NCBI GenBank assembly: GCA_035606195.1
Contig: DATNFX010000313.1
Coordinates: forward strand, 1-61,504
Direction of reading: 5' to 3'
Length of the DNA: 61,504 nucleotides
Source of the DNA: Pyrinomonadaceae bacterium
GTDB lineage: Bacteria > Acidobacteriota > Blastocatellia > Pyrinomonadales > Pyrinomonadaceae
Positions within the stretch are counted from its first letter, which is position 1, and every line of letters starts with the position of its first letter. Under the pieces are notes generated by a model. That model searched no databases, was not told where the DNA came from, and saw nothing but the letters and a program-made list of their open reading frames with translations. Positions 1-61,504 of this stretch are shown here, piece by piece. Both the position numbers and the translations under genes were made by a program.

Positions 1-57
1 CTATATTCTCGACAACTACCTCTCACAACCAACTCGGTTCGTTTCGAACTTGAGCCG

Positions 58-1500
58 ATGAGTTACGCTGACGAAGCCGCCGAAGTAAAGCGGCTTTCCG
101 ATCGGTTGGACGCGAAGCGCAACTGGCAGACCCAAGAGGAAGTTGGAAAGCTGTTGGCGTATCTTACCGGCGAACCGTCAACTCGCGAGAAGGTGCAGCG
201 TTTCCTGAATCAGGACGAGCGCAGCGGAAACCTCAACGCACAGCTGTGGCACGGATTATTTACTGCCAGCGATCGTCAGTTGGTGCTCAAACTCCTCGAA
301 GCAGGTCTGCGCGATCCGGACACTCCAGTAAGTTCGCAGTTGCTCATCGCAGTAACGCGGCTCCGCAAGTTGGTCACAGACGGCGTGAGGATGGACAAAC
401 ATGTCGTTCCGAATACTCCGCCAGAAGAAGATCCTCGCGCTCGTGAGATCCGGGATGCTTATGTCGTCGAGTTGTCAGCGGGTCTGGCCAAGCGAAAGGA
501 CAAAGCTTTAACGACGACGGCAATAACCATAGCCTCCAATCCGCCGAAAGATCCTCAGGCGGCGAGTGTCGGTTCGCGTGACGCGCGACGCGTCCTCATT
601 CAACAGTTCGAAGCACTACAGCCGATTAGTCAAGAGTGGCTTTTGCGGCAGGACTGGGAGGAACTGCGCGATCGTTCAATGATTCCTGTATTCAAGCGGA
701 TGCTATCGACTGGTCCTGGTCCAGCCCAGACGCAGCTGCACCAGGCGGCGCTGAAGTTACTAATTGAGACAGCGCCCGACGAAGCGCGCCCCTTTGTCGT
801 TGCCGAAATACGCGATCCTGGCTCGTTAGTCGATGTGAAGTTGCTGGGCAGCATCGAGACTAAGTCGTTGCCGGAAGCCGACTCAACTCTGCTCGAACAA
901 ATTCGTCGTTTTGCCATGCTGCCGGATAATGTCGGCTTTGTTTTTCTGAAACAAAAGACATCGCTGCTGGTGCGTTTTGGGACTGACGGAATCTATCAGG
1001 AGCTGATGGACCTTTATCAAACAGTCGGAGCAAAGTTGTATCCGGATTGCCGTGCAGGACTGCTCGCTTATTTTGCAAAGCACAATGAACGAGAAGCTCT
1101 TCCGCTAATAGAACAAGCAATATCTGAGTTGAAACCGGACCAGGATCCTGCTGTGCTTCGTGAGTTGACGAAGTTGCATTACTCAGAGGCGATCGCTGGT
1201 TTGGTAAAGAAGCTGTTGGCGACAGACGATCGCTCATATGCGAGTACTGCGGCCTATTTGCTTGGGCTGCATGGATCAGCCGATGACAAAGAGGTGCTGG
1301 AGGCGCGGTTGAAACGTTGGCAGGAGCAGTGGGGAAACCGAGTGGTAGAAGCCGACGATCAACAGCAGGGCCGAATCGAAACGGAACTCGTCTGGGCTTT
1401 GATTCACGGCACGTCGTGGAAACTTCCTCCCGAGCGTCTGCGCGAACTTCAGACGGGTTGCGTCACACAGATGTGCAAACGGAGCAACCCGCTACCGTGA
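58..1500 (+). CDS. hypothetical protein, helical-repeat-like
   Basis: 480-aa ORF with ATG start. Leu/Ala/Glu-rich sequence looks like HEAT/ARM-type helical repeats in the C-terminal half. Overlapping ORFs are short and low-complexity. No catalytic motif recognised. Confidence 0.5.
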   Translation: MSYADEAAEVKRLSDRLDAKRNWQTQEEVGKLLAYLTGEPSTREKVQRFLNQDERSGNLNAQLWHGLFTASDRQLVLKLLEAGLRDPDTPVSSQLLIAVTRLRKLVTDGVRMDKHVVPNTPPEEDPRAREIRDAYVVELSAGLAKRKDKALTTTAITIASNPPKDPQAASVGSRDARRVLIQQFEALQPISQEWLLRQDWEELRDRSMIPVFKRMLSTGPGPAQTQLHQAALKLLIETAPDEARPFVVAEIRDPGSLVDVKLLGSIETKSLPEADSTLLEQIRRFAMLPDNVGFVFLKQKTSLLVRFGTDGIYQELMDLYQTVGAKLYPDCRAGLLAYFAKHNEREALPLIEQAISELKPDQDPAVLRELTKLHYSEAIAGLVKKLLATDDRSYASTAAYLLGLHGSADDKEVLEARLKRWQEQWGNRVVEADDQQQGRIETELVWALIHGTSWKLPPERLRELQTGCVTQMCKRSNPLP

Positions 1501-1503
1501 GTC

Positions 1504-1618
1504 TAGCCTGCGAAGCAGGCAGGAGCATAAAGCCTGGGCGCGAGCCCCAGGGATCAAAGCACAACAGATGTTTGAAGCCCGTGAATGCGAGCGATAGCCC
1601 GAAGCGAGACAAAGCCGG
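1504..1618 (+). repeat. copy 1 of a dispersed structured repeat (other copies at 54365-54478 and, inverted, 54546-54595)
   Basis: By-eye alignment with 54365-54478 gives roughly four-fifths identity over ~110 nt. Contains a CCTGC-GAA-GCAGG hairpin and a CCTGGGC-GCGA-GCCCCAGG hairpin. ORF 1317..1688 reads through it and is probably spurious. Confidence 0.75.
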
Positions 1619-1773
1619 TAGGTCTCCAGGTCAAATTTACGCCAACATGCAAAACCGGCCGGGACTTGATGCTGCTCTAAGTCGTTGATTCTATTGGCGG
1701 AGCAGGGGGGCTCATTGCGAATTAGACGACCGGGTATAAGGTAAGTATTTGCCGGCGGACCCGAAATGAGTTA

Positions 1774-1802
1774 TTGACAAACCCCATTCTCGTCAACATA
1801 AT
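1774..1802 (+). promoter_or_regulatory. sigma70-type promoter candidate (TTGACA-N17-CATAAT)
   Basis: TTGACA at 1774-1779, 17-nt spacer, CATAAT at 1797-1802. Lies ~100 nt upstream of the RHH gene start at 1902. Confidence 0.55.
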
Positions 1803-1813
1803 GTCTGCATGAT

Positions 1814-1843
1814 ATGCGCATCCCATGCTCATTCCATGCGCAT
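1814..1843. promoter_or_regulatory. two copies of the 8-bp palindrome ATGCGCAT (candidate operator)
   Basis: ATGCGCAT at 1814-1821 and 1836-1843, 22 bp centre to centre. They sit between the -10 box and the RHH start codon. Confidence 0.5.
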
Positions 1844-1901
1844 CTAAGGAAGCGTTGGGGGCAAGTGCTTGAGCAATTCCCCCCTGAAAAGGAGGTTAGA
1901 T

Positions 1902-2156
1902 ATGGAATCACGAGCAGCAACAGATATGGAACCAAAAGTAGCAACAGAATTGAGACGACTCAATATAAACCTGCCGCCACCGGTGTATGAAATCCTGCAA
2001 GACTTAGCTACCCAGACAGGCCGGACGATGACAGATGTTGTGCGGACCGGTTTAAGTCTGGCCAAGATTGCGCTTGAGGCCGAAAAGGCGAAGAACAAAC
2101 TGGCCGTGGTGAGTCAGGATGGAACGATCTTAAAAGATATTGTGCTTGTAAGATAG
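1902..2156 (+). CDS. ribbon-helix-helix (CopG/Arc/MetJ-like) DNA-binding protein
   Basis: GGAGG at 1891-1895 lies 6 nt before ATG 1902; the track start TTG 1869 is less likely. LNINLPPPVYEILQDLATQTGRTMTDVVRTGLSLAKIA fits the strand-helix-helix pattern. Confidence 0.7.
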   Translation: MESRAATDMEPKVATELRRLNINLPPPVYEILQDLATQTGRTMTDVVRTGLSLAKIALEAEKAKNKLAVVSQDGTILKDIVLVR

Positions 2157-2579
2157 AACTCGTAGAGAAAGGACCGCAAAAATATTCTCATCACCCGTCA
2201 ACCAGGGCCCCGTCTGGAGCTCTGAATTCTTGCGGTTTCTCGAGTTTTTAAGTTGACAATGTCCAGCCCTCGGATTAGAGTTCCGCGGTCTCAAATTCAG
2301 AACCTGTGAACGGTGTCCTCTCGCCGGCATTTCAGCTTCACCAAGTGGGTTTCCGCGCGAGTCGATTCAGCAGAGAGTCTCCGTTCTGACCGGAACAATT
2401 GAACAAGGATTCGAACAAAGAGCTTATCGAGGATTTCGACGGCGAACTCGGGAACGTTACCGTAACCGAAGATGAGCTGCCGCCTGAGTCCGATCCGAAT
2501 GAAATCACGATCGAGGATCTCGATGCGGCGACGACGGTAGATCCAAACATCTATTAGCGTTGCTTCCTGGACGGATGAG

Positions 2580-2987
2580 GTGCAACCGATAGATGTAGTC
2601 GTAATTGACTTGGACGCGGCGCGGGCTGACGATCCGGCACCAAACCCGGGGCCACCACCTATGAATCCTAACCCTAACCCGCCAGAAGACGTAATTGTAC
2701 CCGACTTGTCGGCGGCTCGAACTGAATCTGCTCGAGTTATAGTGCAGGAGACGGCTGCGAAAGTCGTCGCTTACATTATCGTTGGGACTTTTGCGGCGAC
2801 TATTCTTGTAACGCTATTAATTTGTCTAGGTATTGTCTGGAAGAGTGGTGATCCAACTCGTGTAAAGCTTTTCGGCGACGCCGTTCTTCAAGTTTTTGAA
2901 GGCGTAGGCAAATTTGTTCCAGCAATCTTCGGTTCTCTTCTTGCCTTCATACTCGGTTACTATTTCAGCAAAGAGCAGAAGAAATAA
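2580..2987 (+). CDS. hypothetical membrane protein (Pro/Asn-rich N-terminus, two predicted TM helices)
   Basis: 135-aa ORF with GTG start. Hydrophobic stretches VVAYIIVGTFAATILVTLLICLGIVW and FVPAIFGSLLAFILGYYF. No family recognised. Confidence 0.45.
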   Translation: MQPIDVVVIDLDAARADDPAPNPGPPPMNPNPNPPEDVIVPDLSAARTESARVIVQETAAKVVAYIIVGTFAATILVTLLICLGIVWKSGDPTRVKLFGDAVLQVFEGVGKFVPAIFGSLLAFILGYYFSKEQKK

Positions 2988-3056
2988 CGTTGGTCTAACT
3001 TGAAATCGGACCGCAATCAACTAACCGAGTCGAACCTCTGAGATAATTTTCCTCGT

Positions 3057-4594
3057 ATGAAGCTTATCTTGACGGCCGGAACGTTGCTGTTGTTTTGCGC
3101 TTACTTCTTTAATGAGGCACATGCTTGCACGTGTCTCGACTACGGAGTTCCCACCTGCTCACTCTTTGCTGGAGCGGATGCAGTCTTTGTCGGGAAGATA
3201 GAGCGGATCACGTCGGCAATGGATGACAATGACGCAAGCGTGCAGCTCGGAGGCGTTGGTTCGATCTCATCGCGCGGCAGCGATTTGATCTGGGTGCACT
3301 TTACCCTCGAGCACGCGTTCAAAGGAGTTAGCGGAAAAATCATTAAGGCTCTGACCTACCGCGGCACGTCGTGCGATCTCGGTGTAAAGGAAGGGCAGCG
3401 ATGGTTGATCTTTGCACATCGTGATAAGCAAACCAGCAACCGGAGCTTCGGAGCTTGCGACGGAAATGGAGCTATCGAGAAAGACTCCCCATTGATCACC
3501 GAACTCGAAAAGCTTTCGAGACACAGCGGACCGATTTCAATTCGCGGACGAGTCGCTGAGCAGCGGTTCAACAACGTGAAAGGCGCAAAAGCGGTCATCA
3601 CGGGCAATGGACTTAACCTTGAGACTGTAACGGACTACGAGGGATCTTACAGTTTTGAGGTGCCCAGGGCGGGCCAATACACGGTCAAAGTCATCGTGCC
3701 TTTTAGTGCGAGTTTGATGCGCAGCCGCGACGACCGTCCGATCGATGAAAAGCCCGAGGAAACGCAAACTGTTTTTGAGTATTCTGCGACCGCCTCGCCA
3801 GACGCATGCGACTACCAACTTTTCGACACTTTCAAAATCGATCTAAAAGCAACGGCCAGTATTGCCGGAGTGTTTATTCTGGATAATTGGAAATATGTTC
3901 CGCGATTCAATCCGAGCGTTTGCCGGCTCATGCCGACCGAGAAGGAAACTCTCAGTGAATGCCGAACGGAATTCGACGGTCTTAATCCGGATGGCACCTT
4001 TAGGTTCGAAGGCTTACGTGATGGAACCTACACTATAGTTATGAATGACGATGACTTCCTGGATGGCAACTCGCCCTTCCCGCGTCATTACTACCCGGGC
4101 GTTCGAGACTTCTCAAAACCGAGCCCATCGTACTCGGACAGGGCGAAGAAAAAACGCAAATTCGATTCAAAGCCCTGCCGATGATTCCACTCCGAGCTGT
4201 ATCCGGCCAGGTTTTTCGCAAAGACGGAAACCCATTTTCGGCACCTGCAGGCCCAAAGCCTTTCATAAAGGTATACAGTTATGAAAAAGGAAAGGAGCCA
4301 AAGTACTTTTTCATGGATTCGTATATCCTCGATTGGGGCAAAGGGAAGGACGGACGTAAGGTGAAGTTGGTCGACGTCTCACCAGACGGAAAGATCTCAC
4401 TGAGTCTGTTCGAAGGATCTAGCTACATCGTAGTTGTTGAGACCAATCCGTGGGGGGATAAGGTCGAGTGCGGTATGGCGAAGGTTGATATCAGCTCTCA
4501 ACCAGCGAATCCGTTGCGAATCGTCATGGACAGGAAAGGGCGATGCGACGAAAAGGCGTTCGCTAAAGAGCTTGATGCGGGGATTAGGAAGTAG
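3057..4594 (+). pseudogene. secreted carboxypeptidase-regulatory-like (CarboxypepD_reg) repeat protein, split by a frameshift near 4115-4118
   Basis: ORFs 3057..4184 and 4181..4594 are consecutive. The -1 frame is open from 4055 and reads ...KTEPIVLGQGEEKTQIRFKALPMIPLRAVSGQVFRKDG, a sensible continuation of ...HYYPGVRDFSK. N-terminal signal peptide MKLILTAGTLLLFCAYFFNEAHA. The segment GRVAEQ..GAKAVITG..TVTDYEGSYSFEVPRAGQYTVKV is CarboxypepD_reg-like. Confidence 0.6.
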
Positions 4595-4703
4595 GTTGAG
4601 AAGAACTGGATAAGAAACTGGACATAGGGTTCAGGCCTGCCATTTGCAATTCTCGAAATTAAGTTCAGCAAAGCAGTATTTCGTTGTGGGGTATTAAAGT
4701 GTT

Positions 4704-4825
4704 GCTGGTTCCTTTTCAACCAGCGGGGCAAGCCCCTCTTCCTGACTTGTTTTATTTTCTGATTCAAGTTCCATTCGACGTTTGCGCAACTGAGAATAGA
4801 ACAAGTCAGGGGCTTGCCCCGGCTC
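4704..4825. terminator. convergent terminator region (hairpins plus T-rich tracts on both strands)
   Basis: GCTGGTT-N7-AACCAGC hairpin (4704-4724), then GGGGCAAGCCCC (4725-4736) followed by a T-rich run. The inverted partner AACAAGTCAGGGGCTTGCCCC (4800-4820) gives the same GC hairpin plus T-run on the minus strand. Lies between convergent genes ending at 4594 (+) and 4868 (-). Confidence 0.45.
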
Positions 4826-4867
4826 TAATCGATCCTGCGTGAATCCCTTACGCAACCCGATGGCCCA

Positions 4868-6448
4868 CTACTGGCGGCTCTGCCGTAGCTTCGGGGTCGT
4901 ACTGGGCGGATGCCTGTGATGTGTCAGTTGCTCATAGCCATATGCGAGCCTTATCAGCGTCGACTCATCCCATGCGCGGCCGAAGAAGGTTAGGCCAGCT
5001 GGTAACACGCCGTTGCGCGTGTAGCCCATCGGCACTTGGATAGCGGGGAAGCCCGAGGTCGGTGAAAAAATCTGGCTGTTGTCGCCGTGCGGAGTGTTAA
5101 GGTCACCTATGAGCCGCGGCGGGTTGCTCCACGTCGGATAGACAAATGCATCCAGCTTGAGCTTGTCCATCGTTTTAATCACTGCCTCGCCGAAGGCCTT
5201 GCGATACGCCATCTCAGACTTACACGCGTCACTATCCGGACCTTGTGGCGTTGATTGTTGCGCCCGTTCCAGTCGCAGTTGTACCGACGGGTGGAAGCGT
5301 TGTGATTTGATGATCTCGTCCAGGTTGTGCACCGGCACACGATTACCCTGCGCGGCCAGATATGCGTTGATGTCGTACTTGAATCCCATGCAGACGCCCG
5401 CAGTCTGGTCGCGTCGGACCTGACTCAGATCTACAGGTGCCGGATCGATGATCTCGGCGCCCGCCTTCTTCATATCTTCGATTGCTTTCATGAAGACCTT
5501 TACGACTTCGGGGTCTGTCGTGCTGCGCTCATACGCCTGACGTAGAACTCCGATGCGCGCCCTCTTTAAACCGTCGCGCTTGAGTGACGTTGCGTAGTTT
5601 GGGATCGGGTGGTTGCGACTAGCCGCGGTGACGGGGTCATTCGGGTCTTCGCCGGCTATTACTTGAAAGACCACGACAGCGTCCTCGACCGTGCGCGTGA
5701 TTGGACCAGCAATGTCCGCAAGCAGGTTGAGTGGCGCCACACCGGCTCGACTCGTCAGCCCCATCGTCGATCGGATCCCCACCAGCGCCTGATGAGACGA
5801 CGGCCCGCGAATGGAGTTTCCGGTGTCACTGCCAAGGCCGATGACACCAAAGTTTGCAGCGATCGCCGCCGCAGTGCCGCCGCTCGACCCGGCTGTCACG
5901 CGATCGAGCGCATGCGGATTGCGCGTGTAGCCAGGAAGGATCGAATTCACCGTCTCGTAAGGACTAAACGCGAACTCGGCCATGTTCGACTTGGCGAGCA
6001 CAATCGCGCCGGCTTCTTTGATTTTGCGAACCTGAAACGCGTCCTTGTTTGAAATGAATCCCTGGAGTGAGAGCGACCCGTCGGCACTCTGTAGTCCAAT
6101 CGTTTCGAAGTTATCCTTCACGATCGCGGGTATGCAGTGCAGTGGTCCAACGAAGCCACCTTGCGCAAAGCGGCGATCCAACTCGTCCGCCTCTCTAGTT
6201 GCGTTTGGATTGAGCACGACCAGAGAGTTGATGGCAGGACCGCGCTTGTCGTAAGCGTCGATGCGCTTGAGATAAGCCTCGACCAACTGACGGCAAGTCA
6301 CTTGGTGAGCGCGCATCGCCGCATGAATTTGAGCGATCGTGGTCTCTTCAACCGAGAACGACAGCGTCGCACGCTGCGCGAACACGGGCGTCGACGACGC
6401 GCCAATGCAGAGTAGAAAGGACAGTGCTACGTTTCTGAATCCGCGCAT
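4868..6448 (-). CDS. secreted amidase (amidase-signature family)
   Basis: 526 aa. Signal peptide MRGFRNVALSFLLCIGASSTPVFA. Amidase signature GSSGGTAAAIAANFGVIGLGSDTGNSIRGPSSHQALVGIRST. Confidence 0.85.
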   Translation of the reverse strand: MRGFRNVALSFLLCIGASSTPVFAQRATLSFSVEETTIAQIHAAMRAHQVTCRQLVEAYLKRIDAYDKRGPAINSLVVLNPNATREADELDRRFAQGGFVGPLHCIPAIVKDNFETIGLQSADGSLSLQGFISNKDAFQVRKIKEAGAIVLAKSNMAEFAFSPYETVNSILPGYTRNPHALDRVTAGSSGGTAAAIAANFGVIGLGSDTGNSIRGPSSHQALVGIRSTMGLTSRAGVAPLNLLADIAGPITRTVEDAVVVFQVIAGEDPNDPVTAASRNHPIPNYATSLKRDGLKRARIGVLRQAYERSTTDPEVVKVFMKAIEDMKKAGAEIIDPAPVDLSQVRRDQTAGVCMGFKYDINAYLAAQGNRVPVHNLDEIIKSQRFHPSVQLRLERAQQSTPQGPDSDACKSEMAYRKAFGEAVIKTMDKLKLDAFVYPTWSNPPRLIGDLNTPHGDNSQIFSPTSGFPAIQVPMGYTRNGVLPAGLTFFGRAWDESTLIRLAYGYEQLTHHRHPPSTTPKLRQSRQ

Positions 6449-6638
6449 TGGATCTGTTAGGGATTTGTTAAGTAGCGTCGTTTGATTTTTTACTCAGTCC
6501 GCCTTCGGAACCGGATTCGGCTCCCATGCTCTCGCTCCGAACTTCTCGAAGTTCTCCTACGTTGTACCCCATCCAAACGAGCGGCCACAAATGAAATACG
6601 GCCGCCAGTGCCGGCAGCCGTAAATGATTGAAACTAAA

Positions 6639-6685
<47 letters not shown>

Positions 6686-7093
6686 GCCAAATGGTTCACT
6701 GCATCTTTTGACACGCAATGACAGGCAGCGACATACCTTACAATTCTTCAACAGGTTGCAGCCGTAACAGCATTAATTTTTCTTGCATCCTTTGACATCG
6801 ATTTTCATCGATTTGCAGAGAGTCGAGTGACGAATCGGTGACATTTTTTCAGCTCTGATTCGCAGATCTTCCGCAGTTGGCGCTGATTTGCTTTGTTTCA
6901 TTCGGGCCTCGTTTCTTCCTAAGTTCAATCGTGATCGCTGTCTCGTAAATAACTAGCCGATCCGCACTGATCGGATTCCGAAAGGACTGCTCGCCGAAGT
7001 TGAAGAGCGGGGAATAGGCGTGACTTGAGTCCCACTTCACTCAACAGACATTGAGTGATCTCGTCAATATGCCGGACTGGACCAACACTCAAT

Positions 7094-7798
7094 CTAGAGC
7101 GTTCCACCCTCGGGCCAGTTTCGCCAGTGCGTATTCGGGTTGCGGGTGGGTCGATAGGCTGCAGCATCTCCGGTCGTAATACTTTGGGCGAGCATCTGGA
7201 AAGTTTCGCAATTACTTGGTAGTTCCCCCGCCGCCAAGTCGGGATGAAACCATTCGTCCAGCGAGATAAGCAATGGCAAATCGTGTTTGTTGCGAGCGGC
7301 GATTTCCTCCGGAGAGGCGAGCAATAGGTGTCGCTGCTCAGGTAAGAGACTGCGCATGACAACCACCGGATCGACATTCGGTGGCTCGATGAGTTCAAGA
7401 CCGCGCTGGGCCAATGCGTCGGCTGAAAGGTCCAAAGCGATGCGGTGACCTCGAATACTCAGTGCCTGGACTTGAGGCCTAACATACCAATCATACTCAT
7501 CCTCGAAAAGTGGATCATCCGGTAAGGAGTTGATTGGGTATAGGAAGTCCTCGTTCGCTGGTCCAGGTTCACGGTGGAGGTCGTTACCGAAAAGGTGAAG
7601 ACAGTTTTGAAAGACGTCGCAGCCAGAGACTTTAGGTACGTAGACACCCAATACCTCAACGATTATCAGCCAACGAACTTGGTCTCTGAAAATGGAAAGC
7701 CGAACATCTGCCGGATATACGTATCCATTATCCAACATCGGAAATGCGAAATTTTTAGCTGCAAGATCGAACTGGTCGAGGATCAAGTCAGGCGTCAT
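7094..7798 (-). CDS. hypothetical protein
   Basis: 234-aa ORF with ATG start and an AAGGGA-like RBS ~9 nt upstream. Non-repetitive, balanced composition. No family recognised. Confidence 0.6.
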   Translation of the reverse strand: MTPDLILDQFDLAAKNFAFPMLDNGYVYPADVRLSIFRDQVRWLIIVEVLGVYVPKVSGCDVFQNCLHLFGNDLHREPGPANEDFLYPINSLPDDPLFEDEYDWYVRPQVQALSIRGHRIALDLSADALAQRGLELIEPPNVDPVVVMRSLLPEQRHLLLASPEEIAARNKHDLPLLISLDEWFHPDLAAGELPSNCETFQMLAQSITTGDAAAYRPTRNPNTHWRNWPEGGTL

Positions 7799-7874
7799 TT
7801 TCGGTTGTCCCTTCTCGCGGCCGCTGGAGAGCGCGATTATACCGGTATGCTCGGGTCATAGAAGGCTTTGGCCA

Positions 7875-7927
7875 TTTTGGCGCGAAAGGGTTATTTGCGC
7901 CAAAACGAAGCCCAGTTTTGGCGCGAA
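7875..7927. promoter_or_regulatory. three copies of a 12-mer, TTTTGGCGCGAA / TTTTGGCGCAAA (direct, inverted, direct)
   Basis: TTTTGGCGCGAA at 7875-7886 and 7916-7927. The reverse complement of TTTTGGCGCAAA lies at 7894-7905. The cluster is 77-130 nt upstream of the minus-strand start at 7798. Confidence 0.4.
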
Positions 7928-8525
7928 TAGGCTTGGGGTCGTCTTGCTTGACTTTGAAGGGGTTGCCGCATCCGCTGGACGAGTGTAGCAATAAGGGGAA
8001 TCGTAATCCGTAATACCCTTCTTTATTTGTTTGTTGCAAAACGAAGAACGCGTGTTAATCGTGCCGAGAAAACTACTTCACCACTTATTAATCCTGTGGA
8101 GTTAACAAGCATTTAGCGCCTCAAACTCGAAGCTCGCGCATAGGCTAGCTCGCCCGCTGCCTAAATGAATCGAACAATGCAAATTGTTGAAGCAAACAAG
8201 GTTGACACTGGTGCCGAGGGCGGGGAGTCTAACACCTTAAAAGTGCTTGGCAATCAGGACAAATGGCAATATTCCTAAAAGGTTTTTAGTGGTTTGCGTA
8301 TTTTGAACGAATGGGTTCACGTAGTCATGATCATCGGCATCGGGTTCAAATAGAGTAACAGGCGATCCAATTAGTTCGCCCAGTCGGCCTGCCAACAGCG
8401 TTGACAGAGTAACCCCAAAAGTCCCATACTCCGCACAACCTCGCCTTGCTTCAGTGGTATCGTTTCAGCCCAGGTCGACAACTCCTATAGTAATTACATG
8501 GCCGATAACTCGGCAGGGGTGATCT

Positions 8526-9260
8526 ATGGTTGGGACATCGAAAAAGGTTGATATTGAAAACAAAATTCTCACTGCGCTACCTCATGAAGAGTTAGTGCGC
8601 ATTCTACCGCACCTCGTAAGTGCTCGCCTCGAAAAGGGGGAAGTGATTTATGTAACCGGGGACAGAATCCGCTATGTCTACTTTCCGAGCAACGGTTTGA
8701 TTTCATTGCGTTGTGTAAGCTCCTCAGGTTCCACGGTCGAAGTGGCAATGGTAGGTGATGAAGGTATTATTGGATATCCCGTGATTCTAGGTAATTGGTT
8801 GATGCCCTACGAGGTCACCGTTCAAATTACTACCGACGTATTAAGGATCAAAGCGGATGACTTCCAGGAAGAGTTCAATAAGAGAGGAGCGCTATACCAC
8901 CTCACCTTGCGTTATCTTAATTTAATTATTGCGGAAATCTCGCAGTCATCTCTCTGTCATCGTTTTCACACTGTCGAAGAAGGACTCATCCGCTGGTTGC
9001 TCATCGCTCACGATCGATTATTCTCGAGTAGCCTTAACGTCACGCACGAGACTATTTCGAACTCTCTGGGTGTGCCGAGGACAGGTGTGACAATGGCTGC
9101 AGGTGCGTTACAGCGCGCAGGGATAATTCGTTACACTCGTGGCAAGATTGTTATCCTCGATCGGGCTAGACTGGAGGCCAGCTCATGTGAGTGTTTTCGA
9201 ATAGTCCACGATGAGCTCAACCGCTTTTCGAAGGAACAAATTCCGTCCTCGATTTCTTAA
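8526..9260 (+). CDS. Crp/Fnr-family transcriptional regulator (cNMP-binding-like domain plus C-terminal HTH)
   Basis: 244 aa. The N-terminal beta-roll-like region (GEVIYVTGDRIRYVYFPSNGLISL) and C-terminal HTH (THETISNSLGVPRTGVTMAAGALQRAGIIRYTRGKIVILD) are typical of the family. Confidence 0.85.
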   Translation: MVGTSKKVDIENKILTALPHEELVRILPHLVSARLEKGEVIYVTGDRIRYVYFPSNGLISLRCVSSSGSTVEVAMVGDEGIIGYPVILGNWLMPYEVTVQITTDVLRIKADDFQEEFNKRGALYHLTLRYLNLIIAEISQSSLCHRFHTVEEGLIRWLLIAHDRLFSSSLNVTHETISNSLGVPRTGVTMAAGALQRAGIIRYTRGKIVILDRARLEASSCECFRIVHDELNRFSKEQIPSSIS

Positions 9261-9281
9261 CATGAAAAAACAACATCGTAC

Positions 9282-9400
9282 TTTGTCTAATTTCAGACTC
9301 AGTCGACTTCACGACAGACGAGACATCTCATCTGATGTAGAAAGTTCGTGCTCTGACTAAACGGAAGACTCCAAACCCAGAGGATTCCCCTCCCTTACCC
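9282..9400 (+). promoter_or_regulatory. conserved leader element, copy A (paralog at 46995-47112), containing TGTCT-N6-AGACT
   Basis: Shares with copy B the blocks TTTGTCT.ATTTCAGACTCAGTC, TTCACGACAGAC, GTAGAAAG and GCTCTGACTAA, plus a weaker ..GAGGA.TC...CCTCCC tail. Same order and orientation in both copies. Confidence 0.6.
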
Positions 9401-9589
9401 CCATTAGTCAAAAAGCAGTTCAAGTAAATAAGTTTCGCTGTTTTTAACTGACGGAGACGAGTCTGTGGGATAGCTTTAGGTTTCATGGCCTGTTTATTCG
9501 GGCCCCCCATCACTCTCATGCCTAGATACCGTCACTCGCAAATCAGAAATAAGTCCAGGGCAGGAATGTAAGTAAGGAGGCCAACTCTG

Positions 9590-10114
9590 ATGATTCAGGA
9601 CGTCAGCGATAGACCAACTTGGTACGCAATCTGCACAAATCCTCAGCAGGAAGACCGAGCTTGCAGTAATCTGCGCGCGTGGGGAGTAGAATGCTTGAAC
9701 CCCAAAATTAAGGAGTCTCGACGTAATCATTTCACGGGCATCGCCGAAGTCATTTCCAAACCATTGTTCCCGCGTTACATTTTCTCACGCTTCGAACTGA
9801 AAGGCGCATTTCACAAGATCAGTTTTACCAGGGGTGTCCATCGTGTGGTAAGTTTCGACGGTCGGCCCACTCCAATTGATGAAGACGTGATCGCGTTGAT
9901 TCAGTCGCGCGTAGGCAGCGATGGATTCGTCAAGATAGGTGCGAGCTTGAAACCTGGCGATGTGGTGCGAGTCAAAGATGGTCCGTGGAAGGCCCTGACC
10001 GGTGTAGTAGAGCGTGAGTTCAAGACAAACGAGAGGATCACGCTCCTATTGCAGTCCATCAAGTATCAGAGTCGCCTGACAATTGAAAGTCATTGGGTTG
10101 AGAAGATCAGTTGA
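9590..10114 (+). CDS. NusG-paralog transcription antiterminator (RfaH/LoaP/UpxY/TaA-like)
   Basis: 174 aa. AAGGAGG RBS at 9574-9580. NGN-like N-terminus (WYAICTNPQQE...KPLFPRYIF) and KOW motif (LKPGDVVRVKDGPWKALTGVVE). Confidence 0.8.
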   Translation: MIQDVSDRPTWYAICTNPQQEDRACSNLRAWGVECLNPKIKESRRNHFTGIAEVISKPLFPRYIFSRFELKGAFHKISFTRGVHRVVSFDGRPTPIDEDVIALIQSRVGSDGFVKIGASLKPGDVVRVKDGPWKALTGVVEREFKTNERITLLLQSIKYQSRLTIESHWVEKIS

Positions 10115-10290
10115 TTTACGTTAGGCCCTTCAGTCCTTGATTGAAGTAAATGATTTAAGCGTTCCCCATAGTGACCTCCCCGAACAGTGAACGAATATGA
10201 GTGAGTCCGCGCGGCTTTATGTCCGCGGTCTCATTCGAACCGGTTTCACCAGGTAATCCCAGTTTCGTAGATTGCACCTCTGGTGCAGAG

Positions 10291-10309
10291 TGCGGTAGCT
10301 CTGCCTGCC
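10291..10309 (+). promoter_or_regulatory. ops-like box TGCGGTAGCTCTGCCTGCC (copy 1)
   Basis: Contains GCGGTAGC, which matches positions 2-9 of E. coli ops (GGCGGTAGCGTG). 17/19 identical to 47271-47289. On the non-template strand of the leader, 65-71 nt before the first megasynthase start. Preceded by a TGCACC-TCT-GGTGCA hairpin (10273-10287). Confidence 0.5.
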
Positions 10310-10355
10310 CAACCTATCCTAGACAATCAAATTCATATTTTCGACCAGGCGACTT

Positions 10356-13300
10356 TTGTCAATGAGTACAAACACCCTCGCTATCCGTGAGCGCAACGCT
10401 GAAGTGCCGTCTACTTCGCTGACGCTCGTCGAGCTTCTAAGAAACCGAGCGCGGCTCCACGCCGATAGGGCTGCATATATCTTTCTCTCGGATGGAATCA
10501 CCGAAGAGACCACGCTGACCTGGGGAGATCTCGACCTCCAGGCGCGTGCCATGGGCGCATGGCTGCAATCGCTTACTGCTCGCCGAGAACGAGTACTCTT
10601 GCTTTACCCTGCCGGTCTCGAATACATCACCGCTTTCTTCGGGTGCTTGTATGCGGGTGTAATCGCTGTTCCAGCTTATCCGCCAAGGCAAAACCGGAAC
10701 CTGCGCCGCTTGCACTCGCTGATAATCGACGCGCAGCCGGCTGTCGCTTTAACTACCCGACCAATCTTGTCTCGAGTAATCAATTCATTCGGCAAAAATC
10801 CGGAGCTTGCAATGCTTCGCTGGGTTGCGTCTGAAGATAGACCAACCGCAGAACCGGAAAACTGGCAAGCGCCTGAAATCGCCCCGACTGACCTTGCGTT
10901 CTTGCAATACACATCAGGATCGACGTCGGCCCCCAAGGGCGTGATGCTGAGTCATAGCAATCTCGTCCAAAACGATCGTTTGATACATAAAGCTTTCGGC
11001 CAAACAGAACAGTCAGTCATAGTGAGTTGGCTGCCGCTTTATCACGACATGGGCCTTATCGGCGTCGTTCTTCACGCGTTGTCGGCCGGCGCGCGGTGCA
11101 TTCTCTTGTCGCCGACGGCGTTTTTGCAGCAGCCCTTTCAGTGGCTTCAGACTATCTCTCGCTATCGTGCCACCACGAGTGGTGGGCCAAACTTTTCCTA
11201 CGATCTCTGCGTGCGAAAGATTACCGATGAACAACGGGCCACGCTGGATCTGAGCTCGTGGAGTGTTGCCTTCAATGGCGCTGAAACTGTTCGCGCCGAA
11301 ACGATGGATAGGTTCGCCGCGGCCTTCGCCCCCTGCGGTTTTCGTCGCGAAGCGTTCCGGCCTTGTTACGGATTGGCCGAAGCAACGTTGATTGTGTCTG
11401 CTCGCGGCGAGTCCAGAGCTGAAGAGAACCGGCCTCTCGTCAAACACGTTTGCAAAACATCGCTGGAACAAAATCGCGTGATCGAGTTGGGGAAGAAAAC
11501 TCCAGACGCCCGCACAGTGGTCACGTGTGGTGCGCCGCTGTGCGCTCGGGAAGTGATCATCGCCAATCCCGATACATTGACGGGATGTGCGGCCAATGAG
11601 GTGGGTGAGATCTGGGTGTCAAGCCCAAGTGTCGCCGCCGGCTATTGGAACAACACCGAAGAGAGCGCGCGTACATTTCGAGCTGTTCCAAATGGTAGTA
11701 AAGCGACGTATCTGCGCACCGGCGACCTGGGCTTTCTTCTTGACGGTGAACTTTTTTTGACCGGTCGCCTCAAAGATTTGATCATCACGCGCGGGCGGAA
11801 CCTTTACCCTCAGGACATAGAAGGTACTGTTGAGCAGTGCGATCCGTCGCTTCGTCCGGGCTGTGGAGCTGCGTTCTCGGTAACGGTCGAGAGTGAGGAG
11901 CGCGTGGTCATAGTCCACGAGATAGAACCTCGGCGCACGGTGGAACTACAGTCTCTCATTACCTCAATACGCCAGGCCATTAGTGAAGAACATGAAGTAG
12001 TGGTGTATTCGGTTGCACTCGTCAAAGCTGGAATGGTCCCGAAGACATCCAGTGGCAAAATTCAGCGGAAAGCATGTCGCGAACTGTTTTTAGAAGGCGG
12101 ACTGGCGCCGATTGCCTATTGGCTGGAGACGCCTTTCGGCCATAAAGAAAACCTGTCCGATTCTCTGCGGCCCGCAGACTCTCTGAACGGAGCAGAGACG
12201 CTGAATTGGCTTCGCCTTCAGTTTGCGCAAGTTGTGAACATCAGCGCGGCCGAGATCGACATTCATCAGCCAATCCTGCGCTATGGTTTGGATTCACTGC
12301 TGGCGACTGAGTTGACACATCGCATTGAGTCAGAGCTGGGGATAGCAGTTCCGCTTACGAGTTTGTTGGAAAGCCCCACGATTGAGCAACTCGCAGCCAG
12401 TATTTGCGGCGAGGCTTTCGTCCGGGATAACGAAGAGCTGGTGGGACCTACACCTCTGACGAACACATCCTCAGAATATCCACTCTCATTCGGACAACAG
12501 TCACTCTGGTTTCAGCACCGCATGGCGCCGGACAGCGCCGCCTACAATCTCGCCAGTGCGTTGCGTCTCCGAGGACCTCTGAATGCGGTAGCTCTGGAGC
12601 GCGCCTTTGCATCTCTGGTGCAACGTCACGCGATGCTCAGGACCACCTTCTCTCAAAATAGCCTCGCTCCGCGCCAGCAAATACACGAAGAAATGCCCGT
12701 TTGCTTCGAGTTCGCTGACGCCTCATCGTGGAGCGAAGCCGCTGTACGCGAGTATTTGTTAAAGGAAGCGGAAGGGCCTTTCGACTTGTCCGCAGGACCA
12801 CTGCTACGGGTGAACCTGCTGAAGCGAGCTGACGATGAACACGTGTTGCTCGTCGCCGTTCATCACATCATCGTCGACTTCTGGTCCCTGTCAGTTTTGA
12901 TGAAGGAACTGGGTGTGCTCTACGAAGCGCACCGGAATGGTATGGATGCCAACCTGCCACCTTTGCAGTTGCAATACACGGATTACGTGCGCCACGAGAT
13001 GGAAGATCTCGAAGGGCCGCGCGGTAAGAGACTGTTGGAGTATTGGCAGCAACAGCTTGGTGGAGTGTTGCCGTTATTGAATCTCCAAACCGACTGGCCA
13101 AGACCCTCGCTGCAAACATTTCGCGGCTCTTCACAGAGTTTCAAGGTTAGCGCCGGCCTTACACACAAACTCAAAGAGCTTGGTCGAGAAACTGGCACAA
13201 CTCTGTACATGGTCCTGCTCGCGGCGTTTCAGCTGTTGCTCCATCGATACACGCAACAGAAGGAATTCCTGATCGGCTCACCGGTTGCGGGTCGTAACTC

Positions 13301-16300
13301 AGCGGCGCTCGCGTCTGTGATGGGATATTTCGTTAATCCTCTGGTTCTGCGAGCTGACATCTCCGGCGATCCCTCATTCATCGATTTGCTCGCGCGTGTG
13401 CGAGACACGGTGCTGAGCGCGCTGGCCCACCAGGATTGTCCCTTTGCTTTGCTTGTGGAACACCTCGAGCCAACACGTGACCCCAGCCGAAGTGCTCTGT
13501 TTCAACACATGTTTGTTATGCAGCAGTCCGCTATTGCGGGGGTGGGAGGACTATCGGAACAACTCGGCGAACTAGCCATGGAGCCAATCGCTTTGGATCG
13601 GCATGTTTCGATCTTCGATTTGAGGCTTGAGGTCGCACAAGCGGAAAAAACGCTGATCGGCTCGATGGAATACAACAGTGATTTGTTCGAGGCGACGACG
13701 ATCGAACGCATGCTGGGCCACTTTGAAACGTTGCTACAGAGCATTGTCGCGAACCCGGAAAAATGTGTTTCCAAACAAGCACTCCTCACGCCTGCCGAGA
13801 ATCAACAGTTGCTCGCTGAATGGAACGATACAACGGTGGATCGACCAGATAAGGCGCTGCATCAGCTCATTGAGGCCCAGGTCGCGCGGACGCACAATCT
13901 CGTCGCGGTGATCTTTGAAGATCAAAAGGTAACTTATGCTGAACTCGATCAACGGGCAAACGCGCTTGCCGCTGAATTGCGGCGGCGCGGGGTTGGACCA
14001 GACGTAATCGTCGCCATATGCATGGAGCGTTCAATCGAACTGGTGGTCGCTCTCCTTGGAGTATTGAAGGCCGGGGGGGCCTATTTGCCTCTCGATCCGG
14101 ATTATCCACGCGACCGGCTTCACTTCATGATTGAAGACTCGCGGCCCCCCGTGCTGCTGACGCAGAAACACGTGCGGCACAACCTGCCGAATTTCGCGGC
14201 ATGTCAAACGCTGTGTGTCGACGACGAAGTCTTCCCCGCAGCTCAAATAAACTCGGAAGTGACTGCCTCCAACCTGGCATACGTCATCTACACTTCGGGC
14301 TCTACGGGCTGGCCCAAAGGCGCGATGAACACGCACGCGGGTATCGTCAATCGTTTGCTGTGGATGCAGGAACAGTACGAATTGACCTCCACCGACTGTG
14401 TGCTCCAGAAAACGCCTTTCAGTTTTGATGTTTCGGTGTGGGAGTTTTTCTGGCCGCTGCTGACGGGCGCAAGGATGGTCCTGGCCAGGCCCGGTGGGCA
14501 CCAGGATCCCGCTTACCTCGCGGAGTTGATCGAGCGCGAGCATGTCACGACGATTCACTTCGTGCCGTCGATGTTGCAGATGTTTCTGGCAAACGCTGAC
14601 GCGAGCCGCTGCGACAGCTTGAAACGAGTGATCTGTAGTGGCGAGGCGTTGTCAAATGAACTGCAAGAGCGTTTCCACGCACGGCTCGGCGCGGAACTCC
14701 ACAACCTCTATGGCCCAACCGAAGCATCGGTAGATGTCACCTACTGGAAATGTGAGAGAGATGCGCGGCGGGCGGTAGTACCTATCGGACGGCCAATAGC
14801 CAACCTCGAGATCTTTTTGCTCGATGCGCTCGGCCATCCGGTTCCTGCCGGCGTTGTGGGTGAATTACACATAGGCGGCGTTGGGCTGGGCCGTGGTTAT
14901 TTCAATCGTCCTGAGTTGACCGCAGAACGTTTCCGACCGCACCCGTTTTCCAGCAAACCGGGAACTCAACTCTATCGCACAGGCGATCTCGGGCGCTATC
15001 GACCAGATGGTCAAATCGAGTTTCTGGGGAGGGTGGATCAGCAAGTTAAGCTGCGGGGCTTTCGCGTCGAGCTGGGCGAGGTTGAAGAGGCGCTCAGGGC
15101 GCACACTGCAGTGCGCGATTGTGTGGTAACAACAGCCGAAATCCTGCCCGGAGACATGAGGCTCGTCGCGTACGTGGTCCATGAAGGTAACGCCAGCGCA
15201 AACTCGGAAGAACTGCGGCGTCATTTGAGAGTAAGACTGCCGGAATACATGGTGCCGTCATATTTCGTGGCGCTCGAAACAATACCCCTTCTGCCAAATG
15301 CCAAGGTTGATCGTCGCAACCTGCCGCCGCCATCCGACCTGAGACTCGAGTTAACAAAAGAATTCGTTGCGCCTCGGAATCAGATCGAGAAGCAGTTGGC
15401 GGCGATCTGGGTTGAGGTCCTGGGCCTGGGGCAAGTGGGAGTTGATGACAACTTCTTCGAACTCGGCGGGCACTCGTTGCTGGCGATGCAGATAGTGGCT
15501 CGCATTAACCAGTTGTACCTGATCGATTTTCCACTGCGCAGGATGTTCGAAACTCCCACGGTCGCAGGAATCGCGCAATATCTTTCGGCGATGCGCCGCG
15601 CGGATGCGAAGCAGGAACAGCAACCGAGCAAACGCGCGCCGCGCCAGGTTGACTTACAACTCTCGTTTGCACAGGAGCGACTATGGTTTCTTGATCAGCT
15701 TGATCCTGTTAACTCAGCCTATAACATGCCAATCGTTCTTCGCATCCGCGGGCGACTAGACCTCGCTGTGTTGGAGCGTAGCGTGCAGGAAATCATCCGC
15801 CGCCATGAGATCTTGCGCGTGAGCCTCACCAACGTGAAGGGAAAGCCGGTGCAGGTGATTGCGCCGTTCGAAGAGTGGCGGTTGCGTGTGTTTGATCTGT
15901 TTGGTACCGCCAAATCGGACCGTTGGAATGAAGTGATTCGTTATGCGACGAAAGAAGCACAACGACCTTTCGATCTCACGCAAGGCCCACTGCTGCGCGC
16001 TGCCGCCTGGCAGATTGACGTGAATGACTATCTTCTTGTGCTCGTGATGCACCACATCGTCAGCGATGGCTGGTCGTTGGGAGTGTTCGCTAACGAATTG
16101 AAGACTCTCTACAAGGCCTATAGCGATGGCCGGCCTTCGCCGTTGCCCGATTTGTCGATTCATTACTCCGACTTCGTTCACTGGCAGCGTGAACGCCTTG
16201 CGAGTGAAGCAGCAGCCGAGCAACTTGATTACTGGAAGCGTCAACTTGCAGGACGTCTGCCGGCGCTCGTGTTGCCGGGCGAACATTTGCGCCGGCCGGC

Positions 16301-19300
16301 GCCGTCGGTCCAGGTTGCCGCCGAATCTTGCGCGCTTCAGTCACAATTGATCCAGAGGCTCAAAGAATTCAGTTGCGCGAGTGGGGTCACTCCGTTCATG
16401 ACTCTGCTGGCAGTCTTTCAGATCCTGCTGCAACGTTACACCGGGCTTGATGATGTTCTCGTAGGCACTCCGGTCGCCGGCCGCACGCGCGTCGAGACCG
16501 AAACCCTGATCGGATTGTTCACGAACACACTCGTTCTTCGTACCGATCTTTCGGGTAATCCGACGTTCCTTGAATTGCTCGGTAAAGTGCGCGAAACGAC
16601 ACTCGAAGCGCACGCGCACCAAGACGTTCCGTTTGAAATGCTCGTGGAGGTGTTACAACCGGAACGAGACTTAACCCGCACGCCTCTTTTTCAGGTGATG
16701 ATTGTGTTTGATCCACCTCTGCCGGAGGTCGATCTTCCTGGGTTGCAACTGGAACAGGTCGAACTGCCTGCCGCCGCACCCAAATTCGATTTGATTCTCT
16801 TTCTGAAGGAACGGGACGGTGAACTGATCGCGCGCTTTGAATATGACACCACACGTCTCGATCAAAAAACCGTGCAGCGTTTGGCGAGGCATTTCCAGAC
16901 TCTGCTGGTGAACGCGCTCGCGCACGCAGAAACGCACATCTCGGATCTCGAGCTAATGACCAAAACCGAGGCGCAGCGTCTCCGCAACGATTGGAACGAT
17001 ACGTACAAACAGTACCCGCGAGAGGTTTGCTTGCATCAGCTATTCGAAGCACAGGCGGCGCGTACACCGGAGCTCGTTGCTTTAGTTGCCGGCCGCGAAT
17101 GCTTGAGCTACCGCGAGTTGAATCAGCGTGCTAATCGGCTGGCCCATCATCTTCGCGCGCTGGGTGCCGGCCCGGAGTCTTTGGTGGGCGTGCTGCTAAA
17201 TCGCTCAACTTCGCTTGTGGTGGCGTTGCTTGGAGTGCTCAAAGCTGGAGCCGCGTATGTTCCACTCGATCCGGACTACCCGCGCGAGCGACTGCGTTTG
17301 ATGATCGACGCAAACATCAATGTGTTGGTCACGCAGGAGAACCTGAAATACAACTTGCCACCATACAACGCCAGCGTCACTTGTCTGGATGCAGAGTGGG
17401 GAAGTATTGCGCTCGAGAGCGGCGACGATCCCGTGTGTTTGAACACACTTTCACAGCTCGCCTATCTGATCTACACCTCCGGTTCCACTGGTAAACCCAA
17501 AGCTGCGGCTATTGAGCACCGTAATGTCGTCACGCTCATGCATTGGGCGCGCGAGCTGTTTACCACGATCGAGCTCGGGGGTGTGCTGGCTTCGACGTCC
17601 GTCTGCTTCGATCTATCAGTGTTCGAGATCTTCGTTCCTCTGTGTTGGGGCGGCAAGGTGATACTCGCTGCGAATGCGCTTGAGTTACCAACGCTCAACG
17701 CAGCGAGTGAAGTGACACTAATCAATACCGTGCCGTCGGCCATGACCGAACTGATCAGGATAAGCGGTGTTCCCAAATCTGTGCGGACGGTAAATCTCGC
17801 CGGCGAGGCGCTCCATCATTCGCTGGTGCAGCGGATTTACGAATTGGAAGGCGTGGAGCGAGTGCTAAACCTTTACGGCCCTTCAGAAGATACAACTTAC
17901 TCGACCGGGGCGACGATCGACAGATGTGACTCTCAAGCGCCCACGATAGGCCGGCCAATTGCCAACACGCAGGCTTACATACTCGATATTCATCAGAAGG
18001 CACTGCCGATCGGCGTCGCCGGCGAGCTTTACGTCGCGGGCGATGGACTTGCTCGCGGTTATTTCAATAGACCTGATCTCACGGCGGAAAAGTTCATTCC
18101 AAATCCGTTCGCAGGCGCACCGGGCATGCGCATGTACCGCACTGGCGATCTCGCACGCTATTTGTCAGACGGGCAAATCGAGTTTCTTGGACGCAGCGAT
18201 CATCAGGTGAAGCTACGCGGCTTTCGTATCGAACTCGGTGAGATTGAGACGATGCTTCGCGAACACCCTGAGATACGCGACGCGGTAGTTATCATGCGTC
18301 AACAGAATGAAGATCAAGTCCTTGTGGCGTACGTGGTGAATGAGAGCGAGCAAGCGGTGACGCCGAAGAAGTTAAAAGCATATCTTTCCAAACGTCTTCC
18401 AAAGCACATGGTACCGGCGTTCATCGTACCCCTCGCGGCACTGCCATTAACTCCGAACGGCAAGGTCGATCGCCGTGCTTTGCCTTCACTTGAAACCAGC
18501 GATGAGGTTCAGGAAGACGCGATTGTCTTGCCGCGCACAGATATTGAATCGAGGCTGACGGGCCTGTGGTCACAATTGCTAAAACGGCGACAGATCGGAG
18601 TCCACGACGACTTCTTCGCGCACGGTGGGCACTCACTACTCGCCGTTCAACTCGTCTCACGCATTCGTGATGAGTTTCAGGTTGACCTGCCACTGCGCAG
18701 TGTCTTCGAGACAGCGACGATCGCTGAGCTTGCGAGGCTTGTCGAAAATGCATCGCTGTTTTCCTCGCCGATTCCCAAAATTCAGCGGTCGAAGCCGGCG
18801 CCGCTATCGTTCGCTCAGCAGCGGCTCTGGTTTCTGGATCGACTGGCGCCTGGAAGTTCCGCGTACAACATCTTCGGCGGTATACGTTTACGCGGCGAAC
18901 TGGACCAGACGGCATTTGCGCAATCCCTGAACGCCATCGTCGAAAGACACGAGATTCTGCGCACGGCGTTCACCACAGTTGACTGGCAGCCTGCGCAGGT
19001 CGTCTCCGCGGCGCAACCGGTCTCGCTCAGTTTCATAGATCTGCCTGGCGCGACCGAAGACGAGCGGGAGACGAAACTGCGAACACTGGCGAATGACGAA
19101 CTGAGTCGTCCTTTCAATCTGTCCGATGGGCCTTTACTGCGCTTGATTCTCCTGCGACTTAATGAAGAAGAACACGTGGCGCTGGTGACAATGCACCACA
19201 TCGTCGCCGATGGATGGTCCCTGAACATCTTTGTGAAGGAGTTCGCCGAGTTTTATCGAGCGTTCCACACCGGTCAACCCGCGCAGCTCGCGACATTGCC

Positions 19301-20213
19301 GATTCAATATGCCGACTATGCTCACTGGCAGCGCGCATGGTTTGATGACGAGAGGCGGGAAATTCAGCTCGATTACTGGCTTCGCACGTTGACAGGCACA
19401 CTGCCTGTGCTCGAGCTTCCAGTGGACCACGCTCGTCCATCTGAGCCGACTTTGCGGGGCGAGAAACTGGTTCATAAGTTTTCCGCTGAACTTTCCGAAA
19501 AGCTGCGCGAACTCAGTCGTCGCGAAGGCGCGACGCTCTTCATGGTCCTGCTGGCCGCGTTCAAAACGCTGCTATACCGATACACGAACCAGGACGATTT
19601 GATCGTCGGCACCGCGGTGGCCGGGCGTAATCGATCCGAGCTCGAGGGTCTCATCGGGATCTTCATCAACATGCTCGTATTGCGAACAAACGTCTCGGGG
19701 AATCCGACATTCGTTGAGTTGCTGCGGCGCGTGCGCGAAGTGATGCTCGAGGCTTACGCACACCAGGACGTGCCGTTTGAGCGACTCGTCGAGAAGTTAC
19801 AGCCCAATCGCACACTGGCCCGCTCGCCGTTCTTTCAGGTTGCCTTTGGGCTGCAGCACGAGCGGATCCAAAATCTAGCTTTACCGCGACTCGAGCTGAG
19901 TCCTGTCAGCTTCGACACGGATCTGGCGAGGTACGACCTGACGTTGTGGGTCTTTGAAAACGAAAGCGAATTGGAAGCGTCCTGGACGTTCAGCAAGGAC
20001 CTCTTCCGGCCGGAAACGATCGGGCTTATGAACCTGCGCTTTCAGACGCTGCTGCTCAGTGTCGTCAAAGAGCCCGAGCTACGGCTTAGTGAATTGGAAA
20101 TGCATTCCGACGAAGAGCGAAGACACGTCGCGATTCGCGAGCGTGAGTCGGAAGCATTGAGTGTAAGTAAGTTACTTTCCGTCAAACGGCGGGCCGTCAG
20201 AGTAGGGCAGTGA
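10356..20213 (+). CDS. lipoinitiation NRPS: FAAL-ACP-C-A-T-C-A-T-C
   Basis: Track start is TTG 10356; ATG 10362 is an equally plausible start. FAAL motif YTSGSTSAPKG (from 10908). Carrier serines at 12294, 15474 and 18633. C motifs HHIIVDF (12861), HHIVSDG (16050) and HHIVADG (19194). A cores YTSGSTGWPKG (~14289) and YTSGSTGKPK (17472). Ends in a C domain with no cis A-T. Confidence 0.95.
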   Translation: MSMSTNTLAIRERNAEVPSTSLTLVELLRNRARLHADRAAYIFLSDGITEETTLTWGDLDLQARAMGAWLQSLTARRERVLLLYPAGLEYITAFFGCLYAGVIAVPAYPPRQNRNLRRLHSLIIDAQPAVALTTRPILSRVINSFGKNPELAMLRWVASEDRPTAEPENWQAPEIAPTDLAFLQYTSGSTSAPKGVMLSHSNLVQNDRLIHKAFGQTEQSVIVSWLPLYHDMGLIGVVLHALSAGARCILLSPTAFLQQPFQWLQTISRYRATTSGGPNFSYDLCVRKITDEQRATLDLSSWSVAFNGAETVRAETMDRFAAAFAPCGFRREAFRPCYGLAEATLIVSARGESRAEENRPLVKHVCKTSLEQNRVIELGKKTPDARTVVTCGAPLCAREVIIANPDTLTGCAANEVGEIWVSSPSVAAGYWNNTEESARTFRAVPNGSKATYLRTGDLGFLLDGELFLTGRLKDLIITRGRNLYPQDIEGTVEQCDPSLRPGCGAAFSVTVESEERVVIVHEIEPRRTVELQSLITSIRQAISEEHEVVVYSVALVKAGMVPKTSSGKIQRKACRELFLEGGLAPIAYWLETPFGHKENLSDSLRPADSLNGAETLNWLRLQFAQVVNISAAEIDIHQPILRYGLDSLLATELTHRIESELGIAVPLTSLLESPTIEQLAASICGEAFVRDNEELVGPTPLTNTSSEYPLSFGQQSLWFQHRMAPDSAAYNLASALRLRGPLNAVALERAFASLVQRHAMLRTTFSQNSLAPRQQIHEEMPVCFEFADASSWSEAAVREYLLKEAEGPFDLSAGPLLRVNLLKRADDEHVLLVAVHHIIVDFWSLSVLMKELGVLYEAHRNGMDANLPPLQLQYTDYVRHEMEDLEGPRGKRLLEYWQQQLGGVLPLLNLQTDWPRPSLQTFRGSSQSFKVSAGLTHKLKELGRETGTTLYMVLLAAFQLLLHRYTQQKEFLIGSPVAGRNSAALASVMGYFVNPLVLRADISGDPSFIDLLARVRDTVLSALAHQDCPFALLVEHLEPTRDPSRSALFQHMFVMQQSAIAGVGGLSEQLGELAMEPIALDRHVSIFDLRLEVAQAEKTLIGSMEYNSDLFEATTIERMLGHFETLLQSIVANPEKCVSKQALLTPAENQQLLAEWNDTTVDRPDKALHQLIEAQVARTHNLVAVIFEDQKVTYAELDQRANALAAELRRRGVGPDVIVAICMERSIELVVALLGVLKAGGAYLPLDPDYPRDRLHFMIEDSRPPVLLTQKHVRHNLPNFAACQTLCVDDEVFPAAQINSEVTASNLAYVIYTSGSTGWPKGAMNTHAGIVNRLLWMQEQYELTSTDCVLQKTPFSFDVSVWEFFWPLLTGARMVLARPGGHQDPAYLAELIEREHVTTIHFVPSMLQMFLANADASRCDSLKRVICSGEALSNELQERFHARLGAELHNLYGPTEASVDVTYWKCERDARRAVVPIGRPIANLEIFLLDALGHPVPAGVVGELHIGGVGLGRGYFNRPELTAERFRPHPFSSKPGTQLYRTGDLGRYRPDGQIEFLGRVDQQVKLRGFRVELGEVEEALRAHTAVRDCVVTTAEILPGDMRLVAYVVHEGNASANSEELRRHLRVRLPEYMVPSYFVALETIPLLPNAKVDRRNLPPPSDLRLELTKEFVAPRNQIEKQLAAIWVEVLGLGQVGVDDNFFELGGHSLLAMQIVARINQLYLIDFPLRRMFETPTVAGIAQYLSAMRRADAKQEQQPSKRAPRQVDLQLSFAQERLWFLDQLDPVNSAYNMPIVLRIRGRLDLAVLERSVQEIIRRHEILRVSLTNVKGKPVQVIAPFEEWRLRVFDLFGTAKSDRWNEVIRYATKEAQRPFDLTQGPLLRAAAWQIDVNDYLLVLVMHHIVSDGWSLGVFANELKTLYKAYSDGRPSPLPDLSIHYSDFVHWQRERLASEAAAEQLDYWKRQLAGRLPALVLPGEHLRRPAPSVQVAAESCALQSQLIQRLKEFSCASGVTPFMTLLAVFQILLQRYTGLDDVLVGTPVAGRTRVETETLIGLFTNTLVLRTDLSGNPTFLELLGKVRETTLEAHAHQDVPFEMLVEVLQPERDLTRTPLFQVMIVFDPPLPEVDLPGLQLEQVELPAAAPKFDLILFLKERDGELIARFEYDTTRLDQKTVQRLARHFQTLLVNALAHAETHISDLELMTKTEAQRLRNDWNDTYKQYPREVCLHQLFEAQAARTPELVALVAGRECLSYRELNQRANRLAHHLRALGAGPESLVGVLLNRSTSLVVALLGVLKAGAAYVPLDPDYPRERLRLMIDANINVLVTQENLKYNLPPYNASVTCLDAEWGSIALESGDDPVCLNTLSQLAYLIYTSGSTGKPKAAAIEHRNVVTLMHWARELFTTIELGGVLASTSVCFDLSVFEIFVPLCWGGKVILAANALELPTLNAASEVTLINTVPSAMTELIRISGVPKSVRTVNLAGEALHHSLVQRIYELEGVERVLNLYGPSEDTTYSTGATIDRCDSQAPTIGRPIANTQAYILDIHQKALPIGVAGELYVAGDGLARGYFNRPDLTAEKFIPNPFAGAPGMRMYRTGDLARYLSDGQIEFLGRSDHQVKLRGFRIELGEIETMLREHPEIRDAVVIMRQQNEDQVLVAYVVNESEQAVTPKKLKAYLSKRLPKHMVPAFIVPLAALPLTPNGKVDRRALPSLETSDEVQEDAIVLPRTDIESRLTGLWSQLLKRRQIGVHDDFFAHGGHSLLAVQLVSRIRDEFQVDLPLRSVFETATIAELARLVENASLFSSPIPKIQRSKPAPLSFAQQRLWFLDRLAPGSSAYNIFGGIRLRGELDQTAFAQSLNAIVERHEILRTAFTTVDWQPAQVVSAAQPVSLSFIDLPGATEDERETKLRTLANDELSRPFNLSDGPLLRLILLRLNEEEHVALVTMHHIVADGWSLNIFVKEFAEFYRAFHTGQPAQLATLPIQYADYAHWQRAWFDDERREIQLDYWLRTLTGTLPVLELPVDHARPSEPTLRGEKLVHKFSAELSEKLRELSRREGATLFMVLLAAFKTLLYRYTNQDDLIVGTAVAGRNRSELEGLIGIFINMLVLRTNVSGNPTFVELLRRVREVMLEAYAHQDVPFERLVEKLQPNRTLARSPFFQVAFGLQHERIQNLALPRLELSPVSFDTDLARYDLTLWVFENESELEASWTFSKDLFRPETIGLMNLRFQTLLLSVVKEPELRLSELEMHSDEERRHVAIRERESEALSVSKLLSVKRRAVRVGQ

Positions 20214-20256
20214 ATTAGGATTCTCCGGGCAAGAGCTGCAGAGAAGAAATTCGAAT

Positions 20257-21294
20257 ATGAGTAGTCCGGCTCAATTCAAACGGGCGCGCAATGCTGTCCG
20301 GTTGATGTCGTCATCACTCGTCAGGCCCTACTACCTTGACGATGAGCGGAGAATGCCGCTGGTGATTGAACCCTCCTCGACCGACCTCGATCTCGTTTCA
20401 TGGGCCAGCGATCGCCGCCAGTTCATTGCGGACGAGTTATCACGTCACGGTGCGTTGTTGCTGCGCGGTTTCAGCATCCGCTCTGTGCAGCAGTTTGAGC
20501 AGTTTATTGACGTGACATCGGGTGGCGCGCTGCCGTACAGTGAACGCTCATCTCCACGCAGCCAGGTCAGTGGCAACATTTTTACGTCGACTGACTATCC
20601 CGCATCGGAAAAGATATTTCTGCACAATGAGCAGTCATATAACCTCCAGTTTCCTCTGAAGATTTATTTCTTTTGCCTCTTGCCCGCGGAAGTCGGGGGC
20701 GAAACGCCCGTGGCCGATACGCGACAACTTCTCGCTTCGATCCGGCCCGATATTCGCCGCCGCTTTTCAGAACAGGGCTACCTGTACGTTAGAAATTTCG
20801 GCAACGGCTTTGGGCTGTCATGGCAGGAGACCTTCCAAACGAGCAGCAAAACTGAAGTTGAGCAGTATTGTCGACAGCACCAGATCGGGTGCCAGTGGTT
20901 GGCCGGCAACCGATTAAGAACGTCGCAGCGACGCGACGCGATCGCCACACACCCGCGGACGGGAGAACAAGCGTGGTTCAATCATGCGACCTTTTTCCAC
21001 GTCTCGACTCTGGAACCGGTAATCCGTGAACGCGTGCTGGCGGAGTTTCCGGAAGTCGCTCTCCCAAACAACACCTACTACGGTGACGGCTCGCGTATTG
21101 AAGCTGAAACGATGGACCACCTTCAAGGCGTTTACCTGCAACACAAGATCCCCTTCACGTGGCAACAGTTTGATGTGCTGATGCTCGACAATATGCTCGC
21201 CGCGCACGGACGTGAAGCGTTCAAGGGACAGCGAAAAGTCGTAACCGGCATGGCCGATCCTAATCTCTGGAAAGATTGTAAAGCGAAAGACTGA
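20257..21294 (+). CDS. TauD/TfdA-family (SyrP-like) Fe(II)/2-oxoglutarate hydroxylase, paralog 1
   Basis: 345 aa. HxE facial-triad motif FLHNEQSY and distal LAAHGREAF. Size and genomic context are typical of hydroxylases acting on carrier-bound amino acids. Confidence 0.8.
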   Translation: MSSPAQFKRARNAVRLMSSSLVRPYYLDDERRMPLVIEPSSTDLDLVSWASDRRQFIADELSRHGALLLRGFSIRSVQQFEQFIDVTSGGALPYSERSSPRSQVSGNIFTSTDYPASEKIFLHNEQSYNLQFPLKIYFFCLLPAEVGGETPVADTRQLLASIRPDIRRRFSEQGYLYVRNFGNGFGLSWQETFQTSSKTEVEQYCRQHQIGCQWLAGNRLRTSQRRDAIATHPRTGEQAWFNHATFFHVSTLEPVIRERVLAEFPEVALPNNTYYGDGSRIEAETMDHLQGVYLQHKIPFTWQQFDVLMLDNMLAAHGREAFKGQRKVVTGMADPNLWKDCKAKD

Positions 21295-21299
21295 AAACT

Positions 21300-22325
21300 A
21301 TGAGCGGGAGTTTCGTAGCCGTCAGACGCAAGACGGTAAGGTTGAGTAGCGCGGAACTGGTAACGACCGGTTACCTCTCGGCTGGCGCCAGGAATCTTCC
21401 TTTAGTGATCCAGCCAAAGGTTGAGGGAGTTGACCTCATCGGTTGGACTGAATCGCAGCGCGCTCTTATCGAATCAGAGTTGTTGGGACATGGCGCCATC
21501 CTGTTTCGCGATTTCGGCGTCGAGTCTGAGACGCACTTCGAAAAGTTCGCCCGCACGCTCACTCCGGAATTGATCGACTATCTGGAGCGCGCCGCGGCAC
21601 GACGCGAGGTCGCCCCGAACATTTTTACCTCGACCGAATATCCGGCCGACCAGGCAATCCCGCTGCATCATGAGATGTCGTACTCGCACAACTGGCCCGG
21701 CAAGATTTACTTCTACTGCGCGCAACCAGCGTTAAGTGGAGGGGCAACTCCGATATCGAACGACCGCGTAGTGATCAACCGCATCGACCCGGCGATCAAA
21801 GAGCAGTTCAGACGGAAGAAGGTCATGTACGTCCGAAACTTCGGTGTGGGACTCGACCTTTCATGGCAGGAAGCTTTTCAGACTACTGATCGCGCCGTCG
21901 TGGAAAGATACTGCGCCGGCGTGCACATGACGTGCGAGTGGCGCGACGGGGATCGACTGCGAACGCGATCTGTGCGGCAGACGTTCGCGACTCATCCTGT
22001 TACTGGCGAGATTGTCTGGTTCAATCACGCACACATGTTCCACATCTCAAACGTGGAGCATTCGGCCCGCGAGGCTTTGCTGGCCCACTTCCGTGAAGAC
22101 GAACTGCCGCGAAATGCGTTCTACGGTGATGGTTCACCGATTGAAAGCTCAGTGCTCAGCGAGATTAGAGAAGTTTACGCTGAGGCGGCCGTACGTTTTT
22201 GCTGGGAGGAAGGCGACGTGCTTTTACTCGACAACTTCCTTACCTCACATGGTCGTGAGGCCTTCACCGGGCCTCGCCGGATCCTGGTTGCAATGGCCGA
22301 TCTCTTTACCCCGAGCACGGTCTAA
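21300..22325 (+). CDS. TauD/TfdA-family (SyrP-like) Fe(II)/2-oxoglutarate hydroxylase, paralog 2
   Basis: 341 aa. PLHHEMSY and LTSHGREAF motifs. Collinear similarity to the preceding gene, which ends 5 nt upstream. Confidence 0.8.
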   Translation: MSGSFVAVRRKTVRLSSAELVTTGYLSAGARNLPLVIQPKVEGVDLIGWTESQRALIESELLGHGAILFRDFGVESETHFEKFARTLTPELIDYLERAAARREVAPNIFTSTEYPADQAIPLHHEMSYSHNWPGKIYFYCAQPALSGGATPISNDRVVINRIDPAIKEQFRRKKVMYVRNFGVGLDLSWQEAFQTTDRAVVERYCAGVHMTCEWRDGDRLRTRSVRQTFATHPVTGEIVWFNHAHMFHISNVEHSAREALLAHFREDELPRNAFYGDGSPIESSVLSEIREVYAEAAVRFCWEEGDVLLLDNFLTSHGREAFTGPRRILVAMADLFTPSTV

Positions 22326-22383
22326 CCACAAAAGCCACATAACTCACATTAATTGAAGATCTAATCGGAAGGACAAGAGACAC

Positions 22384-23700
22384 GTGACAGAACAAGTCGT
22401 GGAGGGGTTCGAACTCTCGAGGCAACAACGGCGCATATGGTCTATGCAAGATAACGGCGACGCCTTTCAATCGCAGTGCGCGATCCTGCTCGAAGGCGCT
22501 TTGAATAAACGGGCGCTGCGTCAAGCCCTGCAAATAGCCATCGCGAGTCACGAAATTTTGCGCACTTCGTTCCGCTCGTTGTCCGGCATGAAGTTTCCCA
22601 TCCAGGTGATTAGCGAAGATGCAGATGCACCAGCTCTAAATGAGTGTGATCTGAACTGCGAACTCGAAGAACTCCTGTTGGAAGAACTTCGTACGCCTTT
22701 CGATCTGGATGCCCCCTCTCTGATTCGCTGCAAGCTACTGAATCTTTCGCAGGACAGGCATGTATTGATTTTGGGGCAGCCGGCGTTGTGCGCCGACGCC
22801 GAATCGCTCGTTCAGTTGTTTATCAAGCTGGGCCGCTTCTACGCATCATCTGTAACGGGCAAGGCCATTGTTGAGGAGCCCGTGCAGTTTGTGGACTTTT
22901 CAGAGTGGCAACGCGAACTGCAGACCTCCGCGGATGCGGCAGCCCAGAGAGAGTACTGGAGCCGGCAGATCACGACGGCAAACCCGGATTCACTGGTGCT
23001 TCCGACGGAAAGTAGTGAACGAACGGAAAATTTTGCGCCACGCCCGTTTAATTTCGAGATCCCCCGGGACATATCACAAAGCAGCGAAGCTCTCGCGCTT
23101 GCGCTTGATGCGTCAATCGAGACGCTGTTGTCGTCATGCTTACAAATCCTGCTGTGGCGTCTCACCGGACAGTCAGAAATTGTGACGGGCCATTTTTCGA
23201 ATGGCCGGCGGATCTCACACCTGCGTGAATGTCTCGGCCCGGCCGGCGATTATTTACCTCTTGCTGGTCGCTTCGATCGAAAGCTCCGATTCTCCGAGGT
23301 GGTGAAGCGCAACCATGAGGCAGTAAAAGCAAATCGCATCCACGAAGAATACTTCTCGCAAACAGACGAGAGCCAACTTCCTTTGCTCGCGAAGTTCGAT
23401 TTCATGGAATGGCCCAAACCATCGCTGGCTGCTGACGTGCGTTTCTCTCTCCTCAGAGTTTATAGCACCGCCGATCGGTACAAAGTGAGACTTTCCGTGA
23501 CGCGCCGGGATTCGACGCTAATGGCCGTGCTTCACCACGACGAGGCTTTGTATACATCGGAGTTCGCCGAACGCTTCGCGGGTCAATTCACAGCTCTCAT
23601 GCAAAGCGCATTGGCGCAGCCGGATTCGTCGATTGCCGATCTTGATGTGCTCGGCGAAGAGGAACGCCGGTTGGTGATCGATCAGTGGAACGATACCGCC
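22384..23700 (+). other. condensation-like domain lacking both catalytic histidines
   Basis: Collinear with C domains (N-terminal LSRQQRRIW), but the DRHVLILGQPALCADAESL segment replaces ..HHxxxDGWS. The 3' boundary is approximate. Confidence 0.7.
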
Positions 23701-26457
23701 ATCGAATGCCGCCGGGACGTCTGCTGGCACGAGTTGTTTGAGGAGCAGGTGGAACGCACACCTGGCGCGACCGCGGCGATCTTTCGCGAAGAAGAAATCA
23801 GCTTTACTGAACTGAACGCGCGCGCAAATCAGTTGGCCCATTACCTGCGATACTTGGGGGTCGGCCCGGAAACCAAAGTGGCGCTTTGCGTTGAGCGCAG
23901 CGTCGAGCTGATAGTGGGACTGCTCGCGATCCTCAAAGCCGGTGGCGCGTACGTGCCGCTGGACATTGCACAGCCGCCGCAGCGGCTCGCGAGGATGTTT
24001 AAAGATGCAAATGTAAGTGTGGTACTCACGCAGAGCGAGTTCGCGGAATCCCTCCCGCCACATAACGCAGCCGTCGTTTGCCTCGACGACAGCGCAGCGC
24101 TATTGGCAGACGAGAGCACCGATAACCTTGTCGCGACGGCGACTGCTGAAAATCTCGCTTATATCATCTACACATCGGGCTCAACGGGCACACCGAAGGG
24201 TGTGATGGTCGCTCATAGCTCCGTGGTGAACCTGGTGTTGGCATTGCGGCGCACGGTCTATGCGTCCTCGTCAACGTCTCTACGCGTCGGAGTGAATGCG
24301 CAAATCACGTTCGACGCATCAGTCAAGCAGTTAATACAACTGCTGTTCGGTCATACGCTGGTGTTCATCCCGCAGGAAGTGCGACTGACCGGCGACGCGT
24401 TGCTGGCATACACGGCGGAGAAGCAGGTGAACGCACTCGATTGCACGCCTGCGCAACTGCAATTGATGCTGGCTGAGGAGCGGCAGTTCAAATCTTTCCC
24501 CTCGTTGATGCTGGTCGGCGGTGAAGCGATCGACCACGATCTCTGGCATCGCATTGCCGCACAAACCGAACTCAGTTGCTACAACCTTTATGGACCAACG
24601 GAATGCACCGTGGATACCACTATCGCGCGCGTCGAAGGCGAAACGCCAACGATCGGACGCCCGATCGACAACGTGCGGGTCTACCTGCTCGACGAGCAGC
24701 TACGTCCGGCGCCCATCGGTGTGCGCGGTGAGATCTGCGTCGCAGGCGACGGGTTGTCGCGCGGTTATCTGCATCGACCAGACAAAACTGCGGAGAAGTT
24801 CGTCCCCGATGCATTCTCGAATATCTCCGGCGCGCGGTTGTATCGCACCGGCGACATGGCGCGGTTCCGATCTGACGGCCAGTTGGAATTTTTAGGCCGG
24901 GTAGACCATCAGGTGAAGCTGCGCGGTGTGAGAATCGAGCTCGGAGAAATCGAAGCTGCAATAAAACAAAACCACGCAGTGCGCGATGCCGTCGTACAAA
25001 TGCATGAGGACGCGCCGGGTTGCGCTCGGCTCGTCGCGTACGTCGCAGTGCACCGCCGGCACTTGCCTGTGGTGAGTGGCCGCGCACGATATCAATTGCC
25101 AAACGGCATGGCCATTCTGCATCAGAACAAGAACGAGACCGATTACCTCTACCATGAGATTTTTGAGCACCGGACCTACCTCAAGCATGGCATTGAATTA
25201 TCCGGGGAAGCCTGCGTCTTCGACGTCGGAGCAAACATCGGGCTCTTCACTTTGTTTGTTCTCGAACACTGCTCCAACGCGCGGATTTATGCCTTCGAGC
25301 CCATCCAACCGATCTTCGAAACGCTGAAGATCAATGTCGATCTTTACGGCGGGAAGGTGAGGCTCTTTCCCTTCGGTCTTTCCGCGAAAGCCGGTGTGGC
25401 CGCGTTTACGTTCTACCCGCATTACTCGATGATGTCTGGGTTAAGCGACTACGCGCTCGCTCGCAACGACGTCGAGGTGGTGAAGCGATACTTACTGAAC
25501 CAACAACGCGAGGGCACAGAAGGGGCCGACTTCCTGTTGCAGCATGCAGAGGAGTTTTTGCCTGAACGCTTCGTGGGCCACACGCACCAATCTCAACTCC
25601 AAACACTTTCAGAAGTTATCCGTGCGGAGAAAATTGACCGCATCGATCTGCTGAAGATCGACGTCCAGCGCGCCGAACTTGACGTGCTCAATGGAATCGA
25701 TGACAGCGATTGGGACAAGATTCAGCAAGTCGTGTTGGAGGCCCACCAGGAAGAAGGTGAGACCACGCATCGACGCCTGGATCAAATCTCTAGCCTGCTC
25801 GAGCGTCATGGATTCAAGGTAACGGCGGAACAGGACGATCTCTTGAGCGGAACCGATCGCCACAACGTCTACGCGAAACGAAGCGGCAGCCAAAAAAATA
25901 CATACGTTAGTATCGATCGCGACACGGCTCAACCATCACGCCTCGTTCCGCTCGTTTCGGCGACCGATCTTCGCCATTCACTGCAACCCCTTTTGCCCGA
26001 GTACATGATTCCGTCTGCGTTTGTCCTGCTCGAAGAGTTGCCACTGACACGCAACGGAAAGATAGATCGTGCAGCGTGCGCGGCTTTGGATGTCCGGCTT
26101 ACACCGGAAAACACGGCCTACGTCGCTCCACAGAACGAGATGGAAAAGATCGTCGCCCGCATCTGGCAGGAAGCACTCGGGGTCGAGCGGGTCGGGGCGC
26201 ACGACAACTTTTTCGAGTTGGGTGGCCATTCACTACTGCTGGCCCACGTTCATAACAGGCTCGTAACCACTCTCGACAGGCAAATCTCCATGGTCGAGAT
26301 GTTTCAGCACCCGACTGTCAGCACTTTGGCCCAACGCCTGAGTCAGCATGGACCACGCCCGCGTTCACTGCAAGCCGCGCACGAACGAGCGGCCCGTCAA
26401 AAGGAAGCAATGGAGCACCAGAAGATGATGATGAGGAAGGCAGGCACGGCTGTATGA
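22384..26457 (+). CDS. NRPS module: (His-less C-like)-A[FkbM-type methyltransferase insert]-T
   Basis: GTG start. QPALCAD (22777-22797) occupies the position of HHxxxDG. A core YTSGSTGTPKG (~24169). FkbM-like VFDVGANIGLFTLF sits between the A8 region (RLVAYVAV) and A9/A10 (LPEYMIPSAFVLLEELPLTRNGKIDR). T serine at 26230. Confidence 0.95.
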   Translation: MTEQVVEGFELSRQQRRIWSMQDNGDAFQSQCAILLEGALNKRALRQALQIAIASHEILRTSFRSLSGMKFPIQVISEDADAPALNECDLNCELEELLLEELRTPFDLDAPSLIRCKLLNLSQDRHVLILGQPALCADAESLVQLFIKLGRFYASSVTGKAIVEEPVQFVDFSEWQRELQTSADAAAQREYWSRQITTANPDSLVLPTESSERTENFAPRPFNFEIPRDISQSSEALALALDASIETLLSSCLQILLWRLTGQSEIVTGHFSNGRRISHLRECLGPAGDYLPLAGRFDRKLRFSEVVKRNHEAVKANRIHEEYFSQTDESQLPLLAKFDFMEWPKPSLAADVRFSLLRVYSTADRYKVRLSVTRRDSTLMAVLHHDEALYTSEFAERFAGQFTALMQSALAQPDSSIADLDVLGEEERRLVIDQWNDTAIECRRDVCWHELFEEQVERTPGATAAIFREEEISFTELNARANQLAHYLRYLGVGPETKVALCVERSVELIVGLLAILKAGGAYVPLDIAQPPQRLARMFKDANVSVVLTQSEFAESLPPHNAAVVCLDDSAALLADESTDNLVATATAENLAYIIYTSGSTGTPKGVMVAHSSVVNLVLALRRTVYASSSTSLRVGVNAQITFDASVKQLIQLLFGHTLVFIPQEVRLTGDALLAYTAEKQVNALDCTPAQLQLMLAEERQFKSFPSLMLVGGEAIDHDLWHRIAAQTELSCYNLYGPTECTVDTTIARVEGETPTIGRPIDNVRVYLLDEQLRPAPIGVRGEICVAGDGLSRGYLHRPDKTAEKFVPDAFSNISGARLYRTGDMARFRSDGQLEFLGRVDHQVKLRGVRIELGEIEAAIKQNHAVRDAVVQMHEDAPGCARLVAYVAVHRRHLPVVSGRARYQLPNGMAILHQNKNETDYLYHEIFEHRTYLKHGIELSGEACVFDVGANIGLFTLFVLEHCSNARIYAFEPIQPIFETLKINVDLYGGKVRLFPFGLSAKAGVAAFTFYPHYSMMSGLSDYALARNDVEVVKRYLLNQQREGTEGADFLLQHAEEFLPERFVGHTHQSQLQTLSEVIRAEKIDRIDLLKIDVQRAELDVLNGIDDSDWDKIQQVVLEAHQEEGETTHRRLDQISSLLERHGFKVTAEQDDLLSGTDRHNVYAKRSGSQKNTYVSIDRDTAQPSRLVPLVSATDLRHSLQPLLPEYMIPSAFVLLEELPLTRNGKIDRAACAALDVRLTPENTAYVAPQNEMEKIVARIWQEALGVERVGAHDNFFELGGHSLLLAHVHNRLVTTLDRQISMVEMFQHPTVSTLAQRLSQHGPRPRSLQAAHERAARQKEAMEHQKMMMRKAGTAV
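25051..25980 (+). other. FkbM-family methyltransferase domain embedded in an A domain (between A8 and A9)
   Basis: VFDVGANIGLFTLFVLEH...YAFEP...FGLS...LLKIDVQRAELDVLNG is flanked by A-domain core motifs. Boundaries approximate. Confidence 0.8.
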
Positions 26458-29400
26458 GTAACAACGACGTGATCGGAGCAACGCAAGGCATCGCTATCGT
26501 CGGCCTGGCCGGCCGGTTTCCGCGTGCCGGGACGGTCGCGGAGTTTTGGCGAAATCTCGTTGCAGGCACGAAGACCATTTCGTTCTTTAACGACGAGGAG
26601 TTGCGTGGGGAAGGAATTGCAAAGCACGTCATCGCCGATCCTTCTTACGTAAAGGCCAAGGGAATGCTCGAGGACATCGAGTGGTTCGACGCCCCGTTCT
26701 TTGGCATCACACCCAAGGAAGCCGAGCTGATGGATCCGCAACAGCGCCTTTTTCTTGAGTGTTGCTGGACCGCGCTTGAGGTTGCAGGCTACGACGCGGA
26801 ACAGTTCGCCGGCGCGATCGGGCTGTTTGCCGGCGCCAGCATCAACAGCTATCTGCTGCTGAATCTCTTATCAAATACGGGCCTGATCGATCGGACCGGC
26901 ATACTTCAGTCGTCAATTCCGAATCGCACCGATCATCTGACCACCAGGTCAGCCTACAAGCTGAATCTGAAAGGCCCTGCGGTTACGGTCCAAACGGCTT
27001 GTTCGACGTCGCTGGTCGCGGTGCATCTTGCTTGTCAAAGCTTGTCCAGTTACCAGTCAGACATTGCGCTAGCGGGCGGAGTTACGATCAGCGTTCCCGG
27101 TAAGTCGGGTTACTACTATCAGGAGGGCGGCGTGCTTTCGCCCGATGGTTACTGTCGTCCTTTCGATCACAAAGCGAAGGGCACTGTTGTCGGCAATGGA
27201 GTTGGAGTAGTCGTTCTCAAACGGCTTGTGGATGCGCTTGCTGATGGCGACTCGATTCACGCAGTAATCAAAGGTTCGGCGATCAATAACGACGGCTCGC
27301 TGAAGGTCGGCTACACGGCGCCAAGTCTCGAGGGCCAATTAGAAGTGATCGCCACGGCACAGGCGGTGGCGGCCATCAGTCCTGACACAGTCTCCTATGT
27401 TGAGGCACACGGGACCGGTACTGCGCTCGGAGATCCGATCGAGATCGCGGCGCTCACCGAAGTTTTCCGCGCGAGCACGGACCGCAAAAACTTCTGTGCA
27501 ATCGGATCGGTAAAGGCAAACATCGGACATCTCGACGTAGCTGCCGGTATTGCGGGCCTGATCAAGACAACACTCGCGCTTGAACACGGCGTGATCCCGC
27601 CAGTGCTGAATTTTGAGCAGCCAAATCTGCAGATAGATCTCGCGACCAGTCCTTTTTACATCAACCCTGCGCCAGTTGAGTGGAAGAGTAACGGCAAACC
27701 GAGACGCGCGGGCGTCAGTTCATTCGGCATCGGCGGCACAAATGCGCATGTCGTGCTTGAAGAAGCGCCGGCACGCGCCAAATCTGTTGCGTCACGTCCG
27801 AGTCAGTTGCTGTTGCTCTCCGCCGCGACCTCTTCGGCGCTGGAAACTGCAACCGCGAATCTCAGTACGTACCTTGAAAAGAACACCACTGTAGATCTTG
27901 CGGACGTTGCCCACACGCTTGCGCTTGGGCGCAAAGCTTTTCGTCATCGCCGCGTGCTTGCGGCCCAGGATGTGGGAGATGCAGTCCAGGCGCTAAATGC
28001 GCTTGATCCGCGGCGCGTCATGACCGCGTTGCAGGAACCACGAAACCGTCCGGTGATGTTCATGTTTCCGGGCCAGGGGGCGCAGTTCGTCAACATGGGG
28101 CGCGAGCTTTACGAAACAGAAGTTACCTTCCGCGCCGAAGTCGATTGTTGCGTTGAGCAACTGCGGCCGCACCTTGGACTCGATCTGCGCGAGATTCTCT
28201 ATCCGAAAGCCGGCGCGCTTGCATGGAGTGCAGAACAGTTGCGACAGACTGCGATCACGCAACCGGCACTTTTCGTCACGGAATATGCGCTCACGAAATT
28301 GTTCATGGAGTGGGGCGTACATCCTGCCGGAATGATCGGTCATAGCATCGGCGAGTTTGTCGCCGCCTGTCTCGCCGGGGTGCTTTCGTTGCCCGATGCC
28401 ATTGCTCTCGTAGCAAGCAGAGGCCGCCTGATGCAATCGGCTGAAAAAGGCGAGATGCTAATTGTGCCACTACCTGAAAGCGATCTTCAGGCGCTGCTTG
28501 GTCCGGACCTCTCAATCGCGTCCGTAAATGCTCCTTCACTTTGCGTAGTCGCTGGTCCAACAACTGCGATCGCCCGCCTGGACGAGACGTTGAGGGCCCA
28601 GGACGTGTCGTGTCGTCGCCTGGAAACTTCCCACGCGTTTCACTCGCAAATGATGGATCCGATTCTCGACGCGTTCCGGTCTGAAGTCGATCGAGCGAAG
28701 CTCAAGGCTCCCACAATCCCTTATGTTTCCAACCTGACGGGTACCTGGATCCGCGCCGAAGAGGCCACTGATCCGAACTATTGGGTAAGACAATTAAGGC
28801 AGACGGTGCGTTTCGGCGAAGGCGTGCTGCGGTTGTTCGAACAGCCTGATTCGATCCTCCTTGAAGTTGGACCAGGGAAGATGCTGATGACGATCGCGCG
28901 CTGGCATCCCGCAAAAACTGCCGGGCAGACAGTTTTAACTTCGCTGTCCGCTCCGAATGAACCCGCCTCGGATCTGATCGCGCTGCAAAACAGTTTGGGC
29001 AAACTTTGGCTCGCCGGCGTGAATATCAGTTGGCGCGACTTTTATGCGCACGAGCGGCGGCAGCGTATCTCCCTGCCAACTTATCCGTTTGAGCGTCGTC
29101 GTTACTGGATCGACCCTGCGAACCAAAACACGGCGTCGGCCGCTGAGTTTAACCTGCGGAAAAAATCTCATATCAGCGAGTGGTTTTACGTTCCCGGCTG
29201 GAAGAGTTCGGCGTTACCGGCACGTCTGGAATCAATCGCTGCGGATAAAAAAGACTCCGCATGGGTGTTGCTTGTCGACGAGTGCGGCATGGGCCAACGT
29301 CTCGCAGAGAAACTCAAGACCGCTGGTTGCGAAGTGATAACCGTGCCCGCCGGCGATCAATTCGCCGCGCGTGGTGAGAGAGAATTCGTAATCGCGCCGT

Positions 29401-32400
29401 CGTCCCGGCAAGACTTCGAACTGCTCCTGCAAAAACTCGATGAGCGCGGAACTCAGCCGGCGGGGTTCGTCCATCTTTGGAATGTGACGCCCGCGTTCGA
29501 TTCGCTCGACGACGTCGAGCAAGCGATTGACTGCGGCCGGCGCGGCTTTTACTCCCTGCTTTCACTTGCACAAGCACTCGGAAATCAAAACGAGTCGAAT
29601 CCGACCGAAGTAATAGTGGTGACCAATGATTTGCACCGCGTTACGGGCGACGAGACGTTATGTTCTGACAAGGCCACAGTCCTTGGCCCGTGTCGCGTCA
29701 TTCCACAGGAGTACAAACATGTCACCTGTCGCAGTGTCGATGTCACGTTGGACCATAACCAGGATCGGCTGGCCGAGTTGCTCGCGATTGAACTCTTAGC
29801 AAGACCGCCTGATAACACGATTGCCTACCGCAATCAGCAACGATGGGTACAAACATTCGAGCCATACCCGTTGCCGAAACCCGCTCACGAGGGCACACGG
29901 CTACGACAAAAAGGTGTGTACCTCGTCACGGGTGGTCTCGGCGGTATGGGTCTGGTTTTTGCCGAGCACTTTGCGAAAACGATGGGTGCCCGACTCGCGC
30001 TCGTTGGCCGTTCGGCTTTTCCCGCGCGCGAACGCTGGCGGCGCTGGCTTGGCACTCACGACGAACACGACGAAGTCTCCCAAAAAATTCGCCGAATACA
30101 GGAGTTAGAAACATACGGCGCGCGGGTGGAGGTCTTTAGTGCTGACGTAACCGATCTCGAGCAGATGAGAGCCGTGGTTGCGCAGGTCAATGAGCAGTTT
30201 GGACCAATCAATGGAGTCATTCACGCGGCCGGTGTTCCCGGCGGCGGCATGATCCAGCTCAAGACCGCGGAAAAAGCGGCGGCGATTCTCGCGCCGAAAG
30301 TTGAAGGCACACGAGTACTCGGCCAACTGTTCCAAAAGGCCGAACTGGATTTTCTTTTTCTCTGTTCGTCAAGAAGCTCCACTCTCGGTGGATATGGTCA
30401 GATCGATTATTGCGCTGCCAACAACTTCCTCGACGCTTTCGCGCATTACTACACTGCGAAGACCGGGACGTTTACTGTCGCAGCTGCCTGGGACGGCTGG
30501 CAGGAAGTGGGAATGCTGGTCAAAACAGCGTCGCAATACGGCGTCGCAAAACTATCGAAGCAGAGCACCAATCATCCATTACTGGCCCAACGAATTGCCC
30601 AGCCGGACGGCCGCGAAACTTACATTACTCGGTTCGGCGTAGCGGACAGTTGGATACTTGAAGAGCACCGTATCGGCGGGAGAGCCGTGTTGCCCGGCGT
30701 CACTTATCTGGAGATGGCGCGCGCCGCCTTCGAGCAACTCAGTGGTGTCGCGGGACCAATCGAGTTGCGCGACGTATTTTTCGTCACGCCCATGAGTCTC
30801 GCTGATGACGAGAAGAGAGACGTGCGTCTTGTGCTCGAGCGAAAAGGTGAAGGTTACAAATTCCTGGCGTCGAGTAAAGCGTCGGGCAACGGCGACACGG
30901 AGCTGGATTGGCAGGACCACGCCGTCGGTGAAGTCGGACTGGCAGACTCCAGAGCGCCGCGTCAGCACGATCTACAGGAAATCATCAGGCGCTGCAACAA
31001 GCAGGAGTTTCTCGTCAGTGACGACGAACGCGATCCGGACCTCGGACCACGTTGGCAGAACATCAGGAAAGTCTATCTCGGCGAGCGCGAGATGGTCGTC
31101 ATCTTCGAGCTGAACGAAGTTTTCGCGGCTGACCTGGACCAATTAAAGCTCCATCCTTCACTCCTCGATCGAGCGGCCGGCACGGGAATGCTCTACATGG
31201 AGCTCGAAGGCATCTACCTCCCGATGTCTTACAAACGACTGCGCGTCGAACGTCCTCTGCCGCGACGGATCTTCGCGCACATCAGGGAGTCTGAAGACAA
31301 TTATTCCAAACGAGAGACGATTACATTTGACGTTTTCATCATGGACGAGAACGGCAATGAGCTGGTCGAGATTGCAGAGTTTAGCGAGAAGCGAATCAAC
31401 GACTTGACCCAGCAGGTGCGCGCGATGGGCGATAAGAACGCCAGCGTTAACCTCAGTGAAACGGTGGCTGCCGCTGCCGGAAACATTTACGAAGAAAGTC
31501 TTCGTGAAGGAATCACGTCGCGCGAAGGTGTTGACGTTCTGACGCGCATTCTTGATGGTGCGACCGTTCCTCACGTGATTGTTTCGACAAAGGACCTCGC
31601 AGCTTCGATAGCCGAAGCCAATGCGTTCGTCGAAACGAAAGTCTCGGCGGAGATCGCCAGGCTCCAGGTCGCACGCCCGTCGCACCCACGGCCGGATTTG
31701 CAAGCCGACTATGCGCCGCCCCGTAACGAAGTCGAAGCGATGCTTGCGGGCATCATGCAGGAAGCGCTCGGCGTGGATCGTGTCGGTATCAACGACAACT
31801 TCTTTGAGCTGGGCGGCGATTCGGTCCTCAGCATTCAAATTATCGCCCGCGTGAATCGCGCCGGATGGCGCATAACGCCGCAGCAGCTCTTCCAACACCA
31901 AACGATAGCTGAACTTGCCACCGTCACTGTCAAAACGGACGAGCCGGCCGCGCCGCCCGACGCCACTCCGCCGAAAGGAGTGCCCACCGGTTTCGGAGTA
32001 GCGGGCCTTGCAGGACGAAAGCTCAACAAGCTGTCGCGACTGCTGGAAGAGGAAGATGATTTCGACGATCAAGAAGAAGACGGATCGGTTGCTGAACCGT
32101 TCACGCAAGTCATTTCTGTTCCGGGTAACGGCTCAGGATCGATCCCAACGAGGAAAATCGATTTCAGTCTCTTCTATTTTGCCGCCGACAACAGCAAATC
32201 GGGCGCGGACAAATATCGACTCTATCTTGAGGGGGCAAAGTTTGCCGACGAGAACAACTTCGAGGCAGTGTGGACACCGGAACGTCATTTTCACGAAAGC
32301 GGCGGACTCTACCCAAATCCTTCTGTCTTGAGTGCCGCGCTCGCCGCGGTCACGAAACGGATCAAGCTGCGCGCCGGAAGTGTGGTGTTACCACTGCACC

Positions 32401-33242
32401 ACTCGATACGCGTCGCGGAGGAGTGGTCCGTCGTCGACAACCTTTCGAACGGACGCGTCGGAGTGTCGTTTACGTCGGGTTGGATTCCAAACGACTTCGC
32501 ATTTTTCCCCGAACGCTTCGCCAACAAACGCGAGGAAATGCTGCACGGAATCCGGGAAGTACAACAACTCTGGCGCGGCGAGACGATTGCCGCAATCGAC
32601 GGTGCAGGGAAGAGTCGAGAACTCAGAATTTTGCCGCGACCAATTCAACCTGAGTTGCCGATCTGGCTTACGTGCAGCGGAGATCCACAAATGTTCGTCA
32701 AGGCGGGTGAGTTAGGACTCAACGTTTTGACCGCGCTGCTCTCTCAATCGGTGGAAGAGGTAGCGAGCAAGATAAAACTCTATCGCGATGCCCGGGCCCG
32801 CCACGCACACGATCCTGATACCGGCCGTGTCACGCTAATGCTTCACACCTTCGTGGGAAAGGAAGAGCAGACCGTCGTGGATATCACGCGTGGTCCTTTG
32901 AGCGAGTACCTCAACGCGCATGTGGGTTTGATCGAAACGATGACACAGAGTCTCGACATCAAGCTCGACATTAATAAGGAGCAATATCTCGACTCGCTCA
33001 TCGATTTCGCTCTTGAGCGCTATTACCACATTGCCTCTTTGATCGGCACGCCGCAGAAATGCCTGCCCCTGGTTAACCGGCTCCGCGATATCGGCGTGGA
33101 CGAGCTGGCTTGCTTCATCGATTTCGGTGTCCAGGTAGACGCGGTGCTCGATGCGTTGAGGCCTTTGCATGAGCTCAAGGAGCTCAGTGAAACAGCCGTC
33201 CCTAAGCAGAATTCGCAGCTTGCGCGATCGGAATCTGCGTAA
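26454..33242 (+). CDS. PKS module with NRPS-type carrier and terminal monooxygenase: KS-AT-KR-DH-T-LLM
   Basis: The ATGA start overlaps the upstream stop. KS Cys at 27000 (TACSTSL), plus EAHGTGT and KANIGH. AT GHSIGE (Ser 28344) with HAFH (malonyl-type). KR GVYLVTGGLGGMG (~29912). DH HPLL...EEHRIGGRAVLPG (His 30666) and LHPSLLD. T GGDS (Ser 31821). Luciferase-like monooxygenase domain from ~32154 (FSLFYFA...WTPERHF...). Confidence 0.95.
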   Translation: MSNNDVIGATQGIAIVGLAGRFPRAGTVAEFWRNLVAGTKTISFFNDEELRGEGIAKHVIADPSYVKAKGMLEDIEWFDAPFFGITPKEAELMDPQQRLFLECCWTALEVAGYDAEQFAGAIGLFAGASINSYLLLNLLSNTGLIDRTGILQSSIPNRTDHLTTRSAYKLNLKGPAVTVQTACSTSLVAVHLACQSLSSYQSDIALAGGVTISVPGKSGYYYQEGGVLSPDGYCRPFDHKAKGTVVGNGVGVVVLKRLVDALADGDSIHAVIKGSAINNDGSLKVGYTAPSLEGQLEVIATAQAVAAISPDTVSYVEAHGTGTALGDPIEIAALTEVFRASTDRKNFCAIGSVKANIGHLDVAAGIAGLIKTTLALEHGVIPPVLNFEQPNLQIDLATSPFYINPAPVEWKSNGKPRRAGVSSFGIGGTNAHVVLEEAPARAKSVASRPSQLLLLSAATSSALETATANLSTYLEKNTTVDLADVAHTLALGRKAFRHRRVLAAQDVGDAVQALNALDPRRVMTALQEPRNRPVMFMFPGQGAQFVNMGRELYETEVTFRAEVDCCVEQLRPHLGLDLREILYPKAGALAWSAEQLRQTAITQPALFVTEYALTKLFMEWGVHPAGMIGHSIGEFVAACLAGVLSLPDAIALVASRGRLMQSAEKGEMLIVPLPESDLQALLGPDLSIASVNAPSLCVVAGPTTAIARLDETLRAQDVSCRRLETSHAFHSQMMDPILDAFRSEVDRAKLKAPTIPYVSNLTGTWIRAEEATDPNYWVRQLRQTVRFGEGVLRLFEQPDSILLEVGPGKMLMTIARWHPAKTAGQTVLTSLSAPNEPASDLIALQNSLGKLWLAGVNISWRDFYAHERRQRISLPTYPFERRRYWIDPANQNTASAAEFNLRKKSHISEWFYVPGWKSSALPARLESIAADKKDSAWVLLVDECGMGQRLAEKLKTAGCEVITVPAGDQFAARGEREFVIAPSSRQDFELLLQKLDERGTQPAGFVHLWNVTPAFDSLDDVEQAIDCGRRGFYSLLSLAQALGNQNESNPTEVIVVTNDLHRVTGDETLCSDKATVLGPCRVIPQEYKHVTCRSVDVTLDHNQDRLAELLAIELLARPPDNTIAYRNQQRWVQTFEPYPLPKPAHEGTRLRQKGVYLVTGGLGGMGLVFAEHFAKTMGARLALVGRSAFPARERWRRWLGTHDEHDEVSQKIRRIQELETYGARVEVFSADVTDLEQMRAVVAQVNEQFGPINGVIHAAGVPGGGMIQLKTAEKAAAILAPKVEGTRVLGQLFQKAELDFLFLCSSRSSTLGGYGQIDYCAANNFLDAFAHYYTAKTGTFTVAAAWDGWQEVGMLVKTASQYGVAKLSKQSTNHPLLAQRIAQPDGRETYITRFGVADSWILEEHRIGGRAVLPGVTYLEMARAAFEQLSGVAGPIELRDVFFVTPMSLADDEKRDVRLVLERKGEGYKFLASSKASGNGDTELDWQDHAVGEVGLADSRAPRQHDLQEIIRRCNKQEFLVSDDERDPDLGPRWQNIRKVYLGEREMVVIFELNEVFAADLDQLKLHPSLLDRAAGTGMLYMELEGIYLPMSYKRLRVERPLPRRIFAHIRESEDNYSKRETITFDVFIMDENGNELVEIAEFSEKRINDLTQQVRAMGDKNASVNLSETVAAAAGNIYEESLREGITSREGVDVLTRILDGATVPHVIVSTKDLAASIAEANAFVETKVSAEIARLQVARPSHPRPDLQADYAPPRNEVEAMLAGIMQEALGVDRVGINDNFFELGGDSVLSIQIIARVNRAGWRITPQQLFQHQTIAELATVTVKTDEPAAPPDATPPKGVPTGFGVAGLAGRKLNKLSRLLEEEDDFDDQEEDGSVAEPFTQVISVPGNGSGSIPTRKIDFSLFYFAADNSKSGADKYRLYLEGAKFADENNFEAVWTPERHFHESGGLYPNPSVLSAALAAVTKRIKLRAGSVVLPLHHSIRVAEEWSVVDNLSNGRVGVSFTSGWIPNDFAFFPERFANKREEMLHGIREVQQLWRGETIAAIDGAGKSRELRILPRPIQPELPIWLTCSGDPQMFVKAGELGLNVLTALLSQSVEEVASKIKLYRDARARHAHDPDTGRVTLMLHTFVGKEEQTVVDITRGPLSEYLNAHVGLIETMTQSLDIKLDINKEQYLDSLIDFALERYYHIASLIGTPQKCLPLVNRLRDIGVDELACFIDFGVQVDAVLDALRPLHELKELSETAVPKQNSQLARSESA
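32154..33239 (+). other. C-terminal luciferase-like monooxygenase (LLM) domain
   Basis: KIDFSLFYFAADNS...AKFADENNFEAVWTPERHFHESGGLYPNPSVLSAALA...GRVGVSFTSGW resembles the FMN-dependent LLM domains fused to NRPS/PKS (MupA/MtaG-Ox type). Confidence 0.75.
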
Positions 33243-33281
33243 ATTTTCACGGGGTTCTGGGTAGTGCCTCAATTTCAATTG

Positions 33282-33380
33282 TTCTCTTTGCAACCTCTGT
33301 GTTCTCTGTGCCTCTGTGGTCATAGGAATGCACGATACAACAACCACAAGACACAGAGAGCACAGAGGTTGCAAAGAGAA
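33282..33380. repeat. long imperfect inverted repeat (39/38-nt arms, 22-nt loop) with internal CTCTGTG tandem units
   Basis: Left arm 33282-33320 (TTCTCTTTGCAACCTCTGTGTTCTCTGTGCCTCTGTGGT). Right arm 33343-33380 is its near-perfect reverse complement: the first 20 nt are identical, followed by 2 mismatches and a 1-nt gap. Confidence 0.85.
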
Positions 33381-33420
33381 GTTCAGCAAGAGACTTAAAG
33401 GGTAAATCAGGTTTCGAACA

Positions 33421-36400
33421 ATGAAAATGAAGAACGTCGAAGATATCTATCCGCTTTCGCCGATGCAGGAAGGAATTCTCTTCCACACGCGACACGATCC
33501 GGCGTTTGCGATGTACTTCGAAATTATCACCGGCACAATGCACGGTGAGGTGGATCTCAGTGCGTTCGCACGCGCCTGGCAGTCGGTGGTAGACCGCCAC
33601 GCGGTATTGCGAACGGCTTTCGTCTGGGAAGGACTAGACGAGCCCATCCAGGTGGTACGAAGGCGCGCGAAGTTGACCGTGACTAATCACGACTGGCGAT
33701 CTTTGACCATCGACGAACAGTCGAATGCGCTCGCGGAACTGTTTGCGGCTGAACGTGCGCTTGGTTTTGATCTCTCCAAAGCCCCATTGATGCGCGTTGC
33801 CCTCATTCAGACTGGCGCCGGCTCTTACCGTTTTGTTTGGACTTACTATCACGGTCTGGTCGATGGTTGGTCAGGCTCGCTTGTTTTCAACGACGTTCTT
33901 CTCTTCTACGAAGCGTTGACTAACGGCGTCGAGATCAACTTACCGGCCGCCCCTTCTTTTCGCAGCTACATTGATTGGGTCCGCAGCCATGACTTCGCTG
34001 AAGCCCGCGAGTACTGGCGGCGCACGTTGAGAGGATTCAAGGCCGCGACGCCCATAGATTTTGTAAGCCCGCATGAGACCAGCTCCTCGGATAGGACAAC
34101 GAGTTATCGCGAACGGGAGTTTAACCTAAACGCAGAAACAACCGCCCGCCTGCTGCGACTGTCACGTCAGGAGCGGTTGACGTTGAACACAATCTGCCAG
34201 GGCGCGTGGGCCATTTTGCTGCATCGCTACAGCGGCCAGCGAGACGTCGTGTTTGGTGTGACCGTGTCGGGTCGTCCGCCGGAGCTCGAACACATCGAAA
34301 CGATGATCGGCATGCTCATCAATACGCTGCCCGCGCGTATTGAAGTGACGCCCGATGCGAAGTTAGTCCCCTGGCTCAAGGACATTCAGGCGCGGCAGTG
34401 GGAAATGCGGCAGTACGAATACAGTCCGCTGGTTGAAGTCCAGGGTTTGAGCGATGTGCCTCGCACCAATCCACTGTTCGATTCGATCGTCTCTTTTGAA
34501 AACCATCCGATCGATCATTCGCTCTTGAAGAGGAATGACCGCGCTCAGGTGCGCGACGTGGTCCACTATCACACCGCCACCGGTTACCCAATCAATATCA
34601 TCATCGAACCCGGCGCCGAGCTGTCGGTAAAACTGCTGTACGACTTTGGCCGAATTGACGATGCCAGAGTGGATCGCATCCTGGGCCATCTCGGACATTT
34701 GCTGACGGACATTGCCGCCGATCCGGATCGAATAATTTCGAAATTCGCAGTACTTACGCCTCACGAACAACAAGAACTGCTCGTCGAGTGGAATATGACG
34801 GCAGCGGAATACCGCCGCGACGTTTGTTTGCACGAGTTGTTTGAGGAGCAGGTGGAACGCGCGCCTGAGAGGCCCGCAGTTGTCTTTCGTGACCGGCAAT
34901 TGAGCTTTTCAGAATTGAACGCGCAGGCCAATCAGCTCGCCCGTTACCTGCGGCGACTGGGTGTGGGCCCGGAAGTCAGAGTCGCTGTGTGCATGGAACG
35001 TTCGGTGGAAATGGTCCTGGGAATGATCGCCACTCTGAAAGCCGGCGGCGTTTATGTGCCGCTCGATCCGTCACAGCCTACACAACGCCTGAAGTTCTTG
35101 TTTGGCGATGCAAATGTTCGCGTCGTACTGACGCAGAAAGCGCTCACGGAACTGCTGCCGGCGTGTGATTCAGAAATCGTTTGCCTGGACGAATGCCTGA
35201 CACAACCCGAGTACACGACAAATCTGCCGGTCAGCACGACAGCGGAAAGTCTCGCTTACGTGATTTACACGTCAGGCTCAACGGGTACGCCGAAAGGCGT
35301 GATGGTCCAGCATCGCTCCGCAGTCAATCTGGTAGGCGCGTTACAACAAGAAATCTACCAGGATCAGAACGATGCGTTGCGCGTGGGCCTGAATGCACAG
35401 GTGATATTCGACGCGTCAATCAAGCAACTGTTGCAACTTCTTTCCGGCCATACGTTGGTAGTGGTTCCCGAAGAAATACGGGCGAATCCGGATGAGTTAC
35501 TGGGCCACGTCGCTGAGCAGCAGTTGGACGTGCTTGATTGCACACCATCACAACTGCAACTGCTTTTAACTTCGAAATCGTGGCGTGAGAGGCGACCAAA
35601 GTTGATGCTAATTGGCGGCGAATCGTTGCGCAGCCATCTCTGGGACCGTCTTGCCGCGGAACAGGGTACAGAGTTCTACAACGTCTATGGTCCAACCGAG
35701 TGTACGGTTGATGCCGCGATCGGTCACATCCGTACCGCCGGTGAGCCGCCCAACATCGGACGCCCGATAAACAATACGAGAATCTATCTGCTCGACGATC
35801 GACAACAGCCGGCGCCGTTGGGAGTGCGTGGTGAGATCTGTGTCGCCGGTGAGTGTCTCGCGCGCGGCTATCTGAATGGGCCGGAGTCAACGGCGGAGAA
35901 GTTCATCCCTGAACCGTTTTCGGGAGCGGCAGGCGCGCGAATGTATCGCACTGGCGATGTGGGCCGCTATCTCGAAGACGGGCGTTTGCAGTTTGTAGGA
36001 CGCGCCGACCACCAGGTGAAGGTACGTGGCGTGCGCATCGAGCTGGGCGAGATTGAGACCGCTCTTAGACAACACCACGGCGTGCGCGACGCGGTGGTCC
36101 AGGCCCACGGCGAGTCTTCGGAAGATCGACGCCTGGTTGCTTATGTTGTGCCGGAGCGTACCCGAAGTTTGCCGCTCGTAGCAAAATCCAATGGAGACGA
36201 TCTCTTAGCCGGCAAACAAGTATCGAAACTCCCGAACGGCATGGTCATAGCGGGCCACGGCAGTCTGCAGGCGAGTGGCGTGTATCGCGAGATCTTCGAA
36301 GACAGGATCTACATGAAGCACGGCATTCGCCTGGACGAAAACGCCTGTGTCTTCGATGTAGGCGCAAACATCGGTCTCTTCACGTTGTTTGTAAAGCAAC

Positions 36401-39400
36401 AGTCGCCAGGCGCTCGCGTTTACTCTTTTGAACCGCTGCCGCCGAACTTCGAAGCGTTGCAGACGAACGTAAAGTTCTATGGCCTCGACGTCGAGCTTTT
36501 TGAGTGTGGACTTTCGAGCCGGCGTGAGACGGCGACTTTCACTTTTTATCCCCATGCAGCGGCGATGTCGGGCAAGGGTAGCCGCGTCGATGAAGACAAG
36601 GCCGCGGCCCGCGCGAACGTGGGCAGTTGGCTTAAGACCTTTGAGCACAATTCTCAGACGCCGGGTCAGTACGATCTCGATAGTTTTGTCGAACACTACC
36701 TGATTGGCGAGTCGTATACCTGCCAGCTCCGCACCCTTTCCGAGGTCATTCGTGAAAACGAAATTGAGCGTATCGATCTGTTGAAGCTCGACGTAGAACG
36801 AAGCGAGTTTGACGTGGTTTTGGGAATTGAGGACGAGGATTGGAAGAAGATCAGACAGTTTGTGATCGAAGTCCATTCCGATGGGCTGCTGGAGCAGATC
36901 ACAGCGCTCTTGCGCACACGCGGATTCACGTTTGTAGTGGAGAAGAGTGCGATCGTGGAAACGACCAGCCAGGACATCGTTCGGGGTTACATGCTTTATG
37001 CGTGGGACCCGGAGCAGCGGGCCGCTAGCAATGGTAATGGCGCGAATCCTGCACCCGAGGTCCCCGAATTGTCGCCGGACGATTTGCGAAATTTCCTGCG
37101 GGAACATCTGCCGATCCAGATGATCCCGTCGGCGTTTGTTTTGCTGAAAGAGCTGCCGTTAATGGCCAGCGGCAAAGTTGACCGCTGCGCACTACCTGCG
37201 CCGGATGGCCCAATAATCCTGACGGACGAACACGTCGCGCCGCGAACTCCCGTTGAAGAGATCGTCGCGGGAATCTGCGCCTCGGTCCTGCGCCTCGATG
37301 ACATCAGTGTGACCGGCAACTTTTTCGATCTCGGCGGTCATTCACTCCTGGCGGCGCAGGTGATTTCTCGCGTACGTGAGACATTTCATATCGAACTGAG
37401 TCTCCGCAATCTGTTCCTGAAGCCGACGGTCGAGGGGCTTGCAGAGAACATCGAAAGATCGCTGAAGGCCGGCGAACAGGTAGCGGTCGGGACTATCGCG
37501 CGAGTTTCCCGTGCGGTCGACCTGCCACTTTCCTTCTCGCAGCAGCGGATCTGGTTCCTGGACCAGATGGCCGGCGGCACGCCTTACTACAACATTATTT
37601 CGCGCGTGCGTCTGCAGGGAGAATTGAATCTCGACGCACTGCAAAGGGCGTTCGCGGAGATCGTCCGGCGTCATGAGATTCTCCGCACGACGTTTGCAAA
37701 CTTTAGAGGTCGCCCAACGCAGATCGTCAGTCCGTGGACGCCGTCAACGTTGGAGATCGAAGAGATTGCGGGCGAAACGGACGAGGAACGAGCAGAAAAT
37801 GCTCGTTTGCTTGCACGGCAAGAGGCCATGGAGCCGTTTGATTTGAGCAGCGGCCCGCTGTTACGCGTTCGCATTCTGCGTCTTAGCGACGCAGAGCACC
37901 TCGCTATTCTCAAGCTGCACCACGTGATCTCGGACGGATGGTCCACCAGTGTGCTCGTGAATGAGCTCTCGACGCTTTACTCGGCTTTCTTGCAGGACCA
38001 ACCGTCGCCGCTGGCTGAGTTGCCGTTTCAATATAGCGATTACGCAGTTTGGCAACGCGGATGGTTGCAGGGCGAAGTGCTCGAAACGCAACTGAACTAC
38101 TGGCGCCGGCAACTCAAGGACGCTCCGGCATTGCTCGAGCTGCCCACAGACAAGCCACGCCCTGCGATTCAAACTTTCAACGGCGCTCCCGAGCACTTCG
38201 AGATTGGACCAGAGCTGGCGGCGCGACTGCGTGGACTCTCCCGGGACGAAGGCGCAACGCTCTTCATGACATTGCTGGCGGCGTTTACGACGCTGCTCTA
38301 TCGCTACTCCAATCAAAACGACATCGTAATTGGCACCGACATCGCCAACCGCACGCGCGCTGACATCGAAAACCTGATCGGTTTCTTCGCAAACATGGTG
38401 CTGTTGCGCAGCAACGTGTCTGATAATCCGACTTTTGCGGAACTGCTGGGCCGGATTCGCGAAACTGCTCTCGGCGCTTATGCGCATCAGGATCTGCCTT
38501 TCGAAAAACTGGTTGAGGAACTGCAGCCGGAACGCAGCCTGAGCCACGCGCCGTTCTTCAATGTGGTTTTCGTTCTGCAGAACACGCCGCGGAACGCGCT
38601 TGAGCTGCCCGGCCTCAAAGTCACGCCCGAACCGTTTGAGAGCAACTTCACGCGCTTCGATCTCGAGTTTCATCTCTGGGAAAGCGAAGAGCGGCTGAGC
38701 GGATTTCTCATTTCAAACACCGATCTGTTCGAACCTGACACGATACGACGGTTACTCAACCACTTCACTAATTTGCTCGAAGGAATTGTCGCTGATCCGG
38801 ATCGCCGGATTGCCAGCTTGCCCTTGCTCTCAGTGGACGAGCGCTGTCGCTTCTTGACGACTGCGAACAACACAACCGCCGATTACCCGCGAAACGGACT
38901 CATTGCGCAACACTTTGAGTCACAGTGTGCGCGAACACCGGAGGCCACAGCACTGATTTTCGGCGAACGCGAGATGACTTACCACGAACTCAATCGCCGT
39001 GCTAATCAGCTGGCGCACCATCTCAAGTCGCTTGGCGTCGGGCCGGAGATCCCGGTCGCGCTCTGCATTGAACGTTCGTTTGAAATGGTCGTCGCGCTGC
39101 TGGCGATTATCAAAGCAGGTGGTTACTACGTGCCGCTGGATCCTGAATATCCGATCGGCGGGTTGGAGTTCATATTTAACGACCTGGCGATCCCCGTCGT
39201 GGTAACGCAAGAGTCGCTGTTGGGCGTGCTGCCTGCGCACTGGTCGCACGTGTTGAGTTTGGATACCGATTGGGACGCCATCGCTCGGAAGAGTGATGAG
39301 AATCTCCGCCTTGAGGGAATAGCCGAGCACCTTGCCTATGTGATGTACACGTCAGGTTCGACGGGCCAGCCGAAAGGTGTCGCGGTCACGCACCGCGGCG

Positions 39401-42400
39401 TTTTGCGTCTCGTAAAAGAAACCAACTATGCAAGCTTCGGAAGCGACGAAGTATTTTTGCAATTGGCGCCAATCACATTCGACGCTTCAACGTTCGAAGT
39501 ATGGGGCAGTCTGCTTAACGGCGGGCGGCTTGTGATCTTTCCTCCGAAAGCGCCTGCATTGGAAGAAGTGGGCGCAGCGTTGCGACGTCATGGTGTGACA
39601 ACTTTATGGCTCACAGCCGGCCTGTTTCACCTGATGGTGGATCAACGGCCCGATGATTTGCGCGAGTTGCGTCAACTCCTTGCGGGTGGCGATATATTGT
39701 CGGCTGCGCACGTGCAAAAAGTGCTGAGAAGTTTTCCCGGTCGCTTGATAAATGGCTATGGACCAACTGAAAACACCACCTTCACGTGCTGTTATCCAAT
39801 GATGAGGGGGGAGGAGTCTCGCGACGTGGTTCCCATTGGTCGCCCGATCTCAAACACGCAAGTCTATTTGCTGAATCGAGATCTCGAGCCGGTACCTCCC
39901 GGAGTAGCAGCCGAGCTTTACACTGGCGGCGACGGCCTGGCGCGTGGCTACCATTATCGACCAGAGCTAACGGCCGAGCGTTTCATTCCGCATCCCTGCG
40001 GCAAACCCGGTGAACGGCTCTATCGCACTGGTGATCTGGCGCGTTACCTGCCGGACGGCCGGATAGAGTTTGCCGGCCGGTTGGACCATCAGGTCAAGGT
40101 ACGCGGCTTCCGCATTGAGCTGGAAGAGATCGAGGGTGTGTTGGCAGCACATCCGGCCGTGCGGCAATGTGTAGTCCTCGCGCGTGCAGATGCCGGACTT
40201 GAAAAGCAGTTGGTCGCATACGTCGTGCTCGAAGACGAGCGAGAGTTGATCGCGACCGGCATGCGAAGTTACCTCGGCCAGCACCTGCCGGATTACATGG
40301 TTCCTTCGCAGCTCGTCATACTTGATTCTTTTCCGCTAACGGCGAACGGCAAAGTCGACCGGCAGGCGCTGCCTGCGCCCGGCGAAGTGCGAGACAAGGT
40401 GAAGGAGGAGTATGTTCCGGCGCGCACTCCCGCGGAGAAGGCACTCGTCGAAATTTGGCAGGACGTGCTGGGAGTCGAGCGTGTCAGTGTTAACGACAAT
40501 TTCTTCGATCTCGGCGGAGATTCAATTCGCAGTATTCAAGTACACGCAAGGGCGGAGGAGCATGGCTATCAGGTTTCGGTGCGGGAGATCCTCCAGCTTC
40601 AGACAATTGCCGAACTGGCGCGTGTCGCTGAAAGAACTGATTCCGGTGTGGCTGAATCCTGCAAGAGCGATGCGTTCGGCCTGGTCGGCATCGATGATCG
40701 CCACAGGCTGCCTGAAAGTATCGAAGACGCGTATCCACTCTCGTTCCTTCAGCGCGGAATGTTGTATCACACGAATTTGAGTGGAGAGTTGGCGCTCTAT
40801 CATGTGATCTTCAGTTGCGTCGTTCGTGGTTCACTCGAAATCGAGGCGCTAAAGGGAGTGCTGCAACGTGTGACGGAGCAGCATCCGATTTTACGTACCT
40901 CCTTCGATCTACACAGTTACAGCGAACCGCTACAACTCGTACACGATCGCGTGACCGTGCCGTTTGAGGTGGTGGATTTAGCGTATTTGGCGGCGACCGA
41001 TCGGAAACAGGCGTTCGCCGAGTGGCAGGAAGAAGAGAAGAGGCGTGGTTTTGATTGGTCTTCACCGCCCATCATGCGTCTAAGGCTCTTTGTCCACGGC
41101 GAAACCGAGTTTCGCATCGCGCTCAGTTTTCACCATGCGATTCTCGATGGGTGGAGTTTGAGTTCGATGTTGTCAGAGCTCTTCTCGCTCTATCAGGAAC
41201 TCCGTGATAGGGAGGAGCCTGCGACTAGCTTCAGAGACTTCATTGCTCTCGAACAGCAAGCGTTGCATTCGGAGGAAAACCAGCGCTACTGGTCGGAAAA
41301 ACTATCAACTCTGCCATTCACTATGTTGCCGCCGCGGGAAGGATCCGCGCCACCTGACGCAAGCAGAAATATTTTGCAGGTGCGTTTTGATAGTGAGTTA
41401 GCCGGTGGTTTGAAATCGTTTGCGCGTCGCGCTGGAGTGCCACTCAAGTCAGTGCTGCTGGCGGCGCACTGCAAGATACTTGGGGTGCTTACCGGGCAGC
41501 CCGAGGTCACAACAGGTCTTGTCTCCAACGGTCGCCCTGAAGCGGGCGGTGGAGATCGAGCGCTCGGCCTGTTTTTGAACACGGTTCCATTCTCAACGCG
41601 GATCCAGGACAAGTCGTGGCTCGATCTGGCCCAGGCCGTCGCTGCTGAGGAGAATGAGCTTTCAGCATTTCGCCGCTATCCGCTCGCGGAACTGCAAAGA
41701 GCACGTGGCGGTGAACCGCTTTTTGAGGCGACATTCAATTACACACACTTCCACATTCTCGAAAACGTGCATGAAAGCAATGACTTCAAGGTCGTCGATG
41801 CCGAAGTGTTTAGCCAGATCAACTTTCCATTCAGCGCCGGGTTCGATCTAAACAATTCGGAACTGGTGTTGATACTCGAACACGATCTCTCGCGGATAAG
41901 CCTCCAACAGATCGACGAGATCAAGAACTACTATGCCGGGGCGCTGCACGCGATCGTCTCGAATCCAGCCGGCAAGGACAATTCCTGGGCGCTCGTTGAA
42001 GCCGAGCGTCGCCGGCTGCTGGTCCAGTGGAACGAGACAAGCGCTGATTACCCTCGCGAAGTTTGTTTGTATGAATTGATCGAGGCGCAGGTAGAGCGTA
42101 CGCCCGCTGCGGTGGCCCTCATTTCAGGTGACGAGCAAACGAGCTATCGCGAATTGAATGAACGCGCGAACCAGTTCGCGCACTATCTCGAGTCATTGGG
42201 CGCAGGGCCGGACGTCCTCGTTGGCGTCATGCTGAATCGTTCAGTCGATATGATCGTGGCGCTGCTCGCGGTGTTAAAGGCGGGTGCAGCATATGTACCG
42301 CTCGATCCGGCCTACCCGCGCGAACGTTTGCGCTTCATGATCGAAGACGCAGGAGTGTCGATTTTGCTGACCGAACAGGCCCTGGTTGACAGGTTGCCCG

Positions 42401-45400
42401 AGAATGGGCCAAAGCGAGTACTTATCGATACGGACAAGACAGCGATTCAACCACACAGCCGAATGAGCCCGTTAAGTGGCGTGAGCGCCGGCAACCTCGT
42501 CTACATAATCTATACCTCCGGGACAACGGGGCGACCGAAAGGTGTAATGTTGGACCACCGCGAAGTCGTGAATTGTGTGCTGTGGATGCAAAGCACCTAC
42601 GCATTAACGCCGCAAGACTCCATGCTGTGTAAGACAACACTCAACTTCGATCCGTCGATTTGGGAGATCTTTTGGCCGTTGCTGACCGGCGGTCGGGTAG
42701 TACTGACCCGGTCAGAGGACCAGCACGACAGCGCTGCCCTTTTGCAAATAATTATCGATCGTCACGTGACCATCGCGTATTTTGTGCCTGCGATGCTGAG
42801 GCTCTTTCTGTCTGAGGACGGCGTCGCACAAGCGAGGTCTCTGCGAAAAGTGATCTGCGGCGGGGAGTCTTTGCCTCACGATCTGGTGAAGTTGTTTTAT
42901 CAACGCCTGCCGCAGGCGACACTGCATCACTCGTACGGACCGACGGAAACGGCCATTGCGTCTGTAGAGACGATCTGCGCGCCGGATTCCCCGTACGGAG
43001 TGACGCCGATAGGCCGTCCGCTGGCAAACACCGAGTTATATGTGTTGGATCAGCAGATGCAACCCGTTCCGCGCGGCGTGATTGGAGAACTGTTTATTGG
43101 TGGAGAGGGATTAGGTCGCGGTTATCTCAAGCGACCGGACCTGACGGCTGAAAGGTTTGTGCCGGATCCTTTCGGACCCAGACCGCATGGCCGCCTGTAT
43201 CGCACCGGCGACATGGTCCGCTACCTGCCATGCGGGAACCTCGAGTTTCACGGGCGCCGTGACGAGCAGGTGAAATTGCGCGGCCTTCGCATCGAGCTGG
43301 GAGAGATTCAAGCCGCTATCACAGTCGAGCAGGACGTGGAGACGGCGCTTGTTACGTTGCGTCACGATCATTCGGGAGGGAGCAGTCTGATCGCCTATGT
43401 TGTTCCGAAACCCGGCTCTGAGTTAGTCGTTGCCGAACTCCGGCAAAGAGTTGCGCAACGTCTGCCCGCCGCGATGGTCCCCACGGCATTCATGATTATC
43501 GAGACGCTTCCGCTGTTGCCGAACGGCAAGGTGGATCGCGCGGCGCTACCGAATCCGGAGTTTGAAGTTGCGAATGACTACCTCGTTCCGCGCGACGCCG
43601 TAGAAGAATTGATCGCGGGTATTTGGGCTGAGCTTCTCGATCTCGAGCGCGTCGGCGTACACGACGACTTTTTCACGATAGGTGGACACTCTTTAATCGC
43701 CACGCAAGTGATGGCGAGACTATTTGACGTGTTCCACGTCGACCTCGGTCTGCGCAGTTTGTTTGAGACACCGACGGTCGCCGCGCTCGCACAAAGAATT
43801 AACTGCGCTATGCGCGAAGGAAGGTTGAGCCAGCCGTTCGAAATTGGACCGTGGCCGCGGCCGCAGCCGCTGCCTCTGTCGTTTGCGCAGCAGCGACTCT
43901 GGTTCCTGGAACAATTGGGATCGCCCGGGGCCGCTTATCACATTCCAGTCATCTTCCGCATTCGCGGCCGGCTCGACGTCGAGGTGCTTGCACGAGTTGT
44001 GAACGAGATCATGCAGCGTCACGAGTCGCTGCGCACAAGTTTCCACGTCGTTGACGGTGCCCCTGTGCAGGTGATCAACCGTTATCAAGAAGTGTCGCTA
44101 CCACTTATCGACTTGAGCGACCTGCCAGAAGAGCAACGAGAAGCTGACGCAGTGTTGCTTTCGAGCCAGCAGTCACAACTGAGGTTTGACTTGTCTGCTG
44201 GTCCGCTTATGCGCGTTTGTCTGCTGCGGTTGAATCAACAGGAGCATGTGCTGCAACTCACGCTGCATCATTTGATCGCTGACGGTTGGTCAGTGGCCGT
44301 ACTGGCCCGCGAGACTCGCGCGCTGTACGAAGCAGTCTGTCAGGATCAGCCGTCGCCTCTGCCTGCGCTCGAGATACAGTACGCCGACTTCGCTTTGTGG
44401 CAACGCGAGTGGTTACAGGGCGATCTGCTTGCTGGACAGATCGACTATTGGCGCCGGCAACTGGCCGGCGCGCCCCCGGCGCTCGAACTCCCCACGGACC
44501 AGACGCGTCCGGCACTGCAGAGCTTCCGAGGCTCGCAAATCGGGTTCACACTGGCGCGCGCATTAACACAAGAGTTGCACAGCTTGAGCCGGCGTGAGGG
44601 CACGACAATCTTTATGACGTTGCTAGCCGCGTACGCTGTGCTGCTGTCGCGTTATGCAAATCAGGCGGACGTCGTGGTGGGCACTCCAATCGCAAATCGC
44701 AGGCAAACTGAACTCGAAGGCCTCATCGGATTCTTCGCCAACACACTTGCCCTTCGCGTTAAGGTACATCCGGAGCTCACGTTCCGCGCGTTGCTGCGCA
44801 ACGTTCGTGAAGTGACTCTCGGGGCTTATGCTAATCAGGACGTGCCGTTCGAAAGACTCGTTGAAGAGTTACGCCCGGCTCGCGAACTGAATCGAAACCC
44901 GTTCTTCCAGGTGACGTTTGGGGTGCAGAACATTCCGCACGCGCAACTAAATCTACCGGGGCTCGAAATCGGGGTGCAGGAGTTCGTTACGGGTGCGACA
45001 AGATTTGATCTCGAATGTTTTCTACGCGAGGAAGACGGCGAGTTACGCGGCAATTTTACCTACAGCACGGATCTGTTCGAACAACAAACGATCGAGAGCA
45101 TGCTGCGTCACTTCGAGCGACTGCTGGAACTCGTGGTCGCTGATCCAAAACAGCAGCTTTGCGAGATTCAGCTATTGACGCCTGAGGAAGAGCAACAATT
45201 GATTCGGCGGCGTGATGCTCAGTTGAAGCGCGGCGGTAATCAGGTTGAGGCCGCAGACAAGGGACCGCCACAAGCACCCGCATCGACCGCGGCGACAGAG
45301 TTAGTCGCTGAGATCTGGGCTGAAGTGCTGGGCCTCGAACGCGTTGGTTTGCACCAGGACTTCTTCGAGCTCGGAGGCCATTCGCTGCTCGCAACACGAG

Positions 45401-46902
45401 TCGTTTCGCGTCTGCGCGAAGCGTACAAACTAGAGGTGCCGCTCCGCCGGCTGTTCGAATTGCCAACCGTGTTTGAGCTCGCGACACACATCGACAGTCT
45501 GCTTCGTGACGGCAAGGATCTGGCCCAACCACCTATTCGGCGTCAGGCACAAGATGGTCCGCGGCCACTCTCGTTTGCGCAGCAGCGTCTGTGGTTCTGG
45601 GAGCAACTGGAACCAAACACTCCAACTTATAACCTCACGTCAGCGTTTCGACTCGAAGGAGATCTCGATCGCGCCGTCCTCGAGCGGACGCTGAACGAGA
45701 TCGTGCGCCGGCACGAGATTCTGCGGACCTCGTTTATGGCAGTTGACGGTGAACCGGTACAGGTCGTGGCTCCGCGCAAGACTCTTCGTGTGAACCTCTT
45801 AGACATCGGTTGGTTGCCGGCGGAAGAGCGCGAAGCTGAGGCGCGGCGTTTGACAGCAGAGGAAGCGTCGCGCCCGTTTGCCTTAAATAAAGCTCCGCTG
45901 CTGCGTGTGAAGCTGCTGCGCCTGAGTCCGCAGGAACACGTCGCACTGGTCGTGATGCACCACATCATTTCCGACGGCTGGTCGATGGGAGTTCTTATCG
46001 ACGAGGTAACGGCCTTGTACGAAGCTTTTCGTTCAAATCAGCCATCACCGTTGCCGGATTTGCCAGTGCAGTATGCCGACTTCGCTGAGTGGCAACTCGA
46101 GCTGTTACGCACGGAGAGCGAAGTCCTCGAGTCGCAGCTCAACTATTGGGCCGAAAAACTCCGCGAGGCGCCAAACCTGGAACTGCCTACCGATCGGCCA
46201 CGACCGCGTGTCTACAATCCGCGTGGGGCGATCATTCCTTTCAAGCTGTCAGCAGAATTGTTGCAGGAGCTGAAGACGTTAAACCGTCGAGAACACGTGA
46301 CTCTGTTCATGACTCTGCTCGCCGCGTTCAACATCCTGCTCCGCTCACGCGCTCGACAGGACGACATCGTTGTTGGCGCGGATATCGCTAATCGAACGCG
46401 TGTGGAAACGGAAGGCCTGATCGGGTTCTTCGTGAACATGTTGGTGCTGCGAACAGATCTCAGCGGCGACCCGACGTTCGGCGAGTTGCTGCAAAGAGTA
46501 CGCGAAGTCACGCTTGGCGCTTACGCGCACCAGGATGTGCCGTTCGCCAAACTCGTAAGTCAATTGCAAGTAAAGCGCGACTTGAGTCGCAACCCGCTTT
46601 TCCAGGTTGTGTTTGTGTTGCAAAACGCTTCTATGAAAACGCTGGAGCTGCCTGGGTTGAAGCTGAGTCCGTTCGAGTTTGGAATGACGAACGCGCCCTT
46701 CGACATTGTCCTATCGCTCAACGAGACTCCGGACGGATTGCTTGGCTCCATTACTTACAACACAGAACTTTTCGACGAGCAGACAGCGCGGCGACTGTTA
46801 GACGATTACGAGAATATGCTCGAACGCCTGGTAAAAGATCCAGCTCAACGGATCTCAAGTCTCGAGCTTTTTCGCCCGCGTGAGTTGGGCCAACATGCGT
46901 GA
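33421..46902 (+). CDS. NRPS: C-A[FkbM MT insert]-T-C-A-T-C-A-T-C-T-C
   Basis: C motifs YHGLVDG (33847), HHVISDG (37918), HHAILDG (41131), HHLIADG (44266) and HHIISDG (45958). A cores near 35270, 39346 and 42511. T serines at 37342, 40522 (GGDS), 43690 and 45382. FkbM-like insert at ~36151-37090. No A domain between the C at 44266 and the T at 45382. Confidence 0.95.
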   Translation: MKMKNVEDIYPLSPMQEGILFHTRHDPAFAMYFEIITGTMHGEVDLSAFARAWQSVVDRHAVLRTAFVWEGLDEPIQVVRRRAKLTVTNHDWRSLTIDEQSNALAELFAAERALGFDLSKAPLMRVALIQTGAGSYRFVWTYYHGLVDGWSGSLVFNDVLLFYEALTNGVEINLPAAPSFRSYIDWVRSHDFAEAREYWRRTLRGFKAATPIDFVSPHETSSSDRTTSYREREFNLNAETTARLLRLSRQERLTLNTICQGAWAILLHRYSGQRDVVFGVTVSGRPPELEHIETMIGMLINTLPARIEVTPDAKLVPWLKDIQARQWEMRQYEYSPLVEVQGLSDVPRTNPLFDSIVSFENHPIDHSLLKRNDRAQVRDVVHYHTATGYPINIIIEPGAELSVKLLYDFGRIDDARVDRILGHLGHLLTDIAADPDRIISKFAVLTPHEQQELLVEWNMTAAEYRRDVCLHELFEEQVERAPERPAVVFRDRQLSFSELNAQANQLARYLRRLGVGPEVRVAVCMERSVEMVLGMIATLKAGGVYVPLDPSQPTQRLKFLFGDANVRVVLTQKALTELLPACDSEIVCLDECLTQPEYTTNLPVSTTAESLAYVIYTSGSTGTPKGVMVQHRSAVNLVGALQQEIYQDQNDALRVGLNAQVIFDASIKQLLQLLSGHTLVVVPEEIRANPDELLGHVAEQQLDVLDCTPSQLQLLLTSKSWRERRPKLMLIGGESLRSHLWDRLAAEQGTEFYNVYGPTECTVDAAIGHIRTAGEPPNIGRPINNTRIYLLDDRQQPAPLGVRGEICVAGECLARGYLNGPESTAEKFIPEPFSGAAGARMYRTGDVGRYLEDGRLQFVGRADHQVKVRGVRIELGEIETALRQHHGVRDAVVQAHGESSEDRRLVAYVVPERTRSLPLVAKSNGDDLLAGKQVSKLPNGMVIAGHGSLQASGVYREIFEDRIYMKHGIRLDENACVFDVGANIGLFTLFVKQQSPGARVYSFEPLPPNFEALQTNVKFYGLDVELFECGLSSRRETATFTFYPHAAAMSGKGSRVDEDKAAARANVGSWLKTFEHNSQTPGQYDLDSFVEHYLIGESYTCQLRTLSEVIRENEIERIDLLKLDVERSEFDVVLGIEDEDWKKIRQFVIEVHSDGLLEQITALLRTRGFTFVVEKSAIVETTSQDIVRGYMLYAWDPEQRAASNGNGANPAPEVPELSPDDLRNFLREHLPIQMIPSAFVLLKELPLMASGKVDRCALPAPDGPIILTDEHVAPRTPVEEIVAGICASVLRLDDISVTGNFFDLGGHSLLAAQVISRVRETFHIELSLRNLFLKPTVEGLAENIERSLKAGEQVAVGTIARVSRAVDLPLSFSQQRIWFLDQMAGGTPYYNIISRVRLQGELNLDALQRAFAEIVRRHEILRTTFANFRGRPTQIVSPWTPSTLEIEEIAGETDEERAENARLLARQEAMEPFDLSSGPLLRVRILRLSDAEHLAILKLHHVISDGWSTSVLVNELSTLYSAFLQDQPSPLAELPFQYSDYAVWQRGWLQGEVLETQLNYWRRQLKDAPALLELPTDKPRPAIQTFNGAPEHFEIGPELAARLRGLSRDEGATLFMTLLAAFTTLLYRYSNQNDIVIGTDIANRTRADIENLIGFFANMVLLRSNVSDNPTFAELLGRIRETALGAYAHQDLPFEKLVEELQPERSLSHAPFFNVVFVLQNTPRNALELPGLKVTPEPFESNFTRFDLEFHLWESEERLSGFLISNTDLFEPDTIRRLLNHFTNLLEGIVADPDRRIASLPLLSVDERCRFLTTANNTTADYPRNGLIAQHFESQCARTPEATALIFGEREMTYHELNRRANQLAHHLKSLGVGPEIPVALCIERSFEMVVALLAIIKAGGYYVPLDPEYPIGGLEFIFNDLAIPVVVTQESLLGVLPAHWSHVLSLDTDWDAIARKSDENLRLEGIAEHLAYVMYTSGSTGQPKGVAVTHRGVLRLVKETNYASFGSDEVFLQLAPITFDASTFEVWGSLLNGGRLVIFPPKAPALEEVGAALRRHGVTTLWLTAGLFHLMVDQRPDDLRELRQLLAGGDILSAAHVQKVLRSFPGRLINGYGPTENTTFTCCYPMMRGEESRDVVPIGRPISNTQVYLLNRDLEPVPPGVAAELYTGGDGLARGYHYRPELTAERFIPHPCGKPGERLYRTGDLARYLPDGRIEFAGRLDHQVKVRGFRIELEEIEGVLAAHPAVRQCVVLARADAGLEKQLVAYVVLEDERELIATGMRSYLGQHLPDYMVPSQLVILDSFPLTANGKVDRQALPAPGEVRDKVKEEYVPARTPAEKALVEIWQDVLGVERVSVNDNFFDLGGDSIRSIQVHARAEEHGYQVSVREILQLQTIAELARVAERTDSGVAESCKSDAFGLVGIDDRHRLPESIEDAYPLSFLQRGMLYHTNLSGELALYHVIFSCVVRGSLEIEALKGVLQRVTEQHPILRTSFDLHSYSEPLQLVHDRVTVPFEVVDLAYLAATDRKQAFAEWQEEEKRRGFDWSSPPIMRLRLFVHGETEFRIALSFHHAILDGWSLSSMLSELFSLYQELRDREEPATSFRDFIALEQQALHSEENQRYWSEKLSTLPFTMLPPREGSAPPDASRNILQVRFDSELAGGLKSFARRAGVPLKSVLLAAHCKILGVLTGQPEVTTGLVSNGRPEAGGGDRALGLFLNTVPFSTRIQDKSWLDLAQAVAAEENELSAFRRYPLAELQRARGGEPLFEATFNYTHFHILENVHESNDFKVVDAEVFSQINFPFSAGFDLNNSELVLILEHDLSRISLQQIDEIKNYYAGALHAIVSNPAGKDNSWALVEAERRRLLVQWNETSADYPREVCLYELIEAQVERTPAAVALISGDEQTSYRELNERANQFAHYLESLGAGPDVLVGVMLNRSVDMIVALLAVLKAGAAYVPLDPAYPRERLRFMIEDAGVSILLTEQALVDRLPENGPKRVLIDTDKTAIQPHSRMSPLSGVSAGNLVYIIYTSGTTGRPKGVMLDHREVVNCVLWMQSTYALTPQDSMLCKTTLNFDPSIWEIFWPLLTGGRVVLTRSEDQHDSAALLQIIIDRHVTIAYFVPAMLRLFLSEDGVAQARSLRKVICGGESLPHDLVKLFYQRLPQATLHHSYGPTETAIASVETICAPDSPYGVTPIGRPLANTELYVLDQQMQPVPRGVIGELFIGGEGLGRGYLKRPDLTAERFVPDPFGPRPHGRLYRTGDMVRYLPCGNLEFHGRRDEQVKLRGLRIELGEIQAAITVEQDVETALVTLRHDHSGGSSLIAYVVPKPGSELVVAELRQRVAQRLPAAMVPTAFMIIETLPLLPNGKVDRAALPNPEFEVANDYLVPRDAVEELIAGIWAELLDLERVGVHDDFFTIGGHSLIATQVMARLFDVFHVDLGLRSLFETPTVAALAQRINCAMREGRLSQPFEIGPWPRPQPLPLSFAQQRLWFLEQLGSPGAAYHIPVIFRIRGRLDVEVLARVVNEIMQRHESLRTSFHVVDGAPVQVINRYQEVSLPLIDLSDLPEEQREADAVLLSSQQSQLRFDLSAGPLMRVCLLRLNQQEHVLQLTLHHLIADGWSVAVLARETRALYEAVCQDQPSPLPALEIQYADFALWQREWLQGDLLAGQIDYWRRQLAGAPPALELPTDQTRPALQSFRGSQIGFTLARALTQELHSLSRREGTTIFMTLLAAYAVLLSRYANQADVVVGTPIANRRQTELEGLIGFFANTLALRVKVHPELTFRALLRNVREVTLGAYANQDVPFERLVEELRPARELNRNPFFQVTFGVQNIPHAQLNLPGLEIGVQEFVTGATRFDLECFLREEDGELRGNFTYSTDLFEQQTIESMLRHFERLLELVVADPKQQLCEIQLLTPEEEQQLIRRRDAQLKRGGNQVEAADKGPPQAPASTAATELVAEIWAEVLGLERVGLHQDFFELGGHSLLATRVVSRLREAYKLEVPLRRLFELPTVFELATHIDSLLRDGKDLAQPPIRRQAQDGPRPLSFAQQRLWFWEQLEPNTPTYNLTSAFRLEGDLDRAVLERTLNEIVRRHEILRTSFMAVDGEPVQVVAPRKTLRVNLLDIGWLPAEEREAEARRLTAEEASRPFALNKAPLLRVKLLRLSPQEHVALVVMHHIISDGWSMGVLIDEVTALYEAFRSNQPSPLPDLPVQYADFAEWQLELLRTESEVLESQLNYWAEKLREAPNLELPTDRPRPRVYNPRGAIIPFKLSAELLQELKTLNRREHVTLFMTLLAAFNILLRSRARQDDIVVGADIANRTRVETEGLIGFFVNMLVLRTDLSGDPTFGELLQRVREVTLGAYAHQDVPFAKLVSQLQVKRDLSRNPLFQVVFVLQNASMKTLELPGLKLSPFEFGMTNAPFDIVLSLNETPDGLLGSITYNTELFDEQTARRLLDDYENMLERLVKDPAQRISSLELFRPRELGQHA
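36151..37090 (+). other. second FkbM-family methyltransferase domain embedded in an A domain
   Basis: VFDVGANIGLFTLFVKQQSPGARVYSFEP...LLKLDVERSEFDVVLG lies between RRLVAYVV and LPIQMIPSAFVLLKELPLMASGKVDR. Collinear with the 25051-25980 insert. Confidence 0.8.
45172..45300 (+). other. C-to-T junction where an A domain is missing (~43 codons)
   Basis: LLTPEEEQQLI (the normal C-A linker) runs straight into RRRDAQLKRGGNQVEAADKGPPQAPASTAATELVAEIWAEVLG...FFELGGHSLL (the normal pre-T segment). Confidence 0.85.
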
Positions 46903-46994
46903 ACAGCTATCGGTTGAAATAGGACCTCATAAGGACCAATAAAGCATAAAAGATCCGAAATTATTTTAGAAAAACCACAATGATGGAGAATTGG

Positions 46995-47112
46995 TTTGTC
47001 TGATTTCAGACTCAGTCCGATTCACGACAGACAGCAACGTCTCAGGTTGGGTAGAAAGGGGCGGCTCTGACTAATAGATGTTCTATCCGAGGACTCGCTC
47101 CGACCTCCCCAG
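46995..47112 (+). promoter_or_regulatory. conserved leader element, copy B (paralog of 9282-9400), containing TGTCT-N6-AGACT
   Basis: Same conserved blocks as copy A, in the same order and orientation. Sits in the 433-nt gap between the NRPS stop (46902) and the MbtH-like gene. Confidence 0.6.
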
Positions 47113-47270
47113 TAGAGAGAAAGCCCTGAGCAACTACGTAGTACCTATGTTGTTGTGTGGACACTTCATGCTTACGAGCTCTCGGTAATTAGAACAAGCC
47201 TGCGGACGACTTGTCCGAGTAGGCATCCACACATTTTGTCTTCTCATTTAAGATGCCACTTGGCTTCGGA

Positions 47271-47289
47271 TGCGGTAGCTGTGCCGGCC
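47271..47289 (+). promoter_or_regulatory. ops-like box TGCGGTAGCTGTGCCGGCC (copy 2)
   Basis: 17/19 identical to 10291-10309 and contains GCGGTAGC. Lies 65 nt upstream of ATG 47336. Confidence 0.5.
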
Positions 47290-47335
47290 ACTTGCAATTG
47301 CAGATTTCGCACAAAATAAAATCGGAGGGAAAAAG

Positions 47336-47569
47336 ATGGACCGAGATGACGCAGAAGATCAAACAATCTATAAAGTTGTGCTCAACCACGAAGAGCAGTA
47401 CTCGATTTGGCCTGCCGATCGCGAGAATGCACTCGGTTGGTTTGACGCCGGTAAAACCGGTATGAAGGCCGAATGTCTGGAGTACATCAAAGAGGTCTGG
47501 ACTGACATGAGACCTCTGAGCCTGCGCAAGCATATGGAGGAAGCTGCCGCAAAGCAGTCGAGCGCGTAG
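47336..47569 (+). CDS. mbtH: MbtH-like protein
   Basis: 77 aa. GGAGGG RBS at 47324-47329. Hallmark [24 protein letters not shown]...AECLEYI with the conserved Trp residues. Confidence 0.9.
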
Positions 47570-47655
47570 CCCGGCATGAACTCCTGAGCTCGATCGTTTA
47601 CGCTGCGCCTACCCGCACCCACCTGAGTTGTTTAAGTTCCACAACGGTAAAGACA

Positions 47656-48657
47656 ATGAAAAAGTTTGCCAATGTTGCGGCTTCGCCTGCTCCTGTGAGC
47701 GCTAATAGTTTCAAAGACGAAACGAAGATCCGGCATCTGCTTTCGATCCACGACTGCACGCCGGGTCAGTTACGAAAGCTCGTCGAAACGGCAGTCGCTT
47801 TCGCGGCCGGAGAGGAGATTGGTCACTCTTCTCTGAGCGGGAGCACGGTTGGCATCTATTTTCGTCGTGCCTCTACGCGCACGCGGACGTCATTCTCAGT
47901 GGCCGCGCATCGCCTCGGGGCGAAAACAATTCACTATGGACCATCCGATCTACAACTCACAACCGGCGAAACTGTTGAGGACACCACCAGGGTGTTGTCC
48001 GGTTTTCTTAAAGCACTCGTTATTCGTACCAACGACTCAGTTTCTGAAATGGAGCTCTTTGCAACGCAGCACAGGATGCCCGTTATCAATGCCATGAGTG
48101 AGAACGAGCATCCCACGCAGGCGATTGCGGATCTGGCGGCGATGCGAGAGACGTTGGGCCGGCTCGAAGACGTTCACGTGCTTTATCTGGGCGAGGGAAA
48201 CAACACGGCAGCGTCATTAGCGTTTGGCATTGCGATGTTTGCAGGAATGAGACTTACGCTGGTGACTCCTGCCGGTTATGGATTGGCTGACGCTCAACTT
48301 GAGACCGCAAAAATAATGGCACGCAAGACCGGAGCTGAGATCGAACAGCACCACCGGATCGATCGGTTACCGCGTAACGTTGACGTCGTCTACACCACGA
48401 GATGGCAGACGATGGGAGTGCCTAAGGCGGACCCCGATTGGAAGGCGAAGTTCAGACCTTACAGCGTGACCCTGGAGCTCATGGCGAACGTCTCAAAACC
48501 TTCAGGCACGATCTTTCTTCACGACTTGCCGGCCGTGCGCGGAGACGAAGTAACGAACGAAGTCCTTGATGGACCGCAAAGCAAGGCTTTCCGGCAAGCT
48601 GAATACAAACTGTTTGGAGCGATGGCAACGCTCTGCTGGTGTGTTGGTGACCTCTGA
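47656..48657 (+). CDS. carbamoyltransferase of the ATC/OTC superfamily with non-canonical second-substrate motifs
   Basis: Carbamoyl-phosphate motifs STRTR and HPTQ are present. The OTC-like GEGNNTAASL is present. However, DxxxSMG is replaced by TRWQTMG and HCLP by HDLP. Confidence 0.8.
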   Translation: MKKFANVAASPAPVSANSFKDETKIRHLLSIHDCTPGQLRKLVETAVAFAAGEEIGHSSLSGSTVGIYFRRASTRTRTSFSVAAHRLGAKTIHYGPSDLQLTTGETVEDTTRVLSGFLKALVIRTNDSVSEMELFATQHRMPVINAMSENEHPTQAIADLAAMRETLGRLEDVHVLYLGEGNNTAASLAFGIAMFAGMRLTLVTPAGYGLADAQLETAKIMARKTGAEIEQHHRIDRLPRNVDVVYTTRWQTMGVPKADPDWKAKFRPYSVTLELMANVSKPSGTIFLHDLPAVRGDEVTNEVLDGPQSKAFRQAEYKLFGAMATLCWCVGDL

Positions 48658-48736
48658 ACCGGATCTTCTCTGAGGCTTGCACCAGAGAATAAGCACCTTC
48701 ATGCAATCGAACCCAAAGCTAAAGGAGCCGCTCTCG

Positions 48737-49558
48737 ATGTCAATCACTGACGAGCAGTTGCGCGAGTATGGAGACCGCGGTCTTCTGTTTCTGCCCGGTT
48801 ATTTCTCCGCTGCCGAAGTTGACATTATGAAAGCGGAGCTTCCTCACCTCTTCGCCGCCACCTCATTGGGAAAAGTCATGGAAGACGGAGGCCGTGACGT
48901 GCGTTCCGTATATGGAGCACAGTTCACTAGTAAGACTTTCCAACGGCTAACAAGGCATGCGCGAATCGCAGAGCCGATCATGAAAATTCTCGACAGCCAG
49001 GTGTACGTCTACCAGTTTAAGATCAACGCCAAGGCAGCGTTCGGTGGTGATATTTGGGAGTGGCACCAGGATTACATCTACTGGCAGAAAGAGGATGGCA
49101 TGCCGTCAGCTCGTGCCTCCAACGTCATAATTTTTCTCGATGACGTGAATGAATTCAACGGACCTTTGTTCTTCATCCCCGGCTCACACAAGGAAGGCGT
49201 GATTGAAACGCCGGTCTGTGACCCCGGGCCAGAAGTCAGCAACGAGAACAACCCGGGCTGGCTCTCTTCCCGGCTCAAGTACGCTCTTGATCGGGGGACG
49301 GTCGCGCAACGAATCGCCACCTACGGCATTATCGCACCCAAGGGTCCCGCGGGTTCAATGCTCTTTACACATCCGAATATCATTCATTGCTCGCCTAGTA
49401 ACATGTCTCCTTTTGATCGCGTCGTCGCGATCATCACCTACAACAGCGTCGAGAATATTCCCACTCAAACCAATCAGCGACCGGAGTTCCTGTCCAGTCG
49501 CGACTTGACACCCGTTGTGCCGTTGCCTGAAGACAGTTGGGCCAAAGCGGCGTACTGA
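48737..49558 (+). CDS. PhyH/EctD-like Fe(II)/2-oxoglutarate hydroxylase
   Basis: AAGGAG at 48722-48727 lies 9 nt before ATG 48737; the track start 48677 is possible. IWEWHQDYIYWQKEDGMP resembles the EctD signature F-x-WHSDFETWH-x-EDG-M/L-P. HxD (WHQD) and a distal His (NIIHCSP) are present. Confidence 0.8.
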   Translation: MSITDEQLREYGDRGLLFLPGYFSAAEVDIMKAELPHLFAATSLGKVMEDGGRDVRSVYGAQFTSKTFQRLTRHARIAEPIMKILDSQVYVYQFKINAKAAFGGDIWEWHQDYIYWQKEDGMPSARASNVIIFLDDVNEFNGPLFFIPGSHKEGVIETPVCDPGPEVSNENNPGWLSSRLKYALDRGTVAQRIATYGIIAPKGPAGSMLFTHPNIIHCSPSNMSPFDRVVAIITYNSVENIPTQTNQRPEFLSSRDLTPVVPLPEDSWAKAAY

Positions 49559-49576
49559 GCACGATCAGATAACGAG

Positions 49577-51982
49577 ATGATGGAACAATCGGCTGCAGCT
49601 ACCGCTGAGGCTTGCGAACCTGTTTCGGCGGACTCAGCGAACACACCGGCGCATTTGATCAGGCTTGACGAAACGTGGGCGCTGTGGCGTTGGGTCGGTC
49701 TCAGAGGTGCGGGGTTTCCGATTGCTCAGCTCTCAAAACTAGCCGCGCCGGAGACAGCCAAGGCGGCGGACGCAATTCTGGAAGCAGAAAGCGCAGGCAA
49801 CAACGGACGCGAACAACCAGCACCGCTCTGGTCCGATTTCAAGGCAAACTTCAAAGCGGAAGCTTTGCTAATTTCGCAGGCAATCAAGGATGCGGCGACG
49901 TCGAAAACTTTTCGTGAGGCAATCATTTGGCAGAACCGAAACGCATTACACGGCAGCATTGAAGCTTTGCTCCGCATGCCGGAGCAGCGCGACGTCGGAG
50001 TGAGAGACCGGCGGCGGCGCGAAGAGGCGGTCGCCAGTTACGTCCAGCGTTATTGTGCGAAGAATGACACCATTGGCTTTTTCGGACCCGTCGGCTGGGC
50101 CGAGCTTGCTTCAACGGGAGATTTGATTCAAGCGCAACCCGGTGAGACGCTGCTGGCGCAACGTGATGTGTACTTCGAAGTCTGGTGTATTGACAAGTTG
50201 GCCCAGGTGCTCGCGGCAAATGGTACGTCTCGCGAGTGGATTGCGCCACGCCGCGCTTCTTACATCGATCTCGCGGGAACTCGCCTGTATTTACCGTCGC
50301 GTGGAGCGATCAATCTGCCGCTCAACGAGGCTGCTGCACTAAGAGCATGTGACGGTTGCCGAACTGCTAAAGAGATCGCGAAAGTGCTCGTCGCCAATCC
50401 TCTGATTGGAATCAAAAGTGCGGCAGAAGCATACGCCCTACTTGAGAAGCTTGAGCAACGGGCATGGATTGTCTGGAAGTTCGAAGTTCCGATGGAACTA
50501 TTTCCAGAACGGACTCTGCGTCGAGGCCTTGAGCAAATTGCCGACGACGCAAAGCGGGAACTTTCATTAGCCGCACTCACCGAGCTTGAGTTGGCCCGTG
50601 ATTGCGTTGCGAGAGCGGCTGGCGACGATCAAGAGTTAGACGCGGCGATTGGAAATCTGGAAGAAACGTTTACGCGATTGACCGGCTCGGCCTCGACGCG
50701 ATCGCCAGGAGAGATGTATGCGGCGAGGACGCTGGTTTACGAGGATTGCCGCCGTGATCTAGATCTCGAGCTCGGCCCACAAGTCACGGCTTCTTTGGCG
50801 CCGTCTCTTTGCCTGCTTCTGACGAGCGCAAGGTGGTTTAGTTACCAGATCGCCAACATCGCGAGAGGTTGGTTTAATAAGTTGTACGCCGAAATCTCCG
50901 CACGCACGCGATCGCGGACGATTGACTTCACAACTTTCTGGTATCAAATCTCGCCACTAGTGTTGACCGATCAACGCGCACCGCTCAACGTGGTACTGCT
51001 CGAAGTCCAGAAGAAGTGGGACCAAATACTCTCTTTGCCGGCTGGAACAAGCCGCGTCGAATATACGAGCGAAGAGCTTCGCGAAGCAGTCGCTACGGCG
51101 TTCGACTCACCACGCGCCGGATGGGAAGCGGCGATCTATCACAGTCCGGACATCATGATCGCAGCGGAAAGCATCGACGCAATTCGGCGCGGTGATTATC
51201 AGTTCGTTTTGGGCGAGATACACGCAACGGTCAACACTATAGGCACCCATGTTTTTGTCGAGCATCATCCGCAGCCCCGAGAGTTCTTGCGCAATTTCGT
51301 TTTGGATCGGGCTGAACCGAAGGCAGTGCCGCTCGTACCTAAGGTGGTTTGGCCGTCGCAGTCTTCACGTCTGATGCCGGTTTATTCTCCGCATGACTAT
51401 ATTATTGAGTTTGTGCCCGAACCTGCCGACGTGCCTCACTCGCAGATAGTCCAGTTCGGTTCGCTGGTCGTTGAGGATCAGGGCAAGGGGCCGATGGTCC
51501 GCACCCGCGATGGAAGGTTGCAGTTCGATCCGTTGGACCTACTCACTGTTACACCAACTCTGAGCGTCGGAAACGATTTCAAGCTGCTTGCCCGGGTGAA
51601 ACACCGGCCGAGAATTACGATCGATCGGCTGGTGGTCGAGCGCGAGACATGGTGTTTCCAAGCTGCGGAAATCGAGTTCGCCGAGGAAAAAGACGAAGCC
51701 TCGCGATTTCTGGCAGCGCGACGTTGGGCCCGTGAGCAAGGCATGCCGCGATTTGTTTTTATAAAATCGCCGATTGAAGTCAAACCGGTATTCGTGGATT
51801 TTGACAGTCCTGTCTACCTCAACATCCTGAGTAAAATGGTGCGCAAAGGCCTCAGGAATGATTGTTCGGACTTCGTCTTCACGGAGATGCTTCCGACTCC
51901 GGGGCAATGTTGGTTGCCTGACGCAAATGGTCAAAAGTATGCGAGCGAGTTGAGGTTTATTGCGGTGGATCTAGGTTATTAG
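49577..51982 (+). CDS. small LanB-like protein (lantibiotic-dehydratase N-terminal/glutamylation-type domain only)
   Basis: 801 aa. LIRLDETWALWRWVGLRGAGFP, FREAIIWQN and VQRYCAKNDTIGFFGPVGWAEL resemble conserved N-terminal blocks of LanB / split LanB / PEARL proteins. No SpaB_C-type elimination domain recognised. Called from memory of the family, not from a search. Confidence 0.6.
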   Translation: MMEQSAAATAEACEPVSADSANTPAHLIRLDETWALWRWVGLRGAGFPIAQLSKLAAPETAKAADAILEAESAGNNGREQPAPLWSDFKANFKAEALLISQAIKDAATSKTFREAIIWQNRNALHGSIEALLRMPEQRDVGVRDRRRREEAVASYVQRYCAKNDTIGFFGPVGWAELASTGDLIQAQPGETLLAQRDVYFEVWCIDKLAQVLAANGTSREWIAPRRASYIDLAGTRLYLPSRGAINLPLNEAAALRACDGCRTAKEIAKVLVANPLIGIKSAAEAYALLEKLEQRAWIVWKFEVPMELFPERTLRRGLEQIADDAKRELSLAALTELELARDCVARAAGDDQELDAAIGNLEETFTRLTGSASTRSPGEMYAARTLVYEDCRRDLDLELGPQVTASLAPSLCLLLTSARWFSYQIANIARGWFNKLYAEISARTRSRTIDFTTFWYQISPLVLTDQRAPLNVVLLEVQKKWDQILSLPAGTSRVEYTSEELREAVATAFDSPRAGWEAAIYHSPDIMIAAESIDAIRRGDYQFVLGEIHATVNTIGTHVFVEHHPQPREFLRNFVLDRAEPKAVPLVPKVVWPSQSSRLMPVYSPHDYIIEFVPEPADVPHSQIVQFGSLVVEDQGKGPMVRTRDGRLQFDPLDLLTVTPTLSVGNDFKLLARVKHRPRITIDRLVVERETWCFQAAEIEFAEEKDEASRFLAARRWAREQGMPRFVFIKSPIEVKPVFVDFDSPVYLNILSKMVRKGLRNDCSDFVFTEMLPTPGQCWLPDANGQKYASELRFIAVDLGY

Positions 51983-51992
51983 GAGAGCAGAC

Positions 51993-54338
51993 ATGGCCCA
52001 GTCGTCGGTATCAGTAAAAGCCGGTCCGGTGGTGTCCGCCAAGCCGTTCGATAGCGCCGCACTTTTTAATGTCCTTAGCTTGCTGTTCGTCGTCTTTGTA
52101 GTGTTTGTCGCTGTACACCTGCAAAAGGCGCCGGCAGCGGTACCACAAAGCGCTCCGCTGGATGTTTTCTCTTCGGGCCGTGCAATGAATGATCTCAAGG
52201 TCATTGCTGCTGGTCCACGTCCTATCGGAACAGCTCAACAGGCGGCAGTAAGACAGCATATCGTTCAGCGCTTGAGCAGCCTGGGTCTCGAGCCGCAGGT
52301 GCAAACGACCACCGCCGTTAATAGCGCCTACAGTCAGGCCGGAACAGTAAACAACATCGTTGCGAGAATAAAAGGCTCGAATGGCGCCAAAGCGTTGGTG
52401 CTGTCAACGCACTACGACTCTGTGCCGTACGGTCCCGGCGCGAACGACGCGGGCACTGCCGTTGCCGCCTTACTCGAAACCGCGCGCGCGTTGAAAACCG
52501 GTGGGCTGCTAAAGAACGACCTGATCTTCCTGTTTACCGATGGTGAGGAAACTGGACTTCTGGGCGCGCAGGCTTTCGCGAGCGAGCACCCCTGGGCCAA
52601 AGACGTTGGTTTGGTTTTGAACTTCGAGGCGCGCGGCAACACGGGTCCTTCAATAATGTTCGAGAGCAGTAATAATAATGCCTGGCTAATCGACGGTTTG
52701 GACCAGGCGGCGCCCGCTCCAATATCCAACTCTCTGGCGAATGAAGTCTACCGGCTCTTGCCCAACGATACGGATCTGACAGTATTCAAAAAGGCGGGCT
52801 GGGCGGGTCTGAACTTTGCTTACATCGATGGCCTGACACATTATCATACGCGCCTCGATGACCTCGGAAACACAGATGAGCGTAGTTTGCAGCATCAAGG
52901 TTCTTACGCGCTCGCACTCGCGCGATATTTTGGCAATGTCGACCTGACGCGCGGCGGTCAGGGCAATGCTGTGTACTTCAATATCCTCGGCACTGCGTTG
53001 CTTCATTACTCTTATGCATGGAACATCCCGCTGGCCATCTTCACTCTGCTAATCACGATCGCGGTTTTAACTATCGGAATTCGTAAAGGTGAGCTAACGC
53101 TGCGAGGTATTGCGTGGGGGACACTGACCTTCGTAGTCGCACTTGCCGTGAGCTGGTTCGTCGTGACGGGTTTGTGGTGGTTGATAAACCTGGTGGCGAA
53201 TTGGACTGGTTCGATATTTCAGAACAGAGCCTCTCGCAGTGAGTACTATTTTTTAAGTTTCGTGGCGCTGTCCGCGGCACTGTTTGCGGGCATGATCCAA
53301 TGGTTACGAAAGAAAACTGCGGATGCAAACCTGTTCGCGGGAGTTTTGGTTTTATATGCGTTACTGCTGTTACCCGCGACGTTGTTCCTCCCGGGCGTGA
53401 GTTATCTTTTTGTCTGGCCGCTGCTGGGTGCAGCCGTGTCGCTACTAATCGCCTTCGTGACTACTGACAAGGAAAGCGAATCACCACAACGACTTGGCAT
53501 TCTCACGCTCGGCGCGCTGCCTGGTCTGCTCCTCCTTGCTCCAACAGTCTACTTCTTGTATACCGCTCTGGTTTTGAGTATGCCGGCGGTATTGATTGTC
53601 CTGGCGGTGTTAGCGCTTGGTTTGTTGGCGCCCGCTCTGGCGCTGCCGGCAGTTTCAAAGCGATGGCTATTGCCGGTCGGTCTCGCAATCGCCGGCGTGG
53701 TGTTGCTGGCTATCGCTGGTTTGAACTCCAACTTCGACCACGACCAACCGCAAAAATCAGATCTCTTTTATGCCATGAACGCCGGCACCGGCAAAGCCAT
53801 TTGGGCCAGTGCGGACGTCCGGCTAAACGACTGGACCCGGCAATTCCTCGCGCAGGGAAACAGAGGAGACGTCAATCAATTCTTTCCCTCGCGCAATCGC
53901 TCGTTTCTACAAAGCGAGGCGCCTGCGATCCAGGAACCAGCGCCTGGCCTGCAAGTGCTGAAAGATGAAAACGGTTCTGACGTTCGCCGAGTGCAGTTAA
54001 AAATTACCTCGCCGCGTCAGGCCCCGAGCCTTGTAGTCTTTGTCGATGCCGACGTGCTGAAGGCAACAGTCAACGGCAGAGAAATTACGACTCCAGCCTC
54101 TCTGCGTGTTGGATCTGGTAGCGGTTGGTCCATGCAGTACAGCGGGACGCCTGTCGAAGGCTTTGATCTAGCGCTTGAGTTAAAACCATCGCAGCCGCTC
54201 AAGATCACGATAGTTGACCGCACCGATGGCTTGCCACAGTCATTAATTGGGAATTTCAAGTCACGCCCTGCTGACTTGGCGCCGTCTTCAAACCCATTCA
54301 GTGATGCGACTTTCATAAGCCGCTATTTCACACTCTGA
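51993..54338 (+). CDS. membrane-embedded M28-family metallopeptidase
   Basis: AGGAGAG RBS overlaps the upstream stop. M28 motifs STHYDSVPYGPGANDAGTAVAALLE and LFTDGEETGLLGA. N-terminal anchor plus a block of ~8 hydrophobic helices (about aa 330-560) and a C-terminal soluble domain. Confidence 0.8.
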   Translation: MAQSSVSVKAGPVVSAKPFDSAALFNVLSLLFVVFVVFVAVHLQKAPAAVPQSAPLDVFSSGRAMNDLKVIAAGPRPIGTAQQAAVRQHIVQRLSSLGLEPQVQTTTAVNSAYSQAGTVNNIVARIKGSNGAKALVLSTHYDSVPYGPGANDAGTAVAALLETARALKTGGLLKNDLIFLFTDGEETGLLGAQAFASEHPWAKDVGLVLNFEARGNTGPSIMFESSNNNAWLIDGLDQAAPAPISNSLANEVYRLLPNDTDLTVFKKAGWAGLNFAYIDGLTHYHTRLDDLGNTDERSLQHQGSYALALARYFGNVDLTRGGQGNAVYFNILGTALLHYSYAWNIPLAIFTLLITIAVLTIGIRKGELTLRGIAWGTLTFVVALAVSWFVVTGLWWLINLVANWTGSIFQNRASRSEYYFLSFVALSAALFAGMIQWLRKKTADANLFAGVLVLYALLLLPATLFLPGVSYLFVWPLLGAAVSLLIAFVTTDKESESPQRLGILTLGALPGLLLLAPTVYFLYTALVLSMPAVLIVLAVLALGLLAPALALPAVSKRWLLPVGLAIAGVVLLAIAGLNSNFDHDQPQKSDLFYAMNAGTGKAIWASADVRLNDWTRQFLAQGNRGDVNQFFPSRNRSFLQSEAPAIQEPAPGLQVLKDENGSDVRRVQLKITSPRQAPSLVVFVDADVLKATVNGREITTPASLRVGSGSGWSMQYSGTPVEGFDLALELKPSQPLKITIVDRTDGLPQSLIGNFKSRPADLAPSSNPFSDATFISRYFTL

Positions 54339-54364
54339 GAGGCTTTGCACAAAAATTACGGTCT

Positions 54365-54595
54365 TAGCCTGCGAAGCAGGCGGAAGCATAAAGCCTGGGG
54401 CGTAAGCCCCAAGGTCAAAGCGAAACAGATTTTCAAGCCCGCGAATGCGGGCGACAGAGCAAGCGCAGTCAAAATGGGACCGAATTTTGTTGCCCATGAG
54501 CTGCCGCCCATTTCATGGGCTCGCAAATTTAATTTTAATCCTCCTCCTGGGGCTTGCGCCCCAGGCTTTATGCTTCCGCCTGCTTCGCAGGCAAG
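54365..54595. repeat. composite palindromic (MITE-like) element: repeat copy 2 (54365-54478) plus inverted partial copy 3 (54546-54595) flanking a central hairpin
   Basis: CCTGC-GAA-GCAGG (54368-54380). CCTGGGGC-GTAA-GCCCCAAGG (54394-54414). GCCCGC-GAAT-GCGGGC. Central CCCATGA-N13-TCATGGG (54493-54519). The inverted copy contains CCTGGGGCTTGCGCCCCAGG (54546-54565) and CCTGCTTCGCAGG (54579-54591). Confidence 0.8.
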
Positions 54596-54686
54596 GTCCA
54601 CTTTTTGTGCAAAGCCACTCTGAGACAGCTCTCGTATCTTAACCTCGCAGAGAAAAGCGCGTAGGCCGACCAGCTAAGCGAAACCC

Positions 54687-57600
54687 ATGACAGTCAGTGT
54701 AAGCCCGGTCTCCGAAGAGAGGACACGGAATAGCATCGCTCGTAATCTGGTTGAACTCCTGATCTCGAGAGCGCAGGAGCAGCCGGATCGCGTGGCCTAT
54801 ACGTTTGTCGCGCAGGATGGCGCCGAAGAGCTCAGCGTCACCTACGAGGAGCTCGATCAAAAAGCCAGAAAGATCGCAGCAGCGATTCGGACGCGGGAAC
54901 TCAGCGGCGCGCACGTTTTGTTGGTTTATCCATTTGGACTCGAATACGTCGCAGCCTTCTTCGGCTGTTTGTATGCCGGTGCGGTCGCAGTGCCTGCGTA
55001 TCCGCCTCGTTCGAACCGCAACGTGACGCGGTTGAGATCGATCATCGTCGACGCGCAAGCGCGACTAATCCTCACCACAGAGACGTTGCGCAGCAGGCTC
55101 GAAAGTCTCTTGGGTGAAGAGTGCGATCTCGAGTGTTTGATCACGCCAGGCATTGACGATCGACTCGCTGAGGATTGGACGCCTGATCCAATCGATGGCG
55201 ATAGCGTGTGTCTTCTTCAGTACACGTCTGGCTCAACTTCGATACCGCGCGGCGTGCTGGTGACGCACAGTAACCTTTTGCACAATGAAGCACTGATTGC
55301 CGAAGCGTTCGAGCAGCGGCCTGAGTCAGTGATTGTGAGCTGGTTGCCGCTTTACCACGATATGGGGCTGATTGGGGGCGTGTTGCAGCCACTCTATCTG
55401 GGTGCGCGCTGCATACTTTTCTCGCCGTTGAGTTTCCTGCAACGTCCTTCCTTGTGGCTTGAACTGATCACGCGCTATCGCGCAACGACGAGCGGTGGGC
55501 CAAATTTCGCCTACGATTTATGTTTGCGAAAGATTCCGGCGGAAGCGCGCGCGACGTTTGATCTTCGCAGTTGGCAGGTCGCGTTCAATGGCGCTGAACC
55601 CGTGCGGCAGGAAACGCTCGAACGATTTGCTGAAGCATTTGCGCCCGCGGGATTCCGGCAGGAGGTTTTCTTCCCTTGTTATGGCCTCGCAGAGGCGACT
55701 TTGCTTGTTTCCGGAGGCAAGGCGAAAGACGCCGCACCGGTTATCAAGCCATTGCAGAGCAGTGAACTCGAACGAAACCGGGTCGTCGAGGGAAGGCCTG
55801 ACGAAGGACTGCGATATCTCGCCAGTTGTGGCATCCATGCGCGCGGACAAAAGGTTGTTGTGGTCAATCCCGAAACTCTGTTTGAGTGCCCGCGCGGGGA
55901 AATTGGCGAAGTGTGGGTGGCTGGGCCAAGTGTAGCGCTCGGTTATTGGAACCAGCCCGATCTGACGGCACAGACTTTCCGCGCTTATCTCTCCGGCACT
56001 GGCGCAGGACCTTTCTTACGCACTGGAGATCTCGGCTTTGTCGATGATGGAGAACTATTCATCACGGGCCGGCTAAAGGATCTCGTCATCGTTCGCGGTC
56101 TGAACTACTACCCACAGGACATCGAACTGGTGGCCGAGCATTGCCATCCGTCATTGCGTGCCGGTTGCGGCGCTGCGTTCACCGCTGACGTTGAAGGCGC
56201 CGAAGAGTTGGTTGTTGTGTACGAGGTGGATCGCCGTCGCACGGTCGAGATTGACAAAGTGCTCGTGGCAATTCACGAAGCGATTGCAGAAGAACTGGAG
56301 CTACAGGTTTCGACTGTTCTCCTGACAACGACTGGTTCGATACCAAAGACCTCGAGCGGGAAGATTCAACGAAGTCTTTGCCGCGAAATGTTTTTGGCGG
56401 GCGAGTTGAAGACAGTGGGTGCGTGGAGTGCGCGTTCGGGGCCCGGCGCCGTCGCTGGTGCTGACGATGTTGAGTCGATCGAGGAGTGGCTGATAAAGCA
56501 ACTGGCGCAGAGACTCGGTGTAGAACGATCGAGCATCGACGTCGAGCAGCCGATCGTGCGCTACGGGATTGATTCACTGGCGGCAGTAGAGTTGGCCCAC
56601 CTGATCGAGAGCCGCTTTGGGATCGTCGTGCCCATGGTTCGCTTTCTCCAGGATTCTTCTGTTCGTGAGTTGGCTACCTTTGCGCGGTCACAGCCGGAGG
56701 GGCCCGAGTTCTCCGCCGAGGATTTTCAACATTCAGAACAGCCGTTGTCTTCCGGGCAGCAATCTCTCTGGTTCATGCAAAAGCTGGCGCCGGAAAGCAC
56801 GGCCTACAACCTGGCCCGCGCGTTCCGAGTGAGGTCTCGGCTGGACCAGGAGGCGTTGCGGCGAGCGTTGAAAAAGTTAGTTGCTCGCCACGCTGCGCTT
56901 CGTACTACGTTCCACGAATCGCATGGCCGGCCGGTGCAAAGGATTCATGAGTTCGCGGAGATCTCTTTCCACGAGCTTGACGCCTTATCGATGAGCGAAC
57001 TTGCTTTTCAAGAGCGACTCACTGAAGAAACTAAAAAGCCGTTCAATCTCGAAACCGGGCCGCTGCTGCACGTGACTCTCTTTCGGAGAGCGCATGACGA
57101 GCACGTCCTGCTAATCGTAATTCATCACATCGTCTCTGATTTTTGGTCGTTCGCGCTTGTCATGAAAGAGCTGAGCGCGCTATATGCGGCAGAGGTAAAT
57201 GGTCAGGTTGCTAAGCTCGATCCGCTGCACGGGCAGTACGCGGAGTACGTAGCATCGCAGACCGATTTTATTGTTAACGGCAGGGGCCGATGTTGCGAGG
57301 AGTACTGGCAGCAGCAGCTCTCGGGCGAGTTGCCTCGGCTCAATCTACCTGGCGCTAATCCACGCCCGGCATTCAAGACGTTCGCCGGCCGATCGGCACT
57401 TTTAAAGTTCGACGCGGATTTTGGAGCACGCGTCAAAGCTCTCAGTAAAGAGTACGGCGCGACTCCGTACATGATCTTACTGGCGGGCTTCTACACGTTG
57501 CTGCACCGGCTCACGGGTGAGCACGATTTGATCGTTGGCACACTTACTTCGGGGAGAAGTCGTCCGCAGTTTGCCGGCAACGTTGGTTATTTTGTTAATC

Positions 57601-60023
57601 CGCTACCGCTGCGGGCCGATCTCAGTGGTCAGCCAACGTTCGCCGGCGTAATGCAACGCATGCGCGCGCTTGTATTGTCTGCATTTGAGCACCAGGACTG
57701 GCCCTTTCCGCAACTCGTCAACCAGGTACAACCACAACGCGATCCGGCGCGGTCGCCGATCTTCGACGTTGTGTTCGTGCTTCAGAAAACGCAATTGTTG
57801 GACGATCAGGATCTCTCTGCTTTTGCACTCGAACAGCCCGGAGCGCAATTGGAATTGAATGGATTGCGGCTTGAAACCGTGCCGCTGGAGAGTTGCACTG
57901 CTCAGTTCGATCTCATGCTTCTGATGGCGGAAACAGAGGCGGGAATAGTTGGGCGACTGGAGTACAACTCCGATCTCTACGAGCCGGAAGTAATCGAACG
58001 AATGCGAGCGCAGTACGAGCGGTTGCTGCGTGAAGCAGTTAGTGCGCCCTCGCACCGTGTGTCGCAGTTGCCCTTGCTCGGTGAGGCGGAGAAACAGCAG
58101 TTACTGGTGAATTGGAACCCGGGTGGAGCAGCACCCAATCAAGGACGCACGCTGAACGAAATGTTTTGGGCGCAGGCGCAACGAACACCTGAGGCGGTGG
58201 CGGTGCGTGGCCGGAATGGCGAGGGACTGAGTTATGCCGCTCTCGAAACGCAAGCTCGCGTGGTAGCTGAGTATCTGCGGCGGCAGGGGATTGGACCAGA
58301 GCAGTTAGTGGGAGTTTGTCTGCAACGCACGCCACAGTTGCTGGTTGGATTGCTGGGAATTCTGGAAGCCGGAGCCGCGTACGTCCCGTTAGATCCGCAT
58401 TATCCGAGTGAACGGCTGCGTTGGATGCTGGCCGACGCGGGAGCGAAATGGGTGTTGACTGAAGAAGCACTCATGGAAACAGTCCGCGCTATTGGCAGTG
58501 AAAGTGAAAGCATCAATCTGGATGCACTGTTGTCGGGATTGCCTGAACCGGCAGCCGAAGGTGCGAGCGGAGTCGCGCCGGCGAATCTCGCATATGTGCT
58601 TTACACGTCTGGATCCACGGGCAGGCCGAAGGGAGTCATGCTGACGCATGAGAGTGCAGTCGCGTTGCTGGGCTGGGCCCATGAGCAGTATGACGCAGCA
58701 GAGTTGAGCGCGGTGCTGGCGAGCACGTCAATCTGTTTCGACTTGTCTATCTTCGAACTGTTTGTGCCGCTGACGTGTGGCGGGACAGTCGTGCTGGTTG
58801 AAAACGTGCTGGAGCTGGGCGAGCTGAGGGGACGCGATGAGGTGCGATTAATCAACACGGTGCCTTCGGCGATGAAGGAGTTGTTGCGATTGCACGGGGC
58901 GTCGGGGAGTGTTCAAGTTGTGAATCTTGCTGGTGAAACGCTCGACGGCGGGCTGGTTGGAGAAATCTACGAACAGTTGCCGCATGTGAAAGCTGTTTGG
59001 AACCTGTATGGGCCAACAGAGGACACCACCTACTCGACGGGAGGAGTAGTTGAGCGCGGGACCGCAAGGCCGAATATCGGCCGAGTGCTGGCTGGAGAAC
59101 GGCTCTACATTGTCGATGCGCAGCAGCAGTTGAGGCCGATTGGCGCCACCGGGGAAGTGGTGTTGGGCGGCGTTGGGCTGGCGCGGGGTTATTTAGGCCG
59201 GCCGGAGATGACAGCGGAGCGGTTTGTACCCGACGGCATCAGTGGCGAGGCCGGAGCGCGTTTGTATCGCACGGGAGATCTCGGGCGGTATCAGCGCGAT
59301 GGCGCAGTCGAGTTTCTGGGGCGAATGGACCAGCAAATGAAACTGCGTGGATTTCGAATTGAGTTGGAGGAGATAGAGTCGGCCTTGCTGGGCCACGATT
59401 GGGTGAGTGAAGCCGCGGTCGTTGCGCAAACAGTGATCAAAGAGCAACGGCTGGTGGCCTATGTGGCGCTGACTGGAGCGGTTGATCGGAGCGTGAGTGA
59501 AGTGACGGAGGAGTTGCAAGGCCATCTTTCCGGGCTGTTGCCGGAGTTCATGTTGCCCGCGGCGTTGCTGGTGTTGCCTGCACTGCCGCGCACACCCAAC
59601 GGAAAGTTGGATCGAAAACAGTTACCGCCGGTCACGGAGTGGGGGGCGCCGCATACGCCTGACGCCAGCCTGCCCTTGAACCCCGTTGAGCAGTTGGTGG
59701 CGGAAATCTGGAGCGAGGTGTTGGGTCGCAGTGTAGTCGGTGCGGAGGACAACTTCTTCGCACTGGGTGGCCATTCGTTACTGGCAACTCAGGTGCTGTC
59801 GCGTTTGCGAGAAACCTTTGCCGTCGATCTTCCACTGCGAGTGATGTTTGAAGCACCGGTGCTCTCGGCGCTGGCGCGGACTGTTCAAGAACGGCTCAAT
59901 GGCGAGCAGGCTTCGCGCAAGTCTGCCGAAACGGTCAAGCGAGCGAGCCGCGATCTCTATCGCGTGAAATTGACCGGAACAGAGCAATTGACATTGCCCG
60001 AGAGCGTGAAGCGTTTCTTGTGA
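54687..60023 (+). CDS. second lipoinitiation NRPS: FAAL-ACP-C-A-T
   Basis: 1778 aa, collinear with the first ~1750 aa of the 10356 gene. FAAL LQYTSGSTSIPRG; ACP GIDSL; C HHIVSDF (57123); A YTSGSTGRPKG; T FFALGGHSLL. Confidence 0.95.
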   Translation: MTVSVSPVSEERTRNSIARNLVELLISRAQEQPDRVAYTFVAQDGAEELSVTYEELDQKARKIAAAIRTRELSGAHVLLVYPFGLEYVAAFFGCLYAGAVAVPAYPPRSNRNVTRLRSIIVDAQARLILTTETLRSRLESLLGEECDLECLITPGIDDRLAEDWTPDPIDGDSVCLLQYTSGSTSIPRGVLVTHSNLLHNEALIAEAFEQRPESVIVSWLPLYHDMGLIGGVLQPLYLGARCILFSPLSFLQRPSLWLELITRYRATTSGGPNFAYDLCLRKIPAEARATFDLRSWQVAFNGAEPVRQETLERFAEAFAPAGFRQEVFFPCYGLAEATLLVSGGKAKDAAPVIKPLQSSELERNRVVEGRPDEGLRYLASCGIHARGQKVVVVNPETLFECPRGEIGEVWVAGPSVALGYWNQPDLTAQTFRAYLSGTGAGPFLRTGDLGFVDDGELFITGRLKDLVIVRGLNYYPQDIELVAEHCHPSLRAGCGAAFTADVEGAEELVVVYEVDRRRTVEIDKVLVAIHEAIAEELELQVSTVLLTTTGSIPKTSSGKIQRSLCREMFLAGELKTVGAWSARSGPGAVAGADDVESIEEWLIKQLAQRLGVERSSIDVEQPIVRYGIDSLAAVELAHLIESRFGIVVPMVRFLQDSSVRELATFARSQPEGPEFSAEDFQHSEQPLSSGQQSLWFMQKLAPESTAYNLARAFRVRSRLDQEALRRALKKLVARHAALRTTFHESHGRPVQRIHEFAEISFHELDALSMSELAFQERLTEETKKPFNLETGPLLHVTLFRRAHDEHVLLIVIHHIVSDFWSFALVMKELSALYAAEVNGQVAKLDPLHGQYAEYVASQTDFIVNGRGRCCEEYWQQQLSGELPRLNLPGANPRPAFKTFAGRSALLKFDADFGARVKALSKEYGATPYMILLAGFYTLLHRLTGEHDLIVGTLTSGRSRPQFAGNVGYFVNPLPLRADLSGQPTFAGVMQRMRALVLSAFEHQDWPFPQLVNQVQPQRDPARSPIFDVVFVLQKTQLLDDQDLSAFALEQPGAQLELNGLRLETVPLESCTAQFDLMLLMAETEAGIVGRLEYNSDLYEPEVIERMRAQYERLLREAVSAPSHRVSQLPLLGEAEKQQLLVNWNPGGAAPNQGRTLNEMFWAQAQRTPEAVAVRGRNGEGLSYAALETQARVVAEYLRRQGIGPEQLVGVCLQRTPQLLVGLLGILEAGAAYVPLDPHYPSERLRWMLADAGAKWVLTEEALMETVRAIGSESESINLDALLSGLPEPAAEGASGVAPANLAYVLYTSGSTGRPKGVMLTHESAVALLGWAHEQYDAAELSAVLASTSICFDLSIFELFVPLTCGGTVVLVENVLELGELRGRDEVRLINTVPSAMKELLRLHGASGSVQVVNLAGETLDGGLVGEIYEQLPHVKAVWNLYGPTEDTTYSTGGVVERGTARPNIGRVLAGERLYIVDAQQQLRPIGATGEVVLGGVGLARGYLGRPEMTAERFVPDGISGEAGARLYRTGDLGRYQRDGAVEFLGRMDQQMKLRGFRIELEEIESALLGHDWVSEAAVVAQTVIKEQRLVAYVALTGAVDRSVSEVTEELQGHLSGLLPEFMLPAALLVLPALPRTPNGKLDRKQLPPVTEWGAPHTPDASLPLNPVEQLVAEIWSEVLGRSVVGAEDNFFALGGHSLLATQVLSRLRETFAVDLPLRVMFEAPVLSALARTVQERLNGEQASRKSAETVKRASRDLYRVKLTGTEQLTLPESVKRFL

Positions 60024-60068
60024 AGAAGTCTTTCAAGAGACTCAATCGGTCAAAGCTGAGTAACCTCA

Positions 60069-61504
60069 ATGAGTTTGATGGAAGCTGATCTGACGGAGAG
60101 GGAAGTCCACGTCTTTCCTACCTCCCTGGCCCAGCAGCGACTCTGGTTTCTAAATCAATTAGAACCGGACAGCGTGGCCTACAATATTAGTTTCGCCATT
60201 CGAATCGCCGGCGACCTCAAGGTGCATGCGCTTGAAAAAAGCCTGCGCGCCCTCGTAAACCGCCACGAGATTCTGCGGACCACGTTTTGCGCTGTTGAGG
60301 GACGACCGGTGCAGGTCGTTGCTCCTCACGCCGAATTGATCCTGCCGATTATCGATATCAGCGGCTGGCCGAAAGCTGTACGCGAAGATCGCGCGCGGGG
60401 ATTGGCGCGCGACGAGGCGCAGCGACTGTTCGATCTTGCTCGTGGTCCACTGCTTCGTACCACGCTGCTGCGATTAGCGGAAGCTGAGTGCATCTTGTTG
60501 CTCAGTATGCATCACATCGTCGCCGACGGATGGTCTATGAACGTCTTCGTCAATGAGACGGCCGCACTCTACGATAGTTTCAGACGAGACGAATCGTCGC
60601 CGCTCGCAGAGTTGCCGCTTCAGTATTCCGACTATTCGATCTGGCAGCGAGAGTGGCTCGAGAGCGGGGCAGCCGAATCTCAACTTTCATACTGGCGGCA
60701 GCATTTGAACAGTAGACCGGCGCTACTCGACCTGCAGTTCGATCATCCACGCACCGCGGTTGAATCCTCTCCGGGACTCAAGCAGTCGATTGTTCTGGAT
60801 GCGGAACTTACCGAACGTCTGCGGAGATTGAGCCGGCAGGAACACGTCACGATCTTCATGACGCTGCTCGCCGCGTTCCAAACGTTGCTTTACCGCTACA
60901 CGAACCAGGTAGATATCAGCGTTGGATCTACCATCGCCGGTCGCGATCGGAAAGAAATTGAGGGCCTCATCGGCTGCTTCCTCAATACGCTCGTGCTACG
61001 GACAGATCTTTCCGGCGATCCGACTTTCCGCGAACTGCTGCATCGCGTGCGTGAAGTGGCGCTCGCGGCTTATGCGAACCAGGACGTGCCGGTCGAGATG
61101 TTGTTGGATGAACTTCGGCCTGAGCGGCATCTCAATCTCAATCCACTCTTCCAGGTGATGTTCATTCTCCAGAACACGCCACACACTCAGTTACAACTCG
61201 CGGACGTCACGCTTAGCCTGCTGCCGAATGACTACAGCACGCCGAAGTTTGATCTGACACTTGATCTGACCGAAAGGCCTCAAGACATTTCTGGTTTCAT
61301 CGAGTACCGGACGGAGCTGTTCGAGACAGAGAGCATCGCCCGCTTTGCGCAACAGTTCCGGACGCTGCTGGGGGCGATTGTAGAGTGTCCTGAGAGGCGG
61401 GTGTCGCAGCTGCGGCTGCTGACGGCAGCGGAGGAGCAGCAGTTGCTGGTGGAGTTTGCTTCGTCAGGGAAGAGCGCGGGCGGTTCCTCCGGTCTTTGTT
61501 TGCA
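60069..61504 (+). CDS. NRPS (partial, runs off the window): C domain and start of an A domain
   Basis: ATG 60069. SLAQQRLWFLNQLEP, HHIVADGWS, then the C-A linker LLTAAEEQQLLVEF. The frame is open to the window end, so it is absent from the ORF track. Confidence 0.9.
   Translation, partial: MSLMEADLTEREVHVFPTSLAQQRLWFLNQLEPDSVAYNISFAIRIAGDLKVHALEKSLRALVNRHEILRTTFCAVEGRPVQVVAPHAELILPIIDISGWPKAVREDRARGLARDEAQRLFDLARGPLLRTTLLRLAEAECILLLSMHHIVADGWSMNVFVNETAALYDSFRRDESSPLAELPLQYSDYSIWQREWLESGAAESQLSYWRQHLNSRPALLDLQFDHPRTAVESSPGLKQSIVLDAELTERLRRLSRQEHVTIFMTLLAAFQTLLYRYTNQVDISVGSTIAGRDRKEIEGLIGCFLNTLVLRTDLSGDPTFRELLHRVREVALAAYANQDVPVEMLLDELRPERHLNLNPLFQVMFILQNTPHTQLQLADVTLSLLPNDYSTPKFDLTLDLTERPQDISGFIEYRTELFETESIARFAQQFRTLLGAIVECPERRVSQLRLLTAAEEQQLLVEFASSGKSAGGSSGLCL

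What the first reader, a model, noticed from the sequence alone, without database searches (positions are those of the whole stretch)
10273..10309. ops-like 19-mer conserved in two leaders at matching distance from the first start codon
TGCGGTAGCTCTGCCTGCC (10291-10309) and TGCGGTAGCTGTGCCGGCC (47271-47289) are 17/19 identical. Both contain GCGGTAGC, an exact match to positions 2-9 of the E. coli RfaH recruitment site ops (GGCGGTAGCGTG). Both lie on the non-template strand, 65-71 nt before the first ATG of a long + strand gene block (10356/10362 and 47336). Copy 1 is immediately preceded by a TGCACC-TCT-GGTGCA hairpin (10273-10287). Together with the adjacent NusG paralog, this looks like a dedicated recruitment signal. 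An RfaH-type ops logic in what appears to be a non-proteobacterial BGC would be new to me.

Caveat: the short core alone is not significant. GGCGGTAG and GCGGTAG also occur inside coding sequence at 14771 and ~18283. The weight is in the 19-mer conservation and its positioning.
Basis: partly seen in the sequence, partly recalled or inferred. Interest (0 to 1): 0.8.

Follow-up and report, generated by a model that had tools for sequence, protein, structure and literature searches.

The report
Antiterminator loading site in acidobacterial antibiotic cluster
Two short conserved boxes in front of the two gene blocks of a soil-bacterium (Acidobacteriota) peptide/polyketide cluster are most likely the pause-and-load sites for the RfaH-like transcription elongation factor encoded next door, which extends a mechanism known from E. 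coli and Bacteroides to a new phylum and to antibiotic-type gene clusters.

Summary
Both 19-mers lie at the stated coordinates on the coding strand, in the only two long leaders of the cluster.

The adjacent 174-aa gene is a NusG paralog closest to RfaH, but below the family cut-off. In 80 related loci, all from Acidobacteriota (Blastocatellia/Pyrinomonadaceae), about 50 carry the same box, TGCGGTAGCTCTGCC, within 450 nt of the paralog gene. A covariance model found 53 hits on the paralog's strand and 1 on the other.

The box usually follows, by 1-2 nt, a hairpin whose stem covaries, with many G·U pairs. Downstream genes are NRPS/PKS and accessory genes.

Best reading: a composite ops-type site. 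A nascent-RNA pause hairpin is followed by the canonical GCGGTAGC non-template-DNA hairpin, and together they recruit the cluster-linked paralog for antitermination. It combines the E. coli ops core with the Bacteroides opsX architecture.

AlphaFold predicts a NusG-like β-barrel C-terminal domain, not the autoinhibited RfaH fold.

The "matching distance" to the start codon is not conserved in relatives. No paper in the searched library describes this in Acidobacteriota.

Verdict: a new variant of a known kind. All function is inferred; nothing was tested biochemically.

The parts
9590..10114 (+). RfaH-like specialised NusG paralog (174 aa; NGN + KOW domains)
   Evidence: Pfam NusG NGN domain, E = 4e-14. 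The best NCBIfam match is RfaH TIGR01955 at 99.5 bits, below the cut-off of 144.5; UpxY scores 55, LoaP 49 and NusG 45. The best PDB sequence hit is E. coli RfaH. The AF2 model has pLDDT 83 with a β-barrel C-terminal domain. The NGN domain superposes on RfaH 8pen_P at 1.5 Å.
10272..10288 (+). Hairpin TTGCACC-TCT-GGTGCAG, proposed to act as a nascent-RNA pause hairpin; it ends 2 nt before the box
   Evidence: Sequence read directly; folds at -8.2 kcal/mol. Homologous hairpins with covarying stems occur in related loci. A stem of at least 5 bp is present in 29 of 46 sites against 5.4 in shuffles. On the model-fitted alignment, 93% of cells are paired and 5 of 7 pairs show compensatory changes, against 30-46% paired in slid controls.
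10291..10309 (+). ops-like box, copy 1 (family-conserved core TGCGGTAGCTCTGCC, 10291-10305; contains GCGGTAGC, the E. coli ops hairpin sequence)
   Evidence: 56.8 bits.
10356..46902 (+). First target block: NRPS/PKS megasynthase genes plus two TauD-type dioxygenases, six + strand ORFs with short gaps (largest 178 nt, 33243-33420)
   Evidence: ORF list. TauD domains. Syntenic NRPS genes lie downstream of the paralog in L081 and L082.
47252..47267 (+). Weak hairpin upstream of copy 2 (GCC-ACTT-GGC core)
   Evidence: RNA fold gives -5.6 kcal/mol, not better than shuffles.
47271..47289 (+). ops-like box, copy 2 (TGCGGTAGCTGTGCC core)
   Evidence: covariance-model score 17.3 bits, E = 0.004. The CTGTGCC variant recurs in L024, L043, L053 and L060.
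47336..54338 (+). Second target block: MbtH-like, OTCase-like, PhyH, lantibiotic-dehydratase-N-like and membrane M28 peptidase genes
   Evidence: Pfam. In related loci, M28 peptidase and OTCase genes are the commonest genes directly downstream of paralog plus box.

Best explanation
Each box is a composite ops-type pause-and-recruitment site for the cluster-encoded RfaH-like NusG paralog.

Proposed sequence of events (all steps inferred):
1. RNA polymerase transcribes the leader.
2. The nascent-RNA hairpin and the box sequence halt polymerase.
3. In the open bubble, the non-template strand GCGGTAGC folds into the small ops hairpin.
4. The paralog's NGN domain reads this hairpin and docks on the β' clamp helices, displacing housekeeping NusG.
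5. The modified polymerase then resists pausing and Rho/NusG-dependent termination across the 36-kb megasynthase block.
6. A second box reloads or independently loads the factor before the accessory-gene block.

Because the paralog gene sits 100-430 nt upstream of the box, or just downstream of it in other loci, loading may occur largely in cis.

What is shown: sequence conservation, strand and position bias, hairpin covariation, and protein family and fold. What is inferred: pausing, non-template-DNA recognition, and antitermination.
For: 1. The box is non-random in the window.
2. It is conserved in about 50 of 80 Blastocatellia/Pyrinomonadaceae loci fetched through the paralog alone. It lies within 450 nt of the gene, either downstream of the stop (about 30 loci) or upstream of the start (about 11 loci).
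3. A covariance model of hairpin plus box gives 54 hits at E < 0.01 in 710 kb: 53 on the paralog's strand and 1 on the other.
4. Nothing else is conserved in the spacer between paralog and box.
5. The hairpin stem covaries and includes many U·G pairs, which would be C·A on the opposite strand. The structure therefore belongs to the sense strand, either RNA or non-template DNA.
6. The core GCGGTAGC is identical to the E. coli ops non-template hairpin. The pause hairpin plus GCG..AGC architecture is the one demonstrated for Bacteroides opsX (PMC11685472).
7. The protein is closest to RfaH by profile, sequence and NGN structure. It keeps the residues aligned with RfaH R16, F56, T72, R73 and G74, and lacks the NusG Rho-binding I-F-G loop.
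8. Downstream genes are NRPS/PKS and accessory BGC genes.
9. Boxes with C or A at the position of ops T6 occur with paralogs that all deviate from the Ala-Trp pair at the positions of RfaH R23/Q24. The count is 0/8 against 32/41, Fisher p = 5e-5, spread over at least 5 lineages.
10. In a blind metagenome scan for the 15-mer, 3 of 80 hits had a NusG paralog within 150 nt on the same strand. Two of these paralogs are only 26-31% identical to the window's.
Against: - There is no experimental evidence of pausing, binding or antitermination.
- Four of the five RfaH residues that read ops bases are replaced: K10→N, H20→N, R23→A, Q24→W.
- The spacing between GCGGTAGC and the TG step is 1 nt longer than in E. 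coli ops, so the pause position is uncertain.
- About 30 of 80 homologous loci have no box within ±4 kb. A sub-clade carries a different conserved leader instead.
- Copy 2 and about a third of family sites lack a convincing hairpin.
- The AF2 model shows no autoinhibited α-hairpin, so sequence-gated activation as in RfaH is not predicted.
- L008 and L009 have T-type boxes without the Trp, which weakens the specificity covariation.
- Intrinsic-terminator-like sites in the cluster are at chance level, so what would be antiterminated is unknown.
- The 15-mer alone occurs mostly by chance inside genes of unrelated organisms.
- Sequence data cannot separate non-template-DNA recognition from RNA recognition.
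Confidence: 0.65

Rival explanations
1. The element acts at the RNA level, like the LoaP system. The paralog binds the transcribed hairpin and/or the box as RNA in the leader and is tethered to RNA polymerase that way, with no non-template-DNA readout.
For: - A covarying hairpin with G·U pairs directly abuts the box.
- LoaP, the other NusG paralog linked to polyketide clusters, needs a leader RNA hairpin (PMC12691694).
- The AF2 model has a NusG/LoaP-like β-barrel KOW domain.
- The C-terminal domain is mildly basic: 11 K/R against 7 D/E.
Against: - The invariant part is the single-stranded box, whose core equals the E. coli ops DNA hairpin. The hairpin's own sequence is free to vary and is missing in about a third of sites.
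- The loops are not UNCG-type.
- The LoaP profile is a weaker match (49 bits) than RfaH (99.5 bits).
- In Bacteroides, the analogous hairpin only aids pausing and is not what the factor recognises (PMC11685472).
Confidence: 0.15
2. The box is a promoter element or the operator of a DNA-binding regulator, for example the Crp-family protein at 8526-9260, and controls initiation rather than elongation.
For: - It lies in the leader or intergenic regions of both blocks.
- A Crp/FNR-type gene sits upstream of the paralog in the window and in L081 and L082.
- No σ70-type promoter was detected elsewhere in either leader.
Against: - The box is asymmetric, not a Crp-like palindrome.
- It is strictly strand-specific, 53:1.
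- It lies at variable distances from genes.
- It is found both upstream and downstream of the paralog gene in loci that lack a Crp neighbour.
- The adjacent stem covaries with G·U pairs, which makes no sense for duplex-DNA recognition.
- It does not fit a σ54 promoter: the spacing is GG-N8-GC, not N10. It also lacks a σ70 -10 element of the TAnnnT type (direct reading of alignment A3).
Confidence: 0.07
3. It is a chance similarity, or a dispersed repeat or mobile-element remnant with no regulatory role.
For: - The short core recurs inside coding sequence in the window.
- The 15-mer is mostly a chance hit in metagenomes.
- A true MITE-like repeat does exist in this window and in two related loci.
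Against: - The window statistics argue against chance.
- The box is conserved across paralogs only 42-73% identical to the window's.
- Position and strand are fixed relative to the paralog gene.
- Only about 40 nt are conserved, with no terminal repeats.
Confidence: 0.03

Closest known systems
E. coli RfaH / ops (GGCGGTAGnnTG; non-template-DNA hairpin GCGGTAGC)
   Same: - The 8-nt core GCGGTAGC is identical and lies on the non-template strand of a long-operon leader.
- The partner is a NusG paralog whose best profile, sequence and NGN-structure matches are RfaH.
- The TRGV motif (T72-R73-G74-V75), R16 and F56 are kept, and the NusG Rho-contact loop is absent.
- The targets are long, costly accessory operons.
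   Different: - Only about 26-31% identity to RfaH, and below the TIGR01955 cut-off.
- The base-reading residues K10, H20, R23 and Q24 are replaced by N, N, A and W.
- There is one extra nucleotide before the TG step.
- The box extends 3' (CTCTGCC) and is preceded by a hairpin, whereas the RfaH ops is a hairpin-less pause (PMC11685472).
- AF2 predicts no α-helical autoinhibited C-terminal domain.
- The factor gene is adjacent to its target instead of unlinked.
- There are several paralogs per genome.
- The phylum is Acidobacteriota and the targets are NRPS/PKS clusters.
Bacteroides UpxY / opsX (PMC11685472)
   Same: - A composite site of about 40 nt: a nascent-RNA pause hairpin directly upstream of a GCG..AGC non-template hairpin.
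- The factor is encoded at the operon it controls. In about 11 acidobacterial loci the box precedes the paralog gene, exactly as for upxY.
- Multiple paralogs per genome.
- Variation at the loop position of the DNA hairpin.
   Different: - The UpxY profile is a weaker match than RfaH (55 against 99.5 bits).
- No UpxZ-like partner gene was seen.
- The targets are NRPS/PKS clusters, not capsule loci.
- Most paralogs share the same box rather than locus-specific ones.
- In most loci the box lies downstream of the paralog gene.
LoaP (Firmicutes) and TaA (Myxococcus): NusG paralogs linked to polyketide clusters
   Same: A NusG paralog encoded beside a very long polyketide/NRPS operon, with its determinants in the leader, including a small hairpin.
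   Different: - LoaP recognises a UNCG-tetraloop RNA hairpin and antagonises NusA at a leader terminator (PMC12691694).
- Here the invariant element is an ops-type single-stranded box, the loops are not UNCG, and no leader terminator was detected.
- The mode of TaA recruitment is not known to me.
Predicted monomorphic RfaH homologues next to long operons (bioRxiv 2026, PMC13015549)
   Same: AF2 predicts a β-barrel C-terminal domain, and the gene lies within 1 kb of a long operon. This fits the proposed ancestral, cis-acting mode.
   Different: - Those homologues are associated mainly with LPS and secretion operons, according to the paper.
- Here there is a conserved ops-like box, which the cis model alone would not require.
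- Here there is also a second box 37 kb away.

Membership tests
RfaH (TIGR01955 equivalog) | Profile score above the curated cut-off | tested here: not met
   99.5 bits against a cut-off of 144.5. RfaH is nevertheless the best-scoring family.
RfaH (TIGR01955 equivalog) | NGN + KOW two-domain NusG architecture with an RfaH-like NGN domain | tested here: met
   Pfam NusG NGN domain. The AF2 NGN domain superposes on RfaH 8pen_P at 1.5 Å rmsd over 98 columns.
RfaH (TIGR01955 equivalog) | C-terminal domain folded as an α-helical hairpin that autoinhibits the NGN domain (metamorphic) | tested here: not met
   AF2 with an 83-sequence alignment gives a five-strand β-barrel C-terminal domain at pLDDT 68-85. 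This is a prediction only. E48 is replaced by K and F130 by V; I93 is kept (alignment).
RfaH (TIGR01955 equivalog) | ops-reading residues K10, H20, R23, Q24 and R73 | tested here: not met
   Only R73 is kept (R81). K10→N17, H20→N27 (invariant in the clade), R23→A30, Q24→W31. The backbone-contact residues R16, T72 and G74 are kept.
RfaH (TIGR01955 equivalog) | Loss of the NusG Rho-binding loop (I-F-G) and retention of F56 for β' clamp-helix binding | tested here: met
   The loop reads S-I-K. F65, equivalent to F56, is invariant in 83 homologues.
ops element (RfaH-type recruitment site) | GCGGTAGC on the non-template strand of the leader of a long operon | tested here: met
   Both copies lie on the + strand, 65-71 nt before the first start codon. 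The box is conserved in about 50 related loci on the transcribed-sense strand.
ops element (RfaH-type recruitment site) | Full 12-nt consensus GGCGGTAGnnTG with the pause at U11 | tested here: inconclusive
   Position 1 is T, not G. The TG step is displaced by 1 nt (GCGGTAGC-TN-TG). The pause position cannot be determined from sequence.
ops element (RfaH-type recruitment site) | Induces an RNA polymerase pause and binds the factor through the non-template-DNA hairpin | not testable with these tools
   This needs in vitro transcription or scaffold assays.
Bacteroides opsX / UpxY | Pause-hairpin-encoding segment directly upstream of a YGCGNAGCR non-template hairpin | tested here: met
   A covarying hairpin ends 0-3 nt before TGCGGTAGC. 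The box resembles YGCGNAGCR but carries two loop bases (GT) between GCG and AGC where that pattern, as quoted in PMC11685472, has one N, and it ends in T rather than R.
Bacteroides opsX / UpxY | Protein passes the UpxY subfamily profile (NF033644); UpxZ partner present | tested here: not met
   55.3 bits against a cut-off of 100. No small partner gene follows the paralog in the window.
LoaP | Protein passes the LoaP profile (NF033641); UNCG RNA hairpin and NusA-dependent terminator in the leader | tested here: not met
   49.2 bits against a cut-off of 125. The loops are TCT, CTT, TGGC and similar. No terminator-like site lies in either leader on the + strand.

The most novel reading that the evidence does not exclude
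Recognition of the GCGGTAGC non-template hairpin may not be a late proteobacterial invention. It may instead be an ancient, shared property of a broad RfaH/UpxY/acidobacterial group of NusG paralogs.

In Blastocatellia it would be read by a different set of NGN residues: Asn/Ala/Trp in place of His/Arg/Gln. The factor would be non-autoinhibited, loaded largely in cis, and assisted by an RNA pause hairpin. Several paralogs per genome would be partly discriminated by the flipped-out base (T, C or A), which co-varies with NGN helix α1. This system would gate expression of many of the giant NRPS/PKS clusters of soil Acidobacteriota.
Probability: 0.3. Interest if true: 0.75.

Novelty: new variant of a known kind. 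Interest (0 to 1): 0.62.

Why it matters
**Natural-product discovery.** Soil Acidobacteriota are among the richest uncultured reservoirs of giant NRPS/PKS clusters. If these clusters need a cognate NusG paralog and its leader box for full-length transcription, heterologous expression should keep the leader and co-express the paralog. The box plus paralog would also become a cheap marker for operon starts in metagenomic clusters.

**Transcription biology.** The exact E. coli ops hairpin appears with a protein that lacks four of the five base-reading residues and probably lacks fold-switching. That gives a natural experiment on how ops recognition, pausing and autoinhibition evolved. It bears on the published scenario that sequence-specific DNA contacts arose last and within Proteobacteria (PMC7593976).

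Tried and rejected
- **σ54 promoter.** The conserved TTGGCGCAA-N2-TGC gives GG-N8-GC, not the obligatory N10 (reading of A3). Rejected.
- **σ70 promoter.** No consensus hit in either leader, and TAGCTC lacks the T at position 6 of a -10 element. Rejected.
- **Intrinsic terminator or attenuator at the hairpin.** No T-run follows it, and no + strand terminator-like site lies in either leader. Terminator-like sites across the cluster are at chance level.
- **Alternative stem GCAGAG/CTCTGC enclosing the box in copy 1.** It pairs in the AAAG/CTTT subgroup but is not kept across the family (reading sequences). Not pursued.
- **Possible GGTA/TGCC stem inside the box.** The observed G13→A and C14→T changes keep pairing, but the A-type boxes (T6→A) break the T6·G13 pair, whereas most C-type boxes keep it as C·G. 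Unresolved.
- **Rfam.** No family reached gathering score in the window or in four related loci.
- **Metagenome scan with the bare 15-mer.** Most of the 80 returned hits lie inside long ORFs of unrelated organisms, so it gives no enrichment statistic. Only the 3 paralog-linked hits and L145 were informative.
- **Fixed distance to the start codon.** Not conserved.
- **Third intergenic gap (54339-54686).** No box. It holds a MITE-like inverted repeat instead.
- **Literature.** Five full-text searches found no paper on acidobacterial ops or NusG paralogs. The supplements of PMC7593976 that are held as text do not list Acidobacteria.

Full report
**1. The observation**

They are 17/19 identical. 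The hairpin TGCACC-TCT-GGTGCA is at 10273-10287 and extends to seven pairs with T10272·G10288.

A degenerate 19-mer allowing three mismatches finds 3 sites in the 61.5-kb window against 0.07 expected; 0 of 100 shuffles reach 3. The third site, at 54980, has three mismatches, lies inside a CDS, and is probably chance. GCGGTAGC occurs 6 times against 1.7 expected, and GCGGTAG 11 times against 5.6, including 14772 and 18282 in coding sequence. The two leaders resemble each other only over about 20 nt.

**2. The surroundings**

ORF 9590-10114 encodes a 174-aa NusG-family protein (Pfam NGN domain). Its best NCBIfam match is RfaH at 99.5 bits, below the cut-off of 144.5. It scores higher than UpxY (55), LoaP (49) and housekeeping NusG (45). 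A Crp/FNR-type regulator lies upstream at 8526-9260.

Downstream of copy 1, a series of + strand ORFs with only short gaps (largest 178 nt) runs from 10356 to 46902. It holds megasynthases of 3285, 1357, 2262 and 4493 aa, plus two TauD dioxygenases.

A 434-nt gap then holds copy 2. It is followed by genes for MbtH, an OTCase-like protein, PhyH, a lantibiotic-dehydratase-N-like protein and a membrane M28 peptidase. The two boxes therefore sit in the only two long leaders of the cluster, on the non-template strand.

**3. Relatives**

The paralog has many homologues, and the named ones are Acidobacteria/Pyrinomonadaceae MAGs. A scan of one genome per species returned 80 loci, all from Acidobacteriota (Blastocatellia/Pyrinomonadaceae). 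Many MAGs contribute two or three loci.

These loci were chosen through the protein only. Even so, GCGGTAG lies on the paralog's strand within -600 to +700 nt of the gene in 44 of them, and about 41 share the extended consensus TGCGGTAGCTCTGCCC. With up to 2 mismatches to the 15-mer, nearly all matches in 607 kb are on the paralog's strand and within 450 nt of the gene.

- About 30 loci have the box 124-433 nt after the stop codon, the same layout as the window.
- About 11 loci have it 35-350 nt before the start codon, the layout of upxY in Bacteroides.
- A few loci have a second box 1-4 kb away (L021, L049, L070), like window copy 2.

In the spacer between paralog and box, nothing else is conserved among the closest relatives.

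The two closest long-contig relatives have the same synteny: Crp-like gene, paralog, then an NRPS of more than 3000 aa. Across 76 ORFs downstream of the boxes, the commonest families are:

| Family | ORFs |
|---|---|
| Peptidase_M28 | 20 |
| AMP-binding | 16 |
| Condensation | 9 |
| OTCase | 3 |
| MbtH | 2 |

ABC transporters, thioesterase and ketoacyl synthase also occur. The association is with NRPS/PKS-type clusters.

**4. The hairpin**

Most boxes are preceded, 0-3 nt upstream, by a hairpin whose arms differ between loci but stay complementary. Examples of 5' arms are TTGCACC, TTTGAGTT, TCGAGC, AATTGC, ATCGC, TCCGC, CACTTG and GTCGC.

A stem of at least 5 effective pairs is present in 29 of 46 sites, against 5.4 on average (maximum 11) in shuffles. 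A covariance model built from six sites found 54 hits at E < 0.01 in the window plus L001-L082, 710 kb on both strands. Of these, 53 were on the paralog's strand and 1 on the other.

On the resulting alignment 93% of cells pair. Five of seven pairs carry changes on both sides (37 cells). The covariation score is 0.215. With the 3' partner slid by 1-3 columns, only 30-46% of cells pair and the score falls to 0.015-0.055. The alignment is fitted to the model, so these numbers lean towards the structure.

Many pairs are U·G, which would be C·A on the other strand. The structure therefore belongs to the sense strand, either nascent RNA or non-template DNA.

The hairpin is not universal. About a third of sites, including window copy 2, have a weak one or none.

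**5. The protein**

Against solved structures by sequence, E. coli RfaH is the best match (E = 3e-9).

| Feature (E. coli RfaH numbering) | State in the window protein |
|---|---|
| R16, F56, I93, T72-R73-G74-V75 | kept |
| NusG Rho-contact loop I-F-G | absent; reads S-I-K |
| K10, H20, R23, Q24 (four of the five residues that read ops G5/T6) | N17, N27, A30, W31 |
| E48, F130 (autoinhibition) | K, V |

AlphaFold2 with 83 homologues (mean pLDDT 83) gives a β-barrel KOW domain, not the α-hairpin of free RfaH. Foldseek matches the whole model to active-state RfaH and to NusG. It matches the NGN domain to RfaH at 1.5 Å. This fits the class of predicted monomorphic RfaH homologues that sit next to long operons and are proposed to load in cis (PMC13015549).

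**6. Box variants and specificity**

Eight loci carry C or A in place of the T that corresponds to ops T6.

- TGCGGCAGC: L030, L038, L039, L051, L055, L066
- TGCGGAAGC: L007, L034

None of their paralogs has the Ala-Trp pair at the positions of RfaH R23/Q24. Among T-type loci, 32 of 41 have it (Fisher p = 5e-5). The eight fall into at least five lineages whose nearest T-type relatives mostly have Ala-Trp.

This is what direct reading of that base by NGN helix α1 would predict. The sample is small and phylogenetically structured, and L008 and L009 are T-type without Trp.

**7. Breadth and limits**

Most of the 80 loci returned have the 15-mer inside long ORFs of unrelated organisms, so they are chance hits. 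The 15-mer alone is therefore not diagnostic.

Three hits have a NusG paralog within 150 nt on the same strand:

- L114, 47% identical to the window's paralog.
- L116, 31% identical, from a low-GC organism, with RfaH and UpxY profile scores about equal.
- L092, 26% identical, which passes the UpxY cut-off.

The same core is therefore used with quite distant paralogs.

Conversely, about 30 of the 80 acidobacterial loci have no box within ±4 kb. Thirteen to fifteen of them share a different, strongly conserved leader of about 170 nt upstream of the paralog, with no Rfam match.

**8. Mechanism**

The anatomy matches what was demonstrated for Bacteroides UpxY. There, a roughly 40-bp opsX contains a NusA-responsive nascent-RNA pause hairpin followed by a GCG..AGC non-template-DNA hairpin, which the NGN domain reads. 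The authors note that all E. coli ops sites encode GCGGTAGC (PMC11685472).

Suppose T6 sits at -6 as in E. coli. Then G2 is at -10, which fits the consensus pause. The 3' base of the hairpin would be at about -13 or -14, within the range reported for opsX pause hairpins. The pause would fall at the variable N of CT(N)TG. This register is inferred.

I therefore commit to this reading: a composite ops-type pause-and-load site for the cluster-linked RfaH-like paralog, giving processive transcription of the 36-kb block, with a second site before the accessory block. Confidence is about 0.65.

The rivals are:

- LoaP-like RNA recognition (0.15). Sequence data cannot separate this from non-template-DNA recognition.
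- A promoter or operator (0.07). Strand specificity, asymmetry and stem covariation all argue against it.
- Chance or a dispersed repeat (0.03).

**9. Known or new**

The kind of system is known: specialised NusG paralogs with a leader signal, as in RfaH/ops, UpxY/opsX, LoaP and TaA.

I tested family membership, and the protein is not a bona fide RfaH, UpxY or LoaP. It falls below each curated cut-off, it carries different base-reading residues, and no autoinhibited fold is predicted.

Five full-text searches found no description of this element or clade in Acidobacteriota. The 2020 survey reports RfaH-model hits in 23 phyla, but 95% are in Proteobacteria, and it places the origin of RfaH and its DNA contacts there (PMC7593976).

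I rate this a new variant of a known kind. It has the E. coli ops core in a Bacteroides-like composite site, with a probably non-metamorphic factor, and it gates NRPS/PKS clusters in a new phylum.

Noticed in passing
L011:3830-4000 and the homologous stretches of L012, L013, L014, L018, L020, L037, L041, L058, L062, L068, L078, L080 (alignment A6, columns ~503-665): In a sub-clade of paralog loci that lack the box, the 600 nt upstream of the paralog carry a strongly conserved, strand-specific block of about 170 nt. It includes a long hairpin, AGCTCCGTCGTTAC-TGGCCG-GTAACGACGGAGC. It also includes the stretch GCGCAAAGTGCAGTGTGG, which shares GCGCAAAGTGC with the hairpin-arm-plus-box of the ops-like class. 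No Rfam family matches. It may be a diverged or alternative leader element.
   Followed up: partly
L011:3965-3990 and homologues (alignment A6, columns ~845-870): A conserved hairpin, GACTCCATT-N3-5-AAATGGAGC, contains the GGAG Shine-Dalgarno sequence and lies 8-10 nt before the paralog start codon in the same sub-clade. It may sequester the ribosome-binding site and so control paralog translation.
   Followed up: no
window 54333-54624: A MITE-like element lies in the gap between the M28 peptidase gene and the next NRPS gene. It has nested inverted repeats: arms of 52 nt (92% complementary, 136 nt apart) and 23 nt. Its terminal hairpin, AAAGCCTGGGGCGYAAGCCCCARG, recurs as an inverted pair in L001:4694-4847, between the box and the first gene, and in L073:3454-3608.
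   Followed up: partly
L030:3907, L038:213, L039:3909, L051:3907, L055:3966, L066:4718 (TGCGGCAGC); L007:4757, L034:4759 (TGCGGAAGC): These box variants change the base equivalent to ops T6. L007 and L034 come from the same MAG (SMAG_U1897), and both of its paralogs lack the Trp aligned with RfaH Q24. Other MAGs hold one T-type and one C-type locus (SMAG_U11209, SMAG_U8955).
   Followed up: partly
L116:806-1366; L092 (paralog at 1420-773 on the - strand; box at 1414-1428 on the - strand): Two metagenome contigs from other, unidentified organisms carry the same TGCGGTAGCT.TGCC box next to distant NusG paralogs. L116 is AT-rich and has a MarR-like gene, the paralog, the box and a PhyH gene. L092 has a paralog that passes the UpxY profile, with the box 83 nt upstream of it.
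   Followed up: partly
window 51993-54338; L008:4814-7171, L010:4678-7026, L019:4845-7217 and about 17 more: A membrane protein of about 780-800 aa, with an M28 peptidase domain followed by many predicted membrane segments, is the commonest gene directly downstream of paralog plus box (20 of 76 ORFs). It is often paired with an OTCase-like gene. It looks like a conserved accessory module of these clusters, perhaps for maturation or self-protection.
   Followed up: no
L005, L007, L008, L009 (alignment A10, columns ~178-197): A small conserved hairpin, GGAGA(N)CCTGACACTCCG, lies about 100 nt upstream of the box in four close relatives. It is absent from the window.
   Followed up: no
window 10340-10365: The first megasynthase gene has no obvious Shine-Dalgarno sequence before either candidate start (TTG 10356, ATG 10362), whereas mbtH after copy 2 has GGAGGG. 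RfaH-dependent operons in E. coli often lack a Shine-Dalgarno sequence. Related loci are mixed on this point.
   Followed up: no

What the first reader, a model, noticed from the sequence alone, without database searches (positions are those of the whole stretch)
19194..22797. Back-to-back C domains across a gene boundary, with two hydroxylase genes inserted between them
The first megasynthase ends in an intact C domain (HHIVADG at 19194) plus only a C-A linker. Two TauD/SyrP-like genes follow. The next megasynthase then opens with its own C-like domain, in which HHxxxDG is replaced by QPALCAD (22777-22797), so both histidines are gone. The peptide bond to the next residue is therefore probably made in trans by the terminal C of the upstream protein, and the His-less domain is catalytically dead.

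There are precedents for dead C-like domains acting as recruitment platforms for trans oxygenases. One is the glycopeptide X domain, which recruits P450s. Another is the interface domains described next to Asp beta-hydroxylases in siderophore NRPSs. Here the candidate clients are encoded immediately upstream.
Basis: partly seen in the sequence, partly recalled or inferred. Interest (0 to 1): 0.7.

Follow-up and report, generated by a model that had tools for sequence, protein, structure and literature searches.

The report
His-less interface domain, AMB-like module
The odd "second condensation domain" is a conserved, non-catalytic interface domain that opens a split glutamate module built like the Pseudomonas methoxyvinylglycine (AMB) pathway, so it is a new example of a known design, not a new kind of machine.

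Summary
One NRPS ends in an intact C domain (HHIVADG). Two TauD genes follow. The next NRPS opens with a complete C fold in which both histidines are gone (PALCADA).

This domain belongs to a monophyletic, always His-less clade. [quoted passage not shown] In 36 of 39 cases a canonical C lies directly upstream, with 0, 1 or 2 TauDs between.

The module activates Glu, not Asp, and carries an embedded FkbM O-methyltransferase. The upstream module has an Ala-type code. The gene order C | TauD | TauD | I-A(Glu)-MT-T matches ambB-ambC-ambD-ambE. The two TauDs fall in two old clades; the second is AmbD-like (C4 hydroxylase) and the first AmbC-like (C3).

The likely route is 3-OH,4-OMe-Glu made on the carrier, joined in trans by the upstream C, then passed to a PKS module.

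Whether the interface domain recruits the hydroxylases is untested. Published assays disagree: it is essential in glidomide and dispensable in myxoglucamide. TauDs are fused to the upstream C in 10 of 40 cases and never to the interface domain.

The parts
17040..18760 (+). Last A-T pair of the upstream NRPS (O1 module 2). It supplies the donor residue. Specificity code DLFNNALTYK (Ala-type).
   Evidence: Custom HMM map. Code extracted against GrsA. The Ala assignment is from my memory of code tables. AmbB, the counterpart, loads L-Ala (PMC10880069).
18777..20138 (+). Terminal canonical C domain of O1 with an intact HHIVADG (19194-19214). Proposed to make the peptide bond in trans to the carrier domain of the next NRPS.
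   Evidence: Pfam PF00668 at aa 2815-3256. Motif confirmed. Scores 672 bits on the canonical-C HMM against 275 on the I-like HMM.
20139..20213 (+). C-terminal tail of O1 (...KLLSVKRRAVRVGQ). It is conserved in the L008 ortholog. It resembles the N-termini of both TauDs and the C-TauD linker of fused homologs. It may be a relic of gene fission or a docking element.
   Evidence: Sequence comparison. The proposed function is inferred only.
20257..21294 (+). TauD-family Fe(II)/2-oxoglutarate dioxygenase H1, clade A (HNE motif). AmbC-like; inferred C3 (beta) hydroxylase of carrier-bound Glu.
   Evidence: PF02668, E 1.9e-41. HxE...H...R residues invariant. Clade A in the NJ tree, together with all C-fused TauDs and those next to Asp/Asn modules. 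The AmbC fragment best matches first-position clade A enzymes, but identity to H1 itself (46%) barely exceeds identity to H2 (44%).
21300..22325 (+). TauD-family dioxygenase H2, clade B (HHE motif). AmbD ortholog; inferred C4 hydroxylase of carrier-bound Glu.
   Evidence: PF02668, E 4.1e-46. 46% identical to H1. The 11 best matches of the AmbD fragment are all clade B: 56% to H2 against 47% to H1. Clade B occurs only next to Glu modules. AmbD hydroxylates C4 (PMC8968710).
22384..23700 (+). Interface (I) domain: a complete C fold without the catalytic histidines (PALCADA at 22780-22800). It sits at the very N-terminus of O4.
   Evidence: PF00668, 161 bits. Alignments. AF2 model pLDDT 86.4, pTM 0.88. 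Foldseek TM about 0.8 to canonical C domains. I-like HMM 536 bits against 189 for canonical. Clade with CcsI.
23734..26100 (+). Glu-type adenylation domain (code DAKDLGLVDK), interrupted by an FkbM-family O-methyltransferase (about 25174-25870).
   Evidence: Pfam AMP-binding at aa 452-796, Methyltransf_21 at aa 947-1145, AMP-binding_C at aa 1193-1226. Code. MT region 46% identical to P. aeruginosa AmbE fragments.
26134..26340 (+). Carrier (T) domain of O4. This is where Glu would be hydroxylated, methylated and acylated.
   Evidence: PF00550 at aa 1257-1319.
26454..33242 (+). PKS module KS-AT-KR-DH-ACP with a C-terminal FMN luciferase-like monooxygenase. It takes the chain from O4.
   Evidence: Pfam. 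TIGR04020, 492 bits, for the LLM. The same cassette follows I-A-MT-T in L008, and also in L011 and L015 without the LLM.

Best explanation
The stretch is one NRPS elongation module split over four genes, built on the plan of the AMB (methoxyvinylglycine) pathway.

Proposed steps:
1. O4 (I-A-MT-T) loads L-Glu on its carrier domain.
2. H1 (AmbC-like) hydroxylates C3 and H2 (AmbD ortholog) hydroxylates C4 of the tethered Glu.
3. The FkbM domain embedded in the A domain O-methylates the 4-OH.
4. The intact terminal C domain of O1 joins the upstream lipo-Ser-Ala chain to this modified Glu in trans.
5. The PKS O5 extends the chain by one malonate unit.

The N-terminal domain of O4 is an interface domain. 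It is a folded pseudo-condensation domain that has lost both active-site histidines and does not make the bond. It most likely holds the A and T domains and provides the docking surface between the two proteins and the free hydroxylases.

Shown here:
- the domain order
- the conserved loss of the histidines
- clade membership with CcsI
- colinearity and homology with ambBCDE
- two TauD clades

Inferred:
- the regiochemistry
- the order of the steps
- trans condensation
- the docking role
For: Domain map and motifs.

The His-less state is ancient and maintained:
- 42 of 42 instances lack the second His and 41 of 42 keep the Asp.
- The clade is monophyletic against 81 canonical C domains, with bootstrap 34/40 and a stem 8 times the median internal branch.
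- The fold is complete.

Context rule:
- A canonical C lies directly upstream in 36 of 39 cases, with 0 (12 cases), 1 (18) or 2 (6) TauDs between.
- 36 of 40 TauDs are followed by an I-like domain, directly or after a second TauD.

Link to a characterised siderophore:
- CcsFGH ends in a C-TauD fusion.
- CcsI starts with an I-like domain carrying TLPALCAD, scoring 392 bits against 197 for the canonical-C HMM, and 31% identical to the window domain (PMC12628792).

Link to AMB:
- Glu code DAKDLGLVDK and an upstream Ala-type code.
- MT region 46% identical to P. aeruginosa AmbE fragments.
- In the P. aeruginosa amb locus, the order is A-T-C, TauD, TauD, then an N-terminal region that matches the I-like profile.
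- For that region, hhalign gives 93.5% probability and E 2.4e-7 against the I-like profile, but 2.8% against canonical C. Its motif is APAFVVD.
- AmbD is a clade B enzyme like H2, and AmbC resembles first-position clade A enzymes.

Published biochemistry:
- AmbC and AmbD hydroxylate C3 and C4 of Glu on T1, the MT methylates the 4-OH, and the AmbB C domain condenses (PMC10880069, PMC8968710).
- The MxgA C domain condenses onto MxgB in trans (PMC13638107).

Conservation elsewhere:
- A syntenic ortholog exists in a Pyrinomonadaceae MAG (L008).
- The same 2xTauD + I-A(Glu)-MT-T + PKS cassette occurs in Holophagales and Polyangiaceae.
Against:
- The I domain of MxgB is dispensable in vitro (PMC13638107).
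- TauDs are never fused to the I domain, only to the upstream C.
- The I domain evolves faster than its neighbours. Between the window and L008 it is 45% identical, against 64-84% for the other parts. Across loci it averages 33% against 50% for the A cores, and is lower in 99% of 496 pairs. This fits a loosely constrained scaffold.
- The AmbC to H1 assignment is weak (46% against 44% to H2).
- A second Glu-MT module (O6 module 1) without an I domain could also be a client of one of the TauDs.
- Specificity codes were read against a GrsA sequence and code tables recalled from memory.
- The amb locus that was available is a frameshift-ridden assembly.
Confidence: 0.7

Rival explanations
1. The His-less domain is only a structural leftover. 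It keeps the usual C-A platform for the A domain after the module was split, and plays no part in bringing in the hydroxylases. The hydroxylases instead work with the upstream C domain.
For: - The MxgB I domain is dispensable for coupled hydroxylation and condensation (PMC13638107).
- TauDs are fused to the upstream C in 10 of 40 cases and never to the I domain.
- The I domain diverges much faster than neighbouring domains.
- The O1 tail resembles the TauD N-terminus, which suggests the C and TauD were once fused.
Against: - The domain is retained as a full-length fold across at least four phyla, with conserved blocks such as RHEILRT, FSEWQN and GRxYEEL.
- The glidomide I domain is indispensable for GlmF (cited in PMC13638107).
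- 12 of 39 I-like domains occur with no TauD between them and the upstream C, and all but one of these also open a new protein. This points to a role at the protein-protein junction.
Confidence: 0.2
2. The domain has a new catalytic job, for example the dehydration or decarboxylation that turns 3-OH-4-OMe-Glu into a methoxyvinyl group. It would use residues other than the lost histidines.
For: - No CmodAA domain follows the O4 carrier, unlike in AmbE, so another catalyst for the elimination is needed.
- Asp138 and Arg275 are invariant in the family.
Against: - The same domain type precedes Asp, Asn and Gln modules, and the beta-OH-Asp module of cyanochelin B, where the hydroxyl is kept (PMC12628792).
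- AMB-like loci L029 and L034 have both an I-like domain and a separate low-scoring C after T1.
- The CmodAA signature [K/R]SVLLAAH is absent from this domain but present in O6_C3 (PMC11342130).
- The conserved Asp-Arg pair is a structural feature of C domains (my own knowledge).
Confidence: 0.05
3. The two TauDs do not act on the same residue. One serves the O4 Glu and the other serves the second Glu-MT module at the start of O6. The product would then carry two singly hydroxylated, methylated Glu residues and no AMB-like unit.
For: - The window has two Glu-type A domains with embedded FkbM domains: O4 and O6 module 1, code DAKDLGVVDK.
- Single-TauD loci of either clade exist next to Glu-MT modules.
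Against: - The ordered pair, clade A then clade B, directly upstream of one I-A(Glu)-MT-T recurs in loci with only one visible Glu-MT module. These include the AMB-like L029, L034 and L038, and the amb locus itself, where both enzymes act on one Glu (PMC8968710).
- O6 module 1 has an ordinary C with the second His retained (YHGLVDG) and no I domain.
- A separate PhyH-family hydroxylase is encoded downstream.
Confidence: 0.1

Closest known systems
[quoted passage not shown]
   Same: - Same gene order: A(Ala)-T-C | TauD | TauD | N-terminal His-less domain-A(Glu)-FkbM MT-T.
- MT region 46% identical.
- AmbD is orthologous to H2.
- The AmbE 'Q' region matches the I-like profile specifically.
- Condensation in trans by the upstream C is shown in vitro (PMC10880069, PMC8968710).
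   Different: - AmbE continues with CmodAA-T2-TE and releases Ala-AMB. Here the carrier hands over to a PKS module with KR, DH and an FMN monooxygenase, inside a large lipopeptide line.
- The AmbE Q region is far more diverged, at 28 bits on the I-like HMM.
Myxoglucamide MxgA/MxgB (Cystobacterineae sp. MCy9003; PMC13638107)
   Same: - FAAL-ACP-...-C followed by a 2-oxoglutarate dioxygenase.
- Then I-A(Glu)-PCP, then a PKS with KR and DH plus an FMN monooxygenase.
- Beta-hydroxylation of carrier-bound Glu is coupled to trans condensation by the upstream C.
   Different: - Mxg has one dioxygenase, fused to the C domain, and no O-methyltransferase.
- The window has two free dioxygenases of different clades and an embedded FkbM domain.
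- No Mxg sequences were on hand, so the similarity is by architecture only.
Siderophore interface domains with Asp/His beta-hydroxylases (Reitz et al. 2019 PNAS), e.g. cyanochelin B CcsFGH/CcsI
   Same: - The CcsI N-terminal domain falls in the same clade, carries the same LPALCAD motif, and follows a C-TauD fusion.
- The published definition is a non-canonical C-family domain proposed to position the hydroxylase and the tethered amino acid.
   Different: - The substrate here is Glu, not Asp or His.
- There are two hydroxylases.
- There is an added O-methylation.
- The cluster shows no siderophore hallmarks in the window.
- The Reitz reference sequences and the antiSMASH profile were not available.
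Glidomide I domain with stand-alone dioxygenase GlmF (Chen et al. 2022, as cited in PMC13638107)
   Same: A free-standing 2-oxoglutarate dioxygenase acts on a carrier-bound amino acid next to an I domain.
   Different: - The I domain was shown to be indispensable there; nothing was tested here.
- The substrate is His.
- No sequence comparison was possible.
Glycopeptide X domain (Haslinger et al. 2015)
   Same: A C-fold domain without condensation activity that recruits trans oxygenases. The structural match to the model is TM 0.78.
   Different: - The X domain sits in the last module and recruits P450s.
- The family profile matches it no better (E 1e-50) than it matches ordinary LCL domains (E 6e-67).
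- It represents an independent loss of function.

Membership tests
NRPS interface (I) domain | Belongs to the condensation-domain superfamily with a complete fold | tested here: met
   PF00668 at aa 10-429, E 4e-47. AF2 pLDDT 86.4, pTM 0.88. Foldseek TM 0.77-0.86 to solved C domains.
NRPS interface (I) domain | Lacks the catalytic HHxxxDG histidines | tested here: met
   PALCADA replaces HHIVADG. The same holds in 42 of 42 relatives for the second His.
NRPS interface (I) domain | Sits directly before the A domain of a module whose tethered amino acid is hydroxylated by a TauD-family enzyme, with a separate canonical C serving that module | tested here: met
   Window map. Canonical C upstream in 36 of 39 relatives. 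36 of 40 TauDs are followed by an I-like domain.
NRPS interface (I) domain | Clusters with reference interface domains, apart from other C subtypes | tested here: inconclusive
   Monophyletic with the CcsI N-terminal domain of the cyanochelin B cluster against 81 canonical C domains, bootstrap 34/40. However, the Reitz 2019 paper, its reference set and the antiSMASH 8 profile were not available, and NCBIfam has no specific model.
NRPS interface (I) domain | Physically positions the hydroxylase and the carrier-bound substrate | not testable with these tools
   No multimer prediction or experiment was possible. Published results conflict (PMC13638107).
AMB-type oxyvinylglycine pathway | Two distinct TauD enzymes (C3 and C4 hydroxylases) encoded between the two NRPS genes | tested here: met
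   H1 and H2 are 46% identical and lie in separate clades. AmbD groups with H2's clade and AmbC with first-position clade A enzymes; that second link is weak.
AMB-type oxyvinylglycine pathway | Glu-activating A domain with an embedded FkbM O-methyltransferase, preceded by the 'Q' domain | tested here: met
   Code DAKDLGLVDK. Methyltransf_21 lies inside the A domain. 46% identity to P. aeruginosa fragments. The Q region matches the I-like profile.
AMB-type oxyvinylglycine pathway | Dehydrating CmodAA domain, second carrier and TE directly after T1, releasing Ala-AMB | tested here: not met
   A PKS module follows the O4 carrier instead. The window is therefore not an AMB cluster, although the first half works like one.
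CmodAA (dehydrating C) domain | D-clade C domain with DG retained and the [K/R]SVLLAAH block before motif C5 (PMC11342130) | tested here: not met
   The O4 domain has ADA and ...SIETLLSSCLQ... at those places. The profile match to AmbE-CmodAA is weak, E 6e-27 against 6e-67 for LCL domains. The signature is found in O6_C3 instead.
Glycopeptide X domain | Located in the final module before the TE and partnered with cytochrome P450s | tested here: not met
   The domain is N-terminal, is followed by A-MT-T, and has TauD enzymes as neighbours.

The most novel reading that the evidence does not exclude
The window, from an uncultured Acidobacteriota lineage close to Pyrinomonadaceae, joins two known logics that have not been seen together. 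The first is AMB-type 3-hydroxylation, 4-hydroxylation and 4-O-methylation of carrier-bound Glu. The second is myxoglucamide-type PKS extension, decarboxylative dehydration and FMN-dependent alpha-oxidation. The product would be a lipopeptide carrying a methoxyvinyl (enol ether), alpha-oxidised gamma-amino acid. In this reading the interface domain is the hub that lets two regio-distinct hydroxylases and a foreign C domain take turns on one carrier. The same would explain how AmbC and AmbD are recruited through the unexplained AmbE Q domain.
Probability: 0.3. Interest if true: 0.6.

Novelty: new member of a known kind. Interest (0 to 1): 0.35.

Why it matters
- The finding gives a correct reading of a module that automated annotation would call "inactive C". 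It predicts Glu, two hydroxylations and one O-methylation.
- It links the unexplained N-terminal Q domain of AmbE to the interface-domain clade. That makes the open question of how AmbC and AmbD are recruited (PMC8968710) testable.
- It shows that a 2xTauD + I-A(Glu)-MT-T + PKS cassette is conserved in Acidobacteriota and Myxococcota. This points to an undescribed enol-ether building block.
- The counts of fusions and the faster divergence of the I domain add comparative data to the current disagreement about whether I domains are needed.

Tried and rejected
Ideas tested and dropped:
- I first suspected the O4 domain was the dehydrating CmodAA of AmbE. The literature shows that is AmbE's second C (PMC11342130, PMC10880069), and the signature is absent here.
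- Kinship with the X domain is rejected on position, partner and profile scores.
- PDB entries 8z0q and 8xjz looked like possible I-domain structures. 8z0q is HtmB2-CT and I found no paper for either entry. I found no solved interface domain.

Sources that were unavailable or unhelpful:
- The Reitz 2019 PNAS paper is not held.
- The protein-homolog searches returned only fragments under about 750 aa, and the window's own O4 was not among them.
- The genome scan with the MT alignment did not place P. aeruginosa in its top 80. I reached the amb locus through fragment P0152 instead, but that assembly (CP083355.1) is full of frameshifts. AmbC, AmbD and AmbE were therefore compared as fragments.
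- NCBIfam has no model for this domain or for these TauDs.

Technical problems:
- The first tree script timed out.
- A second script gave NaN distances and was rerun with a cap on distances.

Sampling caveat:
- The related loci were collected through the MT domain or through similarity to the window domain. The substrate tallies (mostly Glu) are therefore biased.
Full report

The window is a hybrid NRPS/PKS gene cluster.
- ORF 10356-20213 (O1) reads FAAL-ACP-C-A-T-C-A-T-C and ends 29 residues after its last C domain.
- Nucleotides 19194-19214 encode HHIVADG.
- Two PF02668 TauD genes follow at 20257-21294 (H1) and 21300-22325 (H2). The gaps are 43, 5 and 58 nt.
- ORF 22384-26457 (O4) begins at once with a Condensation-family match at aa 10-429. 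It scores 161 bits, against about 380 bits for each canonical C of O1.
- O4 continues with an A domain interrupted by an FkbM methyltransferase, then a carrier domain.

In an alignment of all ten C domains of the window, MHHIVADGWS lines up with GQPALCADAES. Pro replaces the first His and Ala the catalytic second His, while the Asp stays. O4's is the only C-like domain in the window without the second His. O6_C1 has YHGLVDG.

**The domain is folded and belongs to a His-less clade**

AlphaFold2 with 18 sequences gives a confident model (pLDDT 86.4, pTM 0.88). Foldseek places it on canonical C domains at TM about 0.8, with Txo2, TycC and DhbF on top. The X domain scores 0.78 and AmbE-CmodAA 0.76.

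The closest proteins in the large protein database are only 29-37% identical. They come from Nostoc and Pyrinomonadaceae. All start at the protein N-terminus, are followed by an A domain, and carry LPALCAD-type motifs.

I built an HMM of this family and one of canonical C domains, and scanned about 85 fetched loci.
- 42 I-like instances were found.
- None has the second His and 41 keep the Asp.
- In an NJ tree, 40 I-like domains form one clade against 81 canonical C domains from the same loci. Bootstrap support is 34/40 and the stem is 8 times the median internal branch.
- A profile of the family still matches LCL-type domains best (Txo1, E 6e-67). It matches the X domain (1e-50) and AmbE-CmodAA (6e-27) less well.

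The clade is therefore a separate offshoot, not a relative of either the X or the CmodAA type.

**The context rule**

- In 36 of 39 non-redundant cases a canonical C lies directly upstream of the I-like domain.
- No TauD lies between them in 12 cases, one in 18, and two in 6.
- The three exceptions sit at contig ends or behind an insertion element.
- Only one I-like domain shares a reading frame with the upstream C, so the I domain almost always opens a new protein.
- Of 40 TauDs, 36 are followed by an I-like domain, directly or after a second TauD.
- Ten TauDs are fused to the upstream C and none is fused to the I domain.

**Link to a characterised interface-domain system**

A tblastn search of plasmids hit plasmid 2 of Leptolyngbya sp. 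NIES-3755, which carries the cyanochelin B cluster (PMC12628792). There, CcsFGH ends in C-TauD. The beta-OH-Asp module CcsI starts with a domain that scores 392 bits on the I-like HMM against 197 on the canonical one. Its motif is TLPALCAD.

The published description of interface domains is a non-canonical C-family domain proposed to position the hydroxylase and the tethered residue (Reitz 2019). I know it only through citing papers, because the paper itself is not held. Membership in that family is therefore supported by architecture, motif and the CcsI link. It was not checked against the reference set.

Specificity codes read against GrsA were as follows. The code assignments are from my own knowledge.

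| A domain | Code | Assignment |
|---|---|---|
| O4 | DAKDLGLVDK | classical Glu code |
| O6 module 1 | DAKDLGVVDK | classical Glu code |
| last A of O1 | DLFNNALTYK | Ala-type |

The MT insert is 46% identical to P. aeruginosa protein fragments. One related fragment is named L-glutamate-[L-glutamyl-carrier protein] ligase by its source.

The literature gives these facts about the AMB pathway (PMC10880069, PMC8968710, PMC4357302):
- AmbB is A(Ala)-T-C.
- AmbE is Q-A(Glu)-MT-T1-C2-T2-TE, with Q of unknown function.
- AmbC hydroxylates C3 and AmbD hydroxylates C4 of Glu on T1.
- The MT methylates the 4-OH.
- The AmbB C domain then condenses.

The window's C | TauD | TauD | I-A(Glu)-MT-T is the same order.

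**The amb locus itself**

I reached a P. aeruginosa amb locus (L088, CP083355.1) through a fragment hit. The assembly is frameshifted, but the order is clear: A, canonical C, TauD, TauD, a weak C-like region, A, MT, T, C.

The 342-residue frame covering most of the AmbE N-terminal region was compared with both profiles.
- Against the I-like profile, hhalign gives 93.5% probability, E 2.4e-7, with motif APAFVVD and the FSEW and GR..E...GPFA blocks.
- Against a canonical C profile it gives 2.8% probability.

The AmbE Q domain thus looks like a diverged interface domain. I do not know whether this has been stated in print.

**The two TauDs are not redundant**

- H1 and H2 are 46% identical.
- Both keep the invariant HxE...H...R residues.
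- In a tree of 39 TauDs from the loci, they fall in two deep clades.
- In every two-TauD locus the first gene is clade A (HNE motif) and the second is clade B (HHE motif).
- Clade A contains all C-fused enzymes and those next to Asp and Asn modules.
- Clade B occurs only next to Glu modules.
- The 11 best matches of the AmbD fragment are all clade B: 56% to H2 against 47% to H1.
- The AmbC fragment best matches first-position clade A enzymes of AMB-like loci. Its identity to H1 (46%) barely exceeds that to H2 (44%).

With the published regiochemistry, H1 is the likely C3 hydroxylase and H2 the likely C4 hydroxylase.

**Conservation and downstream logic**

L008, from a Pyrinomonadaceae MAG, is a syntenic ortholog. 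Identities to the window are shown below.

| Part | Identity |
|---|---|
| KS | 78% |
| AT | 74% |
| KR | 68% |
| DH | 70% |
| ACP | 84% |
| LLM | 79% |
| H1 | 67% |
| H2 | 72% |
| A | 65% |
| MT | 67% |
| terminal C | 64% |
| I domain | 45% |

- Holophagales (L011) and Polyangiaceae (L015) loci keep 2xTauD + I-A(Glu)-MT-T + KS-AT-KR-DH-ACP.
- Bradyrhizobium (L034) and a deltaproteobacterial MAG (L029) keep the AmbE-like I-A-MT-T-C-T form.
- Across 496 pairs of modules, the I domains average 33% identity against 50% for their A cores, and are the lower of the two in 99% of pairs.

The PKS with KR and DH and a MupA-family FMN monooxygenase parallels the myxoglucamide route. In that route, beta-OH-Glu is extended, decarboxylatively dehydrated to a vinyl group and alpha-oxidised (PMC13638107). 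With a 4-OMe group present, the same steps would give a methoxyvinyl unit. That is inference only.

**Mechanism and its weak point**

The most likely reading is a split module. Glu is tailored on the O4 carrier by H1, H2 and the MT. The O1 terminal C joins it in trans. The I domain is a non-catalytic scaffold at the protein junction.

The claim that the I domain recruits the hydroxylases is open. It is essential in glidomide and dispensable in myxoglucamide (PMC13638107). My counts show TauDs tethered only to the upstream C, and the I domain is the least constrained part.

The O1 tail (KLLSVKRRAVRV) is conserved in L008. It resembles the N-termini of H1 and H2 and the C-TauD linker of fused homologs. 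This hints that the upstream protein, not the I domain, may hold the enzymes.

**Verdict**

The finding is a correct observation of a known design: an interface domain with trans TauD hydroxylases, on the AMB plan. It occurs here in a new host lineage and a new pathway context. It is a new member of a known kind, and of moderate interest.

Noticed in passing
window 20139-20213; L008 about 3130-3226: The C-terminal tail of O1 (KLLSVKRRAVRVGQ) is conserved in the ortholog (KLMSVKRRSIRR). It resembles the N-termini of H1 (FKRARNAVRL) and H2 (AVRRKTVRL) and the linker of C-TauD fusions. It may be a fission relic or a docking strand.
   Followed up: partly
L088 (P. aeruginosa CP083355.1) 8053-9078: The AmbE N-terminal 'Q' region of unknown function matches the I-like profile (hhalign 93.5%) and not a canonical C profile (2.8%). 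Its motif is APAFVVD. The assembly has many frameshifts, so a clean sequence should be checked.
   Followed up: partly
window 40714-42030 (O6 third C domain; KSVLLAAH at O6 aa 2676): This C domain carries the [K/R]SVLLAAH block described for dehydrating CmodAA domains. A dehydroamino acid is therefore likely in the product.
   Followed up: partly
window 43852-46896: O6 ends with C-T-C and has no A domain for the last carrier. The carrier must be loaded in trans or used for off-loading chemistry.
   Followed up: no
window 47656-54338: Four tailoring genes follow the NRPS: an ornithine-carbamoyltransferase-like protein, a PhyH/ectoine-hydroxylase-like dioxygenase, a protein with only the N-terminal lantibiotic-dehydratase domain (PEARL-like, compare PMC11212132), and an M28 peptidase.
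   Followed up: partly
window 58137-59636: The A domain of the second FAAL-led NRPS has a strong G-over-C bias at third codon positions (0.38, against about 0.04 in the other A domains). It shares the code DLFNNALTYK with O1_A2 at only 51% identity. The segment may have been acquired or recombined.
   Followed up: partly
window 54687-61504: A second FAAL-ACP-C-A-T protein is followed by another C domain that runs off the window end. The cluster therefore has two lipid-loading starts.
   Followed up: no
window 32151-33242: The PKS O5 ends in a MupA/Atu3671-family FMN luciferase-like monooxygenase after its ACP (TIGR04020, 492 bits). The next protein starts with a C domain that has YH instead of HH. 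This recalls the C-monooxygenase protein MxgE.
   Followed up: partly
window 8526-10114: A Crp-family regulator and a NusG-like protein lie just upstream of the first NRPS gene. They are possible cluster-specific transcription or antitermination factors.
   Followed up: no
L001 11387-12571 (Nostoc indistinguendum MAG): An I-A module is cut by a DDE transposase gene and is followed by a second, complete I-A-T copy. This looks like a duplicated and disrupted interface module.
   Followed up: no

Follow-up and report, generated by a model that had tools for sequence, protein, structure and literature searches.

The myxoglucamide pathway MxgA(Ox)-MxgB-MxgC-MxgE has been described in Cystobacterineae sp. 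MCy9003 (Angew. Chem. 2026; PMC13638107). The substrate is provided by an I-domain-A(Glu)-PCP module, and the glutamate is β-hydroxylated on the PCP by an α-ketoglutarate dioxygenase (PMC13638107). The DH domain of the PKS contains H1396 and D1558, with an LGP motif (L1516) in place of YGP. An FMN monooxygenase is needed to form the α-hydroxy/α-keto amide, and point mutants of this enzyme lose the α-oxidation and build up a β,γ-ene shunt product (PMC13638107). The C-like domain of MxgE has been proposed to catalyze a decarboxylative dehydration that yields a vinyl group, and the timing of the Ox reaction in the pathway was left unsettled (PMC13638107). The paper never mentions luciferase; we infer that the Ox domain of MxgE is a luciferase-like monooxygenase (LLM) of the TIGR04020 type.

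Two more systems are relevant to the comparison. The Ox domain of PuwE has been assigned the role of hydroxylating C-2 of an acyl chain tethered to the PKS (PMC4219810). MupA catalyzes the α-hydroxylation of an ACP-bound thioester in vitro with an external flavin reductase, and it requires a β-keto substrate and rejects the β-hydroxy form (PMC10952193).

Domain layout of the PKS module

We analyzed a stretch of 61,504 nucleotides from a Pyrinomonadaceae bacterium (contig DATNFX010000313.1), here called the window, in which all features discussed below are located on the plus strand. The gene at 26454..33242 is a single reading frame of 2262 aa that shares its first 4 bases with the end (stop) of the preceding NRPS gene (22384..26457). 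The ORF and the matches in Pfam and NCBIfam define a PKS module with the layout KS-AT-ψKR-KR-DH-linker-T-LLM, which agrees with the domain order in the preliminary description, and all motifs cited there were located. The catalytic residues are all invariant across 40 homologs with 53-100% identity.

The KS domain (26487..27788, aa 12-445; Pfam match to aa 12-388, E 7.5e-70 and 6.6e-43) contains the invariant residues Cys183, His319, and His359, and the codon for Cys183 starts at nt 27000, where the active-site cysteine had been placed. It is followed by a CurL-like / RhiE-like KS-AT linker (27789..28043; Pfam match to aa 390-517) and by the AT domain (28044..28943, aa 531-830; Pfam match to aa 535-813, 1.9e-51), which is supported by conservation among the homologs. 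The AT domain contains the GHSIGE motif (629-634) with Ser631 and the HAFH motif (727-730), the latter of which bears out the earlier assignment to the malonyl type. The post-AT linker (28944..29168) carries a YPFERRRYW motif in the translation, and is predicted with low confidence and as non-globular in the model.

The ψKR structural subdomain (29169..29903, aa 906-1150) was recognized from a match to the ψKR-type family PF21394 (aa 950-1059) and from an AlphaFold model in combination with Foldseek, and it is of equal length in relatives with a KS-AT-KR-T layout that lack a DH domain. The KR catalytic subdomain (29904..30548, aa 1151-1365; Pfam match to aa 1154-1350, 2.5e-48) is supported by Pfam, conservation, and the model. 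It contains the GGxGGxG motif (TGGLGGMG, 1159-1166) and the residues K1282, S1306, Y1319, and N1323, and neither an LDD motif nor a Trp motif is found in aa 1151-1365. The preliminary description had seen no DH motif between the AT and KR domains, and a cryptic DH fold was sought in a model of aa 831-1372. This model consists of two Rossmann-type β-α-β subdomains that match the whole ψKR+KR didomains of DEBS KR1, MlnKR, and StsA KR over about 450 columns, and no hot-dog fold was identified in this region by AlphaFold and Foldseek, which confirms that the DH domain is absent from it.

A conserved helical linker of about 90 aa (31449..31718), which has low pLDDT values in the model, precedes the carrier, and relatives with KR-linker-T modules that lack a DH domain also contain it. 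The carrier (31719..31958, aa 1756-1835; Pfam PP-binding match to aa 1764-1823) has its conserved Ser1790 in FFELGGDSVLSIQ (1783-1795). It had been described as PCP-like, and this holds, since its best solved relatives are PCPs from NRPSs (the T domain of PvdL and the T domain before E in LgrA) and it contains a GGDS motif. GGDS-type carriers usually partner with E domains. The Pfam search identified no Condensation/E domain, no ER domain (ADH_zinc), and no aminotransferase domain within the ORF. A spacer of about 65 aa separates the carrier from the LLM domain.

The KR-DH order and the LGP-type dehydratase

The DH domain (30549..31448, aa 1366-1665), which is located after the KR domain, was identified by Pfam (PKS_DH_N at aa 1374-1470 and PS-DH at aa 1519-1650), by conservation, and in the model. 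It contains HPLL (1374-1377), HRIGGRAVLPG (1405-1415) with His1405 in the HxxxGxxxxP motif, and LHPSLLD (1566-1572), where Asp1572 and Arg1573 form part of HPSLLDR. The model of aa 1366-1835 shows a double hot-dog that resembles PksJ DH1, BGC11 DH3, CurF/J/K, and GphF DH1, with TM scores of 0.83-0.88 on the target. The domain thus has a true PKS dehydratase fold with the His/Asp pair intact, as first described, and these structural matches also eliminate a product-template fold for the post-KR hot-dog.

The DH domain contains an atypical Leu1530 in DLGPRW, at a position where YGP is usual, and this leucine is invariant in 40/40 relatives. The combined signature xD-L-GPRW and HPxLLD-R is present in 43/43 of the LLM-bearing proteins fetched, and likewise in KR-DH-T-E (MxgC-like) proteins, one of which is from Polyangia. 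The KR-DH modules without an LLM (ClbB, P0012, P0029, L005, L006, and L009) have Tyr, Phe, or Trp instead of the leucine and lack the arginine. The leucine in the DH domain is thus correlated with the presence of an LLM, and the LGP/Asp-Arg signature may mark a dedicated subfamily of double-bond-shifting DH domains.

The order of the KR and DH domains is shared with ClbB of the colibactin pathway in E. coli Nissle 1917 (WP_001518711.1), in which Pfam places KR at 1796-1967, DH at 2003-2255, and ER at 2306-2598. A single BLASTP HSP with 34% identity over 1675 aa aligns the two proteins collinearly from KS through DH. Both have the order KS-AT-ψKR-KR-DH, and both represent a module preceded by an NRPS module; ClbB elongates an aminoacyl chain with malonate, as the module studied here probably does. 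ClbB differs in that it continues with ER and ACP, giving a saturated unit, and has no LLM, and in that its DH domain has the canonical YGP (HFHYGPRWH) with no arginine after the catalytic aspartate. The KR-DH order is also found in KS-AT-KR-DH-ER-ACP modules of Calothrix and Nostoc.

PfaA and the enediyne synthases (PKSE) also have KR before DH, and on this ground the preliminary description had been reminded of PfaA/HglE-type and enediyne synthases. Such a kinship would make the protein a synthase of the PUFA/HglE or enediyne kind that might work iteratively. These synthases share with the protein studied here a KR ahead of a PS-DH-type dehydratase, and a partial match to the PfaA model TIGR02813 spans the KS-AT region. 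However, this match scores 432.5 bits versus a cut-off of 1010.1. The tandem ACPs that PfaA has between AT and KR are absent, and the KS-AT-ACP-KR-DH-PPTase layout of PKSE is not seen either: the only carrier comes behind the DH domain, and the protein ends in an LLM and has no PPTase. The PfaA/HglE and PKSE proteins differ further in being iterative, in their carrier placement, and in having neither NRPS neighbors nor an LLM, whereas the protein studied here is collinear with ClbB, is flanked by NRPS modules with translational coupling, and has a DH domain that resembles those of trans-AT and Cur systems. We give this suggestion hardly any credence. Judged from the sequence comparisons, the KR-before-DH order is here the layout of ClbB and does not mark a PUFA, HglE, or enediyne synthase.

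The luciferase-like monooxygenase and its gene neighborhood

The C-terminal domain (32154..33239, aa 1901-2262) had been described as an LLM, and it is indeed a member of the TIGR04020 (MupA/Atu3671-type) family of FMN-dependent luciferase-like monooxygenases, here proposed to act as an α-oxygenase. The NCBIfam match covers aa 1904-2242 and positions 1-341 of 341 in the model, with 486.5 bits versus a cut-off of 244.45, and the Pfam Bac_luciferase match covers aa 1914-2217 (2.8e-42). Among solved structures, the nearest is chain 6KET of the Ox domain of PuwE, which aligns end-to-end (E 2.8e-116). A lack of FMN-binding residues would have spoken against an LLM, and this objection was not borne out; the conserved core motifs, F1907/F1909 and H1945, do not vary across the family. 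The spacing from the aromatic residue to His1945 is 37, as for F511/H548 in MxgE according to the report (PMC13638107). No gene for a flavin reductase was found in the window.

The preliminary description remarked that the protein ends in an LLM domain instead of leading straight to a C domain. An LLM at this place, behind the carrier of a PKS and ahead of the following C domain, has a precedent in PuwE, with its Ox domain in cis (PMC4219810), and the C-Ox didomain of MxgE is another (PMC13638107). The Ox domain of PuwE differs in that it has an aminotransferase as its partner and lacks accompanying KR and DH domains, and it acts on a fatty-acyl-derived β-keto/β-amino chain to give a 3-amino-2-hydroxy acid. 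MupA and OocM belong to the same TIGR04020 family and use FMNH2 from an external reductase for a carrier-bound α-hydroxylation, but they are free-standing and trans-acting in KS0-containing bimodules of trans-AT PKSs, have a strict need for a β-keto group, and are followed by a KR step without dehydration.

LLMs that are 50-55% identical to the one in the window are located within the A domains of L013 and L021, and the family variants B and C retain fragments of A sub-domains that flank the LLM. These arrangements bring to mind an MtaG-like reaction, in which the LLM would α-hydroxylate the next Glu on the downstream carrier, leading to N-C cleavage and a terminal amide, with the polyketide unit untouched. 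Such a reaction is very improbable here, as the LLM forms a fusion with the carrier of the PKS, the assembly line runs on for several modules downstream, and the shunt product of the Ox-dead myxoglucamide mutants is altered at the polyketide-derived C-2.

The genes around the PKS-LLM gene, which sits between NRPS modules with translational coupling, were assigned by domain and code reading, with the Stachelhaus positions of the A domains read by hand. The initiating NRPS (10356..20213) has the layout FAAL-ACP-C-A(Ser)-T-C-A(Ala)-T-C. Two TauD-family α-ketoglutarate dioxygenase genes (20257-21294 and 21300-22325, together 20257..22325), whose synteny is conserved among relatives, presumably encode the Glu β-hydroxylases. 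The upstream NRPS (22384..26457), which on the best reading supplies the substrate of the KS domain, consists of an I-domain-like C-like domain, A(Glu) with an embedded FkbM methyltransferase, and T. Its A-domain code DAKDLGLVDK was read as Glu by reference to DAKDLGVVDK, which we take to be a Glu code, and five other clusters have the same code upstream of the PKS-LLM. At the motif position, its C-like domain reads LILGQPALCADAESL, and HHxxxDG is absent from the first 450 aa; such an I-like domain without HHxxxDG is located at the start of the Glu module in five relatives too. The downstream NRPS (33421..46902) starts with a C domain (YHGLVDG), which probably accepts the PKS product. Next come A(Glu; DAKDLGVVDK), which carries an FkbM methyltransferase, then T and further modules.

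The same context recurs among the six clusters examined, where the module preceding PKS-LLM combines an I-like domain with a Glu code in 6/6 and TauD, separate or fused, is present in 5/6. In the acidobacterial relatives P0087 and P0080, the NRPS ahead of the PKS carries a fused TauD, which is also the arrangement in MxgA. Relatives with a T-C-LLM arrangement have a C domain without the second histidine (HAxxxDG), like the C domain of MxgE; P0087, P0080, and P0101 contain this C-like domain before the LLM, with AHALVADG. The role of the LLM had been considered impossible to deduce, which was too pessimistic, since the conserved gene context points to α-oxidation of a Glu-derived γ-amino acid.

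Both the window and the myxoglucamide pathway contain a fatty-acyl-initiated NRPS, an α-ketoglutarate/TauD-type dioxygenase, and an I-domain-A(Glu)-carrier that feeds a malonate-extending PKS with a KR and an LGP-type DH domain. The TIGR04020 LLM is here the candidate counterpart of the FMN monooxygenase that the myxoglucamide pathway needs for α-oxidation. The His, Leu, and Asp residues of the DH domain have near-identical spacing, with positions 1396/1516/1558 in MxgC versus 1405/1530/1572 here. The proposed homology to MxgC and MxgE (GenBank OR000721) is argued from features that the paper describes. Several features set the window apart. The Ox domain follows the PKS carrier directly, in cis, and there is no counterpart of the C-like domain found in MxgE or of the E domain found in MxgC. 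An FkbM methyltransferase is present in each of the two Glu modules, TauD is encoded by two stand-alone genes, the NRPS downstream is far longer, and the DNA comes from an acidobacterium. By analogy, the protein is best read as the functional equivalent of MxgC and the Ox half of MxgE in one polypeptide, and the cluster is an acidobacterial variant of the myxoglucamide pathway logic rather than a new kind of enzyme. With the C-like domain of MxgE absent, a vinyl side chain is not expected, and the lack of the C-like and E domains together with the added FkbM domains means that what is produced, and what precisely the LLM acts on, may differ from the myxoglucamide pathway.

Proposed course of the reaction

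By analogy with these systems, we consider it fairly probable that the module adds malonate to a Glu that has been hydroxylated or O-methylated, that the KR and DH domains process the unit, and that the LLM oxidizes C-2 to give an α-hydroxy or α-keto amide, as one cis-AT module in an acidobacterial lipopeptide NRPS-PKS assembly line. A glutamate held in the peptide would in this way become an amino acid longer by two carbons, with the oxidized carbon adjacent to the following peptide bond. The I-domain-A(Glu)-MT-T module would load L-glutamate, one of the adjacent TauD enzymes would β-hydroxylate it on the carrier, and the FkbM domain would probably O-methylate it. The KS domain would then take over the lipopeptidyl-Glu and condense it with malonyl-T, loaded by the AT domain, to a γ-amino-β-ketoacyl thioester. 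Reduction of the β-keto group by the KR domain would be followed by dehydration by the LGP-type DH domain, with the double bond probably placed at, or reached via, the β,γ position, as in the myxoglucamide pathway. The LLM, using O2 together with FMNH2 supplied by a reductase whose gene lies elsewhere, would oxygenate C-2 to the α-hydroxy and then the α-keto acyl thioester, and the leading C domain of the downstream NRPS would join this unit to the next Glu as an α-hydroxy/α-keto amide.

The β-keto requirement of MupA (PMC10952193) means that the hydroxylation by the LLM could precede the KR step rather than follow the DH step. The LLM would then hydroxylate C-2 of the β-ketoacyl-T immediately upon condensation, the KR domain would produce a 2,3-diol, and the DH domain would remove the 3-OH, so that a 2-hydroxy-2-enoyl intermediate, an enol, tautomerizes to an α-keto thioester, the same end product. 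The LLM is nearest to PuwE, a system without intervening KR or DH domains, and the catalytic residues of the KR, DH, and LLM domains are conserved together, both of which fit this order of events. The dehydrated β,γ-ene product in the Ox-dead myxoglucamide mutants (PMC13638107), however, implies that KR and DH act without prior hydroxylation, and dehydration of a 2,3-diol thioester is not known for any DH domain, which makes the early hydroxylation unlikely.

Class C flavin monooxygenases may also follow a nucleophilic peroxyflavin route. With the DH domain intact, KR and DH could produce an α,β-enoyl (vinylogous Glu) intermediate, which the nucleophilic flavin peroxide of the LLM would convert to a 2,3-epoxy-4-amino acyl unit, one of the options in the preliminary description. 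An LLM-type epoxidation has been reported for MsnO8 in mensacarcin biosynthesis (Maier 2015, as cited in PMC8739492). The closest characterized relatives PuwE, MupA, and the Ox domain of MxgE have nevertheless all been assigned to α-hydroxylation or α-oxidation, and the LGP-type DH is tied to a β,γ-ene and not to a stable 2-enoyl product, so that an epoxide is quite improbable.

The fused KR-DH(LGP/DR)-T-LLM architecture, combined with O-methylating Glu modules and no C domain of the MxgE type, may build a residue that has not been seen in natural products. The candidate may be a non-vinyl, β-methoxy- or β-hydroxy-glutamate-derived 4-amino-2-oxo (or 2-hydroxy) diacid unit. The LGP/Asp-Arg DH and the TIGR04020 LLM may further represent a portable cassette for α-oxidized γ-amino acids in Acidobacteriota, Myxococcota, and other phyla. 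We offer the joint reading, which unites the unseen diacid residue with a double-bond-shifting DH subfamily and a portable LLM cassette, as a tentative and somewhat doubtful one. If true, it would mean a new α-ketoamide warhead in acidobacterial lipopeptides.

Domain architecture of the PKS-LLM protein

The PKS-LLM gene (26454..33242, + strand) is a single ORF that encodes a protein of 2262 amino acids. It begins within the end of the preceding NRPS gene (22384..26457), the ATG and that gene's stop codon overlapping by four bases, and 179 bases separate its own stop codon from the start of the next NRPS gene. It is therefore one of the inner genes of a single operon-like assembly line. According to Pfam, the protein contains a KS (aa 12-388), which is followed by a KS-AT linker, an AT (aa 535-813), a ψKR-type segment (PF21394, aa 950-1059), a KR (aa 1154-1350), a DH matched by PKS_DH_N (aa 1374-1470) and PS-DH (aa 1519-1650), a PP-binding carrier (aa 1764-1823) and a Bac_luciferase domain (aa 1914-2217). 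The C-terminal domain scores 486.5 bits over the full TIGR04020 model in NCBIfam (MupA/Atu3671 LLM, cut-off 244). In the ORF translation and the Pfam matches, each of the motifs quoted in the preliminary description was found where it had been placed, and the anatomy given there is right.

Across 40 aligned homologues that share this architecture (53-100% identity), the Cys-His-His triad of the KS (the codon of Cys183 is at nt 27000), Ser631 and HAFH of the AT, the Rossmann motif and K1282, S1306, Y1319 and N1323 of the KR, His1405 and Asp1572 of the DH, and Ser1790 of the carrier are all invariant. The core motifs of the LLM are likewise invariant in the family. The architecture is conserved and selected, and is no chance run of motifs. 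Sequence and models alike show intact domains throughout, in the order and with the neighbours given here. The KR contains neither the LDD nor the Trp motif, and its stereochemical type is therefore not assignable. The carrier was described as PCP-like, in agreement with its GGDS motif and with its nearest solved relatives, the PCPs of the NRPSs PvdL and LgrA, in the latter case the carrier ahead of an E domain. A conserved element of ~90 residues (31449-31718, aa 1666-1755), predicted with low confidence to be helical, contains the pattern …EGITxxEGVxVxxRIL…VVSTxDL… and is always located ahead of a GGDS-type carrier, also in the related loci L015, L016 and L023, the homologous protein P0007 and others. 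It is placed after the DH in the PKS-LLM protein and directly after the KR in DH-less modules from cyanobacteria and Acidobacteriota.

The segment between the AT and the KR had been described as lacking a DH, and the structural predictions agree. The AlphaFold model of residues 831-1372 consists of two β-α-β Rossmann-type subdomains without a hot-dog fold, and ~450 columns were aligned by Foldseek with whole ψKR+KR didomains, including DEBS KR1, the macrolactin and bacillaene KRs and the KR of a keto-acid NRPS module. A hidden DH in this segment was rejected, as a homologous ψKR of equal length is present in many DH-less KS-AT-KR-T modules. The domain that follows the KR is a DH, as originally proposed: the model of residues 1366-1835 is a confident double hot-dog (pLDDT mostly 85-95), and its best matches are the authentic PKS dehydratases PksJ DH1, Brevibacillus BGC11 DH3, CurF/J/K and GphF DH1 (target-normalised TM 0.83-0.88). 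A product-template or other fold was rejected on the basis of these matches, and a sequence search of the PDB agrees with the dehydratase identity.

The order KR before DH had been said to recall the PUFA and enediyne synthases. A kinship with these was rejected, since the score of the PfaA model is far below the cut-off and the carrier is placed neither as in PUFA nor as in enediyne synthases; a PUFA- or enediyne-like nature of the protein is scarcely credible. Colibactin ClbB has been noted in the literature as KS-AT-KR-DH-ER-T. Apart from ClbB, the notation “KS-AT-KR-DH” mostly gave the functional order in the papers searched. The physical order of the Pfam domains in ClbB from E. coli Nissle 1917 is A-T-KS-AT-KR(1796-1967)-DH(2003-2255)-ER(2306-2598)-ACP. 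A BLASTP search aligned the PKS-LLM protein with ClbB in one collinear HSP from the start of the KS into the DH (34% identity over 1675 positions). Modules with the order KS-AT-ψKR-KR-DH-ER-ACP are repeated in a locus of Calothrix parasitica NIES-267 (L012; AP018227.1, 847-15758), and the same order is found in a locus of a Nostoc MAG (L008), both of which encode multimodular cis-AT PKSs. As this order is used throughout these PKSs, the layout represents a lineage of modules rather than a one-off. LLM-free KR-DH-carrier modules were also found in Acidobacteriota, Chloroflexota, Actinomycetota and others. The order in the PKS-LLM protein is the ClbB-type cis-AT layout, typical of NRPS-linked modules, which corrects the common assumption that KR before DH is the mark of a PUFA- or enediyne-type synthase.

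Gene neighbourhood of the PKS-LLM gene

The initiating position is held by a protein with the domains FAAL-ACP-C-A(Ser)-T-C-A(Ala)-T-C (10356-20213; specificity codes of the A domains were read by hand). Two TauD dioxygenase genes (20257-22325) separate it from the Glu module (22384-26457). The module has a C-like domain that lacks HHxxxDG, an A domain that reads as Glu-specific (DAKDLGLVDK) and encloses an FkbM methyltransferase (MT), and a T domain. Directly after the PKS-LLM gene follows a 4493-aa NRPS, the first module of which also contains an A domain for Glu (DAKDLGVVDK) and an FkbM MT. In both of the Glu modules that flank the PKS, the FkbM-type domain (Methyltransf_21; ~aa 947-1145 in the protein encoded by 22384-26457 and ~aa 979-1170 in the 4493-aa NRPS, window 33421-37600) is inserted where the A core meets the A sub-domain.

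The 4493-aa NRPS ends with C-T-C (aa 3484-4493, window ~43870-46902), that is, an A-less module and then a terminal C, and contains no TE. Downstream of it are genes for an OTCase (47656-48657), a PhyH dioxygenase (48677-49558), a LanB-N-like protein with only the N-terminal domain of a lantibiotic dehydratase (49577-51982) and an M28 peptidase (51993-54338). The C-T-C end and these genes could indicate loading in trans or dependent on tRNA, or an unusual release. An MbtH-like ORF of 77 aa (47336-47569, + strand) was recognised by eye in the gap after the large NRPS, and an MbtH gene is also present in the related locus L001.

A NusG-family paralogue of 174 aa (9590-10114, + strand), encoded ~240 bases ahead of the first NRPS gene, may serve this very long operon as its own antiterminator, in the manner of LoaP. 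It is preceded by a Crp/cNMP-binding regulator (8526-9260, + strand); a Crp-type regulator is also found beside the related cluster L085. Genes for an amidase (4868-6448) and a DUF7003 protein (7094-7798) are located just upstream of the cluster on the opposite strand. At the other end, a second FAAL protein, FAAL-ACP-C-A(Ala code)-T (54687-60023, + strand), is followed by an ORF that begins with a C domain (~60060-61504, + strand) and continues past the end of the window. The two genes belong either to a separate lipopeptide line or to the same cluster, as a second branch that starts from a lipid. The GC skew climbs to 0.21 at 58-60 kb of the window.

Relationship to the myxoglucamide pathway

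In the myxoglucamide (mxg) pathway of Cystobacterineae sp. MCy9003, PCP-bound L-Glu is β-hydroxylated by an α-KG dioxygenase, and MxgB has the domains I-domain-A(Glu)-PCP (PMC13638107). MxgC, a PKS module that extends the chain with malonate, contains a DH in which H1396 and D1558 are present and YGP is replaced by LGP (L1516); in MxgE, an FMN monooxygenase, Ox, is joined to a C-like domain (HPxxxDG) (PMC13638107). The L1516Y replacement in MxgC abolishes production. The Ox point mutants F511A and H548A no longer give the α-hydroxy/α-keto group, and a shunt product bearing a β,γ double bond builds up in them (PMC13638107). In a comparison by the features published in PMC13638107, the window matches this list almost item by item. 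It contains TauD genes, an I-like domain and the Glu code, H1405, L1530 and D1572 of the window DH have almost the spacing of their counterparts in MxgC, and the LLM contains an aromatic residue and His1945 that, like F511 and H548, are 37 apart. The window variant differs from mxg in that it is cis-fused, MT-associated and acidobacterial. It is most likely an acidobacterial version of the recently described myxoglucamide-type cassette for α-oxidised γ-amino acids, on the ClbB-type module layout.

We examined these features in six clusters (the window and the related loci L001, L002, L085, L086 and L087). In all six, the PKS-LLM is directly preceded by a module with the Glu code (DAKDLGVVDK, from which the window and L086 deviate by one residue) that begins with a C-like domain free of HHxxxDG, and in five, TauD adjoins the Glu module or is fused to the preceding NRPS. 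The DH signature (D/E)xD-L-GPRW and HPxLLD-R is present in every LLM-bearing protein fetched (43/43) and in KR-DH-T-E proteins, which have the MxgC architecture, including one partial protein from Polyangia. KR-DH modules with no link to an LLM (ClbB, P0012, P0029, L005, L006 and L009) differ in both places, with an aromatic residue (Tyr, Phe or Trp) for the Leu and without the Arg that follows the Asp. Protein searches with T-C-LLM and L004 DH-T-E fragments as queries gave acidobacterial and gammaproteobacterial matches and one partial Polyangia protein, and the published MxgC and MxgE were not among them. A scan of a genome collection was swamped by generic GGDS carriers, with a DH in only ~12 of 80 loci.

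There are at least three fusion states among the window and its ~40 relatives: T-LLM, as in the window, T-(half A sub-domain)-LLM-tail, and T-C-LLM. The C domain of the last form reads AHALVADG and resembles E/TIGR01720-type domains; like the C domain of MxgE, it lacks the second His. The T-C-LLM clusters L001 and L086 replicate mxg closely, and in both the preceding NRPS ends in a fused TauD. A split A sub-domain remnant (AMP-binding_C) encloses the LLM in two of the three states, with the halves at aa 1935-1972 and in a ~75-aa tail in the homologue P0011, and at aa ~2300-2360 and in the tail in P0087. Judged from sequence, this points to an earlier insertion of the LLM into the A sub-domain of an NRPS module that later lost its A core. 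Related LLMs are inserted mid-way in intact A cores in L013 and L021.

The FkbM-containing Glu modules occur in the window, L002 and L087, all of which lack the MxgE-like C domain. The clusters without MT have this domain, fused in L001 and L086 and as a nearby free-standing 392-aa C protein in L085. The mutual exclusivity of the two domains in all six clusters, a small sample, suggests two fates of the hydroxylated Glu side chain, namely methylation and decarboxylative dehydration to a vinyl group.

Proposed α-oxidation and its distribution

The closest solved structure to the LLM is the Ox domain of PuwE (6KET), with an end-to-end alignment and an E-value of 2.8e-116. PuwE has the domains KS-AT-ACP-AmT-Ox-C-A-PCP, and the 3-amino-2-hydroxy acyl unit of puwainaphycin has been attributed to its Ox and AmT domains (PMC4219810). 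The position of this Ox provides a precedent for an LLM that follows a PKS carrier and precedes the next C domain. MupA, a member of the same NCBIfam family (TIGR04020), α-hydroxylates a β-keto thioester in vitro only when it is ACP-bound, rejects the β-hydroxy analogue, and relies on a flavin reductase encoded elsewhere (PMC10952193). Similarly, no flavin reductase gene was found among the genes in the window. The observation and the anatomy in the preliminary description have held, but not its evolutionary analogy, and its claim that the role of the LLM cannot be deduced needs revision in view of the mxg-like gene context.

On the basis of the mxg work and of what is known of the protein families, Glu would be loaded and then β-hydroxylated by a TauD enzyme, and the FkbM domain probably O-methylates the hydroxylated Glu. 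The KS would condense lipopeptidyl-Glu with malonyl-T, the KR would reduce the product and the LGP-type DH, with Leu for the Tyr of YGP, would dehydrate it, the double bond reaching the β,γ position. The LLM, with FMNH2 and O2, would then oxygenate C-2 to give an α-hydroxy and subsequently an α-keto thioester, and the first C domain of the next protein would form the α-hydroxy or α-keto amide. We consider this full course, from Glu and malonate through KR and DH to α-oxidation by the LLM, to be the probable one. The main rival has the same chemistry with the timing of MupA, so that the LLM would hydroxylate the β-keto stage before the KR acts and the DH would act on a diol. The mxg shunt product speaks against this timing, and we regard it as unlikely. 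That the LLM epoxidises the enoyl thioester is a distinctly weaker prospect, and an MtaG-like attack of the LLM on the next residue seems very improbable.

α-Ketoamides and α-hydroxy amides are the classic electrophilic or transition-state-mimicking groups of protease inhibitors. To our knowledge, only one described biosynthetic route, published in 2026 for one myxobacterium, combines Glu and malonate with an LGP-type DH and an FMN oxygenase. Searches of the literature on natural products of Acidobacteria gave no characterised product of this cluster type. The cassette is recognisable from the L-GPRW and D-R signature of the DH plus the upstream I-A(Glu) module, which gives genome miners a handle on it. 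The cis-fused form is a convenient single-polypeptide system for the questions raised by mxg, such as the timing of Ox and the origin of the β,γ double bond. Together, the window and its ~40 relatives indicate that this logic is widespread in uncultured soil Acidobacteriota, including Pyrinomonadaceae, “Ca. Angelobacter” and Blastocatellia.
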